Assembly: GCA_030550175.1 (NCBI GenBank) | Contig: JAUQPW010000089.1 | Span: 1 to 24,981 of the forward strand | Direction: 5' to 3' | Origin: a bacterium | Lineage (GTDB): Bacteria > Moduliflexota > Moduliflexia > Moduliflexales > JAUQPW01 | DNA length: 24,981 nt | Shown here: positions 1 to 24,981 of the stretch, piece after piece | Layout of the letters: each line of letters begins with the position of its first letter | Numbering within the stretch: position 1 is the stretch's first letter | The notes under the pieces: generated by a model | The model's database searches: none | What the model saw: the letters and a program-made list of their open reading frames with translations, nothing else | What the model was told of the DNA's origin: nothing | Translations under genes and position numbers: made by a program

Positions 1-70
1 ACCCCCCCACTCCCATACTCCCCCACTCCCATACTCCCCCACCCCCATACCTCCACACTCCCATACCCTC
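1..70. repeat. Pyrimidine-strand tandem-octamer repeat (ACTCCCAT/ACTCCCCC units), cut by the window edge. Same family as 7029-7121 and 13838-13896.
   Basis: Direct reading shows imperfect tandem units cactccca, tactcccc, cactccca, tactcccc, cacactccca. It lies immediately downstream of the minus-strand receiver gene stop at 74-76. The same motif recurs twice elsewhere in the window. Confidence 0.7.
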
Positions 71-73
71 ATT

Positions 74-475
74 TTATTGATCTGATTCTTCCAAAACCCA
101 TCGTACGATCTCAACGGCTTTATCTAGATTTAAGGGTTTAGAAATAAAATGCTCGGCTCCCGCACGTAAAGCCTCTTCAATCACTTCCTCATGGGAGATT
201 CCACTGATCAGAATAATGAGGGTATGAGGATTTATTCCCATAAAACGTCGGACCAGGGTAATTCCGTCCGTATCGGGTAAGGACATATCCATGGTAACAA
301 CGTCGGGTTTAAGTTCTTCAAAACGATGGAGAGCCTCCTCGCCCGACGTAGCTTCTCCAACGACTTCCCCACCCACCTGTTCTACCACCTTACTTAAGCT
401 TATACGCGCAAATCGGGAGTCGTCTACCAGGAGAAATCGAAATTTTTTTCCATCTTTTTTAAGAATCTCAGCCAT
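74..475 (-). CDS. cheY: CheY-like single-domain response regulator (receiver domain only)
   Basis: Translation FRFLLVDDSRFARISL...PDVVTMDMSLPDTDGITL...ISKPLN carries the DD acid pocket, the phospho-acceptor Asp in MDMSLPD, and a conserved Lys near the C-terminus. The ORF-track start at 493 is GTG; an in-frame ATG at 473-475 gives MAEILKKDGKKFRFLLVDD, which is the typical receiver N-terminal length. It lies about 25 nt downstream of the CheA stop on the same strand. Confidence 0.85.
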   Translation of the reverse strand: MAEILKKDGKKFRFLLVDDSRFARISLSKVVEQVGGEVVGEATSGEEALHRFEELKPDVVTMDMSLPDTDGITLVRRFMGINPHTLIILISGISHEEVIEEALRAGAEHFISKPLNLDKAVEIVRWVLEESDQ

Positions 476-500
476 AATTAGAGTATTCAGCACTCAGTAG

Positions 501-3500
501 CTAGTACTCTCGGTTATACATCTTGCCGATGAGGGCAGGTACATCCAAAATCAGAATCACCCGTCCGTCTCCAAGTTTGGAAGCACTGGAAACAATATCT
601 GTTTTGACAATCTTAGTATCCAAGGATTTAATAACCAATTCTTCTTTTTCTAAGGGTTGGTCCGTGACAATCCCTACTAATTCATCTCGTGCAACCCGTA
701 CCACCACTACAAATAACTTCTCATTCTGGATTTTAGGTTGAGGAACTCCCAAAATATCGTAAGGTCTCAGGAGGTGAATGACCTGACCTCTGAGTTGAAA
801 AACCTCCTGTTTTCCTATGATCTCGATGTTCTTTGTTGAAATTCTCAAGACTTCTACCACGAGAGATAAAGGAATGGCAAAAACGCGGTTCCCGATTTCC
901 AGCAGAAGGGCTTGAATAATGGCTAAAGTTAAAGGGAGTTTAACGATAAATCGGGTTCCTTTATTCAGTTGGCTTTCTACTTCTAAGGTACCATTAAGCT
1001 CTTCGATGACCTTACGAGCACTCTGGATTCCCGGACCAAACAAAAAGGAGCTTTCCTCACTTTCAGGAACGACTAATCCCCGATTAAAGAATACATTGAA
1101 AAAGTCAGAAATGGAGAGGTTTTCAGCTTCCTCGGGAGTGAAAAATTTATGTTGGATCGCTAAATTTTTCACCCGTACCAGGTCAGTTCCTCTCCCATCA
1201 TCGGAAATTTCGATAATAATTTGATTGCCGGCATGGTAAGAGTTGAGACTTACTCTACCTGTGGTCGGTTTACCCAGTTGGGCCCGTACAGAGGGAGGTT
1301 CGATTCCATATTCTATAACGCTTCGAAGAAGTTTTGTTAAAGGCTCCCCAATCAGATCCAGAATAGCTTTATCCAGTTCGGTGTGTTCTCCGGTTATTTC
1401 CAACTTCACTTCTTTACCTTTTTTTAGAGCCAGATCTCTAACCAGTCGAGGAAATCGTTTGAATACTACATCGATCGGCATCATGCGAACCTTCATGATA
1501 TTTTCTTGTAAGTTCAACAAATTTTTTCGAACCAACATGTTCGTCTTCATAAGCTGCTCGATCAAACGGGCTGTTTCTCCGGTAGGAAAAATAGAATTTA
1601 ACTTACTTAAACCCTGGGAAAGGGTCGCTCCTCCGATAACCAGTTCCCCAACCACATTCATGATTTCATCCAGCAGTTGATAATCTACACGTAAGGTTTT
1701 TTTAGCCGACGGTGTAGAAGTAAGGGGAGTATAGGAAGAGATTTCGAACTCCTCATCTACAGAATAGGAGGGCACAGGCTCAGAACCCGGTGAAAGGACT
1801 TCTACCCTACGGGTTTCGGATAAGGGGGGAAGTACAAAGGGAGATATACGAACAGCTTGAACAACTGCGGCTACTTTTCCCCGACGTTGGATCAACTCTT
1901 CAGATGCACTACTGGCCAGGATGAGTTGGAAGTGATTTGCTCTTTTTAATTCATTGCTCCCTAAAGGTGGGTTCACTTTGATAACCTCCCCCAGCCGGGA
2001 GAGCTTTCGAGTTACCATAAAAGCACCTGCAGAGTGCAGGGACCAATCGGGTGCAAATTCTATTTCTATTCGGAATACTTTTTTTCCTTTTTCTTGAGCT
2101 TCCTTGAGTTTTACTTCTTCATATCTAATCAGTTCAATACCTTCTTCCTGTTGATGAACCAGAGAGACGGCTGTTTCGGTTAAGGACCCTGTCACCAGTT
2201 GATTAATTTTTGTTAAAAGTGGCGTTAGATCCAGGGGGCTGGTTCCATCTGTTTTATAGTCATTGACCAATCTCCGAAGAGTATCCAGGCAATTAAAAAG
2301 AACGGTAATCGAACCCTGGGTAATAATTCCGTCAGATTTCTGAACGGCCTTAAGGGTCTCTTCCATATGGCGACTCAGGGAATTAATCTTTTCAAATCCG
2401 AGAAATCCCGAATTGCCTTTTAACGTGTGGAAGGCCGTTATAACATTTCTTAGAATATTTCGATCTCCAGGGGCTTTCTCAAGGGCCAGGATTCCTTTCT
2501 CCAGACCTTCCAGGATATCACCGGCCTCCTCGAAGAAAATTTCCAAAAATTCTTCATTTTCTTCTTCCTCCGCAACCCCCCCTTCACGGGTTATGAGAAC
2601 CAGCGAAGGATCTACAGCCTCCAACCATTCCGTTGTATACAATCTCTTTTCCCTAGGCATGGTGGAGATGATCCCGTTTTGAAACAGGAGCTCTCGAAAG
2701 GAAAGAAGCCCTATTTTAAAGAGGTTATCCATCTTCATGGAGTATTTATTGAGGGCCAGAATTTTCTCCAGCTCGATTTTATCAGCAGAAAGGGGCTCCG
2801 ATAAAATTGTGGCCGCTTCTTCTGGATTCTCGTTAATGAAATCTGTTGCCTTTTTAAAGGCCCGGATCAGAGCTTTAAGCGTGTCGGGATGTTGTTGAAG
2901 ATTCTCGTTCAAAACCATGAGAACACTCTGATCTACCAACCAGTTAATCTCTTCCTCATAGCCCGGTATGGCTGAACGGGAACCGGAGAAATAAAATTTA
3001 CCTCCTATGGCCTGGGCCCGGCTAGTCCAGGGTTCCCAACACGCTATCCCATCGACCTCTCCCCGTTGTAGCGCTTCTAACTGTTGAGCGGGAAGCAGGT
3101 CTACAAAGGTAACCCGCGTCAGATCTACTCCAAACTCCCGGGCCATACTCTGAAGGGCAATATAAACCGCGGCCCCTTTCGCCATTCCTATTTTCTTTCC
3201 CTCTAAATCCCTGGGAGTTACAATTCCAGAATCCTCCCGAATCACAACTTGCTGAGTTCCAGAAATATCTGCCAGAGGGGCCACAATTTTAACATCCAGG
3301 CCTCGATCCTGAAGAATGAGCGTGGTAACCGGAGTCTGGGTAAAGGCAAAAGGCTTCTCTTTGGCCTGAATCACTTCATCCGGCATTATGGTTCCAGAGG
3401 GAAGAAGTCGATATTCTACTTGTAGGCCTTCTTCATCAAAAAATCCCTTTTCTTTAGCTAATATCAACTGACTTGAAATGTTTGGATCTTTAACGCCATA

Positions 3501-3533
3501 AAGCTCGATTCTATCCACAACCCCATCCTCCAT
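501..3533 (-). CDS. cheA: CheA-family chemotaxis histidine kinase (1010 aa): N-terminal NMT1/SsuA-like substrate-binding domain, HPt (P1), dimerisation (P3), HATPase (P4) and C-terminal CheW-like (P5) domain
   Basis: The ATG start at 3531-3533 was verified. The N-terminal ~300 aa (VKIVAPLADISGTQQVVIRED...GKKIGMAKGAAVYIALQ...GEVDGIACWEPW) resemble ABC-type nitrate/sulfonate/bicarbonate periplasmic-binding (NMT1/SsuA) folds but have no signal peptide or TM segment. The HPt motif is ITAFHTLKGNSGFLGF, the dimerisation region is DYQLLDEIMNVVGELVI, the ATPase motifs are IEISDDGRGTD and GPGIQSARKVIEELNGTLEVESQLNKGTRF, and the CheW-like tail is RVFAIPLSLVVEVLRI...VVVVRVARDELVGIVTDQ. Confidence 0.85.
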   Translation of the reverse strand: MEDGVVDRIELYGVKDPNISSQLILAKEKGFFDEEGLQVEYRLLPSGTIMPDEVIQAKEKPFAFTQTPVTTLILQDRGLDVKIVAPLADISGTQQVVIREDSGIVTPRDLEGKKIGMAKGAAVYIALQSMAREFGVDLTRVTFVDLLPAQQLEALQRGEVDGIACWEPWTSRAQAIGGKFYFSGSRSAIPGYEEEINWLVDQSVLMVLNENLQQHPDTLKALIRAFKKATDFINENPEEAATILSEPLSADKIELEKILALNKYSMKMDNLFKIGLLSFRELLFQNGIISTMPREKRLYTTEWLEAVDPSLVLITREGGVAEEEENEEFLEIFFEEAGDILEGLEKGILALEKAPGDRNILRNVITAFHTLKGNSGFLGFEKINSLSRHMEETLKAVQKSDGIITQGSITVLFNCLDTLRRLVNDYKTDGTSPLDLTPLLTKINQLVTGSLTETAVSLVHQQEEGIELIRYEEVKLKEAQEKGKKVFRIEIEFAPDWSLHSAGAFMVTRKLSRLGEVIKVNPPLGSNELKRANHFQLILASSASEELIQRRGKVAAVVQAVRISPFVLPPLSETRRVEVLSPGSEPVPSYSVDEEFEISSYTPLTSTPSAKKTLRVDYQLLDEIMNVVGELVIGGATLSQGLSKLNSIFPTGETARLIEQLMKTNMLVRKNLLNLQENIMKVRMMPIDVVFKRFPRLVRDLALKKGKEVKLEITGEHTELDKAILDLIGEPLTKLLRSVIEYGIEPPSVRAQLGKPTTGRVSLNSYHAGNQIIIEISDDGRGTDLVRVKNLAIQHKFFTPEEAENLSISDFFNVFFNRGLVVPESEESSFLFGPGIQSARKVIEELNGTLEVESQLNKGTRFIVKLPLTLAIIQALLLEIGNRVFAIPLSLVVEVLRISTKNIEIIGKQEVFQLRGQVIHLLRPYDILGVPQPKIQNEKLFVVVVRVARDELVGIVTDQPLEKEELVIKSLDTKIVKTDIVSSASKLGDGRVILILDVPALIGKMYNREY

Positions 3534-3626
3534 GAGAGGGTTTTACTTTTGTTCCTTTAAAAGTTATATCCTTTATATCCACCTTTTTGATAAAGTCAAC
3601 TTTTTTGTGGTACTTCCTTATTTCCA

Positions 3627-3656
3627 TTGACATCATCAAATGGTGGGTCGTATTTA
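3627..3656 (+). promoter_or_regulatory. Candidate sigma70-type promoter for the inositol-phosphate synthase gene (TTGACA -35, 18-nt spacer, TATTTA -10)
   Basis: TTGACA sits at 3627-3632 and TATTTA at 3651-3656, in the divergent region between cheA and the ino1-like gene. This is sequence reading only. Confidence 0.3.
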
Positions 3657-3800
3657 AAAATTTATATTCTCATACCTTTATAGATCTAAATTTTAATCTG
3701 AGCTAGAGGAACACAGGATATAAGGAGGTTTCTAAAGTACAAAATTAACTTTAGCTCACCTTGGATATACCCTGTATTTCTCCGGCTTGATGCTACCTTC

Positions 3801-5117
3801 ATGATAGAGAAAGGTATTTCTATTAAGCCTGCGGAAGGTCGATTGGGAGTTTTACTTCCGGGATTAGGGGCCGTCAGTACTACTTTGATAGCAGGTGTTG
3901 AGCTTATTAAGAAAGGTCTGGGTCGCCCGATTGGGTCCCTCACCCAGCTCGGAACGATTCGTCTGGGAAAGCGAACGGATAAGCGAGTTCCTAAGATTAA
4001 AGATTTTGTTCCTTTGACCAAGCTAGAAGATCTGGTTTTTGGAGCCTGGGATATCTTTCAAGATAACGGCTATCAGGCTGCTTTGAAAGCGGGTGTTATT
4101 GAGAAAAGTTTACTGGATCAGGTTCGAAAGGAGTTGGAAGCTATCGTTCCCTGGCGTGCCGTATTTGATCAGGCCTATGTTAAACGGCTTTCCGGTGATA
4201 ATATCAAAAAAGGGCAGAACAAAATGGATTTAGCCTATCAGCTCATGGAAGATATTCAGCGTTTCAAAAAAGAGTGGAATTTATCCCGGATGGTTATGAT
4301 CTGGTGCGCCAGTACAGAGTCTTTTTTAGAACCTGACGAAGTCCATCAGAGTCTCAAGAACTTTGAATCCGGATTAAAAGAAAATCATCCCAAAATTGCC
4401 CCCAGCATGATTTACGCCTATGCTGCACTCTGTTCAGGGGTCCCCTTTGCCAATGGAGCTCCTAACCTCACGGTCGATATACCGGCTTTGGTCGAGTTAT
4501 CCCATCAGAATGGGGTTCCCATCGCCGGGAAAGATTTTAAAACTGGACAAACCCTTATGAAAACTATCCTTGCACCCGGTTTAAAGTCTAGAGTTCTGGG
4601 TCTAAAGGGTTGGTTTTCCACTAACCTTCTCGGAAATCGGGACGGAGAAGTCCTAGATGATCCGGCTTCTTTCAAAACCAAAGAAGAAAGCAAGCTATCG
4701 GCCCTTAATTATATTCTTCAGCCGGATCTCTACCCGGAACTTTATGAGAAGGTTATACATCAGGTTCATATTCACTATTATCCACCCCGAGGAGATAACA
4801 AAGAAGGTTGGGATAATATCGATATTTTTGGTTGGTTGGGATATCCCATGCAAATTAAAATTAACTTCCTCTGCAGAGATAGCATCCTGGCAGCTCCCAT
4901 CGTTCTGGATCTGGCTCTCTTCATGGATTTGGCGCAAAGATGCAATATGCGTGGAATCCAGGAATGGCTCTCGTTTTACTTTAAAAGTCCCATGTGCGCC
5001 CCTGAGCTTTACCCGGAACATGATCTTTTCATCCAGCTTATGAAGCTTAAAAATACTCTACGCTATATCCGGGGGGAGGAATTAATTACCCATTTGGGAC
5101 TCGAGTATTATGATTAA
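3801..5117 (+). CDS. ino1: myo-inositol-1-phosphate synthase (archaeal/bacterial short type, NAD-dependent)
   Basis: The blocks GVLLPGLGAVSTTLIAG, MIYAYAALCSGVPFANGAPNLTVDIPALVELSHQNGVPIAGKDFKTGQTLMKTILAPGL and FYFKSPM match the conserved blocks of Archaeoglobus-type MIPS (…SMLYAYAAL..LPYANFTPS…IPAL.ELA…GVPHAGNDGKTGETL.KT.LAP…FFFKSPM). Confidence 0.85.
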   Translation: MIEKGISIKPAEGRLGVLLPGLGAVSTTLIAGVELIKKGLGRPIGSLTQLGTIRLGKRTDKRVPKIKDFVPLTKLEDLVFGAWDIFQDNGYQAALKAGVIEKSLLDQVRKELEAIVPWRAVFDQAYVKRLSGDNIKKGQNKMDLAYQLMEDIQRFKKEWNLSRMVMIWCASTESFLEPDEVHQSLKNFESGLKENHPKIAPSMIYAYAALCSGVPFANGAPNLTVDIPALVELSHQNGVPIAGKDFKTGQTLMKTILAPGLKSRVLGLKGWFSTNLLGNRDGEVLDDPASFKTKEESKLSALNYILQPDLYPELYEKVIHQVHIHYYPPRGDNKEGWDNIDIFGWLGYPMQIKINFLCRDSILAAPIVLDLALFMDLAQRCNMRGIQEWLSFYFKSPMCAPELYPEHDLFIQLMKLKNTLRYIRGEELITHLGLEYYD

Positions 5118-5159
5118 AAACGGAAACCGGAGAGAGGGAAGCCGGCGGGTGAAAAAAGA

Positions 5160-5188
5160 TTGACAAACTTCTCCCGTTTTGGGATAAT
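5160..5188 (+). promoter_or_regulatory. Candidate sigma70-type promoter for the subtilase gene (TTGACA -35, 17-nt spacer, GATAAT -10); AGGAGA RBS at 5210-5215
   Basis: TTGACA is at 5160-5165 and GATAAT at 5183-5188. An AGGAGA Shine-Dalgarno lies 7 nt before the ATG at 5223. Confidence 0.4.
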
Positions 5189-5222
5189 AATTTAAAGTCT
5201 TTACCACTCAGGAGATAAATGT

Positions 5223-7028
5223 ATGAGTTACCGTCGGTATTTTATAGTTTATTATCTGGTTAGTTTCCTGTCTTTTTTCCCCCTACAAAGTGCCGCTCAG
5301 GAGGATGATGGGGAGGTGGTTGTTAATTTTAAAGACAACCTTCCCCAGGAAGAGATTGAGAAAATTGCCCACAAGTATGGAATTCAGTTAACCTATAACA
5401 GCATTTTCTCAAAGCCGGAAGCCCTTACCCGATTTTCAAAGGCAGGGATGGATCCTGACACGCTTCAGAAACTCCTGCAAGCTTTAGCTGCAGAGTCTAC
5501 CGTTGAATATGTAGAACCTAATTATCTTTATCAAGCTTTTGAAATTCCCAATGATCCACTTTTTGATAAACAATGGAACATGAAGTTCATTCAGATGCCG
5601 GAAGCCTGGGATAAAACCCATGGAAAAGGGGTTATCGTGGCCGTTATCGATACGGGAGTTGCCTATGAAGATTATCAAGACAGAAAAGGTGTTTACCACC
5701 GGGTCCAAGATCTGGCAAACACTCAATTTACGGAAGGTTATGATTTTATCGATGATGATACCCATCCCAACGATGATAACGGTCATGGAACCCATGTAGC
5801 CGGAACCATTGCCCAGTCAACCAATAATGGGATTGGGGTGGCAGGAATAGCCTATGAAGCTACCATCATGCCGTTAAAAGTTTTGAACCGGTTTGGGTTC
5901 GGGAATATAGCCGATATTGCTGAAGCTATCCGATATGCAGCGGACCATGGTGTACAGGTTATCAATCTAAGTTTAGGGGGCTTTTTTCCCAGCAGAACTA
6001 TTCAAGAAGCCATGGCCTATGCCCATGATAAAGGCGTGACCCTGGTGTGTGCAGCCGGGAATTCAGGTCGTAGAGGTGTGAGTTTTCCGGCTTCCGATCC
6101 TCATTGTATAGGCATCTCTGCCCTGGGGCCGGATGGAACCCTGGCTCCCTATTCCAGTTACGGTCCGGAGATCGACCTGGCTGCACCGGGCGGAGATACC
6201 AGTAAGGGCATCGGTTATGGAATCCTTCAAAATACTATTGGATACATGGATCCAACCCGGGATGGTTATGAATATTTCCAGGGGACTTCCATGGCGGCAC
6301 CCCACGTGGCGGGTACGGCGGCTCTGATCATCTCCCTGGGGGTGAAAAATCCCGATGAAGTAGAGAAAATCCTCAAAGCCAGTGCAACCCGGCGGACCCA
6401 ACAAGGGGAGTCCCTTTCGAACACTATTACAGGAGAAAACCGGGATGAGAAATACGGCGCCGGACTCCTCAATGCAGCCGCTGCCGTCTCTTCCCTCCGA
6501 CCCGATATCTTTGTTCCGCAAACGGCGATCATACCCGTCAGATTAAAATATCTCCTGGTGGCGATCTTATTAGCCTGGATCTATTTTAAATTCCTTAGAG
6601 GTTTTCACCTGCCCAAGGGGCTTCCCAGACTTCTTTTCTGGCTTGGGTTCCTGTGGGCTTCCTCGGGACTTTTTTTCCTGAATTTTTTCCCCTTCCCCGA
6701 CCTATTAAGCAAGGGTATAACCCCCTTTGTCCAAGCTTTTCCAGATTTAGATTATCCTCTGTTGGGGAGGATTTCGGATTTAAACCCCTTGTTCCATAGC
6801 GCGGTCCTTCCCCTTCTTTTGATCATAACCTTGTTAAGTACAAAATCTCTCAGCCGTTTTGCCCTGGGCTTTACCCTGGGTCTGGCCGCTCATCTAGTGG
6901 TAGATGTTCTTCTAACTTCGGCAACGGTTGCTTATATTCCCGGAAATTTCCTGCTGGATAAAACCTGGCTTTTAGTGAATGCCCTTTTTTCCTTTTGGTT
7001 AGCTTACCTTGCGGGAAAACCCTCGTAG
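5223..7028 (+). CDS. Secreted S8 subtilisin-family serine protease with I9 propeptide, fused to a C-terminal ~5-helix integral-membrane domain
   Basis: The signal peptide is MSYRRYFIVYYLVSFLSFFPLQSAAQ. The catalytic triad motifs are VAVIDTGV (Asp), HGTHVAGTIA (His), NSGRRG (oxyanion region) and GTSMAAPHVAGTAALI (Ser). The C-terminal ~170 aa hold five hydrophobic stretches (YLLVAILLAWIYFKFL, LLFWLGFLWASSGLFFLNFF, VLPLLLIITLLS, FALGFTLGLAAHLVVDVLL, WLLVNALFSFWLAYLAG). Confidence 0.85.
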   Translation: MSYRRYFIVYYLVSFLSFFPLQSAAQEDDGEVVVNFKDNLPQEEIEKIAHKYGIQLTYNSIFSKPEALTRFSKAGMDPDTLQKLLQALAAESTVEYVEPNYLYQAFEIPNDPLFDKQWNMKFIQMPEAWDKTHGKGVIVAVIDTGVAYEDYQDRKGVYHRVQDLANTQFTEGYDFIDDDTHPNDDNGHGTHVAGTIAQSTNNGIGVAGIAYEATIMPLKVLNRFGFGNIADIAEAIRYAADHGVQVINLSLGGFFPSRTIQEAMAYAHDKGVTLVCAAGNSGRRGVSFPASDPHCIGISALGPDGTLAPYSSYGPEIDLAAPGGDTSKGIGYGILQNTIGYMDPTRDGYEYFQGTSMAAPHVAGTAALIISLGVKNPDEVEKILKASATRRTQQGESLSNTITGENRDEKYGAGLLNAAAAVSSLRPDIFVPQTAIIPVRLKYLLVAILLAWIYFKFLRGFHLPKGLPRLLFWLGFLWASSGLFFLNFFPFPDLLSKGITPFVQAFPDLDYPLLGRISDLNPLFHSAVLPLLLIITLLSTKSLSRFALGFTLGLAAHLVVDVLLTSATVAYIPGNFLLDKTWLLVNALFSFWLAYLAGKPS

Positions 7029-7121
7029 GAGGGCGGGAGGGTGGGAGTATGGGGGTGTGGGAGTATGGTGGGGAAATTCTCCCACACTTCCACACTCCCA
7101 TACTCCCACCCTCCCACACTT
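7029..7121. repeat. Inverted pair of the ACTCCCA-octamer repeat family forming a long imperfect hairpin. G-rich arm 7029-7073, 7-nt loop AAATTCT, C-rich arm 7081-7121. Probable terminator-type REP-like element downstream of the subtilase gene.
   Basis: The reverse complement of the 7081-7117 arm (GTGGGAGGGTGGGAGTATGGGAGTGTGG...) matches 7031-7052 (GCGGGAGGGTGGGAGTATGGG...) with few mismatches. The same repeat unit occurs at 1-70 and 13838-13896. Confidence 0.75.
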
Positions 7122-7131
7122 CTTTCTTAGA

Positions 7132-7353
7132 TTGACTCTTCGAGGAATTTTAAAGTTTCATCAACTTGGAACCCGATTCTGGGAACTTATTACCGATAGT
7201 GGAGATCATTACGAGTTGATCGGGGGTGATCCTGGTCTTTATCAAGATGGTGCCCGGGTTGTTGTAACTGGGCAAATACGAGAAGATTTAATGAGTGTGG
7301 GAAATATAGGGCCTATCTTTGAGGTAGATACCTTTAAACAGGAGGAAAAATAG
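7132..7353 (+). CDS. Possible small ORF (~73 aa, TTG start, no RBS) or remnant of a small beta-rich domain protein; the upstream part of the annotated 114-aa ORF is just the repeat element read in frame
   Basis: The C-terminal 55 aa (FWELITDSGDHYELIGGDPGLYQDGARVVVTGQIREDLMSVGNIGPIFEVDTF) have the look of a conserved small domain (Y-E-L-x-G-G ... G-A-R-V-x-V-x-G ... M-S-x-x-x-x-G-P). There is no ATG or GTG start and no SD; the only in-frame start is TTG at 7132. Confidence 0.2.
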   Translation: MTLRGILKFHQLGTRFWELITDSGDHYELIGGDPGLYQDGARVVVTGQIREDLMSVGNIGPIFEVDTFKQEEK

Positions 7354-7360
7354 ATATTTT

Positions 7361-7927
7361 ATGAATTACGAAGAAACTATTCAAAAACTCATATCCGGCG
7401 ACTTTGATGATGCAACCCCTGAGGAACGGGATAAGGTGATCGAGCAGATTATCCATGCTTCTGCTTTAGCTGCTTCTGTATTAGCCATGTCTCCGGTTCC
7501 TTTTATAGAAACACCCATTCAAGTGACCATGGTTCGAGCGATTGGAAAAGTATATGGGTATACATTGGATAAGAAAGTTATCTTTGAAATTCTCTCCTCC
7601 ATTGGAGGGAGTATCGTGCTGCGTCAGTTAGTCCGGTTTATACCCGGTATTGGGACCATCGCGAATCTTTCCAAAGTTTATGGAACGACCTGGGCCATGG
7701 GTATGGTGGCGGATTATTATTTCAGGCAAAATCGTGAGGTGGTAAAAGAAGAACTGATGCGCATGTTTAAGATGACCCAGAAGGAGAAAACCCTGGAAAA
7801 AGAAAAAGAACTTGAAAAAAACCGCATTCCAGAACGACTACAAACCCTCTGGGAGCTATTTCAGAAGAATCTCATTACCCCCGAAGAATATCGGAAGAAA
7901 AGGGAGGAAATCCTTTCTCAGCTATAG
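7361..7927 (+). CDS. Hypothetical protein, DUF697-like (YcjF-like) core with C-terminal SHOCT domain
   Basis: The core segment AMSPVPFIETPIQVTMVRAIGKVYGYTL...FIPGIGTIANLSKVYGTTWAMG resembles the DUF697 region of E. coli YcjF ([31 protein letters not shown]), recalled from memory. The C-terminus LWELFQKNLITPEEYRKKREEILSQL fits the SHOCT short C-terminal motif. An AGGAGG lies about 15 nt upstream of the ATG. Confidence 0.55.
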   Translation: MNYEETIQKLISGDFDDATPEERDKVIEQIIHASALAASVLAMSPVPFIETPIQVTMVRAIGKVYGYTLDKKVIFEILSSIGGSIVLRQLVRFIPGIGTIANLSKVYGTTWAMGMVADYYFRQNREVVKEELMRMFKMTQKEKTLEKEKELEKNRIPERLQTLWELFQKNLITPEEYRKKREEILSQL

Positions 7928-7940
7928 GGCCAAGGTACTT

Positions 7941-9512
7941 TTAATCTCCCAGGACGATCTGAACGGTGCTTTTCTTTCGTCGCAATAGAAAAAGGAAGGG
8001 AAAGGTAATTATGATCAGAATTGCAATGAGCAGAAAGGCGTCTCGAAAGGAGAGGAGTAAAGCCTGTCGGGTTACGGTATGATCTAAGAGGTTCAGAGCG
8101 ATCTTACCCGAGGATTCTGGATTAATGCCTTTGGCCAGAAGTCCCTGTTCCAGTATTTGCAATCGTTGGGTAGTTAAAGGATTTAGAGGGTGGAGGTGTT
8201 CACTGAGGATGGATCGGTGAAAAATTTCCCTTTGTTTGAGAAAGGTGACGAGAATTGCGATCCCGAAACTCCCGCCGGTCTGGCGCATGAAGGTGTAAAT
8301 GCCTGAGGCACTGGCCATGTCTTTCTTTTCCAGGGTACTGAGGGCTGCTATACTCAGGGGAACAAACATAAAGCCGACTCCAATTCCTCGTAGGATCTGA
8401 GGAACGATCAGATCAGAGGTACCAATTTCCAGGGTAAACCGGGACATTTTGTAGAGACCCAGGCTAAAGGTACCTATACCCATGGCAATGACATATTGCG
8501 GAGAAATTCTGGCCATCAGTTTACCCGAAATAAACATGGCAATAGCGGTAGAGATGGAGCTGAGGAGGATCGCCTTTCCGGTCTGCCAGGCCGTGTAATT
8601 TAACAGGGTTTGTAAAAAAACCGGAAGCAGAAAGGTAGGTCCCATGAGTCCGACTCCTAAAAAGGTAGCGATCACAGTTCCGACCCAAAGAGAACGGTTG
8701 GTCAAAACCTTCAAGTTGACCGCAGGATGATCAATTCGAAGTTCCCACCAGACAAAGCTGATTAAAGCCAGCCCGGCTAAGAGGCTAAGTGTTTTAATTC
8801 CATTGGATTCGAACCAGTCTTTCCGTTCCCCCAGTTCCAGGATCACCTGCATACATCCAACGCCTATAGCCAGTAAAATAATCCCCAGGTAGTCTACCTG
8901 GGGAGCCGGGTTTTTAGAGTGGGTAGAGTCTTGTAGAAAGAAATAGGCCAGCAGCAGGGCAAGGCCCCCGACGGGGATGTTGATATAAAAGATCCAGGGC
9001 CAATTATAGTTATCGGTAATCCAACCTCCTAAGGTTGGTCCCAACGTGGGACCGACCATGGTGCCTACTCCAAAAGCCGCCATAGCTCCCCCCTGTTCTT
9101 TAGGTGGAAAGGTTTCCATGAGAAGGGATTGGGAACTGGGAATAAGGGCCCCTCCTCCCATTCCTTGAATGATTCGGAAGAAAACGAGGGCTTCGACACT
9201 CCAGGCAATTCCACAAAAAAAAGAGGCAACGGTAAAGATTCCAATGGATAATGCTAAAAATCTTTTTCGTCCTAACCAGGCCGTAAACCACCCTGTTAAA
9301 GGAAGGACGATGACATTGGCAATAATGTAACCTGTAACCACCCAGTTGATTTCGTCCAGAGTCGCTCCCAGATTACCCATCATATGGGGTAATGCTACAT
9401 TTACGATGCTCACATCGATAGCTTGCAGGAGGGTTCCCAAAACGGCTATCAAGATGATAATCCATTTGTGCTGAGGTTTCACAGGAGATGAAAGGCAAAA
9501 ATCAAAAGGCAA
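7941..9512 (-). CDS. emrB: DHA2-family MFS multidrug efflux transporter (EmrB/QacA type, 14-TMS class)
   Basis: Motifs IDVSIVNVALPHMMGNLGA, GRKRFLALSIGIFTVASFFCG and IIQGMGGGALIPSSQSLL are present with many TM helices, and the gene sits immediately downstream of an HlyD/EmrA gene. The ORF-track start at 9512 is TTG; an in-frame GTG at 9480-9482 is an alternative start. Neither has an SD. Confidence 0.85.
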   Translation of the reverse strand: MPFDFCLSSPVKPQHKWIIILIAVLGTLLQAIDVSIVNVALPHMMGNLGATLDEINWVVTGYIIANVIVLPLTGWFTAWLGRKRFLALSIGIFTVASFFCGIAWSVEALVFFRIIQGMGGGALIPSSQSLLMETFPPKEQGGAMAAFGVGTMVGPTLGPTLGGWITDNYNWPWIFYINIPVGGLALLLAYFFLQDSTHSKNPAPQVDYLGIILLAIGVGCMQVILELGERKDWFESNGIKTLSLLAGLALISFVWWELRIDHPAVNLKVLTNRSLWVGTVIATFLGVGLMGPTFLLPVFLQTLLNYTAWQTGKAILLSSISTAIAMFISGKLMARISPQYVIAMGIGTFSLGLYKMSRFTLEIGTSDLIVPQILRGIGVGFMFVPLSIAALSTLEKKDMASASGIYTFMRQTGGSFGIAILVTFLKQREIFHRSILSEHLHPLNPLTTQRLQILEQGLLAKGINPESSGKIALNLLDHTVTRQALLLSFRDAFLLIAILIIITFPFLFLLRRKKSTVQIVLGD

Positions 9513-9561
9513 AAGGCGAAAGGGCAGATGAAAGCTTTCTTTTACCTTTCGCCTTTTGCCT
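9507..9561. repeat. Perfect 17-bp-stem hairpin (arms 9507-9523 and 9545-9561, 21-nt loop) built from tandem CAAAAGG units, lying exactly at the emrA stop / emrB start junction
   Basis: Upstream tandem copies aaaggcaaaaatcaaaaggcaaaaggcgaaagg are followed by the inverted copy cctttcgccttttgcc. The left arm contains the emrB TTG at 9510-9512, and the right arm ends 2 nt before the emrA stop codon at 9564-9566. Confidence 0.7.
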
Positions 9562-9563
9562 GT

Positions 9564-10892
9564 TTACTTTGCACGGGCACCGCTGATATCGATGGTTACA
9601 AATACAGACATCCCGGGTCGGATGGGATATTCGGGATCTCCCTCGATGGTGATTCGCACGGGGACCCGTTGAACAACCTTAGTAAAGTTACCGGTGGCAT
9701 TATCGGGAGGTAGAAGGGAAAATTTCGCACCGGTTGCAGGGCTGATACTTTCTACTTTTCCTTTAAATACCTTTCCGGGATAGGTATCCACCGTAAATTC
9801 CACCGGCTGACCAACACGGACATACTCCAGTTGGGTTTCCTTCAAATTTGCAACAATCCAGACCTCATCGGGAATCAGGGCCATTATAGGCTGACCTACA
9901 TTGACCCTTTCTCCGACTTCCACCGATCTCTTCCCGATAATCCCATCTACCGGGGCTCTAATTTCCGTGTAGGAGAATCTGAGCAGAGCTGCAGCCAGAT
10001 TCGCTTCGGCCTGGGCCAACTCGGCTTCCAAAGATTTGACTTCCTGACCTTTCATTTCCGTCTCGGTATGACCCGTTTGGGCCAGAACTATCTGGGCTTC
10101 GGTCTGTTTAATCTGGTTTTTAAGAGACTCAATCTTTGCTGCAGCGACCCGTTGAGAAGCCAGGGAGGCTTCATAATTAGACCGGGCTACATTATAGTCT
10201 GAGATCGCTGCATCGAGTTGTTGCTGAGGAATGACGCCTTTAGCCTGGAGTTGCTCTAACCGCTTTCGATCCAGTTCCGCTTTTTCCATTTGAGCTTTAT
10301 ACCCTAGGGTTTCTTTCTCTATACGAGCTAACTCCGCTTGAGCCGTTGCAAGACTTTTTCTCATGGCTTCTGCTTGTGCCCTGGCCTCTGTGATTTTTGC
10401 ATCTGTACGATTTTGCTCAAGGGGTACTGACAGACGCGCAGATGCTAATTTGGCTTTGATAACCTCAACGGCTGCCTTCGCTTGATCTACTTCAATAGCT
10501 AAAGGTTTGGTGTTCAATTGTACAAGCAATTGATCCGCTTTGACACGCTGGTTTACATCCACCAAAACCCGCTCTACAACCCCGGCAGTCCTGGGACTGA
10601 TGGTGATTATTCGACCCTCTACCTGGGCGTTATCAGTAGTTTCATGATTTAAGTAAAAGTAGTAAAGCTTAACCCCATAAGCTACCCCGATAATAAGCAA
10701 AATAAGTACAAGTCCGTAAAGGACCATACGTTTAACGTTTTTTGTAAAAGAAATCTTCCGTTTGATAAGGGGTTGCGAAATCGGATAGTTTAAATTTCCA
10801 TTAGGCCCAGGTAAGGTACGGGGGGGTTCTTTTTCTTCGATTTTATAACTCTTTTCGGGATCGTTAGCGGATATTGTGTCGTCGTCATTCAT
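9564..10892 (-). CDS. emrA: HlyD-family membrane fusion protein (EmrA-like periplasmic adaptor) with N-terminal TM anchor
   Basis: The ATG at 10890-10892 was verified. The TM anchor is MVLYGLVLILLIIGVAYGV, the lipoyl/biotinyl-like region is AQVEGRIITISPRTAGVVERVLVDVNQRVKADQLLVQLN, a long coiled coil follows, and the C-terminal beta domain is VPVRITIE. Confidence 0.85.
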   Translation of the reverse strand: MNDDDTISANDPEKSYKIEEKEPPRTLPGPNGNLNYPISQPLIKRKISFTKNVKRMVLYGLVLILLIIGVAYGVKLYYFYLNHETTDNAQVEGRIITISPRTAGVVERVLVDVNQRVKADQLLVQLNTKPLAIEVDQAKAAVEVIKAKLASARLSVPLEQNRTDAKITEARAQAEAMRKSLATAQAELARIEKETLGYKAQMEKAELDRKRLEQLQAKGVIPQQQLDAAISDYNVARSNYEASLASQRVAAAKIESLKNQIKQTEAQIVLAQTGHTETEMKGQEVKSLEAELAQAEANLAAALLRFSYTEIRAPVDGIIGKRSVEVGERVNVGQPIMALIPDEVWIVANLKETQLEYVRVGQPVEFTVDTYPGKVFKGKVESISPATGAKFSLLPPDNATGNFTKVVQRVPVRITIEGDPEYPIRPGMSVFVTIDISGARAK

Positions 10893-10903
10893 ATCCTAAA
10901 ACA

Positions 10904-10979
10904 TAAAACCTAAAACCTAAAACGTAAAGAGTTAAACCTTACCTCCATTTAATTTTTACATTTTAGGTTTTAGGTTTTA
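10904..10979. repeat. 25-bp inverted repeat with 1 mismatch (arms 10904-10928 and 10955-10979, 26-nt loop) made of tandem CTAAAAC heptamers. It lies between the L,D-transpeptidase stop and the emrA start.
   Basis: taaaacctaaaacctaaaacgtaaa ... tttacattttaggttttaggtttta. The right arm overlaps the transpeptidase stop codon at 10977-10979. The left arm begins 11 nt from the emrA ATG. Confidence 0.75.
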
Positions 10980-11909
10980 TCTCAAGATTTCTTCCAGGAA
11001 AATAGAATAATGAAGCTGCTCCTTCTCTTTATCTAAGAGGAGCCGTTTAGCAGGAGGTCGACTGAGTTTTTTTCGAATGTATTGCTCGATCGACTGGAAC
11101 TGAGCTTCTGCAGTATCAATATACCATTTCAGCCGAGAGAAGTCTATCCTCCTTAAATCAATACGCTGCTGTTGCAAGATTTTTAAAACCTCATCAAAAT
11201 AATCCAATGGTTTATGGTAAATGTTTGCATGGAGGACCAACTCTTCCCGCGGTTCGTTATACTCAACGATTTCATAGCGGATTGAAATGGGCACAGCACG
11301 AGGGAATCTACCGGATCTGATCTCAGGTGCCAGGTAATCATATAAAATCTGCATATCTTCCCTATCGATTCGAATACAACCATTAGAACTGGGAGCCCCG
11401 ACGGTATACCAGTCGGTCGTCTGATGAAGTACAAACTGCTCATAGACTTCCTGGGTCTCGTCACTGAGAATAGACATGAATATCGACTTCATATCCTTCG
11501 GCATGGGAATCTTGATGGGTTTAAGGGTTTTTTTATCAAAGGTGTAAGAGTACTCAATTACCTTTCCAACCAGGTCTTCCGGATTTTGATCCCCATACCG
11601 AAAAACAACTCCGGTTGCCTTGGCATAAAGATATCCTTCCCCGGTTGGAGTCTGGTTAGAAAATTCCGTTCCCCTTCCAACCCCAATAGGAATAGTTAAG
11701 GTTCGCCAGGAATCGCCTCCATCCGGTATATAAAGAACCAGCCGATAAGCCGGAATGTTAATAACCACCTGCTGATTGAAGTTTTTTCCGGAGTTTTCAT
11801 ACGGAAAATCTTCAAGTTTACTGTAAACTACATTGGGAGAAAAAAGATAAATTAAAAAACTTAAGATTAAAAATTGCTTGAACCTCTTCTTTATTTTGCC
11901 TGTTTCCAT
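10977..11909 (-). CDS. Secreted L,D-transpeptidase (YkuD/ErfK domain) family protein
   Basis: The signal peptide is METGKIKKRFKQFLILSFLIYLFSPNVVYS. The catalytic motif HQTTDWYTVGAPSSNGCIRIDREDM matches the H...S-x-G-C-I-R signature of L,D-transpeptidases. The ATG start was verified. Confidence 0.7.
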   Translation of the reverse strand: METGKIKKRFKQFLILSFLIYLFSPNVVYSKLEDFPYENSGKNFNQQVVINIPAYRLVLYIPDGGDSWRTLTIPIGVGRGTEFSNQTPTGEGYLYAKATGVVFRYGDQNPEDLVGKVIEYSYTFDKKTLKPIKIPMPKDMKSIFMSILSDETQEVYEQFVLHQTTDWYTVGAPSSNGCIRIDREDMQILYDYLAPEIRSGRFPRAVPISIRYEIVEYNEPREELVLHANIYHKPLDYFDEVLKILQQQRIDLRRIDFSRLKWYIDTAEAQFQSIEQYIRKKLSRPPAKRLLLDKEKEQLHYSIFLEEILR

Positions 11910-12586
11910 AGGCTACAAAAAATATCAACACAATAGGCCACACTCTACAGCTACACAGCCTATCCTAAACCCGGAGATTCCATAGGGAGGAACTTCTCTT
12001 TTAATCCCAGGGTCTTCTACAGGCTCTGTAGCTAAATCAAACCCATTTTTACAAAAACGTATCTATATCCATTTAGTAGGTGGAAGAAGAGACATCCCGC
12101 CGGTCCTCATACGCGCCAGAATAAGGATGTTAGCCCCAGCGGGGCGACCTGTTTAACTGTTCACCCCTGAGGAGCTTTTCAGCTTAACCCGGTGCGTATC
12201 TCCTGGCCCCTTTGAGGGGGATGGGAGTGTTCAGACAAAAAAGTAACACCTACTAACTTGTTACAGTTACTACAAAAATAAAACACCTTGACTTCTCAAT
12301 AAGATGCTGCTAGCCTGATTGGCTAGGGTAAAAAACTACATTAATAAATTAATTCTTTTTTCTAAAAACGTTCAATCTATCCTTATGAAAATTCTTGTCG
12401 TCTGTGGGAGTGTAGATAAAGCCCTTTACCCCAGATCATCAAAGAAAAGTACGGAATCACGTGTAGGAAGGGAAACTTTACCAAAAATTATGGGATCCAA
12501 TCCGCTTTTCCTTGACAAGAAGAGAGATTGTTAAATTTTATAGCTGAGGGGGTTAAAGTGGAATATTTTTTAACAAATCGGGAAAG

Positions 12587-13789
12587 ATGAGCGAAATTAT
12601 GACGACGAGTCAAACTTACATGATTTATATACCCGGCCAGAATCGCCTAGAGGAAGGAAATAAGCTGCTTTCTTTTGTAAAGGAACTCAAGAAGATTCAA
12701 ACGGAAAAAAACATTTCTATTCTTATCGAAATGACCCTTCGGCAGGAAGGAGAGGTAAACCGATATCAGATTCGGCAGGGGCAAATCCATCCTATTTCAA
12801 CCCTTCAAGAAAGTTCTTCAGGAGATGGAGAAGGTCTGGGTAATTTTTTAAAATGGAGTCAGGAGCACTATCCTGCAAATCATTATATTCTGGTCATCTG
12901 GAATCACGGAAATCCCTGGAATATCCAGGAGTTCAAATCTGAACCTTTGTATCGAATTCCCTTTCCTTATGAGGTGGTCGCTCGGGCTATCTTTTTAAGT
13001 ACGGCGAAAACCATCCTGACCCAACAGGAACTCAGGGAAACCGTTTATGCGGATCGACAGGCGAGCCTTCGGGATTTCTTAGATATCCTTGAACTCAAAA
13101 AGGCCCTGCAGGGATCGGGGATCCAATTGGGGATCTTGGGACTGGATGGCTGTCTGCCAAACCTGTTGGAAGGGATTAATGAGGTCAAAGGAGCGGTACA
13201 TTTTGTGATTGGTTCAGAGGATGGGGCATGGAAAAAACCCTGGGTACAGGGAGAAATATTCGAAATACCGGCGAAGCAGCCAGATCTCTCCCTTGAAGAT
13301 TTGGCGAGAACCTGGATAAAGCAGCAGAGAGGACCCCAGGGAAAAAAGCCATCTTTATTAAACCTGAGTCATCTTGATCCGGTGGTCCGATCGTTAGATC
13401 GTTTAGCCCGGATCCTTAAAACCCATCTGTTTCAAATGTATGGATTCTTTTCCCAGGTTCGGAGAGAAGTTCGAGTATTTTCCAATCCCAACTACGCCGA
13501 TCTATATGATCTGGCAACTCTTTTAAAAAAGGTAGAAAATCGGGATGACCTTAAAGAAGAGACGGAAAAACTTCTAATTGGAATAAACGCTCTGGTCTTT
13601 GAAGACTCTAAAACAGAGGACACCTTCGATACCCGAAGGGTAGGGATCTTTTTCCCAGAAAATAAGAGAATCTTAACTCCTTATTACCAAAAGCTAGATT
13701 TTGCCGAAACCTGCCCAAATTGGATAGAATTTCTAAAGGCTTACCTGGAGTTTGTACCGACTCAACATGTCCAGCGAGCTCGAATTTAA
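12587..13789 (+). CDS. Clostripain-like (peptidase family C11) cysteine peptidase homologue, cytoplasmic (no signal peptide)
   Basis: The N-terminal architecture (YMIYIPGQNRLEE ... ISILIEMTL ... NRYQI ... SGDGEGLGNFLKWSQEHYPANHYILVIWNHGNPW) follows the C11 pattern YMxxDNNL...V.V.D...TRRY...GDP.TL..FI.W....A.RY.LI.W.HG.GW, which places the catalytic His in WNHG. The hydrophobic strand plus Cys GIQLGILGLDGCLPNLLEG corresponds to the DAC(L/M) catalytic Cys block. Confidence 0.6.
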   Translation: MSEIMTTSQTYMIYIPGQNRLEEGNKLLSFVKELKKIQTEKNISILIEMTLRQEGEVNRYQIRQGQIHPISTLQESSSGDGEGLGNFLKWSQEHYPANHYILVIWNHGNPWNIQEFKSEPLYRIPFPYEVVARAIFLSTAKTILTQQELRETVYADRQASLRDFLDILELKKALQGSGIQLGILGLDGCLPNLLEGINEVKGAVHFVIGSEDGAWKKPWVQGEIFEIPAKQPDLSLEDLARTWIKQQRGPQGKKPSLLNLSHLDPVVRSLDRLARILKTHLFQMYGFFSQVRREVRVFSNPNYADLYDLATLLKKVENRDDLKEETEKLLIGINALVFEDSKTEDTFDTRRVGIFFPENKRILTPYYQKLDFAETCPNWIEFLKAYLEFVPTQHVQRARI

Positions 13790-13837
13790 GAGTAAAAAAA
13801 GAGAATAGAAGTGTGGAAAAGTAGGCGAACTAAGGGG

Positions 13838-13896
13838 TCCTCCTCTTCTTCCCCATACTCCCACACTCCCACACTTCCCCACTCCCATCTTTCCTT
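13838..13896. repeat. Third copy of the ACTCCCA-octamer pyrimidine-strand repeat, between the convergent C11-peptidase and encapsulin genes
   Basis: tcctcctcttcttccccatactcccacactcccacacttccccactcccatctttcc contains the same ATACTCCCACACTCCC units as 1-70 and 7081-7121. Confidence 0.7.
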
Positions 13897-13899
13897 ACT

Positions 13900-14709
13900 T
13901 CAGGCAGAAATAATACAAATAGCCTCTGGAGTTCTGATATCCGGGACCAGACTTTCAGAGATAGTAAATTCATAAAAAACCTCTCCAAATCCGGAGAATG
14001 AGGTCATCAGATCCTGACCCAGAATAATCTGGTTACCGTTAACTGTATCTAAAAGTACTCCTTTGTTTTGAAGCACAGGAGTTTTAAAAATCCCTTCTGT
14101 AACCAGAGAACGTAGGTTTTCGATTTGGAGAACATCGCTGTCTTTATACAATCGAAACAGGCTGTTATAAAGAGGTGAAGCCAGAACCAGGGCATAGGGT
14201 CCCGGATATCCTGCTTTATCCAGTTGATTGGCAGCTTGAATCACATCTTCAATGGCTTGACCTACCTGACTCCAATCCCCTAACGGGATCTTATGGACAC
14301 CGGGTGTGTTAAGAATACCCGTAATAGAGAGGCTTTCGTAACCGAAAAATACCAGCTCATCCTCTTTAAGGATACAGTTTTTAGCGGCCTGAAATGCTGC
14401 ATCCAGGTCTAGAGGTTGGTGATAAGTTTCGTAAGCCTCAATCATGCTGATACTTAAAGAAAAGGAACTATAGATCTGGGGTATAGGAAGGGTAGGACTA
14501 CAGAGAATTTTAGCTGCTAGGGGGAGCCCTGCTTCTGCTATCCGCTCTGTTTTCGAAACGAGGGCCTTAAAACCAAGCCCGAGGGGGCCCTCTACATCCA
14601 GTAATTTTCTCCCCACCAATAAACTTTTCGCCGTGGAAACAACCAGTTCATCAATTTTCTCCCAAACCTTTGAGCTAATTGGGGCAGCTTCTCGATTGAG
14701 ATATTTCAT
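13900..14709 (-). CDS. Family-1 encapsulin nanocompartment shell protein (HK97 fold; linocin M18/CFP29-like)
   Basis: The length, the N-terminus MKYLNREAAPISSKVWEKIDE...GRKLLDVEGP and the internal ILGQDLMTSF parallel Thermotoga maritima encapsulin ([21 protein letters not shown]...GRKFVDVEGP...ILGQDLSIGY). An AAGGAG SD lies 11 nt upstream and overlaps the stop of the preceding ferritin-like gene. Confidence 0.85.
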   Translation of the reverse strand: MKYLNREAAPISSKVWEKIDELVVSTAKSLLVGRKLLDVEGPLGLGFKALVSKTERIAEAGLPLAAKILCSPTLPIPQIYSSFSLSISMIEAYETYHQPLDLDAAFQAAKNCILKEDELVFFGYESLSITGILNTPGVHKIPLGDWSQVGQAIEDVIQAANQLDKAGYPGPYALVLASPLYNSLFRLYKDSDVLQIENLRSLVTEGIFKTPVLQNKGVLLDTVNGNQIILGQDLMTSFSGFGEVFYEFTISESLVPDIRTPEAICIISA

Positions 14710-14714
14710 AACAA

Positions 14715-15104
14715 TTAACTCTCCTTTCTCTGCTTTAAGCTTCCGACGGTTTTAAGAATAGAAGTTCGAACGTTCTCTGAGGATGGTCCGGGTTTACTGT
14801 TCTTCATTTCTAGGGTCTCTATTTGTGTAATTTCTCTTTCACTAAAGAGATAGGTCCGCAAATGTCCTTCAAAAGTCGGATTATTTCGTCGAATCCACTC
14901 CAGGACCATGGCAGCGTGTTCCATTTCTTCATCTCGATTATGAGCCAGAATTCTTCTCAGTTCTTCATCTGTACATACATCTACCCGCTGTTGGTACCAA
15001 TCAATAGCTTCTAACTCCTCTATAAGAGACTTAATCGCTCTGGACATATTCAGAGTTTTCTCACTGATTTTTTCATAAGGTTCATGCCAACTTTCCGATC
15101 CCAT
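14715..15104 (-). CDS. Encapsulated ferritin-like protein (EncFtn/Flp cargo) with C-terminal cargo-loading peptide
   Basis: The ferritin-like di-iron motifs are EELEAIDWYQQRVDVCTDEELRRILAHNRDEEMEHAAMVLEWIRR (E...E..H pattern). The C-terminal tail ...SILKTVGSLKQRKES contains the TVGSLK-type encapsulin targeting consensus. The gene is immediately upstream of, and translationally coupled to, the shell gene. The ATG and an AGGAGA SD were verified. Confidence 0.85.
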   Translation of the reverse strand: MGSESWHEPYEKISEKTLNMSRAIKSLIEELEAIDWYQQRVDVCTDEELRRILAHNRDEEMEHAAMVLEWIRRNNPTFEGHLRTYLFSEREITQIETLEMKNSKPGPSSENVRTSILKTVGSLKQRKES

Positions 15105-15221
15105 AGTTTGCTCTCCTTTTCGTTCAAACTTTTTAGTTTATGGTGTGGTATAACCTCTCGTCATCCAGGTAAACCATAAATTATTTTATTTATATAAATC
15201 AGGCAAGAGTAAATCTCAAGG

Positions 15222-15251
15222 TTGACAATTTTATGCAAGTTGACGTATGGT
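15222..15251 (+). promoter_or_regulatory. Candidate sigma70-type promoter (TTGACA, 18-nt spacer, TATGGT) for the DUF3105-like gene, within the divergent control region shared with the encapsulin operon
   Basis: TTGACA is at 15222-15227 and TATGGT at 15246-15251. A second TTGACA at 15332 and a strong AAGGAG RBS at 15350-15355 precede the ATG at 15367. Confidence 0.35.
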
Positions 15252-15366
15252 ATCTTCAGGAGATTTAGTAGCCTCAAAGGAACCCTCCGGGGTCTATGGG
15301 ATCATGAACCAGGAGATTTAAGTTCCTGCTTGACAAAAGTTTATTTAAAGAAGGAGTTCTCGGGTT

Positions 15367-15867
15367 ATGAGAAAGGATCTATTTTATAGAATTTATAGAA
15401 TAGGGCTTGGTCTGCTTTTGCTCAGCCTCCCTTGTTTACAGGTTTTTGCACAGGAGAAGTCCCCGGCCGATGAATTTTCAGTTCCGGTGATGCCGCCGGT
15501 TCATATTCATCCGGGTCAGGCCCATGCCCCCTATAATACCATTCCTCCGACCTCAGGACCCCATGTGGAGATGCACGTGGGACAGAAAATTTTAAAGACC
15601 CCTGTCCCTGAGGAGATCCAGGTCCATGAGTTGGAACATGGAGGGATATTTCTTCAATACAACTGCACCCATTGTGACGACCTGGTGGCCAAACTGGAGA
15701 AGATCGCCCAGGCCTATGAAGGGGTATTTGTCGCACCTTATCCCAAAATGGATGCTCTTATTGCGTTAACAGCCTGGGGAAAACTGGCCAAATTGAAAGA
15801 GTATAACGAAGAGGTCATTCAGCGGTTTATTAAATCTTATCTGGGCGCCTATCCATCCGGCAAGTGA
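15367..15867 (+). CDS. Secreted DUF3105-family protein with conserved His/Cys-rich motifs (putative metal-binding)
   Basis: The signal peptide is MRKDLFYRIYRIGLGLLLLSLPCLQVFAQ. The motifs YNTIPPTSGPHVEMHVG, VHELEHGGIFLQY and CTHCDD match the DUF3105 signature recalled from memory (Y.QTPPVGG.H....VHSLEHGAVWI.Y). Confidence 0.6.
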   Translation: MRKDLFYRIYRIGLGLLLLSLPCLQVFAQEKSPADEFSVPVMPPVHIHPGQAHAPYNTIPPTSGPHVEMHVGQKILKTPVPEEIQVHELEHGGIFLQYNCTHCDDLVAKLEKIAQAYEGVFVAPYPKMDALIALTAWGKLAKLKEYNEEVIQRFIKSYLGAYPSGK

Positions 15868-15988
15868 CAAGGTAAAATAGGTCAATTTCGCTGGACCCTT
15901 CTTTCCTCCGGTTCATGAATCTTTGCCTGTTTTTTCTATTGAAGCCCTTCCATCGTGTAAAGAAACAACCAGAGCCGTTATCTGAATC

Positions 15989-16768
15989 CTATAAATTCCA
16001 GTTCCAACCGGATAAGAATCCACCATCGACATAGATAATTTCACCACTCACATAATTAGAAGCATCTGAAGCGAGGAAGACGGCAGCCCCCATGAGATCT
16101 TCGGTGGTTCCAACCCGCCCTATAGGGATTCGAGGCATCAGTTTTTCCATCCAGGCTTTGTTTTCCAGAAGAGGACGGGTCAGGTCCGTTTCATGATAGC
16201 CTGGACCGATGGCGTTTACATTAATTCCGTATCTTGCCCATTCAGCCGCCAGGGATCGGGTAAGCCCCAGAACCCCGGATTTGGTGGCACCATAAGGAGC
16301 TATGGTCGTCATACCGATTTGGCTGGTCAGGGAACAGATATTAATAATTTTCCCTTTTCCCTGTTTCAGCATGATTCTCCCAGCAGCCTGACAGCAAAAG
16401 AAAGTCCCCTTAAGGTTGGTATCGACAATGCTATCCCAGAGCTCTTCGGTAACTTCCAGAGAAGGAACGCGTTTATTAATTCCTGCATTGTTCACCAGGA
16501 TATCCAGTCTCCCAAACTCGTTAACCACGGTACGGACCATATTTTCGATATCCTGTAGCTTTGAGATATCCGCCGTTACGACCAGGGATTTACGTCCCAG
16601 CTTGTTAATCTCTTCAGCAGTATTCTGAAGTCGGGAGGTAGTCCGTCCACTGATAGCCACATCGGCTCCTGCATGGGCGAGGGCCAGGGCAATAGCCCGT
16701 CCTATCCCTCGACCTCCACCGGTAACCAGAGCAACACGACCGTTCAAGTCGAAACTCGGAAATTGCAT
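15989..16768 (-). CDS. Short-chain dehydrogenase/reductase (SDR) family oxidoreductase, gluconate-5-dehydrogenase/KduD-like
   Basis: The Rossmann motif GRVALVTGGGRGIGRAIA is present, along with NNAG and the catalytic YGATKSGVLGLTRSLAAEWARYGINVNAIGPG (YxxxK) motif. Confidence 0.85.
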   Translation of the reverse strand: MQFPSFDLNGRVALVTGGGRGIGRAIALALAHAGADVAISGRTTSRLQNTAEEINKLGRKSLVVTADISKLQDIENMVRTVVNEFGRLDILVNNAGINKRVPSLEVTEELWDSIVDTNLKGTFFCCQAAGRIMLKQGKGKIINICSLTSQIGMTTIAPYGATKSGVLGLTRSLAAEWARYGINVNAIGPGYHETDLTRPLLENKAWMEKLMPRIPIGRVGTTEDLMGAAVFLASDASNYVSGEIIYVDGGFLSGWNWNL

Positions 16769-16840
16769 CCTCTTTCATAGATCTAAAATCCAAGGTCCAG
16801 AGCTCTGATGGCTCTGGATTCTGGACTTTAGACTTTGAGA

Positions 16841-17620
16841 TTATTCTTGTTTGACTTCACTCCTAAATTTATTAACCACCTCGGTAGATCCTTTTGCGAG
16901 AAGGGTTACATCTCCGGACAGATGGATAAATTGATAGCCCTTATCCCAAAGCTGTTTGGCGTGTTCTACGCTACTGGAAACAGTCCCCAGAGCGACTCCG
17001 GCTTCTTTTGCCGCCTTTTCAATGGTAGCAATCGCCGCCTGAACTTCTGGATGCTCGCGATTTCCTGGATACCCCATAGCCGTGGAGAGATCGTTAGGTC
17101 CGATGAAAACCACGTCAATCCCTTTGACCGAGAGGATTTCTTTGATGTTACGGACGGCGGTTGAAGTTTCGATTTGGACGATGACCATGATCTCTTCGTT
17201 GGCCCGCTTGAGATATTCGGCTCCATTTCGTGTATACCCTGCGGCACGAACACTGGTAGCCACGCCTCGTAGACCTTCTGGGGGATATTTACACGCTTTC
17301 ACAGCCATTTCGGCCTGTTCCTGATTGTTTACCCAGGGAACCATAACCCCATAGGCCCCTACGTCCAGAATCCTCTTGATAGCTACCAAATCGTTCCAGG
17401 GAGCCCGGCAGAGGGGAATCGTATTCGTTGCACTCATGGCCTGATATTGCAACATCAGAGTTTGAAAATCCGCCGGGCTATGTTCACAATCTACCAAAAG
17501 CCAATCAAATCCTGCATGGGCCATAATCTCCGCTGCCATGGGACTACCTAACTGAAGCCATCCACCGATGGTTTTTTTCCCAGAACGGATTGCTTTCTTT
17601 ACCCAATTTTCTCGAATCAT
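16841..17620 (-). CDS. HpcH/HpaI-family class II aldolase (2-keto-3-deoxy sugar-acid aldolase)
   Basis: The motif GGWLQLGSPMAAEIMAHAGFDWLLVDCEHSPADFQTLMLQYQAM...VMVPWVNNQEQAEMAVKACKYPPEGLRG is characteristic of the HpcH/HpaI/RhmA aldolase family. It is co-oriented with, and 72 nt upstream of, the SDR gene, so the two are probably an operon. Confidence 0.8.
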   Translation of the reverse strand: MIRENWVKKAIRSGKKTIGGWLQLGSPMAAEIMAHAGFDWLLVDCEHSPADFQTLMLQYQAMSATNTIPLCRAPWNDLVAIKRILDVGAYGVMVPWVNNQEQAEMAVKACKYPPEGLRGVATSVRAAGYTRNGAEYLKRANEEIMVIVQIETSTAVRNIKEILSVKGIDVVFIGPNDLSTAMGYPGNREHPEVQAAIATIEKAAKEAGVALGTVSSSVEHAKQLWDKGYQFIHLSGDVTLLAKGSTEVVNKFRSEVKQE

Positions 17621-17645
17621 TATCCCTAAGTCTAAAGTCCCAGGT

Positions 17646-17686
17646 CCAAAGTCCCAAGATCGGAGACTTTGGGCTTGGGACTTTGG
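17646..17686. terminator. 13-bp-stem hairpin (17646-17658 / 17674-17686) built from tandem GTCCCA(A/G)G units, 5 nt downstream of the argG stop. Putative terminator or REP-like element.
   Basis: ccaaagtcccaag atcggagactttggg cttgggactttgg. The flanking sequence agtcccaggtccaaagtcccaag is itself a tandem repeat. There is no clean U-run, so intrinsic-terminator function is uncertain. Confidence 0.4.
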
Positions 17687-17691
17687 GCTGG

Positions 17692-18972
17692 TTATTGTGT
17701 ATTTTCAATAATTTCCATCTGTTCCTTATTTAGAGTAGGCGGCGTGATGGAAGGAAGTTCTTTGACCGTGGTGGTTTCTCCCAGGAGTTGTACCTGGGCC
17801 TGGGTTTTCTGAGCCAATCCATGAATCTTGATAAATCCTAAAGCCGCACTATGGTCAAAGGTATCCCGTGAATCGTAGGTGGCCAAAGCCAGGTTATAGA
17901 GGGAATAGGGCGACTTGCGTCCCACTACACTACAAACTCCTTTAAAAAGCTTCACCCGGACGGTACCGGTTACGTAGCGCTGGTTGCTGGCAACAAAGGC
18001 CAGTAGGTCTTGATGAAGGGTTGAAAACCAAAGACCGTTATAAATCAGATCGGCATACTCCTTGGAAACGAGGGTTTTAAATCGGGCTGCATCTTTAGAA
18101 AGGGTCATATCTTCCAAGGCTTGATGGGCTTTATGGAGAACGGTGGCTGCCGGGGCTTCGTAAATCTCCCGGGACTTGATACCCACCAGGCGATTTTCCA
18201 GATGATCTATACGCCCGATTCCATGTTGACCCGCCAGTTTATTGAGCCGGGTAATGAGGGTAATCCCATCCATGGGAACCCCATCTAAACTTGTGGGAAT
18301 TCCCTGCTCAAATCCGATTTCCAAATACTGAGGTGTATCCGGGGCCTTGGCTGGATTAACGGTCCATTCGTAAATCTCTTCGGGAGGTTCTATCCAGGGA
18401 TCTTCCAGGACACCTGCCTCAATACTCCGCCCCCAGAGATTTTGATCAACACTGTAAGGACTCTCTAAGGTAACCGGTATCGGAATTCCATGTTTTTTGG
18501 CATATTCAATCTCCTCGTCCCGCGTCATACGCCATTCTCGAACCGGACCGATGATTTTAAGCTGGGGAGCCAGGGTATGAATAGAAACATCAAATCGAAC
18601 CTGGTCGTTCCCTTTCCCCGTACAGCCATGGGCTACCGCTGTAGCTCCTTCTGAACGGGCTACATCAACCAGTAACTTGGCAATAAGAGGTCGGGCTAAG
18701 GCAGTGGCTAAAGGATACTCTCCCTCGTAAATAGCCCCGGCTTGTAACGCCGGGAACACGAAATATTTCACAAACAACTCTCGGGCGTCTACCACGATGG
18801 ATTTGATGGCTCCCACTTGAATGGCTTTCTTCTTGATGGCATCCAGGTCATCCCCTTGACCTACATCAACGGTCAGGGCAATGACCTCCATATTGTATTT
18901 TTCTTGAAGCCATTTAATGGAAACTGACGTGTCTAAACCACCCGAGTAGGCCAGTACAACCTTTTCCTTCAT
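17692..18972 (-). CDS. argG: Argininosuccinate synthase
   Basis: The N-type ATP pyrophosphatase P-loop AYSGGLDTS is present, followed by the highly conserved ArgG blocks [47 protein letters not shown]. The ATG and an AGAGG RBS were verified. Confidence 0.9.
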
Positions 18973-18993
18973 AACCTCTATGATCCTCAGATC

Positions 18994-19028
18994 TTTTCAA
19001 TTGAAAATTTAATAAATTTTCAATAGAA
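18994..19028. promoter_or_regulatory. Candidate operator upstream of argG: perfect 14-bp palindrome TTTTCAATTGAAAA plus a second TTTTCAATAGAA half-repeat 23 nt away
   Basis: Sequence reading: atcttttcaattgaaaatttaataaattttcaatagaagt, 15-60 nt upstream of the argG start on the minus strand. Half-sites TTCA/TGAA are reminiscent of ArgR ARG boxes, but the spacing is atypical. Confidence 0.3.
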
Positions 19029-19285
19029 GTCTGTTTCCTGTCCCTTTCTTAGGTTCCGTTTTACTATATCCCTGTCGGTTGTCAAGATAATTGTAGTTTT
19101 TGTCTCCGGATCTACTTTTTTCCCTTTACAAATCCATTCGACTGTGTATGTTAGATAAAGTTTTTTAGAACTCCCTGACAAGAAAAAACTTGACTTTTTG
19201 GGTTAATTAACTAAAGTTAGTCTTTAAAAATATATAGAGTTACCAACTAACTAAAGTAAAACCTCCTAACGTTCCAGATTAAATT

Positions 19286-22200
19286 ATGTACTTAGAGGAG
19301 ATTATACTATCCGGATTTAAATCTTTTCCAGAGAAGATTCATTTAACCCTCCCCCCCGGCATAACCGTCATTGTAGGTCCTAATGGTTGTGGGAAAAGCA
19401 ACCTGATTGATGCCATTCGGTGGGCACTGGGAGAGCAGAGTGCCAAGCATATGCGCGGTGATTCCATGGAAGACGTGATCTTCAATGGCAACAAAAATCG
19501 GAAGCCGTTGGGGATGGCCGAGGTTTCCCTTCGATTTGTAGATCCTGCCGGAGTTCTTCCCCTGGAATACAGTGAGATCCTCATTACCCGTCGTGTATTT
19601 CGCTCCGGGGAGGGAGAATATTTTCTGAATAAAAAACCGTGTCGTTTACGAGACATTCAAGAACTTTTCATGGACACTGGGATTGGAGCCCGGGCTTATT
19701 CCATCGCCGAGCAAGGAAAAATTGATCTCATTATCCATGCGAAGCCCGAAGAGCGAAGGACCCTTATCGAAGAAGCTGCCGGTATTACCAAGTACAAAGC
19801 TCGCAAGAAAGCGACCCTGGAGAAACTAGAAGCCACTCGACTCAATTTAACCCGAGTTCAAGATATCATCCTGGAAGTCCAACGTCAACTGGAGTCGGTG
19901 AAAAGACAGGTTAAAAAAGCAGAACGTTATCAGACCTATTTGAACGAAATAAAGACCCTTCAGACCCGACTCTATCGCTCCCGGTATCGAGTTCTAAGAG
20001 AAAAACTGGAGCAGAGTACCCTTTCGTTGCAGGCCTTACAGGGAGAAGTAGCCCAATTGGAAACCGAGATCTCAACCCTTCAAGAAGAAGCCGGTCAAAA
20101 AAGGGAGAAACTCCAGAGAGCCGAAGAAAATCTGAATACGATTCGACAACAACTCCAGGGCGCATCCAACACCATCCAGTTACACGAGGCGAAATTAGAG
20201 CAGCTACGACAACAGCTTCTGGATCAAAAAATCATCCTGGAAAAAGGAGATGATATCCTGTCTCGGCTCAGGAAAGAGCAAGGGGAAACAGAAGAGGAGA
20301 TTCAGGCCCAAAAAGCCCGATGGGAAGAGTTATCCCAGGAAATGACCCTTTATCAGCAGAATCTGGAGAGTCAGGAGGAAAGCGTAAAAATCCTGAGCTC
20401 CCAGCTCTCGGAAGCGCAGGCTCAATTGGATAAAGAAAAAGGACAGCTCATGAATCTTCTCATGGACTTGACCCGGGGAAATAATTTAATTCTTCGGCTG
20501 AAAAAAGATAAAGAGAGAGTTTCTTTGAACCTGGCCCGGCTGCAGAAGGAGCAAGAAACAATAGAAGTCCAGAGGAAAGAAAAGGAAGCAGAACTGGAAA
20601 GCCTGAGAGGGGTTGTTCAAGAGCTTCGGGAGAAGAGGGGAGAACTGGATAAAACGGAACCCGTTTTAAGGGAAAAGATTCAGAGTATCGAAAAAACGCT
20701 TCAGGAACTCGGTAAAAAGATAGGATTATTGAAGGATCGACTCAGTCTGAACCGTTCTCGCTTCGAGTCACTGAAAGAGCTTCAAAAAACCTATGCCGGA
20801 TTCAAAGAAGGTACCCGATCTCTCTTGTTGAATCCCGATCTCTCCAGCAGATTGGGAATCCAATCCACCATCCTGGATTTAATTAAAGCCAAACCAGGCT
20901 ATGAAGTTGCCATTGAAGCGATCCTTGGAGATAAAATTCAAACCCTGATTGTAGAGAACTATCAGAAGGGAATAGAAGCGATCGGGTTTTTACGAGAAAC
21001 GAAATCAGGGCGAGGATATTTTATGCCTTTCAAGCGTGGAGACCTCATTTCTTGGGATACAGAGGAGCAGGTACCCGAAGGGGCGGGGGGGCCAGAATCG
21101 AAGAATCAAGGGATCGTCCCTGCGTCCCCGCGTCCCTCTGTTCCTGTATCTATCTTTAACGATGATCCCGATATCATCGGGAGGGCATTTGATTTCATCA
21201 GTTGTAAAGCCGAGTTTAAGGAAACGATTCAGATCCTATTAGATTCGATAGTTGTGGTAGAAAATTTAGAAAAAGCGATTCGGGTTCATCAAAAGTATCC
21301 CTCTTTGATTTGTATCACCCGGGGAGGGGAAGTTTTGGACGCTCAAGGAATTCTTTATGGGGGGGCGAGCCAGCGGTTGGAGACCGGTTTCTTAGCCAAA
21401 AAGGGGGAAATGGACAGGTTAAAGCAGCAGGTTGAAAACTATGAACAGGGCTTACAAAGGCTTCTTCAGGTAGAAGGTGAAATTAAAAATAAGCTTGAGC
21501 TTTACCAGGGTGCTTTAAAAAATTTAGAGAAGACGCGACGCGAGCAAGAAATCAATTTGATCAATAGAGAAAATGCCGTAAACCAGTTAGAACGAGACCT
21601 GGAGCAGTTAAGAAAGCGTTTAGAGTTTATAGACCTGGAGCAATCTCAATTGGGTCAGGAAATAACAGGAATAGACGGGGAATTAGCCAAAACTCTTGGA
21701 ATCAAACAGAATTTGGAGGAAAAAAAGGTCGAAAAGGAGGAGAGAATTGCCGACTTACAAAATAAAGTTCAACAGAGTCGAGAACAACAGGATCGAGCGG
21801 TAGCCGGGCTAACCGACAGCAAAGTTCATTATACGGCCCTGAAGGAAAAGCTACGCGGACTTGACCAGGATATCAGGCGACTCGCAGAACGGAGTCAATC
21901 CCTGGCTTTACAGATCCAGGAGACCCAGGAGCGGATTACCACAGCCCGGAATCGACGGGAGGAGTATGAAATAGCCATACAAGAAACCCAAGATATCCTT
22001 GAAAGCCTCCTGGATTCCAGGGAAAAGCTTGAGAAAAAGGAGAAGGTTCATCAGGAAAAACATCTGGCTACCGCCCGGGAACTGGAAAATGCCCAACGAA
22101 TTTTAAAAGAGCGTGAGGAAAGTTATCGGGTTGTCCATGAAAGATTGAAGGCCGAAGAAATTAAAAATACCGAACTGCGCGTTACCCTTGAGCATGTTAA

Positions 22201-22954
22201 AGAGCGGATCACCTCGGAGTTAGGATTATCCCTGGAGGAGTTTGAAGTCAGGGAAGAAACTTCCCCCACCTCCGCATCCTCCTGTTCTCCGGCTTCTCCG
22301 CTCTCTGATCAGGAAATCGAAGAAAGTATTGAAACCTTAAAGGAGAAGCTGGCCAACCTGGGGAACGTAAACCTGGCTGCCATTGAAGAGTATCAAGCCC
22401 TTCAGGAGCGGTATGATTTTCTTTCCAATCAGCAGGCCGATTTAACAGAATCTATGAACTCTCTTTACGCCACTATTCAGAAGATCGATGCCACGACAGA
22501 GGCTCGTTTTATAGAAGCCTTTAACACCATCAACACAAGTTTTAAGGAAGTTTTTCAAAAACTCTTTGAAGGGGGTTCTGCCGAACTTCGATTAACGGAC
22601 CCCGGGAACATGTTAGAGACTGGGGTTGAGATTCTCGCCCAACCTTCCGGCAAGCGGCTTCAGAAAATTTCCTTAATGTCGGGAGGGGAAAAAGCGTTGA
22701 TCAGTATCGCCCTGCTTTTCTCCATTTTCCTTATCAAGCCCAGCCCCTTTTGCATTCTGGATGAAGTAGACGCTCCCCTGGATGATGCCAATGTAGGACG
22801 ATTTTTAAACCTCCTACAGGATATGGCCCGCACCACCCAGTTTATCATTATTACCCACAACAAAAGAACCATGGAAATTGCGCACCTTATGTATGGAATT
22901 ACTATGGAAGAGCCTGGGGTTTCAAAGATAGTCTCGGTCCAATTAAATAATTAA
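19286..22954 (+). CDS. smc: Chromosome condensation/segregation protein SMC (canonical, with hinge)
   Basis: The N-terminal Walker A FKSFPEKIHLTLPPGITVIVGPNGCGKSNLIDAIRWALGEQSAKHMRG is present. Long coiled coils flank a hinge domain (IEAILGDKIQTLIVENYQKGIEAIGFLRETKSGRGYFMPF). The C-terminal ABC signature and Walker B LSGGEKALISIALLFSIF...ILDEVDAPLDDANV are present. Confidence 0.9.
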   Translation: MYLEEIILSGFKSFPEKIHLTLPPGITVIVGPNGCGKSNLIDAIRWALGEQSAKHMRGDSMEDVIFNGNKNRKPLGMAEVSLRFVDPAGVLPLEYSEILITRRVFRSGEGEYFLNKKPCRLRDIQELFMDTGIGARAYSIAEQGKIDLIIHAKPEERRTLIEEAAGITKYKARKKATLEKLEATRLNLTRVQDIILEVQRQLESVKRQVKKAERYQTYLNEIKTLQTRLYRSRYRVLREKLEQSTLSLQALQGEVAQLETEISTLQEEAGQKREKLQRAEENLNTIRQQLQGASNTIQLHEAKLEQLRQQLLDQKIILEKGDDILSRLRKEQGETEEEIQAQKARWEELSQEMTLYQQNLESQEESVKILSSQLSEAQAQLDKEKGQLMNLLMDLTRGNNLILRLKKDKERVSLNLARLQKEQETIEVQRKEKEAELESLRGVVQELREKRGELDKTEPVLREKIQSIEKTLQELGKKIGLLKDRLSLNRSRFESLKELQKTYAGFKEGTRSLLLNPDLSSRLGIQSTILDLIKAKPGYEVAIEAILGDKIQTLIVENYQKGIEAIGFLRETKSGRGYFMPFKRGDLISWDTEEQVPEGAGGPESKNQGIVPASPRPSVPVSIFNDDPDIIGRAFDFISCKAEFKETIQILLDSIVVVENLEKAIRVHQKYPSLICITRGGEVLDAQGILYGGASQRLETGFLAKKGEMDRLKQQVENYEQGLQRLLQVEGEIKNKLELYQGALKNLEKTRREQEINLINRENAVNQLERDLEQLRKRLEFIDLEQSQLGQEITGIDGELAKTLGIKQNLEEKKVEKEERIADLQNKVQQSREQQDRAVAGLTDSKVHYTALKEKLRGLDQDIRRLAERSQSLALQIQETQERITTARNRREEYEIAIQETQDILESLLDSREKLEKKEKVHQEKHLATARELENAQRILKEREESYRVVHERLKAEEIKNTELRVTLEHVKERITSELGLSLEEFEVREETSPTSASSCSPASPLSDQEIEESIETLKEKLANLGNVNLAAIEEYQALQERYDFLSNQQADLTESMNSLYATIQKIDATTEARFIEAFNTINTSFKEVFQKLFEGGSAELRLTDPGNMLETGVEILAQPSGKRLQKISLMSGGEKALISIALLFSIFLIKPSPFCILDEVDAPLDDANVGRFLNLLQDMARTTQFIIITHNKRTMEIAHLMYGITMEEPGVSKIVSVQLNN

Positions 22955-22999
22955 AAATTATCGAGTTCTGAAAGTGTGATTCATGGTTCGTGTTGAAAG

Positions 23000-24187
23000 A
23001 TGACTCCAAGTGAAAGGCTCACCTTAAAACGTCCCAAGCGTCTGCTTTCTATAGATGGAGGAGGTATTCGCGGCTTAATCGCCATCGAGATTCTTATTAA
23101 GATCGAGGATATCCTTTGCCGACCTGACTCTCGGTGGCGGTGTCTGGCAGATTATTTTGATTTCATAGGGGGGACAAGCACAGGTTCGATCTTGACCGCA
23201 GGACTCGCCATGGGTCTATCGGCAAGGGAGTTACGAGATTTTTACGTAAGATTAGGACCCCGGGTCTTTCAGAAGCGATGGTTATGGGGGCAATTATGGT
23301 CAAAATACAACCCCGAGCCTTTAGAACGGCAACTTCAATATCTTCTAGGAGATATAACCTTAGGTTCAGATCAATTACGGACTCTGCTGATGATTGTTGC
23401 CAAGAATATAAACACGGGTACACCCTGGTTTTTTGTTAACAGTCCCCGGAATAAATTCTTTGAAGAGAACAGCAGAATTCCGCTCTGGCATTTGGTTAGA
23501 GCCAGTTCTGCAGCACCGACCTTTTTTCCTCCCCACAGGATTACCTTACCGGATGGACGGAGACTAGATTTCATAGACGGTGGGGTCAGCATGTTCAATA
23601 ATCCCTCCTTTCAATTATTTCTTGAGGCGACAATTCCAGAATACAGTGCCGGTTGGGATACAGGGATAGACAAAATTTTACTCATTTCGATAGGTACAGG
23701 ATTTAAGCAGAATAAAATTGCCAGAGATAAAGCGCAAAATTATACCCTTATCCACTGGGCCAACTATATAGTCAAAGTTCTTATGGACGATGCCAATGTA
23801 CAGCAGAACTTACTCATGAAGCTTATCAGCCATACACCTAAACCCAGGTGGATGGATTATGAAATGGACGATGCCGATATGCCGACCACAAATGACGTGG
23901 AGCAATTACAAGTCAATGCTCCCAAATCCAACTTTCCCTCGACAAGGTCCATGGATGCACGGGCCATTGCCTTCGCGACTAAGATGTTAACGTATCATCG
24001 TTATACTATTTCCTTCACGCGAAAACGCTTTGATGAACTAGGTTTACCCAGGGACATTGATCTAGACCGGGTTTCAGAAATAGATTGTGTGGATCAAATC
24101 GAAGCTTTATGCCGGATTGGTCAGGCCGTAGCCAGGGAACAGGTCTCCGCCAGCGATTTTAAAGGTTTTTTGCATAGGGACGAGTAA
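23000..24187 (+). CDS. Patatin-like phospholipase (PNPLA) family protein, cytoplasmic
   Basis: The oxyanion motif SIDGGGIRG is present, the nucleophile elbow FIGGTSTGS carries the GxSxG serine, and the catalytic Asp lies in FIDGGVSMFNNP (DGG). There is no signal peptide. The gene is 45 nt downstream of smc on the same strand. Confidence 0.85.
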   Translation: MTPSERLTLKRPKRLLSIDGGGIRGLIAIEILIKIEDILCRPDSRWRCLADYFDFIGGTSTGSILTAGLAMGLSARELRDFYVRLGPRVFQKRWLWGQLWSKYNPEPLERQLQYLLGDITLGSDQLRTLLMIVAKNINTGTPWFFVNSPRNKFFEENSRIPLWHLVRASSAAPTFFPPHRITLPDGRRLDFIDGGVSMFNNPSFQLFLEATIPEYSAGWDTGIDKILLISIGTGFKQNKIARDKAQNYTLIHWANYIVKVLMDDANVQQNLLMKLISHTPKPRWMDYEMDDADMPTTNDVEQLQVNAPKSNFPSTRSMDARAIAFATKMLTYHRYTISFTRKRFDELGLPRDIDLDRVSEIDCVDQIEALCRIGQAVAREQVSASDFKGFLHRDE

Positions 24188-24451
24188 TACCAAACCGAAT
24201 AGAATCTATCCTATTCCATTTCTCCCTTAAAACACGCCCAAAAACTGCAAGGACAGCTCCTTGTGGTTGCTTGAGATCAGACCTGCCCTTGCGAAGAGCC
24301 AGGTAGGCCGAAGTCCCAAAGCGAAACAAAGGGAACGGAGTAATCCCCGGGTTTCAGCAGATGATCTCGCTCCTACCACCACTTGCAATGAGATTGCAAA
24401 ATATCATTTTTAACTTGAATCGGCCGAGAACTCCTAACAGGCCGGTGATAG

Positions 24452-24964
24452 CTACGAATGTTCGGAAAATAACTCTTCTAAAACCGAGCGAAAGGTTTCA
24501 AAGGCAGGAGTATCCCAGAGACAAAATACTACGTTCTCTAATCCTGTGTTCCCTTGAAGATATTCTCGGGTCGTGGTAAGCATAATTCGAGCACACCGGT
24601 CCATGGGAAAACCAAAAACTCCGGTACTAATGGCCGGAAAGGCTATGCTTTTGAGTTGATGCTGATCGGCTAACTTCAAGCTGTTTAAAGTAGCTTGCCG
24701 AAGTTTATCGTCCTCATTCCCTTCTCCCCATTGAGGACCTACCGCGTGGATAACATATTTGGCGGGAAGATTCCCTCCCGTTGTAATAACCGCTCCTCCC
24801 ACGTGGGTACCTCCGATTCGGTTGCATTCCTCCTGGATACGAGGTCCACCTTTCTTCCTTATCGCTCCGGCTACTCCAGACCCGAGAATCAGGGCGGTAT
24901 TAGCCGCGTTGACAATGGCATCGGTCGCCAACTCGGTTATATCCCCGCCTCCTGATCGCCGCAC
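24452..24964 (-). CDS. Macro domain protein (MacroD/YmdB-type O-acetyl-ADP-ribose deacetylase / ADP-ribose hydrolase); start possibly beyond the window edge
   Basis: GDITELATDAIVNAANTAL...GVAGAI...GGAVITTGGNLPAKYVIHAVGPQWGEG...IAFPAISTGVFGFP aligns block by block with E. coli YmdB (GDITKLAVDVIVNAANPSL...GVDGAI...HAVITLAGDLPAKAVVHTVGPVW...VAFPAISTGVYGYP). The annotated start at 24964 is GTG, and the reading frame stays open to the window end. Confidence 0.85.
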   Translation of the reverse strand: MRRSGGGDITELATDAIVNAANTALILGSGVAGAIRKKGGPRIQEECNRIGGTHVGGAVITTGGNLPAKYVIHAVGPQWGEGNEDDKLRQATLNSLKLADQHQLKSIAFPAISTGVFGFPMDRCARIMLTTTREYLQGNTGLENVVFCLWDTPAFETFRSVLEELFSEHS

Positions 24965-24981
24965 GGGACGGCGAACAGGTG

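Follow-up and report, generated by a model that had tools for sequence, protein, structure and literature searches.

Chemosensory systems are defined by their CheA component, which, according to the textbook, possesses no input domain of its own and is controlled solely via receptor arrays. The locus described here lies on a contig of 24,981 nucleotides that was analysed over its whole length (the window), and raises the question of whether a CheA protein can carry a built-in sensor for a cytosolic small molecule, and whether such a protein still operates as a kinase. An earlier note had described the gene as a CheA kinase preceded by a cytoplasmic solute-binding protein (SBP) domain, together seemingly forming a self-contained system with a single CheY. 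The gene and its immediate surroundings comprise the following features.

501..3533, minus strand: SBP-CheA fusion gene; longest open reading frame, 1010 aa from ATG
GTG 3518, minus strand: probable true start of the fusion gene, giving 1005 aa
2604..3518, minus strand: NMT1/SsuA-type two-lobe SBP domain, residues 6-310, no signal peptide (Pfam, AlphaFold2, Foldseek)
2553..2603, minus strand: acidic linker from SBP to P1, LVLITREGGVAEEEENE, residues 311-327, low pLDDT
2181..2552, minus strand: P1/Hpt domain, residues 328-451 (Pfam Hpt)
codon 2427-2429, minus strand: P1 phospho-acceptor His369, with Lys372 and Glu391
1848..2078, minus strand: P2 CheY-binding domain, residues 486-562 (Pfam P2)
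1488..1700, minus strand: P3 dimerisation domain, residues 612-682 (Pfam H-kinase_dim; aligned to T. maritima CheA 1B3Q)
918..1487, minus strand: P4 HATPase_c domain, residues 683-872, fold kept
1299..1334, minus strand: degenerate N box KLLRSVIEYGIE, residues 734-745 (canonical form HLLRNAIDHGIE)
1188-1202, minus strand: P4 G1 box DDGRG, intact
1017..1091, minus strand: degenerate F box, ATP lid and G2 box FFNRGLVVPESEESSFLFGPGIQSA, residues 815-839
519..917, minus strand: P5 CheW-like domain, residues 873-1005 (Pfam CheW)
74..475/493, minus strand: cognate single-domain CheY-like response regulator, 133 aa from ATG 475 (open reading frame from GTG 493)
3801..5117, plus strand: myo-inositol-1-phosphate synthase gene, divergent from the fusion gene

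Translation of the fusion likely begins at GTG 3518, as GGAGGA is located 7 nt upstream of it; gene callers and homologues give 1002-1005 aa, with the N-terminus MKKIELYG or VKRIKLYG. The domain order is NMT1/SsuA-type SBP, Hpt (P1), P2, P3, P4 and P5, followed by the CheY gene. That an SBP domain is fused in front of P1, as the earlier note held, was confirmed by Pfam, NCBIfam and an AlphaFold2 model. Profile searches matched NMT1 (PF09084) in residues 1-320 (22-240, E 5.7e-30, 105 bits against a cut-off of 20.5), and in residues 320-1010 Hpt (328-420, 41.6 bits against 24.6), P2 (486-562, E 4.5e-9, 36.7 bits against 23), H-kinase_dim (612-682), HATPase_c (753-869) and CheW (874-1002, E 2.1e-21), the last three as well as NMT1_2 (21-242) scoring above their gathering cut-offs. 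Among the NCBIfam models, those for CheA cover residues 327-1002 and SsuA_fam covers residues 19-263, the latter below its cut-off (TIGR01728, 106 versus 163.5 bits). The CheA equivalog cut-offs are also missed (NF041336, 299.6 versus 950; NF007835, 278.5 versus 793), which is weak evidence since both models are clade-specific. The CheW domain that had been singled out is present, but is merely the ordinary CheW-like P5 carried by every CheA.

The cytoplasmic location was equally borne out. Neither a hydrophobic N-terminus nor an export signal was found in the fusion protein, and a hydrophobicity scan in 19-residue windows detected no transmembrane segment, the most hydrophobic stretch being a canonical P4/P5 strand (LPLTLAIIQALL) that is also found in T. 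maritima CheA. A signal peptide is impossible, because the first beta-strand begins at residue 9 and the open reading frame is already the longest. An artefactual union of an SBP gene with cheA (by mis-assembly, missed stop or frameshift), or export of the N-terminal domain, is refuted by conservation and has practically no chance of being correct: the same continuous open reading frame is present in independent NCBI, JGI, ENA and Logan assemblies, linker and junction are 76% conserved within the KSB3 group, the 267 nt separating the open reading frame from the divergent upstream gene leave no room for more coding, and the lack of a hydrophobic segment speaks against export.

The SBP-CheA fusion is real, conserved and rare. 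It was found in about 30 protein clusters (50-100% identity) and in 7 species genomes of Moduliflexota (KSB3), and the family belongs to this group and a related uncultured lineage. The SBP domains of the fusions are monophyletic in a tree, and the NMT1-Hpt junction is spanned by one of the 150 best representatives from a library of 1.84 billion proteins. The suggestion that the architecture is rarely discussed holds insofar as SBP-CheA is not described in a large survey of CheA architectures, where CheA is portrayed as lacking a sensor domain and working with chemoreceptors and CheW (PMC10782961).

For residues 1-325, AlphaFold2 yields a confident two-lobe SBP fold (pLDDT 93.3, pTM 0.90), the linker falling below pLDDT 50 at residues 318-325 and scoring low also in the full-length model, which is poor overall (pLDDT 64) and too poor to show SBP-P1 or SBP-P4 contact. 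The best Foldseek matches in the PDB are TauA, SsuA, ThiY and THI5 (E about 1e-18, TM 0.7-0.8; 0.72-0.79 for the TauA/SsuA structures), with NrtA and CmpA weaker at ranks 38-46 and the C-terminal domains of NrtC and CmpC (PDB 8WM7, 9UAK) also weaker than TauA/SsuA. The SBP is the best-conserved domain of the fusion, with 67% identity to the KSB3 group compared to 41-58% for P1-P5. In TauA, sulfonate/taurine is coordinated by Gln30, Gly61, Gly79, Glu106, Thr132 and Asp205 (PMC6906117); in a sequence alignment at about 16% identity, these positions are occupied by G13/V14, G47, T65, Q94, A122 and S203, and counterparts of the TauA S-G loop and Trp176 are kept. The nitrate/sulfonate/bicarbonate type assigned previously is hence correct as the name of a fold and not as that of a ligand, as the residues with which TauA binds sulfonate/taurine are missing from the pocket. 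All seven positions aligned to the TauA pocket are nevertheless at least 90% conserved across 65 sequences, a level reached by only 30% of columns, and such conservation of putative cleft positions is consistent with ligand binding. A Pfam scan of the window identified no ABC permease or ATPase partner genes for the SBP.

The CheA portion combines an intact P1 with an altered ATP site. His369, Lys372 and Glu391 correspond to His48, Lys51 and Glu70 of E. coli CheA, and all three residues of this triad are conserved in 33/33 members of the family and in 59/59 other CheAs. P3-P5 aligns to T. maritima CheA (1B3Q/3JA6) at E 1e-73, and P5 is second in conservation only to the SBP (58% identity to the KSB3 group). 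The catalytic ATP/Mg2+ site of CheA comprises His376/Asn380 (N box), Asp420/Gly422 (G1), Phe455/Phe459 (F box), Gly470/472/474 (G2) and Thr499 (GT), in E. coli numbering (PMC10410752). At the positions of H376, N380, F459 and G470 the window protein carries K734, S738, L820 and L831, and it keeps G1, F455, G472, G474 and T499. In a gapless alignment to T. maritima CheA, the N-box changes are His to Lys734, the Mg-binding Asn to Ser738 and His to Tyr742; the canonical counterpart of the F box, ATP lid and G2 box is LFVPGFST...SGRGVGMDVV. Among other CheAs, the N-box Asn, the N-box His and Gly470 are found in 59/59, whereas Asn380 is kept in 23/33 members of the fusion family. For F459, S460, G470 and G472 the family retains 1/33, 3/33, 16/33 and 9/33, compared to 51/59, 59/59, 59/59 and 59/59 elsewhere. 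As judged from these alignments, the canonical F box and G2 ATP lid are lost across the fusion family. Loss of the N-box Asn occurred on at least two occasions, the residue being Ser in the window's subclade and His in two further members (P0022 and P0028). In most members the N-box His and Asn persist, along with G1 and the GT block.

The earlier note took kinase activity for granted. Canonical autophosphorylation is doubtful since the equivalents of the N-box Asn and His, Phe459 and Gly470 are lost, and the window copy probably does not perform it. The lid changes may not suffice to abolish activity, because Bilwes et al., in the argument cited in PMC10410752, consider G2 inessential for nucleotide affinity, and Ser at the N-box Asn position might retain some activity. 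The KSB3 majority, with N-box His and Asn kept, may be active kinases. P4 is under purifying selection (dN/dS 0.05 relative to the 95%-identical locus L003, 0.05-0.10 overall), and phosphotransfer chemistry appears to be still selected, as the P1 triad, P2 and the CheY acceptor site are all retained.

The CheY-like regulator (Pfam Response_reg PF00072, 89 bits, E 2.3e-25) contains the DD pair, the phospho-acceptor Asp in TMDMS, Ser in ILISG and Lys in SKP, and among PDB entries it is closest to CheY proteins, with those of P. horikoshii and T. maritima at the top (E 1e-30 to 1e-27). Its gene follows 7-25 nt after the fusion gene in the window, the two being co-transcribed, and the product is 66-69% identical to the response regulator beside every KSB3 fusion gene, compared to 44-47% for the CheA core. 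The pairing with a single CheY, as previously noted, was kept in every context examined. The window is a whole contig that stops 73 nt past the CheY gene, so it is blind to the region downstream; in L003 and in another locus of the same subclade (L010), a convergent aminotransferase gene follows cheY, and L010 additionally has a REC-GAF-GAF gene there. The previously reported lack of MCP, CheB and CheR genes stood up to a Pfam scan: no MCP, CheW, CheR or CheB was found among the 17 other window open reading frames of at least 100 aa on the 25-kb contig, within +-10 kb in L003, or within 10 kb in any of about 15 fusion loci. The neighbours, on which the earlier note did not remark, are metabolic. 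The order glgC-like, fusion, cheY, pgm (plus glgX) is present in 7/7 KSB3 species genomes and 3 metagenome loci; this glgC/pgm context is absent from the window's lineage, and in the window's subclade (window, L001-L004, L010) the inositol-1-phosphate synthase neighbour is conserved. Related genomes may share a gene order through common descent and not for functional reasons.

We propose, with about even chances of being right, that the fusion operates as a metabolite-gated CheA-like phosphorelay using the following mechanism. The SBP domain would serve as an integral sensor for a small molecule inside the cell, presumably other than a TauA-type sulfonate and maybe a hexose or hexose phosphate that signals carbon status. 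When the SBP closes, this movement would be transmitted via the 17-residue acidic linker and gate the access of P1 (His369) to its phosphodonor and to P2-bound CheY. CheY~P would provide the output through protein-protein contact, in a non-flagellar, chemosensory-like pathway with a genetic link to alpha-glucan and hexose-phosphate metabolism. In the window copy, where canonical autophosphorylation is improbable, the protein would be both a scaffold and a P1 phosphorelay gated by ligand, its P1 His possibly being charged in trans or very slowly, by analogy to R. sphaeroides CheA3.

Alternatively, the SBP may be mainly a ligand-controlled binding module for receiver domains, either CheY or the REC of SBP-REC proteins, according to the NasS-NasT/AmiC-AmiR principle, such that the fusion CheA and an SBP-REC operon constitute one MCP-less pathway. 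NasS, a cytoplasmic NrtA-like protein, binds the REC-ANTAR protein NasT and lets go upon ligand binding (PMC3795266), and the closest relatives of the fusion's SBP domain are more than 280 clusters of SBP-REC proteins of about 459 aa. In the sister clade, 4/4 sampled members head a conserved five-gene operon (SBP-REC, CheR, a HEAT-repeat protein of about 735 aa, CheR, CheB) in which MCP, CheW and CheA are absent. Both modules share the assembly UASB14 (L013 and L007) and an AnMBR.bin507 contig (L016 and L008); however, the co-occurrence concerns two genomes only, each with a very large signalling repertoire, SBP-REC paralogues without the operon exist as orphans, and a CheY dock is already supplied by P2. 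We consider this alternative unlikely. It is compatible with small-molecule sensing.

The metabolite-gated phosphorelay competes with two further readings that concern the CheA core. In one, for which we see a similarly minor chance, the protein is an ordinary receptor-coupled CheA that is active despite its unusual ATP lid and governs motility by gliding or type IV pili, the SBP being a secondary metabolic input. A CheA gene may lie at a distance from the genes of its receptors, none of the five CheA domains is missing, P3 and P5 are well conserved, and the N-box His and Asn, G1 and GT block persist in most members; against this stand the absence of MCP, CheW, CheR and CheB genes from the roughly 15 loci, the degenerate F-box and G2 residues with repeated loss of the N-box Asn, and neighbours that are metabolic rather than motility genes. 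KSB3 bacteria, whose genomes encode more than 60 MCPs, glide towards glucose and maltose (PMC4312070). Far less probable is a pure pseudokinase or scaffold devoid of phosphoryl flow, in which P4 is repurposed as a binding surface, as in DivL. A P4 that has lost the Mg-binding Asn and is nonetheless under strong purifying selection would fit, but the invariant P1 triad and the retention of P2 and of a CheY with an intact acceptor site do not. DivL provides a precedent of a repurposed histidine kinase (PMC4211667), as its CA domain reportedly senses DivK~P.

The description of the system as self-contained is doubtful. In the sister clade, the SBP domain is part of SBP-REC proteins whose genes stand first in CheR/HEAT/CheR/CheB operons at other places in the same genomes, for which reason the system is probably not self-contained; the strong conservation of P5 suggests docking to CheW or receptors and, combined with the many MCPs of KSB3, makes receptor sensing possible. 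A wider proposal, which we regard as distinctly improbable, is an MCP-independent circuit in Moduliflexota and relatives, in which SBP domains on CheA or a receiver replace chemoreceptors, the HEAT protein serves as CheR/CheB substrate or scaffold, and the fusion CheA, with its remodelled or dead ATP site, is a ligand-gated phosphorelay hub setting glycogen/hexose-phosphate flux (glgC, pgm, glgX, glgP, inositol-1-P synthase) and not motility. KSB3/Moduliflexota cause filamentous bulking of anaerobic wastewater reactors in response to sugars, and a signalling module among glycogen genes is a candidate carbon-status sensor in these bacteria. The family also offers natural ATP-lid and N-box variants with an intact P1, useful for testing the evolution of P1-P4 docking and trans-phosphorylation.

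Canonical CheA of E. coli and T. maritima has five domains in the same order as the fusion, P2 being auxiliary to the core. The fusion shares the intact P1 triad, G1 box and GT block and the CheY partner, and differs by about 310 residues of SBP fold before P1, by degenerate N, F and G2 boxes and by lacking an MCP/CheW/CheR/CheB neighbourhood. In Cereibacter (Rhodobacter) sphaeroides CheA3, the HATPase domain is without Mg2+/ATP residues and P1 receives its phosphoryl group in trans from another CheA (PMC10782961). The CheA3/CheA4 pair likewise has an intact phosphorylatable P1 and P5 alongside a defective ATP-binding domain. In contrast, the P4 fold of the fusion is complete, with no deleted helices and strong purifying selection, CheA3 has no SBP domain, and no second, CheA4-like CheA (P3-P4-P5 only) was found in the window, L003 or L010.

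The closest structural and sequence matches of the SBP, the periplasmic alkanesulfonate-binding proteins TauA/SsuA, differ in that the fusion has no signal peptide or ABC partner genes and carries Gly/Val, Gln94, Ala122 and Ser203 at TauA Gln30, Glu106, Thr132 and Asp205. The NrtC/CmpC C-terminal domains and NasS are intracellular ligand sensors (nitrate, nitrite or bicarbonate) of the SBP superfamily, devoid of export signals. Each controls a partner to which it is attached or bound, either an ABC ATPase or, for NasS, a REC-ANTAR antiterminator, and the partner in the fusion is CheA; NasS is also a cytoplasmic SBP, and its REC-ANTAR partner is absent from the fusion. Treponema denticola CheWS, an experimentally characterised and array-anchored fusion of CheW to a SAM-sensing CheR-like domain, and CheW-CZB are alike in that an intracellular sensor is fused to a baseplate component, not to a receptor (PMC10653840). 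There, the sensor is of another fold, has a known ligand and resides on CheW, whereas here it resides on CheA. For a conserved CheA, carrying its own metabolite-binding domain in the cytoplasm would represent a second input route to the chemosensory machinery, the kinase-borne counterpart of CheWS.

The minus-strand open reading frame at 501..3533 (1010 aa) was confirmed, and Pfam and NCBIfam searches bear out the architecture that an earlier note had read from the sequence, namely a solute-binding protein (SBP) domain of the NMT1/SsuA type fused to a CheA kinase.

Pfam domains of the fusion protein (minus strand, 501..3533), all above the gathering cut-off
Residues 22-240: NMT1 (E 5.7e-30)
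Also matched: NMT1_2
Residues 328-420: Hpt (P1)
Residues 486-562: P2
Residues 612-682: H-kinase_dim (P3)
Residues 753-869: HATPase_c (P4)
Residues 874-1002: CheW (P5)

In NCBIfam, CheA models cover residues 327-1002 and SsuA_fam residues 19-263, the protein scoring under the NCBI CheA and SsuA equivalog cut-offs. The ATG at 3533, which gives the annotated length, is the less plausible start; translation probably begins at the GTG at 3518, which is preceded at 7 nt by a GGAGGA Shine-Dalgarno sequence and agrees with gene calls of 1005 aa as well as the N-termini of homologues (1002-1005 aa across homologues and gene callers, starting MKKIELYG or VKRIKLYG). From this start, only about three residues precede the first beta-strand. 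An upstream extension with a signal peptide was considered and rejected, since the reading frame is already maximal, the Shine-Dalgarno-preceded GTG shortens it and the homologue starts coincide. The predicted absence of a signal peptide or transmembrane helix likewise stands, as the only hydrophobic segment is the canonical P4/P5 strand LPLTLAIIQALL, also present in T. maritima CheA, and the sequence thus places the fusion protein in the cytoplasm. Promoter and terminator sites in window 1-4000 are no more numerous than in shuffles. A full-length AlphaFold2 model (28-sequence alignment, pLDDT 64, pTM 0.31) was used for domain boundaries only, its quality sufficing neither for conclusions about relations between domains nor for a structure search.

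The fusion is genuine, and it is conserved as well as rare. About 30 clusters at 50-100% identity share the identical NMT1, Hpt, P2, dimerization, HATPase and CheW architecture in a search of 5.8 billion proteins, and a scan of GTDB species genomes, which returned no genome of the window's own lineage, locates the fusion in seven genomes of the Moduliflexota (KSB3): UASB14 (the Ca. Moduliflexus flocculans assembly), UASB270, Ca. Vecturithrix sp. AnMBR.bin507, three Ca. Moduliflexus MAGs and one 'candidate division KSB3' MAG. An assembly artefact was rejected, because the fusion recurs in independent assemblies. Among the 150 best HMMER matches to residues 1-440 in 1.84 billion 50%-identity representatives, a single protein (P0012) spans the NMT1-Hpt junction, followed by proteins combining an SBP domain with a receiver (SBP-REC), then by ordinary secreted SBPs and multi-Hpt proteins. 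According to a survey of CheA architectures across genomes, CheA 'lacks a sensor (input) domain'. In the portion considered here, the survey describes variants with REC or CheC/CheX domains, duplications and bipartite forms; no NMT1, SBP or Moduliflexus entry occurs in that portion and its supplements, including part of Table S2 (PMC10782961). Literature searches for CheA with NMT1 returned only unrelated N-myristoyltransferase and yeast nmt1 papers.

The SBP domain (residues 1-325) is modelled with confidence (pLDDT 93.3, pTM 0.90). Its top Foldseek match in the PDB is TauA (6SSY, E 7e-19, TM 0.72-0.78), accompanied by SsuA, ThiY, THI5 and PqqT and, lower down, CmpA and NrtA, and the matches include the cytoplasmic C-terminal regulatory domains of CmpC (9UAK) and NrtC (8WM7). 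It is the most conserved domain of the protein by identity of the window to the KSB3 group (SBP 67%, P5 58%, P3 54%, P4 48%, P1 44%, P2 41%). The ligand contacts of TauA, i.e. Gln30, Ser60/Gly61, Gly79, Glu106, Thr132, Trp176 and Asp205 (PMC6906117), correspond in order to G13/V14, S46/G47, T65, Q94, A122, W166 and S203 according to a HMMER alignment at low identity. Each of these positions is at least 90% conserved in 65 SBP-CheA and SBP-REC sequences, as are only 30% of all columns, suggesting that the pocket is under strong constraint. It is chemically different from that of TauA and SsuA, lacking Gln30 and carrying E to Q, T to A and D to S replacements. Among the invariant pocket residues, Gln, Asn, Ser, Thr, Trp, Asp and Glu are frequent and no Lys, Arg or His is conserved, which, in combination with the gene context, may point to a carbohydrate or hexose phosphate as putative ligand. 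A THI5- or DszB-like enzymatic role, considered as such proteins are among the structural matches, was given less weight, as the invariant residues of the family occupy positions equivalent to the TauA ligand pocket.

In the kinase core, P1 is intact, with His369, Lys372 and Glu391 (E. coli His48, Lys51 and Glu70) invariant in all 33 family members. P4 was aligned without gaps to T. maritima CheA and compared with 59 further CheAs that the same search had yielded; the N-box, F-box and G2 residues concerned serve ATP and Mg2+ binding (PMC10410752).

ATP-site motifs of P4
N box: canonical HLLRNAIDHGIE; window KLLRSVIEYGIE, with His376 to Lys734 and the Mg-coordinating Asn380 to Ser738
F box: canonical F-x-P-G-F-S-T; window and family F-N-R-G-L-V-V
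G2: canonical G-R-G-V-G; window and family L-F-G-P-G
G1 (DDGRG) and GT block: retained in window and family

Occurrence of canonical residues (fusion family; other CheAs)
Asn380: 23/33; 59/59
Phe459: 1/33; 51/59
Ser460: 3/33; 59/59
Gly470: 16/33; 59/59
Gly472: 9/33; 59/59
Gly474: 29/33; 59/59

By this comparison, remodelling of the ATP lid extends to the whole family and may be a consequence of the 35-kDa domain now attached to P1. The subclade of the window has additionally lost the Mg ligand, with Ser at position 380 in eight of eight members, rendering canonical autophosphorylation doubtful there. In the KSB3 branch, P0022 and P0028 (L009/L019 lineage) carry His at this position (HLIRHTIDHGIE and HLIRHAIEQSIE), by sequence an independent, second case in which the N-box Asn was lost, and P0028 is also without G474 and the GT Thr. 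Judged by dN/dS (0.05 for the window against the 95%-identical L003, about 0.1 against the 74%-identical L010), P4 is not decaying.

Downstream of the fusion gene lies a CheY-like gene (74..475/493) with CheY proteins as closest PDB relatives (E 1e-30 to 1e-27), in agreement with the cognate CheY of the earlier note. The contig ends 73 nt past cheY, and downstream context was therefore taken from related loci. The remaining frame in window 1-73 reads as a Gly/Trp-rich low-complexity peptide (NEGMGVWRYGGGGVWEWGSMGVGG), and two independent Logan assemblies (L001, L002) also break within about 100 nt past cheY, suggesting a repeat or some other stretch that resists assembly. Elsewhere, the contig carries genes for inositol-1-P synthase, an S8 protease, MFS and HlyD efflux proteins, YkuD, a clostripain-like peptidase, encapsulin with EncFtn, ArgG, SMC, patatin and a macro domain protein, and no other chemotaxis gene. 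The encapsulin shell protein (Linocin_M18, E 2e-66) and the adjacent EncFtn-like ferritin cargo gene (window 13900-15104, minus strand) constitute an iron-storage nanocompartment pair. The ArgG protein best matches proteins labelled Tectomicrobia and Latescibacteria (72-78%), and the nearest relatives of the CheA, CheY and SBP genes are in KSB3. The 95%-identical MAG (GCA_035559535.1) bears the NCBI label 'Candidatus Limnocylindrales' (Chloroflexota), for which the contig G+C of about 44% seems low; by sequence, this label looks doubtful.

The gene order shared by all seven KSB3 genomes and by three additional metagenome loci is a divergent CHASE2-sigma54 activator, a glgC-like gene (glucose-1-P adenylyltransferase), fusion cheA, cheY and a PGM/PMM-family phosphohexomutase, with intergenic gaps of 10-100 nt; in Vecturithrix, a convergent glgX-like debranching enzyme gene lies beside the cluster. 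The activator of about 880 aa (L005:5682-8330, with equivalents in L009, L011 and L013-L019), always divergent and upstream, may be the transcriptional regulator of glgC-cheA-cheY-pgm. In the subclade of the window (L001-L004 and L010 included), the cheA-cheY pair is head-to-head with inositol-1-phosphate synthase, with a convergent aminotransferase downstream; at L010:8987-10492, a REC-GAF-GAF gene (501 aa) intervenes directly 3' of cheY, which L003 lacks there. Enzymes of glucose phosphates and alpha-glucan are the recurring theme. MCP, CheW, CheR and CheB genes are absent within 10 kb of the fusion in every locus examined, extending what had been claimed for MCP, CheB and CheR on the contig.

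Outside CheA, the SBP domain has its closest relatives in the SBP-REC proteins (more than 280 clusters, P0093-P0212 among them), of about 459 aa, with an export-signal-free N-terminal SBP domain and a C-terminal receiver, several per genome and, where the source is named, all from KSB3. Neighbour-joining places the CheA-borne SBP domains in a single clade, sister to one SBP-REC clade, of which all four members looked up head a five-gene cluster: SBP-REC, CheR, a HEAT-repeat protein of about 735 aa, CheR and CheB.

Five-gene clusters
L007:8001-14399
L008:8001-14477
L024:9001-15551
L028:1288-7797

The flanks differ in each of these four lineages, none of the clusters holds MCP, CheW or CheA, and in one lineage (L024, L025) the next gene downstream encodes an alpha-glucan phosphorylase. 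Methylation may target the HEAT protein; literature searches for HEAT repeats with CheR and CheB returned nothing about an SBP-REC operon. Some SBP-REC genes are orphans, such as the distant paralogue P0209 (L026:8001-9383), which adjoins a radical-SAM gene. Both genomes checked for co-occurrence, UASB14 and AnMBR.bin507, carry the fusion CheA as well as the five-gene cluster, making it doubtful that the system is self-contained, as the earlier note had held. From this distribution, the SBP fold would seem to serve the Moduliflexota as a general cytoplasmic module for signalling, which may, by analogy to NasS with NasT (PMC3795266), talk to receiver domains.

We propose that this architecture, a cytoplasmic SBP fold with a conserved cleft ahead of an intact P1 and P2 and a degenerate but constrained P4, with an intact CheY and metabolic neighbours, operates as follows. 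A small intracellular ligand would close the SBP domain, and closure would be relayed through the short acidic linker (residues 311-327, low pLDDT), altering the availability of P1 to the phosphodonor and to CheY. CheY~P would then act on a non-motor target. On balance, His369 of the window protein would be charged in trans or weakly, for which CheA3 of R. sphaeroides is a documented precedent, in which P1 is intact, the HATPase domain does not function and the His is charged by CheA4 (PMC10782961).

Alternatively, the SBP domain may serve as a docking module for receivers, in keeping with its SBP-REC relatives; we regard this as unlikely. We are similarly sceptical of a receptor-coupled, still active motility CheA; P3 to P5 and the G1 and GT motifs are retained, but the neighbours are metabolic. 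That the protein is purely a pseudokinase, as the loss of the Mg-binding Asn and the low dN/dS of P4 might imply, is highly improbable, considering the invariant P1 triad, the retained P2 and the intact CheY.

In conclusion, the fusion would work in the manner of a CheA-CheY phosphorelay to which an input domain has been added. Compared to the CheA class, the fusion has the defining domains and lacks the catalytic-site signature, and the description of CheA as receptor-dependent and without a sensor domain does not apply to it. Intracellular sensors fused to the chemosensory baseplate are already known from CheWS and CheW-CZB (PMC10653840). Cytoplasmic regulatory domains of the NMT1 fold, as in the fusion, are already known from NrtC, CmpC and NasS. 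To our knowledge, the placement of such a domain on a CheA whose ATP site is remodelled and whose gene lies in the context of glycogen genes is a combination not yet described.

Follow-up and report, generated by a model that had tools for sequence, protein, structure and literature searches.

The window, that is, the whole stretch of 24,981 nucleotides that was analysed, carries on its forward strand a gene for a predicted membrane-bound subtilase, followed by a small gene of the DUF5818 family with a repeat-built hairpin between the two (Table 1). The protease has the order Sec signal peptide, prodomain, S8 catalytic domain and five transmembrane (TM) helices, and a metagenomic orthologue (P0003) is 90% identical to it. 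A near-consensus promoter-like site (11 of the 12 consensus positions matched) lies 35 nt 5' of the protease start codon, and this match suggests that transcription of the protease may not depend on the inositol-1-phosphate synthase gene that precedes it.

Table 1. Features of the protease locus, with residue numbers of the protease and nucleotide positions in the window.
Feature	Residues	Position	Strand	Basis or remark
Sigma-70-type promoter-like site, TTGACA-17-GATAAT with TG extension		5160..5188	+	consensus match only
S8-DUF5942 protease gene	601 aa plus stop	5223..7028	+	ATG start
Sec-type signal peptide (...LQSAA/QE)	1-25	5223..5297	+	hydropathy; cleavage site inferred
Prodomain, Fervidolysin_NPro-like	29-100	5307..5522	+	PF22148, E 6e-5, 23.8 bits, cutoff 21
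Peptidase_S8 catalytic domain	134-396	5622..6410	+	PF00082, E 5.5e-58
Catalytic Asp	D143	5649-5651	+	S8 motif
Catalytic His	H188	5784-5786	+	S8 motif
Oxyanion Asn	N280	6060-6062	+	S8 motif
Catalytic Ser	S356	6288-6290	+	S8 motif
DUF5942 five-TM domain	439-599	6537..7019	+	Pfam, hydropathy, AF2, K+R distribution
TM1	about 441-457			hydropathy
TM2	about 470-489			hydropathy
Outer loop between TM2 and TM3	FPDLD at 506-510			
TM3	about 522-539			hydropathy; NPLFHS at 521-526
TM4	about 547-566			hydropathy; GLAAHLVVD at 553-561
TM5	about 580-598			hydropathy; WLLVN at 582-586
Repeat-built hairpin, protease stop to DUF5818 start		7035..7115	+	folding versus shuffles
DUF5818 gene, predicted OB fold, no signal peptide	73 aa	7132..7353	+	PF19135; TTG start

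The catalytic domain had been assigned to family S8 in the initial annotation, and this is borne out by a PF00082 match that passes the gathering threshold (197 bits versus a cutoff of 21.8) and by the Asp-His-Ser order with an oxyanion Asn, present in the motifs D-T/S-G, H-G-T-H, G-T-S-M-A and G-N. The residues D143, H188, N280 and S356, which from their motifs we take to be the counterparts of D32, H64, N155 and S221 of subtilisin BPN', are all invariant in two alignments, one of 117 orthologues and one of 20, and the protein is predicted to be a catalytically competent subtilase. The accompanying assignment of the propeptide to the I9 type found no support: the Pfam scan (E<=10) gave no match to Inhibitor_I9 (PF05922) in the window protein and matched the Fervidolysin_NPro-like family instead. 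By its sequence, the segment is classed as a subtilase prodomain of the same functional class as I9.

Export of the protease is predicted to follow the Sec route, with Sec or lipobox signal peptides in most of 150 orthologues. The N-terminus of the window protein (SYRRYFIV) is twin-arginine-like, but the RR-x-hydrophobic pattern recurs in only 6 of the 150 orthologues and most carry classic Sec or lipobox signals, so Tat export was rejected. Tat export of the protease, had it held, would have accounted for a cytoplasmic partner. The S8 domain is joined to TM1 by a linker with a median length of 12 residues. The five TM helices that had been proposed for the tail are supported by hydropathy, which shows five hydrophobic segments in addition to a signal sequence at the N-terminus, by an AF2 tail model (pLDDT 88.5, pTM 0.86) whose long helices agree with these segments and whose outer loop also holds two short helices, and by the distribution of Lys and Arg in 117 sequences. 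The last of these fits an N-out/C-in topology under the positive-inside rule, with K+R values of 2.6, 2.1 and 2.2 for the three predicted cytoplasmic segments and of 0.15 for outer loop 4, where D+E is 1.26.

The tail had been thought a possible novel family and its fusion to a subtilase unusual, and both ideas have to be given up. It is Pfam DUF5942 (PF19366), matched at E 1.9e-15 and 57.6 bits by the full protein (residues 439-599) and at E 9.8e-17 and 61.8 bits by the tail alone, well above the cutoff of 23.8. The PF00082+PF19366 architecture is already catalogued in more than 100 database clusters of about 600 aa each, which include KSB3/Vecturithrix, Cyanobacteria, Myxococcota, Armatimonadota and Eremiobacterota, and it accounts for nearly all of the full-length DUF5942 matches found here. 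An exhaustive search of 1.84 billion proteins with the tail profile returned 556 representatives (280 at E<=1e-10), a full-length alignment scan of genomes returned Cyanobacteria, Myxococcota, Armatimonadota and Vulcanimicrobiota, and a word-indexed search for which only the tail served as query returned no more than two distant standalone proteins; the combination of S8 and polytopic tail is conserved well outside this genome, in several phyla. The window protein adds no new feature to this architecture, a design that is already known but unstudied. No NCBIfam model matched the tail, its standalone relatives or DUF5818, the literature searched does not mention DUF5942 or DUF5818, and a literature search on multi-TM subtilases in cyanobacteria found nothing relevant. 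To our knowledge no member of either family has a demonstrated biochemical function, and the same is true of YdjM as far as we know.

Two known families had been suggested as relatives of the tail. One of them, CPBP (PF02517), falls away, as the tail gave no match at E<=10 and contains neither EExxxR nor FxxxH. The other, DUF457/YdjM, proves to be kin at superfamily level only through intermediates, whereas a direct match is lacking: the window tail matched neither PF04307 nor PF00882 in Pfam even at E<=10. YdjM of E. coli is an SOS-regulated inner membrane protein, predicted to be a membrane-bound metal-dependent hydrolase but of unproven function. Comparison of a mixed tail alignment with the single E. 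coli YdjM sequence aligned the correct motifs, GLAAHLVVD falling on the S-H-x-x-x-D motif of YdjM, but was weak (hhalign probability 2%, E 0.022), and the link is for this reason drawn through standalone DUF5942 proteins. The profile of the fused tails alone is matched to that of the standalone members with an hhalign probability of 99.7% (E 4e-27), and 9 of the 12 standalone members scanned match PF04307 at E<=1.2e-3, with a weak tenth (E 0.38); P0260 reaches 29.0 bits, which equals the cutoff (29 bits), and P0264 27.2 bits. The standalone proteins likewise match E. coli YdjM itself, at or close to threshold. Weak matches to Zn_dep_PLPC were also seen among the standalone proteins. Judged by these profiles and motifs, the DUF5942 tail and YdjM/DUF457 are related, though divergent, at the superfamily level. 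A bioRxiv study of Cap1, a CRISPR effector, seemed to present DUF457 as a pore but was discarded because the matched term is DUF4579, an unrelated domain.

The His/Asp motif set of YdjM is retained in part by the window tail, which has D508/D510, H525-S526 and H557/D561; relative to the standalone set it has lost two of four His, with Ser in place of the EHS His and D519 in place of the GHRNP His. All of D508, D510, H525, H557, D561 and D579 are kept in the clade of the window protein (KSB3-like; about 45 sequences at 50-90% identity). Across the 117 sequences H525 is present in 48, H557 in 72 and D561 in 43, and the set is absent from most fused lineages: the nine motif sites read G-x-A-S-C-S-A-F-N in Cyanobacteria and Q/N-L-Y-S-F/I-A/T-A-W-N in Cystobacterineae, and the motif is lost in most Myxococcota. 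Other positions are far more constant; G482, S526, G553, P573, W582, L583 and N586 are each at least 95% conserved, and about a dozen tail positions reach 90% conservation or more across phyla. The polar residues that had looked conserved from the single sequence are therefore kept, GLAAHLVVD included, within the window's clade, but not family-wide, every motif His and Asp being replaced in Cyanobacteria and Cystobacterineae. Since the motif is conserved only in the window's clade, a membrane-embedded hydrolase, as had been proposed, is disfavoured as the general function; a metal site, and possibly activity, may persist in the window's own protein. A coupling of the protease to membrane-substrate processing or to signalling, which had also been proposed, is speculative.

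The neighbourhood of the protease gene is also conserved. A DUF5818 gene lies downstream in 40 of 67 tail-bearing loci versus 0 of 13 tail-less S8 loci, and is likewise found in the window and in the related loci L001 and L003-L005, while L002 has a DUF5818-like ORF recognized by an iterated HMM, with no Pfam match on record. Of the 65 tail-bearing loci with enough downstream sequence, 25 lack the partner, and the iterated DUF5818 HMM recovered none in them. The window's own partner matches PF19135 at E 5.6e-6 and 26.3 bits, slightly below the cutoff of 27, and its start codon was placed by means of the orthologues P0271, P0269 and P0270; precomputed tables give PF19135 for P0267, P0268, P0271 and the L003-L005 genes, several marked as weak. 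Elsewhere, in other lineages, DUF5818 directly adjoins the protease gene or overlaps it, and an overlap with the protease stop codon is frequent. The very stable hairpin of the window (arms at 7027-7068 and 7082-7123) has a minimum free energy of -82.6 kcal/mol (z -9.2), with none of 200 shuffles folding equally well, and may act as an mRNA stabiliser or attenuator. Long ORFs in L019, L061 and L023 that resembled natural S8-DUF5942-DUF5818 fusions proved to be stop-free, out-of-frame stretches of GC-rich DNA, with the protease in another frame. Membership of a defence system was also rejected, as PADLOC gives generic subtilase and IetS-like S8 matches only and none for DUF5818.

The DUF5818 product is predicted to be cytoplasmic: partner ORFs measure 75-90 codons from stop to stop, which is too short to accommodate a signal peptide. 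The proteins are mostly acidic, and nucleic-acid binding is for this reason a poor fit. The best AF2 model is a five-stranded barrel, a minimal OB fold, although four of the five models have a pLDDT of about 60. The most conserved segment is the beta4-beta5 loop (R-E-D-L-M-S-V-G-N-I-G-P), which includes a conserved Met. A PDB sequence search with DUF5818 gave nothing meaningful, and its fold match to potempins is no better than that to generic OB folds.

Taken together, these features describe an exported subtilase on a YdjM-derived five-TM anchor or scaffold that is usually paired with DUF5818, a reading that we consider somewhat probable. The subtilase would be exported by Sec and activated through prodomain processing, and the short linker and five-helix domain would hold it on the outer side of the cytoplasmic membrane. 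The membrane domain would descend from the YdjM/DUF457 proteins, which are small and polytopic, carry His/Asp motifs and have been predicted to act as hydrolases. The fusion family would be able to dispense with the ligand His and Asp, while the Gly, Pro, Ser, Trp and Asn that define the fold are universally kept. The loss of the motif from Cyanobacteria and most Myxococcota favours, for the family as a whole, a structured anchor or scaffold that places the active site beside the membrane surface over a second enzyme. The protease would then cut envelope or membrane-proximal proteins, the tail possibly serving as a docking surface as well, and in the usual two-gene unit the small cytoplasmic OB-fold protein of about 70 aa is guessed, in the first place, to control or safeguard the protease. 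In this explanation the domain identities, the reasoning on topology, the chain of homology to YdjM, the spread over phyla, the erosion of the motif and the linkage of the genes are shown, whereas the anchor or scaffold role as opposed to an enzymatic one, the substrates and the role of the partner are the parts that we infer. As a counterpoint to an anchor, it may be said that a single TM helix would suffice for anchoring; that the specific five-TM fold is kept across phyla implies some function beyond it.

A more definite role for the partner, to which we give a low probability, is that DUF5818 is an OB-fold inhibitor of the co-transcribed subtilase, blocking enzyme that has folded before export and using the beta4-beta5 loop as its reactive loop. 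Staphostatins are a precedent for a cytoplasmic protease inhibitor, and the proposal would combine their location with a potempin-like fold and loop logic, an analogy that gives only a lead. It draws on a linkage that is tight, often stop-overlapping and specific to this S8 subfamily, on the five-stranded barrel and acidic character of DUF5818, and on the observation that potempin inhibitory loops lie between beta4 and beta5, with Met126 as the P1 residue of PotC against a subtilase (PMC9890683), where DUF5818 likewise has its most conserved segment and a conserved Met. The low pLDDT of most of the models weakens the structural part of this case, and potempins are lipoproteins whose genes precede those of their peptidases. 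Moreover, direct contact is not straightforward, because the partner is predicted to be cytoplasmic and the S8 domain lies outside the membrane; with a Sec or lipobox signal on the protease and neither a signal peptide nor room for one on DUF5818, the mature proteins would be on opposite sides.

It is improbable, in our estimate, that the protein is a bifunctional enzyme in which the tail of the window's clade is an active YdjM-type metal-dependent hydrolase with a site in the outer leaflet, where hydrolase and subtilase would jointly attack one lipid-linked or membrane-embedded substrate. The six His and Asp residues that the whole KSB3-like clade retains fall, in alignments, on the PDxD, xxHS and SHxxxD motifs found in standalone DUF5942 proteins and in E. 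coli YdjM, the predicted topology puts all motif residues on the outer-leaflet side with the S8 domain, and the standalone members have their weak Zn_dep_PLPC matches; however, the window protein itself has already lost two of the four standalone-motif His and matches neither PF04307 nor PF00882, neither His nor Asp stands at these sites in entire phyla that share both the architecture and the partner gene, and YdjM has no demonstrated activity. The dispensability of the ligand-like residues would also agree with a plain membrane tether, in which the five helices are a mere anchor without specific function and DUF5818 is unrelated operon baggage, and subtilases are commonly anchored to membranes by other means, as in mycosin. 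We regard this as very improbable, since TM anchors normally drift freely while about a dozen positions of this tail are constant across phyla, its fold is common to standalone proteins, and the difference in partner linkage between tail-bearing and tail-less loci is unlikely to arise by chance. A mycosin-like component of a type VII or similar secretion machine is effectively refuted: the T7SS mycosin model TIGR03921 is the best NCBIfam match (E 2.8e-53), but its 181.3 bits are far under the cutoff of 278.75, mycosins have one C-terminal TM helix and no DUF5942, and neither the window nor six related loci contain ESX/T7SS genes.

The single protein, as found, matters little, since its Pfam architecture is catalogued and occurs in hundreds of genomes. 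Of wider use is the placing of DUF5942 as an apparently degenerate branch of the YdjM/DUF457 superfamily, which gives two 'unknown' families a common frame, and the indication that the largest branch can do without the His/Asp motif on which the 'metal-dependent hydrolase' label is founded. The linkage to DUF5818 defines a testable two-component unit in tractable hosts (Nostoc and relatives, and relatives of Myxococcus). More speculatively, and with doubt predominating, S8-DUF5942 and DUF5818 could together be a two-gene module, conserved but so far unrecognised, in Cyanobacteria, Myxococcota, KSB3 and allied phyla. In it a cytoplasmic minimal OB-fold protein would control an extracytoplasmic subtilase, either as one of a new family of co-transcribed subtilase inhibitors protecting the cytoplasm or by binding the YdjM-derived five-TM domain from the cytoplasmic side, so that this domain passes information across the membrane; the tail of the window's clade might also keep a metal site. 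Should DUF5818 turn out to inhibit or regulate the subtilase, it would represent a new family of inhibitors and would explain a protease subfamily that is common in filamentous and social bacteria.

Among known systems, the mycosins (MycP) and other membrane-tethered subtilases share with the window protein an S8 domain that is exported to the outer face of the cytoplasmic membrane and held there via a C-terminal hydrophobic region, and mycosin is the closest curated S8 subfamily by score, yet under the family cutoff; mycosins differ in having a single TM helix and ESX loci, where the window protein has five helices that form a separate conserved family and no secretion-system genes lie nearby. 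In the KLIKK-peptidase/potempin pairs of Tannerella forsythia a peptidase is transcribed together with a small OB-fold protein of five strands; mirolase, the peptidase of the PotC pair, belongs to family S8 (PMC9890683). PotC-mirolase in particular resembles the present pair in this combination and in a functional or conserved beta4-beta5 loop with a Met, as far as the predicted DUF5818 fold goes. Potempins, however, are lipoproteins of 98-132 residues with signal peptides, situated on the outer membrane and encoded upstream of the peptidase (PMC9890683), whereas DUF5818 has about 70 residues, no signal peptide, a downstream gene and no detectable sequence similarity to them. With YdjM/DUF457 the tail shares a small polytopic helical domain and the motif series of PDxD in a loop, xxHS at a helix start and (S/A)HxxxD in the next helix; it differs from them in the absence of both the N-terminal His and the GHR His, in a distinct C-terminal helix with an invariant W-L-x-x-N, and in its fusion to an exported protease, YdjM proteins being standalone. 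The closest systems are the other S8+DUF5942 proteins, such as the 'peptidase, S8A family' of Candidatus Vecturithrix granuli (P0017) and the Corallococcus terminator protein P0093. The window's clade retains more of the ancestral His and Asp than most members, and the window has its repeat-derived hairpin between protease and DUF5818, but nothing essential differs: domain order, a length of about 590-620 aa and the invariant residues are shared, full-length identity to the window protein is 42-57%, and the same DUF5818 gene follows downstream.

The 601-aa protein belongs to the S8 family and to Pfam DUF5942, and its ORF (+ strand) coincides exactly in position with that of the initial annotation. 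It is preceded by a near-consensus sigma-70-type site, and the gene thus probably has its own promoter. The catalytic residues Asp143, His188 and Ser356, alongside the oxyanion Asn280, lie within canonical subtilisin motifs and are invariant in both orthologue alignments (117 and 20 sequences), so that, judged by sequence, the protease domain should be active. A subtilase prodomain is present where an I9 propeptide had been proposed, but it is Fervidolysin_NPro-like and Inhibitor_I9 is absent from the Pfam matches of the protein. Identity as a mycosin was rejected, since the score of 181 bits falls short of the 278.75 cutoff and ESX genes are lacking; membership of a known defence system was rejected as well.

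Features of the window (nucleotides) and of the S8-DUF5942 protease (residues)
Feature	Position	Strand	Details
CheA-type histidine kinase	501-3533	-	1010 aa; Hpt, P2, H-kinase_dim, HATPase_c, CheW
Sigma-70-type promoter-like site	5160-5188		TTGACA-17-GATAAT + TG extension; near-consensus match
S8-DUF5942 protease ORF	5223-7028	+	ATG start, 601 codons
Subtilase prodomain (PF22148, Fervidolysin_NPro-like)	residues 29-100		Pfam 23.8 bits, cutoff 21
Peptidase_S8	residues 134-396		Pfam E 5.5e-58
DUF5942 (PF19366)	residues 439-599		Pfam; tail alone 61.8 bits, cutoff 23.8
Repeat-built hairpin, protease/DUF5818 intergenic	7035-7115		-82.6 kcal/mol, z -9.2
DUF5818 gene (PF19135)	7132-7353	+	TTG start, set by orthologues beginning MTFKG/MTLRG
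DUF697 + SHOCT protein	7361-7927	+	starts 8 nt past DUF5818 stop codon
Further intergenic hairpins	9498-9570, 10897-10980, 17629-17689		long; short tandem repeat units
Clostripain-family C11 peptidase	12587-13789	+	adjoins encapsulin gene
Encapsulin shell protein Linocin_M18	13900-14709	-	
ORF	19286-22954	+	1222 aa
ORF	23000-24187	+	395 aa; follows 1222-aa ORF

The five TM helices first proposed for the C-terminal tail are borne out by hydropathy, structure prediction and the distribution of basic residues. Kyte-Doolittle analysis gave five hydrophobic segments (residues ~441-457, 470-489, 522-539, 547-566 and 580-598), hence more than one real TM helix, in addition to an N-terminal signal sequence. 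Based on an alignment of 30 tails, the AlphaFold2 model of residues 421-601 has high confidence (pLDDT 88.5, pTM 0.86) and contains long helices that match these segments, with two short helices in the long TM2-TM3 loop. Across 117 orthologues, the three predicted cytoplasmic segments hold 2.1-2.6 Lys+Arg per 7-12 residues, and outer loop 4 holds 0.15 Lys+Arg and 1.26 Asp+Glu; this pattern is positive-inside, as expected for a predicted N-out/C-in five-TM domain under an exported protease. Tat export was rejected, as orthologues carry ordinary Sec signal peptides, with lipoboxes in many Myxococcota. The linker from the last S8 helix to TM1 is short (median 12 residues), and the catalytic domain must therefore lie close to the membrane surface.

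The tail is not a novel family, as had been considered, since it scores well above the DUF5942 cutoff, and the CPBP candidate falls away because the tail has no score at all against that family in Pfam. The third candidate, DUF457/YdjM (PF04307), survives as a distant homology through standalone DUF5942 proteins, but the window tail itself has no PF04307 score either and is hence filed under DUF5942. Standalone members carry the motifs EHSLVG, FPDLDIRxLGIxGHRNPLFHS and GLASHLxxD; nine of the twelve scanned also match YdjM in Pfam in a constant register (E<=1.2e-3) and a tenth does so weakly (E 0.38), accompanied by weak Zn_dep_PLPC and DUF4184 matches. Among them, P0260 scores 29.0 bits, which equals the PF04307 gathering score, P0264 scores 27.2 bits, and P0211 scores higher against YdjM than against DUF5942. 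A profile of fused tails only was aligned with the standalone profile over 103 columns (hhalign probability 99.7%, E 4e-27), and the standalone profile matched authentic E. coli YdjM in a one-to-one test (E 6e-6), with GHRxxxHS...SHxxxD aligned motif to motif. On these comparisons DUF5942 is a degenerate YdjM branch, a placement that is new here, as is the linkage to DUF5818. The gene for the standalone DUF5942/YdjM-like protein P0001 begins at the final base of a PBP1C-type gene (Transgly, Transpeptidase and BiPBP_C) on two Thiotrichaceae metagenome contigs (L007 8001-8507; L008 5684-6190), a tentative pointer to a cell-envelope connection of the standalone branch.

The ‘conserved-looking polar residues’ of the initial annotation, GLAAHLVVD, are the counterpart of the YdjM S-H-x-x-x-D motif; they are kept in the window's clade but eroded across the fused family. 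D510, H525, H557, D561 and D579 are all retained in the clade (~45 sequences, 50-90% identity) and would lie toward the outer leaflet in the predicted topology. The window tail has already lost two of the four His positions found in standalone proteins, the N-terminal one being Ser and that of GHR being D519. In the fused family (n=117), H525 is found in 48, H557 in 72 and D561 in 43 sequences, and the nine motif sites read G-x-A-S-C-S-A-F-N in Cyanobacteria and Q/N-L-Y-S-F/I-A/T-A-W-N in Cystobacterineae, so that both lack any His or Asp there. From this erosion we conclude that the putative metal ligands are not needed for family-wide function, and a structured anchor or scaffold is the best description of the tail, although a residual metal site might persist in the window's own clade. 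G482, F484/F485, G515, S526, P530, G549, G553, P573, W582, L583 and N586 are each at least 90% conserved, and the conserved, specific five-helix fold exceeds the needs of a plain tether.

The S8+DUF5942 architecture is catalogued and widespread, and the window protein is a further member of a known, uncharacterised kind. More than 100 clusters (90% identity) of equal length with PF00082 and PF19366 were found in the full-length search; identity to the window protein is 90% for a metagenomic orthologue (P0003), 54-57% for Candidatus Vecturithrix/candidate division KSB3, and 41-46% for Eremiobacterota, Schekmanbacteria, Firmicutes-labelled MAGs and Myxococcota such as Corallococcus terminator. 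An exhaustive profile search of 1.84 billion proteins matched the tail to 556 representatives (50% identity), 280 of them at E<=1e-10; the 144 newly listed comprise 35 full-length fusions, 24 partial sequences bearing S8 motifs and 85 short ones lacking them, the last a mixture of fragments of fusions and true standalone proteins (~165-230 aa). In the scan of GTDB species representatives, the fusion was found in many cultivated Cyanobacteria (Nostoc, Fischerella PCC 9431, Calothrix NIES-3974, Microcoleus vaginatus, Lyngbya aestuarii, Tolypothrix, Rivularia, Pleurocapsales), in Myxococcota (Archangium, Corallococcus, Cystobacter, Hyalangium, Kofleriaceae, Polyangia, Nannocystales), and in Armatimonadota and Vulcanimicrobiota. 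It is concentrated in large-genome filamentous or social bacteria (heterocystous and filamentous Cyanobacteria, Myxococcota, KSB3 bulking filaments), which could be a lifestyle correlation or a mere genome-size effect. Neither DUF5942 nor DUF5818 is mentioned in the literature searched.

Only one neighbour, the DUF5818 gene directly downstream, recurs in other lineages; the CheA fusion, inositol-1-phosphate synthase, DUF697/SHOCT protein and MFS/HlyD efflux pair do not. It is also found 3' of the protease gene in the relative L001, Corallococcus, an Eremiobacterota MAG and a Schekmanbacteria MAG, often overlapping the protease stop codon, and in Vecturithrix a 75-aa ORF at this position, with no Pfam match recorded, is DUF5818-like by iterated HMM (E 8e-27). 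Across 80 genome loci searched with an HMM from six DUF5818 proteins, 40 of the 67 with the tail have the gene on the same strand just 3' of the protease, as against none of the 13 tail-less S8 loci, counts that iteration left unchanged. Cyanobacteria and Cystobacterineae almost always have the partner, which is absent from Kofleriaceae, Polyangia, Nannocystales and Chthonomonadaceae; within Myxococcota its presence goes by lineage. Apparent three-domain fusions proved to be out-of-frame ORFs. The protease/DUF5818 junction of L001 holds an insert related to the window's hairpin at that place but different in sequence, and the similar repeat-derived palindromes between other gene pairs of the window suggest that such intergenic elements form a family spread across the genome. 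The CheA kinase, an unusual sensor fusion with an N-terminal NMT1/THI5-like solute-binding-type domain, is kept in L001, followed there by a response-regulator gene; the DUF697/SHOCT protein is conserved in L001 only and weakly matches PADLOC candidate system PDC-S29 (E 1.5e-5).

DUF5818 proteins have ~70 residues, are mostly acidic and lack a signal peptide, for which the stop-to-stop ORFs of only 75-90 codons leave no room. The best AlphaFold2 model, from a shallow alignment, is a five-stranded barrel (pLDDT 90.2; the other four ~60). Potempins have an OB fold and inhibit the peptidases with which they are co-transcribed through loops that connect beta4 to beta5; PotC, for instance, inhibits mirolase, an S8 subtilase, and has Met126 at P1 (PMC9890683). 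Conservation in DUF5818 peaks in the corresponding loop (R-E-D-L-M-S-V-G-N-I-G-P in the window; consensus vr-D-x-m-T-x-A-M-i-G-P-V), which contains a conserved Met, as an inhibitor of the co-located subtilase might. Such a role is nevertheless unlikely: Foldseek ranked SSB and IF1 above potempins, with nothing at E<=1e-3, and potempins, whose genes lie upstream of that of the peptidase, are exported lipoproteins, whereas DUF5818 is encoded downstream and predicted to be cytoplasmic, and the protease is exported by Sec. Staphostatin is a precedent for a cytoplasmic safeguard, and by analogy a safeguard of this kind would reconcile a cytoplasmic DUF5818 with an exported protease. The S8-DUF5942 protein itself resembles other membrane-tethered subtilases in its mode of working.

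Follow-up and report, generated by a model that had tools for sequence, protein, structure and literature searches.

The window, by which we mean the whole 24,981-nt stretch of bacterial DNA that was analysed, contains three arrays of YACTCCC units with a period of 8 or 16 nt, located at 1-70, 7029-7121, and 13838-13896. The features at and around these arrays are as follows.

1-70, minus strand: array copy 1, sense sequence (GGGAGTRT / GGGGGTGG)n, its first base 5 nt past the cheY-like stop
74-493, minus strand: response-regulator receiver (REC/CheY-like) gene, stop TAA at 74-76 abutting copy 1
501-3533, minus strand: CheA-type kinase gene
5223-7028, plus strand: subtilase (S8 and DUF5942) gene, stop TAG at 7026-7028, 6 nt ahead of the first GGGAGGGT unit
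7029-7073, plus strand: G-rich 5' arm of a hairpin, predicted paired bases 7035-7064 and 7068-7073
7074-7079, plus strand: hairpin loop AAAUUC, from RNA fold prediction
7080-7123, plus strand: C-rich 3' arm of the hairpin, predicted paired at 7080-7115, then a pyrimidine tail CACACTTCTTTCTTAG
7132-7353, plus strand: DUF5818 gene of 73 residues, TTG start 9-10 nt past the hairpin and without a Shine-Dalgarno sequence
12587-13789, plus strand: C11 peptidase gene, convergent with the encapsulin gene
13838-13896, minus strand: array copy 3, core at 13855-13886, sense sequence TAA-GGAAAGAT-GGGAGTGGGGAAGTGTGGGAGTGTGGGAGTATGGGG with five G tracts
13900-14709, minus strand: encapsulin shell gene, stop at 13900-13902 abutting copy 3

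Tandem Repeats Finder reported repeats of period 8 and period 16 at 1-68, and of period 8 at 7042-7068, 7079-7120, and 13852-13887. The heptamer ACTCCCA occurs 15 times in the window, compared to 3.5 +/- 1.5 times in shuffled sequence (15 or more in 0 of 100 shuffles), and 10 of these 15 matches fall inside the three sites. Similarly, the two-unit pattern CYACTCCCAYACTCCC, searched with up to 3 mismatches, produced 19 matches against 0.59 expected, with all but one of them (18/19) inside the three sites. These results bear out an earlier reading of the window, made from the sequence alone, in which three copies built from imperfect tandem octamer units were placed at these positions, and the cheY, subtilase, C11-peptidase, and encapsulin assignments made there for the adjoining genes were correct. 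Copy 1 is clipped by the edge of the window; in another assembly of the same locus (L001) it continues for at least 31 further repeat bases, to a total of at least 101 nt.

When read on the sense strand of the adjoining gene, all three arrays take the form (GGGAGTRT)n and begin approximately 0-10 nt past the stop codon of that gene. The anchoring genes are cheY and encapsulin on the minus strand and the subtilase gene on the plus strand, with sense-strand junctions of TAA-AATGA-GGGTATGGGAGTGT... at cheY, TAA-GGAAAGAT-GGGAGTGG... at encapsulin, and TAG-GAGGGC-GGGAGGGT... at the subtilase gene. It had been noted previously that the arrays are C-rich on the plus strand except at 7029-7073, and they are as described, but this is because of the orientation of the genes rather than a property of the element. 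The sequence-only reading had missed that the G-rich strand is the sense strand and that the array begins at the stop codon. For the array at 7029-7121, the true next gene in the 3' direction is DUF5818, and given the position of its start the hairpin fills the intercistronic spacer, inside an apparent operon consisting of the subtilase gene, then DUF5818, and then DUF697.

The array at 7029-7121 is an inverted repeat with 42-nt arms that are 86% complementary, and as RNA it is predicted to form a stem of 36 bp between 7035-7073 and 7080-7115, with an energy of -82.6 kcal/mol (z = -9.9), as its initial description as a long inverted-repeat hairpin had it. For the lone arrays, fold prediction returned no significant canonical structure: copy 3 reached -19.4 kcal/mol compared to -16.9 +/- 4.8 in shuffles, and copy 1 only -0.3 kcal/mol without G-quadruplexes (G4), but -40.7 kcal/mol with G4 allowed. 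Canonical G4 motifs (at least 4 tracts of three or more G, loops of up to 7 nt) lie at 7031-7055 on the plus strand and at 7097-7115, 13860-13886, and 20-46 on the minus strand, so that four of the five such motifs in the 25-kb window fall inside the arrays; the G-rich 5' arm of the hairpin (7029-7073) also holds GGGCGGGAGGGTGGG, a G4 motif with 1-nt loops. In the G4 energy model of ViennaRNA, the lone G-rich stretches score between -36 and -41 kcal/mol. Four units in a row would read r(GGGAGUAU)4 as RNA. The G-quadruplex potential proposed earlier is thus upheld in these predictions, while the triplex formation proposed alongside it is unlikely, as the strands are only ~60-75% purine or pyrimidine.

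The window was also found to contain other hairpins in the same kind of position. At least four other stop codons are followed by hairpins composed of other 7-8-nt tandem units, as listed here.

9505-9562, minus strand: tandem-unit hairpin after the HlyD stop
10893-10988, minus strand: tandem-unit hairpin from the YkuD stop to the HlyD start, -38.7 kcal/mol, z = -7.3
16775-16838, minus strand: tandem-unit hairpin after the HpcH stop
17630-17690, minus strand: tandem-unit hairpin after the argG stop

Classical terminators with a GC stem and a U-tract, by comparison, were not enriched in the window (23 against 19.2 expected). Taken together, these observations imply that tandem-repeat hairpins are seemingly a normal post-cistron structure in this organism, and the ACTCCCA/GGGAGT family appears to be the G-rich member of the set found in the window. 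No Rfam family matched the window at its gathering score, and the sub-threshold matches were generic miRNA-precursor hairpins only, leading us to reject assignment to a known RNA family.

Three independent assemblies of this locus are interrupted within the arrays. The L001 contig starts inside the copy-1 array, and the L003 and L004 contigs both end inside the 7029-7121 hairpin, which is what would be expected of a multi-copy repeat in short-read assembly. The three window sites are members of a dispersed multi-copy repeat family, and to this extent the proposal of a genome-wide REP/MITE-like family stands; its second half, the likeness to REP or MITE elements, does not. A mobile element of the REP/REPIN or MITE type, with a transposase copying the hairpin into 3' intergenic sites, would account for the dispersal, for the assembly breaks, and for the one copy in hairpin form, and GTAG is present at 7025-7028. 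Moreover, in relatives, small repeated insertions and a true REP-like palindrome break up the arrays. We nevertheless consider this origin highly improbable. The window copies and more than 200 other arrays have nothing in common beyond the 8-nt unit, which occurs in a different number and order at every site, and GTAG is not a conserved head, being missing at copies 1 and 3. A search of the sequences flanking hairpins for TA, TAR, and TTAA found no consistent target-site duplication; the window's TAG...TAG and the TAA...TAA of the relative L128 resemble duplications, but the hairpins of L062, L011, and L088 are without any. There is also no conserved cargo, as an all-against-all BLAST comparison of inter-arm regions matched only a single locus that had been sampled twice, and none of the 19 ORFs scanned in the window, representing 25 kb of the genome, contained a transposase Pfam family. 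The window sites are therefore dispersed G-rich octanucleotide simple-sequence repeats and not copies of one mobile element.

The behaviour of orthologous arrays, which change gradually between relatives rather than showing fixed-length presence or absence, is a further argument against a mobile element. Syntenic contigs were compared from relatives whose subtilase is 90% (L128), 78%, 73%, and 72% identical. At the 3' end of the subtilase gene, the hairpin is kept in L128 with different units and with arms that are still complementary (-82.8 kcal/mol, z = -6.9), and its G arm contains an insertion of ~45 nt. A long hairpin of the 7029-7121 type is absent from this position in the 72-78% relatives, where the spacer is 0-11 nt with no hairpin (72% and 78%) or 69 nt with an ordinary small hairpin (73%). 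At the 3' end of cheY, L128 has a shorter array and L130 and L133 have none, while in L132 the sequence has been replaced and the position kept, with a different heptamer hairpin, (GTGAYRA)5/(TYRTCAC)5. In the spacer between C11 and encapsulin, the array is conserved in L122 but split by a 48-nt insertion carrying a REP-like palindrome. Related genomes, to which the sequence-only reading had pointed as a check, thus reveal arrays gained, lost, resized, or replaced at the same spacers, and the pattern, as judged from these syntenic sequences, is one of in-situ birth, resizing, and replacement rather than insertion of a fixed element.

To determine the position of arrays relative to genes, a long ORF was defined as one of at least 100 codons that ends no more than 40 nt upstream of the array. 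Among the matches listed for genome loci, a long-ORF stop preceded 52 of 111 G-oriented arrays compared to 15 of 110 C-oriented arrays, with 6.4% for random positions. An independent replicate from JGI metagenome contigs, comprising 120 loci matching a three-unit pattern for which less than one chance match is expected (an estimate rather than a computed value), gave 78/159 for G-oriented and 13/152 for C-oriented arrays, with 7.0% for random positions. The same rule was therefore observed in both samples, where 47-49% of G-oriented but only 9-14% of C-oriented arrays follow a stop, against 6-7% at random. The placement at gene 3' ends that had been read from the window holds for all three copies and for these two public samples, in which further copies were found and G-oriented arrays favour stops.

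In genome loci, the distance from stop to array had a mode of 3-10 nt. The first full unit is preceded by a degenerate leader unit, RRAAGTRT, and stop triplets peak 11-12 nt ahead of the first full unit, directly before this leader; when the leader is counted, arrays start 0-10 nt past the stop. Typical junctions read TAAGGAAAGTAT followed immediately by GGGAGTAT, or have TAGGAAAGTAT or TGAAGAAAGTAT directly before the array. The upstream ORFs are genuine and diverse, with 131 Pfam families in 94 proteins, and a link of the arrays to one gene family was rejected, as no family was dominant or represented by more than 4 of the 94 upstream proteins. Where two inverted arrays were neighbours within 250 nt, the G arm came first in 22 and 26 pairs in the two samples, respectively, and the C arm in none. 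This 48:0 order means that transcripts arriving from both directions would meet a G arm first, and where the flanking genes converge, each arm has a stop codon next to it, at a distance of 3-17 nt. In ~37-43% of array contexts, the next gene downstream is convergent. Convergent gene pairs usually make up a smaller share in bacteria, and such an excess would fit the ends of transcription units. The number of tracts with three or more G had a mode of 4 in both samples, to be read with the fact that the search patterns themselves required 2-3 perfect units, and this mode may partly be an ascertainment effect. A test for the C-rich arm preceding start codons was uninformative, given that random positions scored 30%.

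These data bear on whether the arrays are simply a neutral by-product of slippage-prone replication that tolerates 7-8-nt microsatellites, with their position reflecting where they do no harm. Many unrelated 7-8-nt tandem families share the same spacers, length and sequence turn over rapidly between relatives, and array edges are degenerate, as in ordinary microsatellites. In addition, an origin by polymerase slippage has been proposed for heptamer repeats in the literature (PMC4692102). However, neutral arrays should sit anywhere within a spacer, whereas those described here are anchored to the stop with 13-307 nt left free downstream. Nor would neutrality lead one to expect the strict G-arm-first polarity or the strand difference in stop adjacency, the four-tract mode differs from the monotonic decay that would be anticipated, and arm complementarity survives changes on both sides. 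While slippage may well supply the variation, a purely neutral account is in our view rather unlikely.

It is also conceivable that the active strand is the C-rich one, in which case (AYACUCCC)n RNA, being G-free and YC-rich, would serve as a Rho rut site that stops antisense or convergent read-through. Rho prefers C-rich, G-poor, unstructured RNA, and the C11 transcript would carry copy 3 as C-rich RNA, since on the plus strand this copy is a 60-nt G-free C-rich tract located 49 nt beyond the C11 stop; convergent contexts are, moreover, common. Against this, the positional anchor is the gene that reads the G strand and not the C strand, and the C arm is base-paired in hairpin copies. Furthermore, arrays occur in cyanobacteria (L038, L097, and L112), which to our knowledge lack Rho, and analogous G-rich heptamers are abundant in Nostoc. 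These points make a Rho site quite unlikely.

The orientation of the arrays could alternatively reflect a co-transcriptional R-loop or G-loop, with a G4 on the displaced strand that arrests RNA polymerase, which would amount to a terminator with neither a hairpin nor a protein factor. For the gene reading into the array, the non-template strand is in every case the G-rich one, the array begins where ribosome cover ends, and four or more G tracts are favoured. In E. coli, transcription of G-rich DNA is known to produce G-loops, and termination that depends on R-loops is known in eukaryotes. The proposal is, however, entirely inferential, the other tandem-repeat hairpins of the window hold the same positions without G tracts, and the hairpin copies would compete with G4 formation, such that we regard it as very unlikely.

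To survey the distribution of the arrays, one genome per GTDB species (596 Gb) was scanned with the 15-nt pattern ACTCCCAYACTCCCA, yielding at least 117 loci. Of these listed loci, 78 carry at least 3 in-register units and were taken as true arrays, while the remaining 39 are isolated matches that were read as chance, given that ~2,000 chance matches are estimated (though not computed) for a 15-nt pattern in 596 Gb. By record title, the array loci among the matches listed belong to Bacteroidota (33), Chloroflexota (13), Armatimonadota (10), Verrucomicrobiota (4), Cyanobacteriota (4), Lentisphaerota (3), Acidobacteriota (3), Rhodothermota (2), Planctomycetota (1), Gemmatimonadota (1), and Neomarinimicrobiota (1), with 3 unclassified. 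Arrays are thus present in at least 10 phyla, and this distribution is indicative only. Many arrays occur in single genomes such as Armatimonadota OY970325.1 and Bacteroidota CAVTJH010000003.1 / OY969813.1, and culturable carriers include a Chitinophagaceae/Puia relative, Aquimarina, and Chthonomonas. Among the matches listed, none of the ~11 loci from Pseudomonadota, Desulfobacterota, Bacillota, and Actinomycetota carried an array. Phage as a vector was rejected, with only 4 matches of the three-unit pattern in 2.9 million viral contigs. A cyanobacterial origin of the window, which would make the arrays STRR repeats proper, was likewise rejected: the window has no HIP1 sites, the nearest named relatives of ArgG are from Tectomicrobia and Latescibacteria, and those of the subtilase from KSB3/Vecturithrix.

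The recurrence of one unit in many phyla is what would be expected if the array had a conserved partner, and it is possible to envisage a tandem mRNA platform for a trans-acting factor such as the anti-Shine-Dalgarno sequence, a CsrA-like GGA binder, or an RRM or cold-shock-type protein. Each unit includes GGAG and GGA as well as an RUG triplet maintained at the R position, so that every unit presents GGGAG followed by AUG or GUG. Shine-Dalgarno sequences of the AGGAG type are used by the organism itself, one of them lying ahead of the subtilase start, and protein binding has been proposed by MacGregor for TAACTGA repeats (PMC4679880). On the other hand, the motifs are sequestered in the stem of hairpin copies, and alternation between A and G at the R position is the commonest type of mutation in any case. 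Bacteroidota, which account for 33 of the 78 array loci among the matches listed, largely do without Shine-Dalgarno pairing. A binding platform accordingly carries only a very slight probability in our estimation.

A search of the literature for the repeat sequence itself matched only unrelated primers, but several known systems are comparable. The closest is that of Rehm et al. 2015 (PMC4692102), who described G-rich heptamer repeats, GGGAATC in Xanthomonas and GGGGAYT in Nostoc, that are intergenic, lie within 50 bp of a stop on the coding strand, and are rare between divergent genes. According to the same study (PMC4692102), four units are preferred, G4 formation was seen in vitro, most of the repeats are transcribed, a given locus can differ between close relatives, and no regulatory role was found. 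The arrays described here resemble these heptamers in being tandem repeats of a 6-9-nt G-rich unit, intergenic, with the G-rich strand being the coding strand near a stop, in having inverted pairs able to form stem-loops and neighbouring genes of no particular class, and in differing in length and sequence between close relatives at one locus. They differ in having an octamer unit, GGGAGTRT, that resembles the heptamers only in its G tract, in having hosts that are different and far broader in range (at least 10 phyla), and in being anchored more tightly to the stop, at 0-10 nt. The G-arm-first polarity (48:0) was not reported for the heptamers. We take the Nostoc GGGGAYT repeat to be STRR1, one of the cyanobacterial STRR heptamers, given as CCCCAGT, that were reportedly described by Mazel et al. 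in 1990. As with STRR repeats, the arrays are composed of short tandem units dispersed in non-coding DNA, often after genes, with several families per genome; STRR units, however, are 7 nt long and defined in heterocystous cyanobacteria, whereas here the unit is an octamer and the host of the window is not a cyanobacterium.

Other comparisons are less close in sequence. REP, BIME, and REPIN elements of enterobacteria and pseudomonads are likewise dispersed, located at 3' ends or between cistrons, and hairpin-forming, and REP hairpins stabilise upstream mRNA, as at malE-malF in E. coli, so that the REP hairpin offers the best functional analogy for the hairpin at 7029-7121. REPs are, however, palindromes of 20-40 nt with a family consensus and a GTAG head that are mobilised by RAYT, while the arms here consist of tandem arrays that vary from site to site and agree only in their unit, and no link to a transposase was found. 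The TAACTGA heptamer direct repeats of Beggiatoaceae, cyanobacteria, and Bacteroidetes (MacGregor 2015, PMC4679880) are similar in being one short intergenic unit found in distant phyla with no evident transfer route, in having contigs that end in repeats, and in close relatives lacking the array at the same spacer. Unlike the present arrays, they lie mostly just upstream of starts in forward orientation, are not G-rich, and have no stop anchor. As in intrinsic terminators, the hairpin at 7029-7121 is a stable stem-loop just after a gene that is followed by a pyrimidine- or U-rich stretch, and many hairpin copies have A-rich sequence before them and U-rich sequence after them (GAAAGUAU...AUACUUUC). 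It departs from them in its stem of 36 bp instead of the usual 5-14 bp, its weak and interrupted U-tract, and its intercistronic location, and lone arrays have no hairpin; with its stem and a tail of CACACUUCUUUCUUAG, it was not called by a consensus terminator scan. Finally, paired tandem octanucleotide sites are reported in the genome paper of Geobacter metallireducens, where no role is assigned to them. The octamer with its wide spread over phyla is therefore new, while the repeat class itself has already been published.

Our best functional guess is still that of a terminator or stabiliser, as the sequence-only reading had proposed, in which the octamer arrays would be a simple-sequence repeat family retained where the 3' untranslated region begins because the transcript folds there and acts as a barrier at its 3' end. 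Judged from predicted folds and position, we give this explanation about an even chance of being correct. Arrays would arise, change length, and vanish in 3' spacers through replication slippage, and in inverted arrays the complementarity of the arms would be held by template switching, selection, or both. We infer that transcription of the 3' untranslated region opens with the array, where a lone array, with at least four G3 tracts and 5-nt loops, would have the potential to form an RNA or DNA G-quadruplex, and an array joined to an inverted C-rich array would fold into a very long hairpin, as predicted at 7035-7115 (36 bp, -82.6 kcal/mol). Such structures could make RNA polymerase pause or terminate, keep out 3'-to-5' exonucleases, or do both, and the long duplex could serve as an RNase III processing site. 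The barrier would thereby define and stabilise the mRNA of the upstream cistron, in analogy with REP/BIME hairpins in E. coli operons. When folded, the hairpin brings the subtilase stop (7026-7028) and the TTG start (7132) within ~15 nt of each other across its base, which may be why such an insertion is accepted at a position where one relative has a spacer of only 11 nt.

Some features of the window count against the barrier acting as a terminator. The tail of the hairpin is only CUUCUUUCUU, without a proper U-tract, the 36-bp stem is far longer than that of a normal intrinsic terminator, and the hairpin lies inside an apparent operon, where a strong terminator would cut off the downstream genes. 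For the lone arrays, which have no canonical fold, any function would rest wholly on G4 formation. The analogous heptamers, for their part, showed no regulatory role (PMC4692102). Additionally, a barrier function alone leaves unexplained both the near-zero distance to the stop and the use of one unit in many phyla. A more specific idea is that (GGGAGTRT)n is a sequence-defined post-stop signal in at least 10 phyla that acts as the ribosome stops, with a G4, an R-loop/G-loop, or a conserved factor ending or marking the transcript; the G-rich nascent RNA or non-template strand would then be exposed at the leading edge of the terminating ribosome. We think this unlikely to be correct. If true, it would represent a form of hairpin-free termination or 3'-end definition not recognised before, in phyla whose terminators are poorly understood, and would also explain the function of STRR-type repeats, which has been puzzling since 1990.

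Repeats of G-rich 7-nt units near stops, among them STRR1 (Nostoc) and GGGAATC (Xanthomonas), have been on record for decades, but no function has been assigned to them. The octamer family extends such stop-adjacent repeats to little-studied phyla, including Bacteroidota, Chloroflexota, Armatimonadota, Acidobacteriota, the Verrucomicrobiota/Lentisphaerota/Planctomycetota group, and others. It also sharpens the positional rule, in that the array starts at the stop and is G-rich on the sense strand, and adds the polarity of inverted pairs. In practical terms, the arrays break short-read metagenome assemblies and mark gene ends and strands. Should the folded barrier prove to have a function that is only structural and redundant with ordinary hairpins, the family would be a modest extension of known biology. 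The anchoring to stops, the 48:0 polarity, and the spread across phyla provide concrete predictions for reporter assays and 3'-end mapping in carriers that can be cultured.

Several minus-strand intergenic stretches of the window are occupied by hairpins whose arms are built from tandem units other than the octamer (GGGAGTRT)n:

17630-17690, minus strand: hairpin of short tandem units (CCCAAAGT)/(ACTTTGGG), past the argG stop.
16775-16838, minus strand: post-cistron hairpin of short tandem units, past the HpcH stop (-32 kcal/mol).
10893-10988, minus strand: (CCTAAAA)n/(TTTTAGG)n hairpin filling the entire spacer, which runs from the end of YkuD (final codons and stop, 10977-10979) up to the start codon of HlyD (10892).
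9505-9562, minus strand: (GGCRAAA)n/(TTTYGCC)n hairpin immediately past the HlyD stop (9564-9566), ahead of the MFS transporter start.

The inverted heptamer arrays upstream of HlyD fold at -38.7 kcal/mol (z = -7.3), and the hairpin past argG at -33.9 kcal/mol, compared to -19.3 +/- 3.4 in shuffles. The first arm is the C-arm in the argG hairpin and the purine-rich arm in that following HlyD.

Further tandem families were observed at loci from other assemblies. At the cheY 3' end of L132, a syntenic relative with 72% identity, a (GTGAYRA)5-loop-(TYRTCAC)5 hairpin (955-1035) stands in place of the octamer array, and its neighbouring genes are convergent. L114 carries (GCGTAAA)n, and L117 carries (AAGAGTAT)n. 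A second octamer family, (CNGYCAAC)n, frequently comes after the G-rich array at Bacteroidota loci; its complement, GTTG..., is reminiscent of octanucleotide sites that occur in pairs in Geobacter metallireducens:

L069 ~1252-1320, L008, L076, L096 and L098: (CNGYCAAC)n, with examples CCGCCAAC and CGGTCAAC.

Two gene regions in the window also deserve mention:

501-3533, minus strand: CheA-type histidine kinase with an N-terminal NMT1/THI5-like periplasmic-binding-type domain.
13900-15104, minus strand: encapsulin shell gene and upstream EncFtn-like cargo gene, convergent with the C11 (clostripain-family) peptidase gene.

The kinase architecture is unusual and is kept in all syntenic relatives. 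The encapsulin/EncFtn-like cargo/C11 peptidase arrangement is kept in the relative L122/L128. The stretch at 11910-12586 presents 680 nt without any ORF of at least 80 aa; at the equivalent position, the 90%-identity relative carries a gene with 2-thiouridine desulfurase/DUF1722 domains and, as a second gene, a 153-aa ORF. Within this stretch lie two isolated TGGGAGTGT units (12220-12228 and 12403-12411), possibly array relics or seeds.

The arrays of relatives contain insertions:

L128 (90%-identity relative) 1-20 (reverse complement) and 7088-7135: ~45-nt module with GCYAGTTACTTTCTAAATGA, likewise present in L129.
L122/L123 ~5500-5560, aligned to window 13838-13850: 48-nt insertion within the orthologous array between the C11 peptidase and encapsulin genes.

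Inside the 48-nt insertion is a classical REP-like palindrome, GTAGGGGCGATGCATGCGTCGCCCCTAC, and the array of a further locus, L058, is adjoined by a palindrome resembling it (GTAGGGGCGACC...). The ~45-nt module interrupts G-rich arrays at two separate loci of L128, its orientation is identical at both, and the end of the L128 contig falls within it. This module may represent a small insertion element that targets G-rich arrays.

Follow-up and report, generated by a model that had tools for sequence, protein, structure and literature searches.

Tandem-heptamer hairpins on either side of emrA look like STRR-type terminator or stabiliser stem-loops rather than a special efflux-pump switch

The window analysed here, a 24,981-nt stretch of bacterial contig JAUQPW010000089.1, carries three adjoining genes on its minus strand: a YkuD-type L,D-transpeptidase of 310 aa (10977..11909), an emrA-like membrane-fusion protein of the HlyD family with 442 aa (9564..10892, start ATG 10892) and an emrB-like MFS transporter of 513 aa (7941..9482, start GTG 9482-9480). 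A hairpin of tandem heptamers lies at each junction on the same strand. J1 fills the ykuD|emrA spacer (10903..10980) and was identified as an inverted repeat and by its mRNA fold, while J2 sits at the emrA|emrB junction (9507..9561) and was identified by a perfect 17-bp stem, its fold and its conservation. The initial annotation had described both hairpins and read them as structure-based regulation of a multidrug efflux pair.

J1 consists of two 33-nt arms (10903-10935 and 10948-10980) that are 88% complementary and enclose a 12-nt loop with GGAGG inside; it exists at the position given for it, and its arms are tandem heptamers. In the mRNA, the 5' arm (10948-10980) is built of AAAACCU units and the 3' arm (10903-10935) of GUUUUAG units; TRF reports CCTAAAA x4.9 at 10895-10928 and TTTTAGG x2.7 at 10961-10979. 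The core holds 20 perfect pairs and one C/T position, which corresponds to a G.U pair in the mRNA, with further pairs beyond. The mRNA-sense fold reaches -38.7 kcal/mol (z -7.3; 0/200 shuffles as stable). The 5' arm has the ykuD stop codon (10977-10979) as its first triplet, in keeping with the described overlap with the transpeptidase stop. At the other end, the 11-nt distance from the emrA ATG that had been given is true of the perfect part; the extended helix runs up to 10893, the base preceding the AUG. The (TTTTAGG)n array of the mRNA strand (10895..10928, minus strand) is the best-conserved part of J1 and stops at 10895, 2 nt short of the ATG. In structure predictions J1 buries the emrA leader (-20 to -1), whose accessibility of 0.15 is the lowest among the 17 starts tested. 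The tail 3' of the stem, GUUUUAGG, is weakly U-rich, with 4 U per 8 nt.

J2 pairs 9507-9523 with 9545-9561 in the perfect 17-bp stem already noted, around a loop of 21 nt (9524-9544). Its units are GGCAAAA/GGCGAAA in one arm and CCUUUCG/CCUUUUG in the other, and TRF finds AAAGGCA x4.7, with period 7 at 9491-9523. The mRNA-sense fold is again far more stable than chance (-37.3 kcal/mol, z -4.2, 0/200 shuffles as stable), so the folding check proposed with the initial annotation came out positively for both hairpins. The emrA stop codon (9564-9566) lies 2 nt outside the stem, which does not span it, contrary to the initial annotation. Directly past the stem stands UUUGAUUUUU; the post-stem tract UUUGAUUU has 6 U within its first 8 nt, and the pyrimidine-rich tail as a whole (UUUGAUUUUUGCCUUUCAUCUCCU, 9483..9506, minus strand), made of additional degenerate heptamer copies, resembles the U tract of a terminator.

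The TTG at 9512 that had been offered as the emrB start does lie inside the J2 stem, but the conserved start, to judge from the relatives, is GTG 9482. A 513-aa EmrB, the product of GTG 9482, was called at 5 of 6 relative loci and on same-strain contigs; within the P0001 lineage the calls differ on identical junction sequence (503 aa in L167, 523 aa in L168). Relatives at 91% EmrA identity have 14 nt, or two heptamers, fewer between the stem and the GTG, and because of this indel the intervening stretch (9483-9506) is non-coding. The GTG is 24 nt downstream of the stem, and the predicted accessibility of its leader is an ordinary 0.43. A usable Shine-Dalgarno (SD) sequence was looked for ahead of the emrA and emrB starts and found at neither, in agreement with the initial annotation, yet about half of the window's genes likewise lack one.

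The sharing of one design by hairpins with different heptamers, which had been called unusual, is common in this window, where at least five further hairpins or arrays are alike and the total with J1 and J2 is at least seven in 25 kb. On the minus strand, the HpcH|SDR spacer is filled by a hairpin with AAAGUCU/CCAGAAU-type heptamer arms (16779..16840; -32 kcal/mol, z -5.1) that begins 2 nt past the stop codon and stops about 15 nt short of the SDR ATG (16768). The ArgG|HpcH spacer, also on the minus strand, holds a hairpin of CCCAAAGU / GGGACUUU units (17629..17689) found by TRF and as an inverted repeat (z -4.1), with a weakly U-rich tail past it. Octamers take the place of heptamers elsewhere. 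At the 3' end of an S8 peptidase gene, a GGGAGTRT / AYACTCCC hairpin (7027..7123, plus strand) with 42-nt arms folds at -83.3 kcal/mol (z -10.2), and its start coincides with the S8 stop codon. The convergent C11><encapsulin spacer contains an octamer array, CCCACACT, with a partial hairpin (13808..13887; z -3.0) next to a T-run on the encapsulin-sense strand. Finally, the 3' end of a response-regulator gene carries an array of the same octamer family (1..68, minus strand) that is G-rich on the response-regulator sense strand and cut by the window edge. Where the arrays pair in inverted fashion, fold z thus extends from the -3.0 of the partial C11><encapsulin hairpin to -10.2. The G-rich octamers match the G-quadruplex motif.

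These repeats are not scattered at random. TRF places period 7 at 9491-9523, 10895-10928, 10961-10979 and 17623-17658 and period 8 at 1-68, 7028-7120 and 13852-13887, and 8 of 11 period-7/8 arrays are intergenic when intergenic sequence makes up 10.8% of the window (P = 2e-6). Of the 12 spacers with a gene 3' end, 7 carry hairpins or arrays, against none of the 4 divergent spacers; the occupied spacers are co-directional or convergent, and the hairpins set in about 0-4 nt from the stop codon. Those in the C11><encapsulin spacer and behind the response-regulator gene stand at 3' ends with no downstream start. Rfam 15 at gathering score gave no match anywhere in the window.

We compared relatives whose EmrA identity to the window is 96, 91 and 77%. 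J2 folds in every one of them. Its arms match at 34 of 34 positions in the 91% relative, against 61-66% identity at fourfold sites, and at 30 of 34 in the 77% relative, against 44-46% at fourfold-degenerate sites (binomial P ~2e-7 for both, all 34 positions taken as independent; for the 91% comparison P is still <1e-3 with the 17 pairs counted once). Measured against these sites, the J2 stem is conserved far above the neutral rate. In the alignment of six sequences 98% of cells are paired, and there is one G-C to A-U double change, a covariation of a single pair that 83 of 500 shuffles reach and that is therefore not significant. In the window lineage the J2 loop runs opposite to that of all five other lineages: it matches the relatives' loop at 19 of 21 positions as reverse complement and at 9 of 21 directly, and its orientation is the same in three independent assemblies of the window strain. 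J1 changes more readily than the almost unchanged J2 stem and is variously shorter, absent or insert-split among the relatives. In one 91% relative (L083) it no longer folds (z +2.2), although the heptamer array is kept with its partner arm missing, and in the 77% relative (L085) a 125-nt insert splits its loop. Slippage is evident from one 14-nt and one 7-nt indel and from octamer copy numbers that vary widely. In relatives, the response-regulator octamer array is a full hairpin followed by T6-T7, and at the S8 3' position the 77% relative has an ordinary GC-rich hairpin with T5 instead of the octamer hairpin.

Similar repeats have been described in cyanobacteria, where STRR (short tandemly repeated repetitive) heptamer hairpins occur for instance in the hupS-hupL intergenic region of Nostoc, Anabaena and Lyngbya, with transcript stability, translational coupling or termination as proposed roles (PMC2670836). 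As in STRR, 7-bp tandem units form an inverted pair and many different arrays occur per genome, and as in hupS-hupL the hairpin lies in a short spacer between co-transcribed genes for subunits of one complex. However, the present host is not a cyanobacterium and has octamer arrays as well. Tandems of the canonical STRR1-3 units (CCCCAGT, TTGGTCA, CAACAGT) and the HIP1 site are absent from the window. The nearest named ArgG matches are from Tectomicrobia (78%) and Latescibacteria (71-73%), with Chloroflexota also among them; the relative at 96% carries the label Ca. Limnocylindrales. The window hairpins are STRR-like in form and are not the cyanobacterial STRR family itself.

The intergenic heptamers of Xanthomonas (GGGAATC) and Nostoc (GGGGA(C/T)T) offer a second parallel (Rehm et al. 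2015, PMC4692102). Most of them are transcribed, and in Xanthomonas 70-75 paired inverted or convergent arrays lie close to stop codons (PMC4692102). Like ours, they lie very close to the stop of the preceding ORF or overlap it, chiefly where the neighbouring genes are co-directional, their opposite-strand arrays can form stem-loops, their copy number varies at conserved positions, and they share the G-quadruplex motif with the G-rich octamers. The differences are that one unit dominates genome-wide in Xanthomonas whereas each heptamer hairpin here has its own, and that J1 and J2 are A/U-rich and incapable of G-quadruplexes. A third parallel comes from internal intrinsic terminators and SRPS (selective RNA processing and stabilisation) stem-loops, which set operon subunit stoichiometry (PMC9045158, PMC4423207, PMC8219983), including that of transporters through long stems with weak U tracts (PMC9045158). 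There too, a long stem-loop lies behind the gene for the component required in excess, the operon may encode a transporter, and compared with canonical terminators the stem is long and the U tract weak; but those elements lack tandem repeats and have measured functions, whereas ours are known from sequence. Lastly, Beggiatoaceae and cyanobacteria carry TAACTGA heptamers immediately upstream of start codons (MacGregor 2015, PMC4679880), which resemble the (TTTTAGG)4 array 2 nt before the emrA ATG, partnerless in L083. The TAACTGA repeats are nearly always direct copies of one unit, and just 1 of 170 sets is inverted (PMC4679880), whereas the arrays here are mostly palindromically paired and their units differ.

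Our favoured interpretation, which we hold with moderate confidence, is that J1 and J2 belong, as two local copies, to a genome-wide class of STRR-like intergenic palindromes, most likely terminator-like attenuators or 3'-end protectors, where "genome-wide" rests on a census of the 25 kb window and its syntenic relatives. In the transcript they would form long stem-loops with pyrimidine-rich tails right after stop codons; their anatomy, multiplicity, positional bias and conservation are shown by the data above, whereas the roles in termination, stabilisation and coupling are inferred. They may act as internal or terminal attenuators resembling intrinsic terminators and as protective 3'-end structures, with the effect that the downstream cistron would be reduced in level against its upstream neighbour (emrA against ykuD, emrB against emrA); such a gradient would suit a pump whose membrane-fusion protein is required in larger amount than its transporter. 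By burying the emrA leader, J1 could make emrA depend on ribosomes terminating at the ykuD stop codon, an occlusion that would be a secondary effect. The repeat arms would lengthen and shorten by slippage while their complementarity is maintained. Template-switch correction of quasi-palindromes could, however, keep arms complementary without selection, which counts against this interpretation. Both stems are very stable, and their loops (12 and 21 nt) exceed those of classical intrinsic terminators (3-8 nt). A terminator consensus scan called neither J1 nor J2; among the hairpins of this design, the inner stem at HpcH|SDR was its one hit. Terminator-like sites are not enriched in the window overall (19 found versus 16.0 +/- 3.8 in shuffles).

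The repeats could instead be non-functional mutational by-products, in which slippage amplifies units in AT-rich spacers, template switching copies the arms and concerted evolution proceeds without benefit; we give this a minor but real chance. The different unit at each locus, the shifting copy number among close relatives and the lability of J1 are in line with it, and the flipped J2 loop is a signature of arm-to-arm recombination or template switching. Comparable "flip-flop" inversions are known from plastids, where loops of 5-9 bp between inverted repeats of about 18 bp occur in both orientations in close relatives (PMC6342102); J2 shares the two orientations and the flanking inverted repeats, although the plastid case is an organelle phenomenon, and no description of loop inversion in bacterial intercistronic hairpins was found in the literature searched. 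Even the single "compensatory" change in J2 is equally explicable by arm-to-arm copying. Such by-products are harder to reconcile with J2 arms that stay nearly unchanged where fourfold sites are near saturation, and with hairpins confined to spacers with a gene 3' end and starting next to the stop, while the ordinary hairpin at the S8 position of the 77% relative suggests that the position needs a hairpin.

Translational control specific to emrAB, as the initial annotation envisaged, seems unlikely. Under this model the hairpins mask the initiation regions and ribosomes terminating upstream melt the 5' arm (ykuD to emrA, emrA to emrB), or the stems are RNase processing sites. The ykuD stop within the J1 arm, the helix that ends one base before the emrA AUG, the least accessible predicted leader among 17 genes and the missing SD at both starts all agree with it. 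The stop-hairpin-start geometry recurs at HpcH|SDR and ArgG|HpcH, and coupling was proposed for the hupS-hupL hairpin (PMC2670836). A structure-based post-transcriptional role is indeed plausible because the J2 stem is conserved above neutral and has one compensatory pair, and because J1 buries the emrA leader. The emrAB-specific framing, however, is unsupported, since the design recurs at junctions of unrelated genes and behind genes that no start follows, the emrB GTG lies outside the stem with an ordinary leader, J1 is lost in L083, which keeps the array upstream of emrA, and interrupted in L085, and absence of an SD is common. Attenuation or termination fits better than start-codon masking.

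Rather improbable, in our view, is that this uncultivated, non-cyanobacterial lineage has an active process for building and homogenising palindromes, one that copies local 7-8-nt units from arm to arm at nearly every 3' or intercistronic spacer and flips loops as a by-product. If it were true, terminator or attenuator stems would be continuously regenerated and length-tuned, STRR-type repeats would have a testable origin, and operon stoichiometry would be adjusted by repeat copy number.

Extragenic palindromes in transcribed 3' and intercistronic spacers also call to mind the REP/BIME and REPIN elements of enterobacteria and pseudomonads, which stabilise upstream mRNA and, near a stop codon, affect translation. 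A REP family consists of a single conserved sequence, about 20-40 nt long, which a RAYT (REP-associated tyrosine transposase) disperses, whereas J1 and J2 are unique sequences of local tandem repeats. We consider it quite improbable that REP/REPIN-like or MITE-like elements, mobile or dependent on a transposase, were inserted in these spacers. The octamer sequence is common to several loci, in relatives the octamer family bears a 45-nt dispersed insert at two loci, and the 125-nt insert sits in the J1 loop of L085; moreover, same-strain short-read assemblies break at 7002-7072 and 10979, as expected of multi-copy sequence. Yet the J1 and J2 arms occur once each in the window and, in relatives, only at the orthologous site, both hairpins sit at that site in all relatives and do not show presence/absence with target-site duplications, and Pfam scans of the window's 18 main ORFs found no transposase family, RAYT included. 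REP/REPIN identity was rejected for J1 and J2 on account of their single-copy arms, though the octamer family is shared across loci. It is very unlikely that J2 is an inverton whose loop is flipped by an invertase to vary emrB expression: a 21-nt segment between perfect 17-bp inverted repeats does occur in both orientations among lineages, but it is far too short for a promoter, its orientation is fixed per lineage (three window-strain assemblies against five other lineages) and Pfam scans of the ORFs found no recombinase gene in the window.

J1 and J2 thus look like stem-loops of a terminator or stabiliser kind that cyanobacteria and Xanthomonas were already known to carry. The gene model changes, with GTG 9482 as the emrB start, an apparent efflux-specific riboregulator disappears, and STRR-like tandem-repeat hairpins are now on record in an uncultivated, poorly known lineage that is neither cyanobacterial nor Xanthomonas. 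The comparison across relatives is an unusually clean one in that one spacer can be traced at 96, 91 and 77% protein identity, displaying stem conservation above neutral, compensatory change, copy-number slippage and loop inversion as well as an ordinary terminator-like hairpin replaced by an octamer-repeat hairpin. If attenuation holds true, these junctions would show, in a natural setting, how stems of slippage-variable length set operon stoichiometry. On the practical side, short-read assemblies of this organism break at these hairpins, as independent assemblies of the same strain do at 7002-7072 and 10979.

J1, the hairpin between ykuD and emrA, and J2, the hairpin between emrA and emrB, lie on the minus strand in a run of three co-directional genes: a YkuD-type L,D-transpeptidase (ykuD, 10977-11909), an HlyD/EmrA-type membrane-fusion protein (emrA, 9564-10892) and an MFS EmrB-type transporter (emrB). 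The two J1 arms (10903-10935 and 10948-10980) are 33 nt each and 88% complementary, and are built of CCTAAAA/TTTTAGG heptamers for which Tandem Repeats Finder reported 4.9 and 2.7 copies. In J2, a 21-nt loop is closed by a perfect stem of 17 bp (9507-9523 with 9545-9561); the arms are AAAGGCA-type heptamers, and the stem is followed on the transcript by UUUGAUUUUU. The mRNA folding energies are −38.7 kcal/mol (z −7.3) for J1 and −37.3 kcal/mol (z −4.2) for J2, and none of 200 dinucleotide-preserving shuffles matched the stability of either; the core observation of the initial annotation, that two tandem-heptamer hairpins exist here, is therefore real and far beyond chance. J1 also occupies the emrA start region as had been proposed, with the ykuD stop codon (10979-10977) forming the first triplet of its 5' arm and the extended helix reaching 10893, one base before the emrA AUG. 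J2 had been described as spanning the emrA stop, but this codon (9566-9564) sits 2 nt outside the stem. An Rfam search of the window returned no family match.

Syntenic loci were grouped by EmrA identity into relatives at 96% (L081, L167/L168), 91% (L169/L170, L083/L084) and 77% (L085/L086). J2 had likewise been placed on the emrB start, with a candidate TTG (9512) within the stem, but the conserved start is a GTG (9482-9480) 24 nt downstream of it. All 96% and 91% relatives carry this GTG in the context CTGTGAAAC, and between the stem and the GTG the 91% relatives have 14 nt (two heptamers) less, a frame-breaking indel which together with the conserved GTG context rules out the TTG. The gene caller gave the corresponding 513-aa EmrB in the same-strain contigs and in 5 of 6 relative loci; for the P0001 lineage it gave 503 aa (L167) and 523 aa (L168) from one and the same junction sequence. 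Neither the emrA nor the emrB start has a usable Shine-Dalgarno (SD) sequence, as had been noted, but this trait is not distinctive because only about 6 of 18 window genes carry a strong one. Predicted accessibility over the 20 nt upstream of the emrA AUG is 0.15, the lowest among 17 leaders, and that of the emrB leader (0.43) is ordinary. Two further candidates within J1 were discarded. A GGAGG in the loop, considered as a hidden SD, has no start codon after it and is not conserved, reading TTTGAGGT in L081. The other is a mini-ORF, AUG-UUU-UAG, in the 3' arm (10902-10904), whose UAG ends about 3-5 nt before the emrA AUG with a start-to-start distance of 12 nt; its AUG is AAG in the 91% relatives and it is probably fortuitous.

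The arrangement of a stop codon, a hairpin with tandem 7-8-mer arms and then the next gene recurs across the window. Such hairpins fill the HpcH/SDR spacer (16779-16840; −32 kcal/mol, z −5.1) and the ArgG/HpcH spacer (17629-17689; z −4.1), and at the 3' end of an S8 peptidase gene (7027-7123) 42-nt arms of GGGAGTRT octamers fold at −83.3 kcal/mol (z −10.2). A partial form lies in the convergent spacer between the C11 peptidase and encapsulin genes (13808-13887), and an element at the 3' end of a response-regulator gene (1-68), cut by the window edge, is in relatives a complete hairpin followed by T6-T7. The period-7/8 arrays are intergenic in 8 of 11 cases, with intergenic DNA making up 10.8% of the window (P = 2e−6), and these elements are found in 7 of the 12 spacers that contain a gene 3' end and in none of the window's four divergent, promoter-type spacers. 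Stable stem-loops thus stand directly after stop codons, with a positional bias towards spacers that hold a gene 3' end. In all hairpins the purine-rich arm is 5' and the pyrimidine-rich arm 3' (for palindromes, this is true on either strand), as would be expected of a single long helix grown from a stem with an A tract before it and a T tract after it. A consensus scan of the window for sigma-70 promoters and terminators gave no enrichment over shuffles, the terminator loop limit of 3-8 nt excluding J1 and J2 by construction. The pairing of different heptamers with one design had struck the initial annotation as unusual; the architecture is generic here and fills other spacers. We consider it very likely that J1 and J2 are generic hairpins resembling the short tandemly repeated repetitive sequences (STRRs) of cyanobacteria and not a device specific to emrAB.

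The closest descriptions, with which the window hairpins share form and placement, include heptamer arrays of other bacteria: GGGAATC arrays of Xanthomonas adjoin stop codons, with 70-75 paired convergently and capable of forming stem-loops (PMC4692102), and TAACTGA repeats of Beggiatoaceae end just upstream of start codons (PMC4679880). The window hairpins differ from these in host lineage, in having their own unit at each locus and in including octamers, and they fall outside the cyanobacterial STRR families both by unit sequence and by host. We looked for tandem copies of canonical cyanobacterial STRR, TAACTGA and GGGAATC units, and for HIP1 sites, and found none. The host is an uncultivated, non-cyanobacterial lineage; the best named matches to its ArgG are from Tectomicrobia (78%), Latescibacteria (71-73%) and Chloroflexota (~70%), and EmrA identity to GTDB species representatives is at most 41%. 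Its nearest public relative is GCA_035559535.1 (96% EmrA identity), labelled 'Candidatus Limnocylindrales bacterium'. Scans of GTDB genomes and JGI metagenomes with EmrA yielded only relatives with ≤41% identity across most of its length, apart from a few short fragments of the C terminus at 48-68%, and no further orthologous junctions. Distant emrA/emrB spacers (~120 loci) offered no useful comparison, since the apparent gap grows with variation in the length of the EmrB N terminus and the folding energy is exaggerated by high G+C.

Every relative has J2 (z −6.8, −6.1 and −2.4). Over six distinct sequences, 98% of the cells in its 17 pairs are paired and 13 pairs are invariant; one pair has changed on both sides (G-C to A-U in L167), and in the 77% relative both arms have shifted towards GGCGAAA/CCTTTCG units with one mismatch. 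The covariation count alone is not significant, being reached by 83 of 500 shuffles. The arms are identical to those of the 91% relative at 34 of 34 positions, compared with 61-66% at fourfold-degenerate sites of emrA and emrB, and to those of the 77% relative at 30 of 34, compared with 44-46%. Simple binomials give ~2e−7 when all 34 positions are taken as independent, and the 91% comparison remains below 1e−3 with the 17 pairs counted once. The stem of J2 is more strongly conserved than neutral change would leave it, and its loop evolves freely. In the window lineage the loop (9524-9544) matches the reverse complement of the L081 loop at 19 of 21 positions and the loop itself at 9 of 21; it is inverted relative to all five other lineages, in an orientation confirmed by three independent assemblies. 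Plastid hairpin loops show the same flip-flop (PMC6342102), which here affects a bacterial operon spacer; the J2 series of conservation, compensatory change and loop flip is one of the two most interesting by-products of the analysis. Slippage with quasi-palindrome correction, leaving the hairpins as a neutral by-product, would account for the diversity of units, the loop flip and the 'compensatory' change, but leaves unexplained both the conservation at near-saturated divergence and the strict placement after stop codons, and we regard it as possible but doubtful.

J1 is more labile than J2. The 96% relatives retain it with 7 nt inserted in the loop, and L169 has a shorter version (z −3.7). 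In the 77% relative a structured, G+C-rich insert of 125 nt interrupts it within the loop. It is absent in L083 (z +2.2), where the upstream sequence is unrelated and homology starts in the loop; a chimeric contig end may be responsible. The (TTTTAGG)n array lying just before the emrA AUG is the best preserved portion of J1. The insert (L085:890-1015, and also in L086) folds at −52.9 kcal/mol with a 46-aa ORF called across it, and has no further copies among the loci compared. Translational masking or coupling specific to emrAB would suit the geometry of J1 but not that of J2, and it leaves the hairpins at gene ends that have no downstream start unexplained; we judge it unlikely. The structure-based regulation of the efflux pair that had been proposed is plausible as a structural role, but neither as one specific to emrAB, the design being generic, nor as one centred on the emrB start, which lies past the stem.

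Exactly where the octamer hairpin stands after the S8 gene, the 77% relative carries a G+C-rich hairpin of ordinary type followed by T5. This suggests that a hairpin is needed at this site and that making the stem of repeats is an elaboration particular to the lineage; the substitution of a repeat-built hairpin for an ordinary terminator-like one is the other of the two most interesting by-products. The arrays change by slippage-type indels, and the octamer copy number at this site ranges from a few units per arm in the window to many times more in L083. Mobile REP- or MITE-like elements would explain the dispersed look of the octamer family and a ~45-nt insert found at two loci in relatives, but J1 and J2 are unique sequences at orthologous sites and for them this origin is very improbable. 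The ~45-nt sequence (…CCAGTTACTTTCTAAATGAAAAGACTTTTCAAGG…), not in the window, lies within octamer arrays at L081:13853-13886, at L083:4073-4106 and in the response-regulator 3' spacers of L081, L083 and L169. It recalls the small dispersed repeats nested in Nostoc heptamer arrays. That J2 is an inverton is hardly credible, with an invertible segment of only 21 nt, no recombinase gene nearby and one fixed orientation in each lineage.

On balance we favor generic STRR-like hairpins with a role in termination or stabilization, and only tentatively take that role to be their main function. On the transcript, the hairpins would serve as terminator-like attenuators, internal or terminal, and as protective 3'-end stem-loops, and the level of a downstream cistron would fall relative to that of the one before it. 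Tripartite pumps need the membrane-fusion protein in excess over the MFS transporter, and a brake after emrA would fit this need. The stoichiometry of transporter subunits is known to be set by internal terminators whose stems are long and whose U tracts are weak (PMC9045158). A secondary effect is plausible at J1, where ribosomes terminating at the ykuD stop codon would open the helix because the 5' arm starts at that codon.

The octamer arrays GGGAGTRT/AYACTCCC (7027-7123, 13808-13887 and 1-68) form very long hairpins and, on their G-rich strand, fit the canonical G-quadruplex motif, which means that the two folds could compete. One of these arrays, with a T-run, is borne at the 3' end of an operon for encapsulin (Linocin_M18) and its EncFtn cargo (13900-15104, minus strand).

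The window is of metagenomic origin, and Logan contigs from SRR27730034, 36, 37 and 44 are 99.9-100% identical to it. Short-read assemblies made independently from the same strain (L001-L003, L174 and L175) end at 7002-7072 and at 10979, which are tandem-repeat hairpins, and the hairpins therefore fragment the assemblies of this organism. A search beyond the window with its edge proteins gave no new sequence, all same-strain contigs stopping at hairpin arrays. L171 and L172, contigs of the same strain, are 100% identical to the window up to 24946 but do not align with its last 35 nt (24947-24981), and their macro-domain gene is 187 aa compared with a 170-aa ORF in the window; either an assembly join or a sequence variant at this edge may account for the mismatch. 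A segment of ~212 nt in 12058-12271, not in L081, lies between 24-nt imperfect inverted repeats (12059-12082 and 12247-12270) and may be a multi-copy MITE-like element, since L001 and L002, also from the same strain, break off within it at 12156. At 11910-12586 the window further lacks two genes, one of 153 aa and one of 316 aa with DUF1722/2-thiouracil-desulfurase domains, that sit between the C11 peptidase gene and ykuD in all relatives except the 77% pair. Finally, a CheA-type histidine kinase (501-3533, minus strand) combines Hpt, P2, dimerisation, HATPase and CheW domains with an N-terminal NMT1/THI5-like, solute-binding-type domain that seems unusual for CheA, an architecture common to all relatives.
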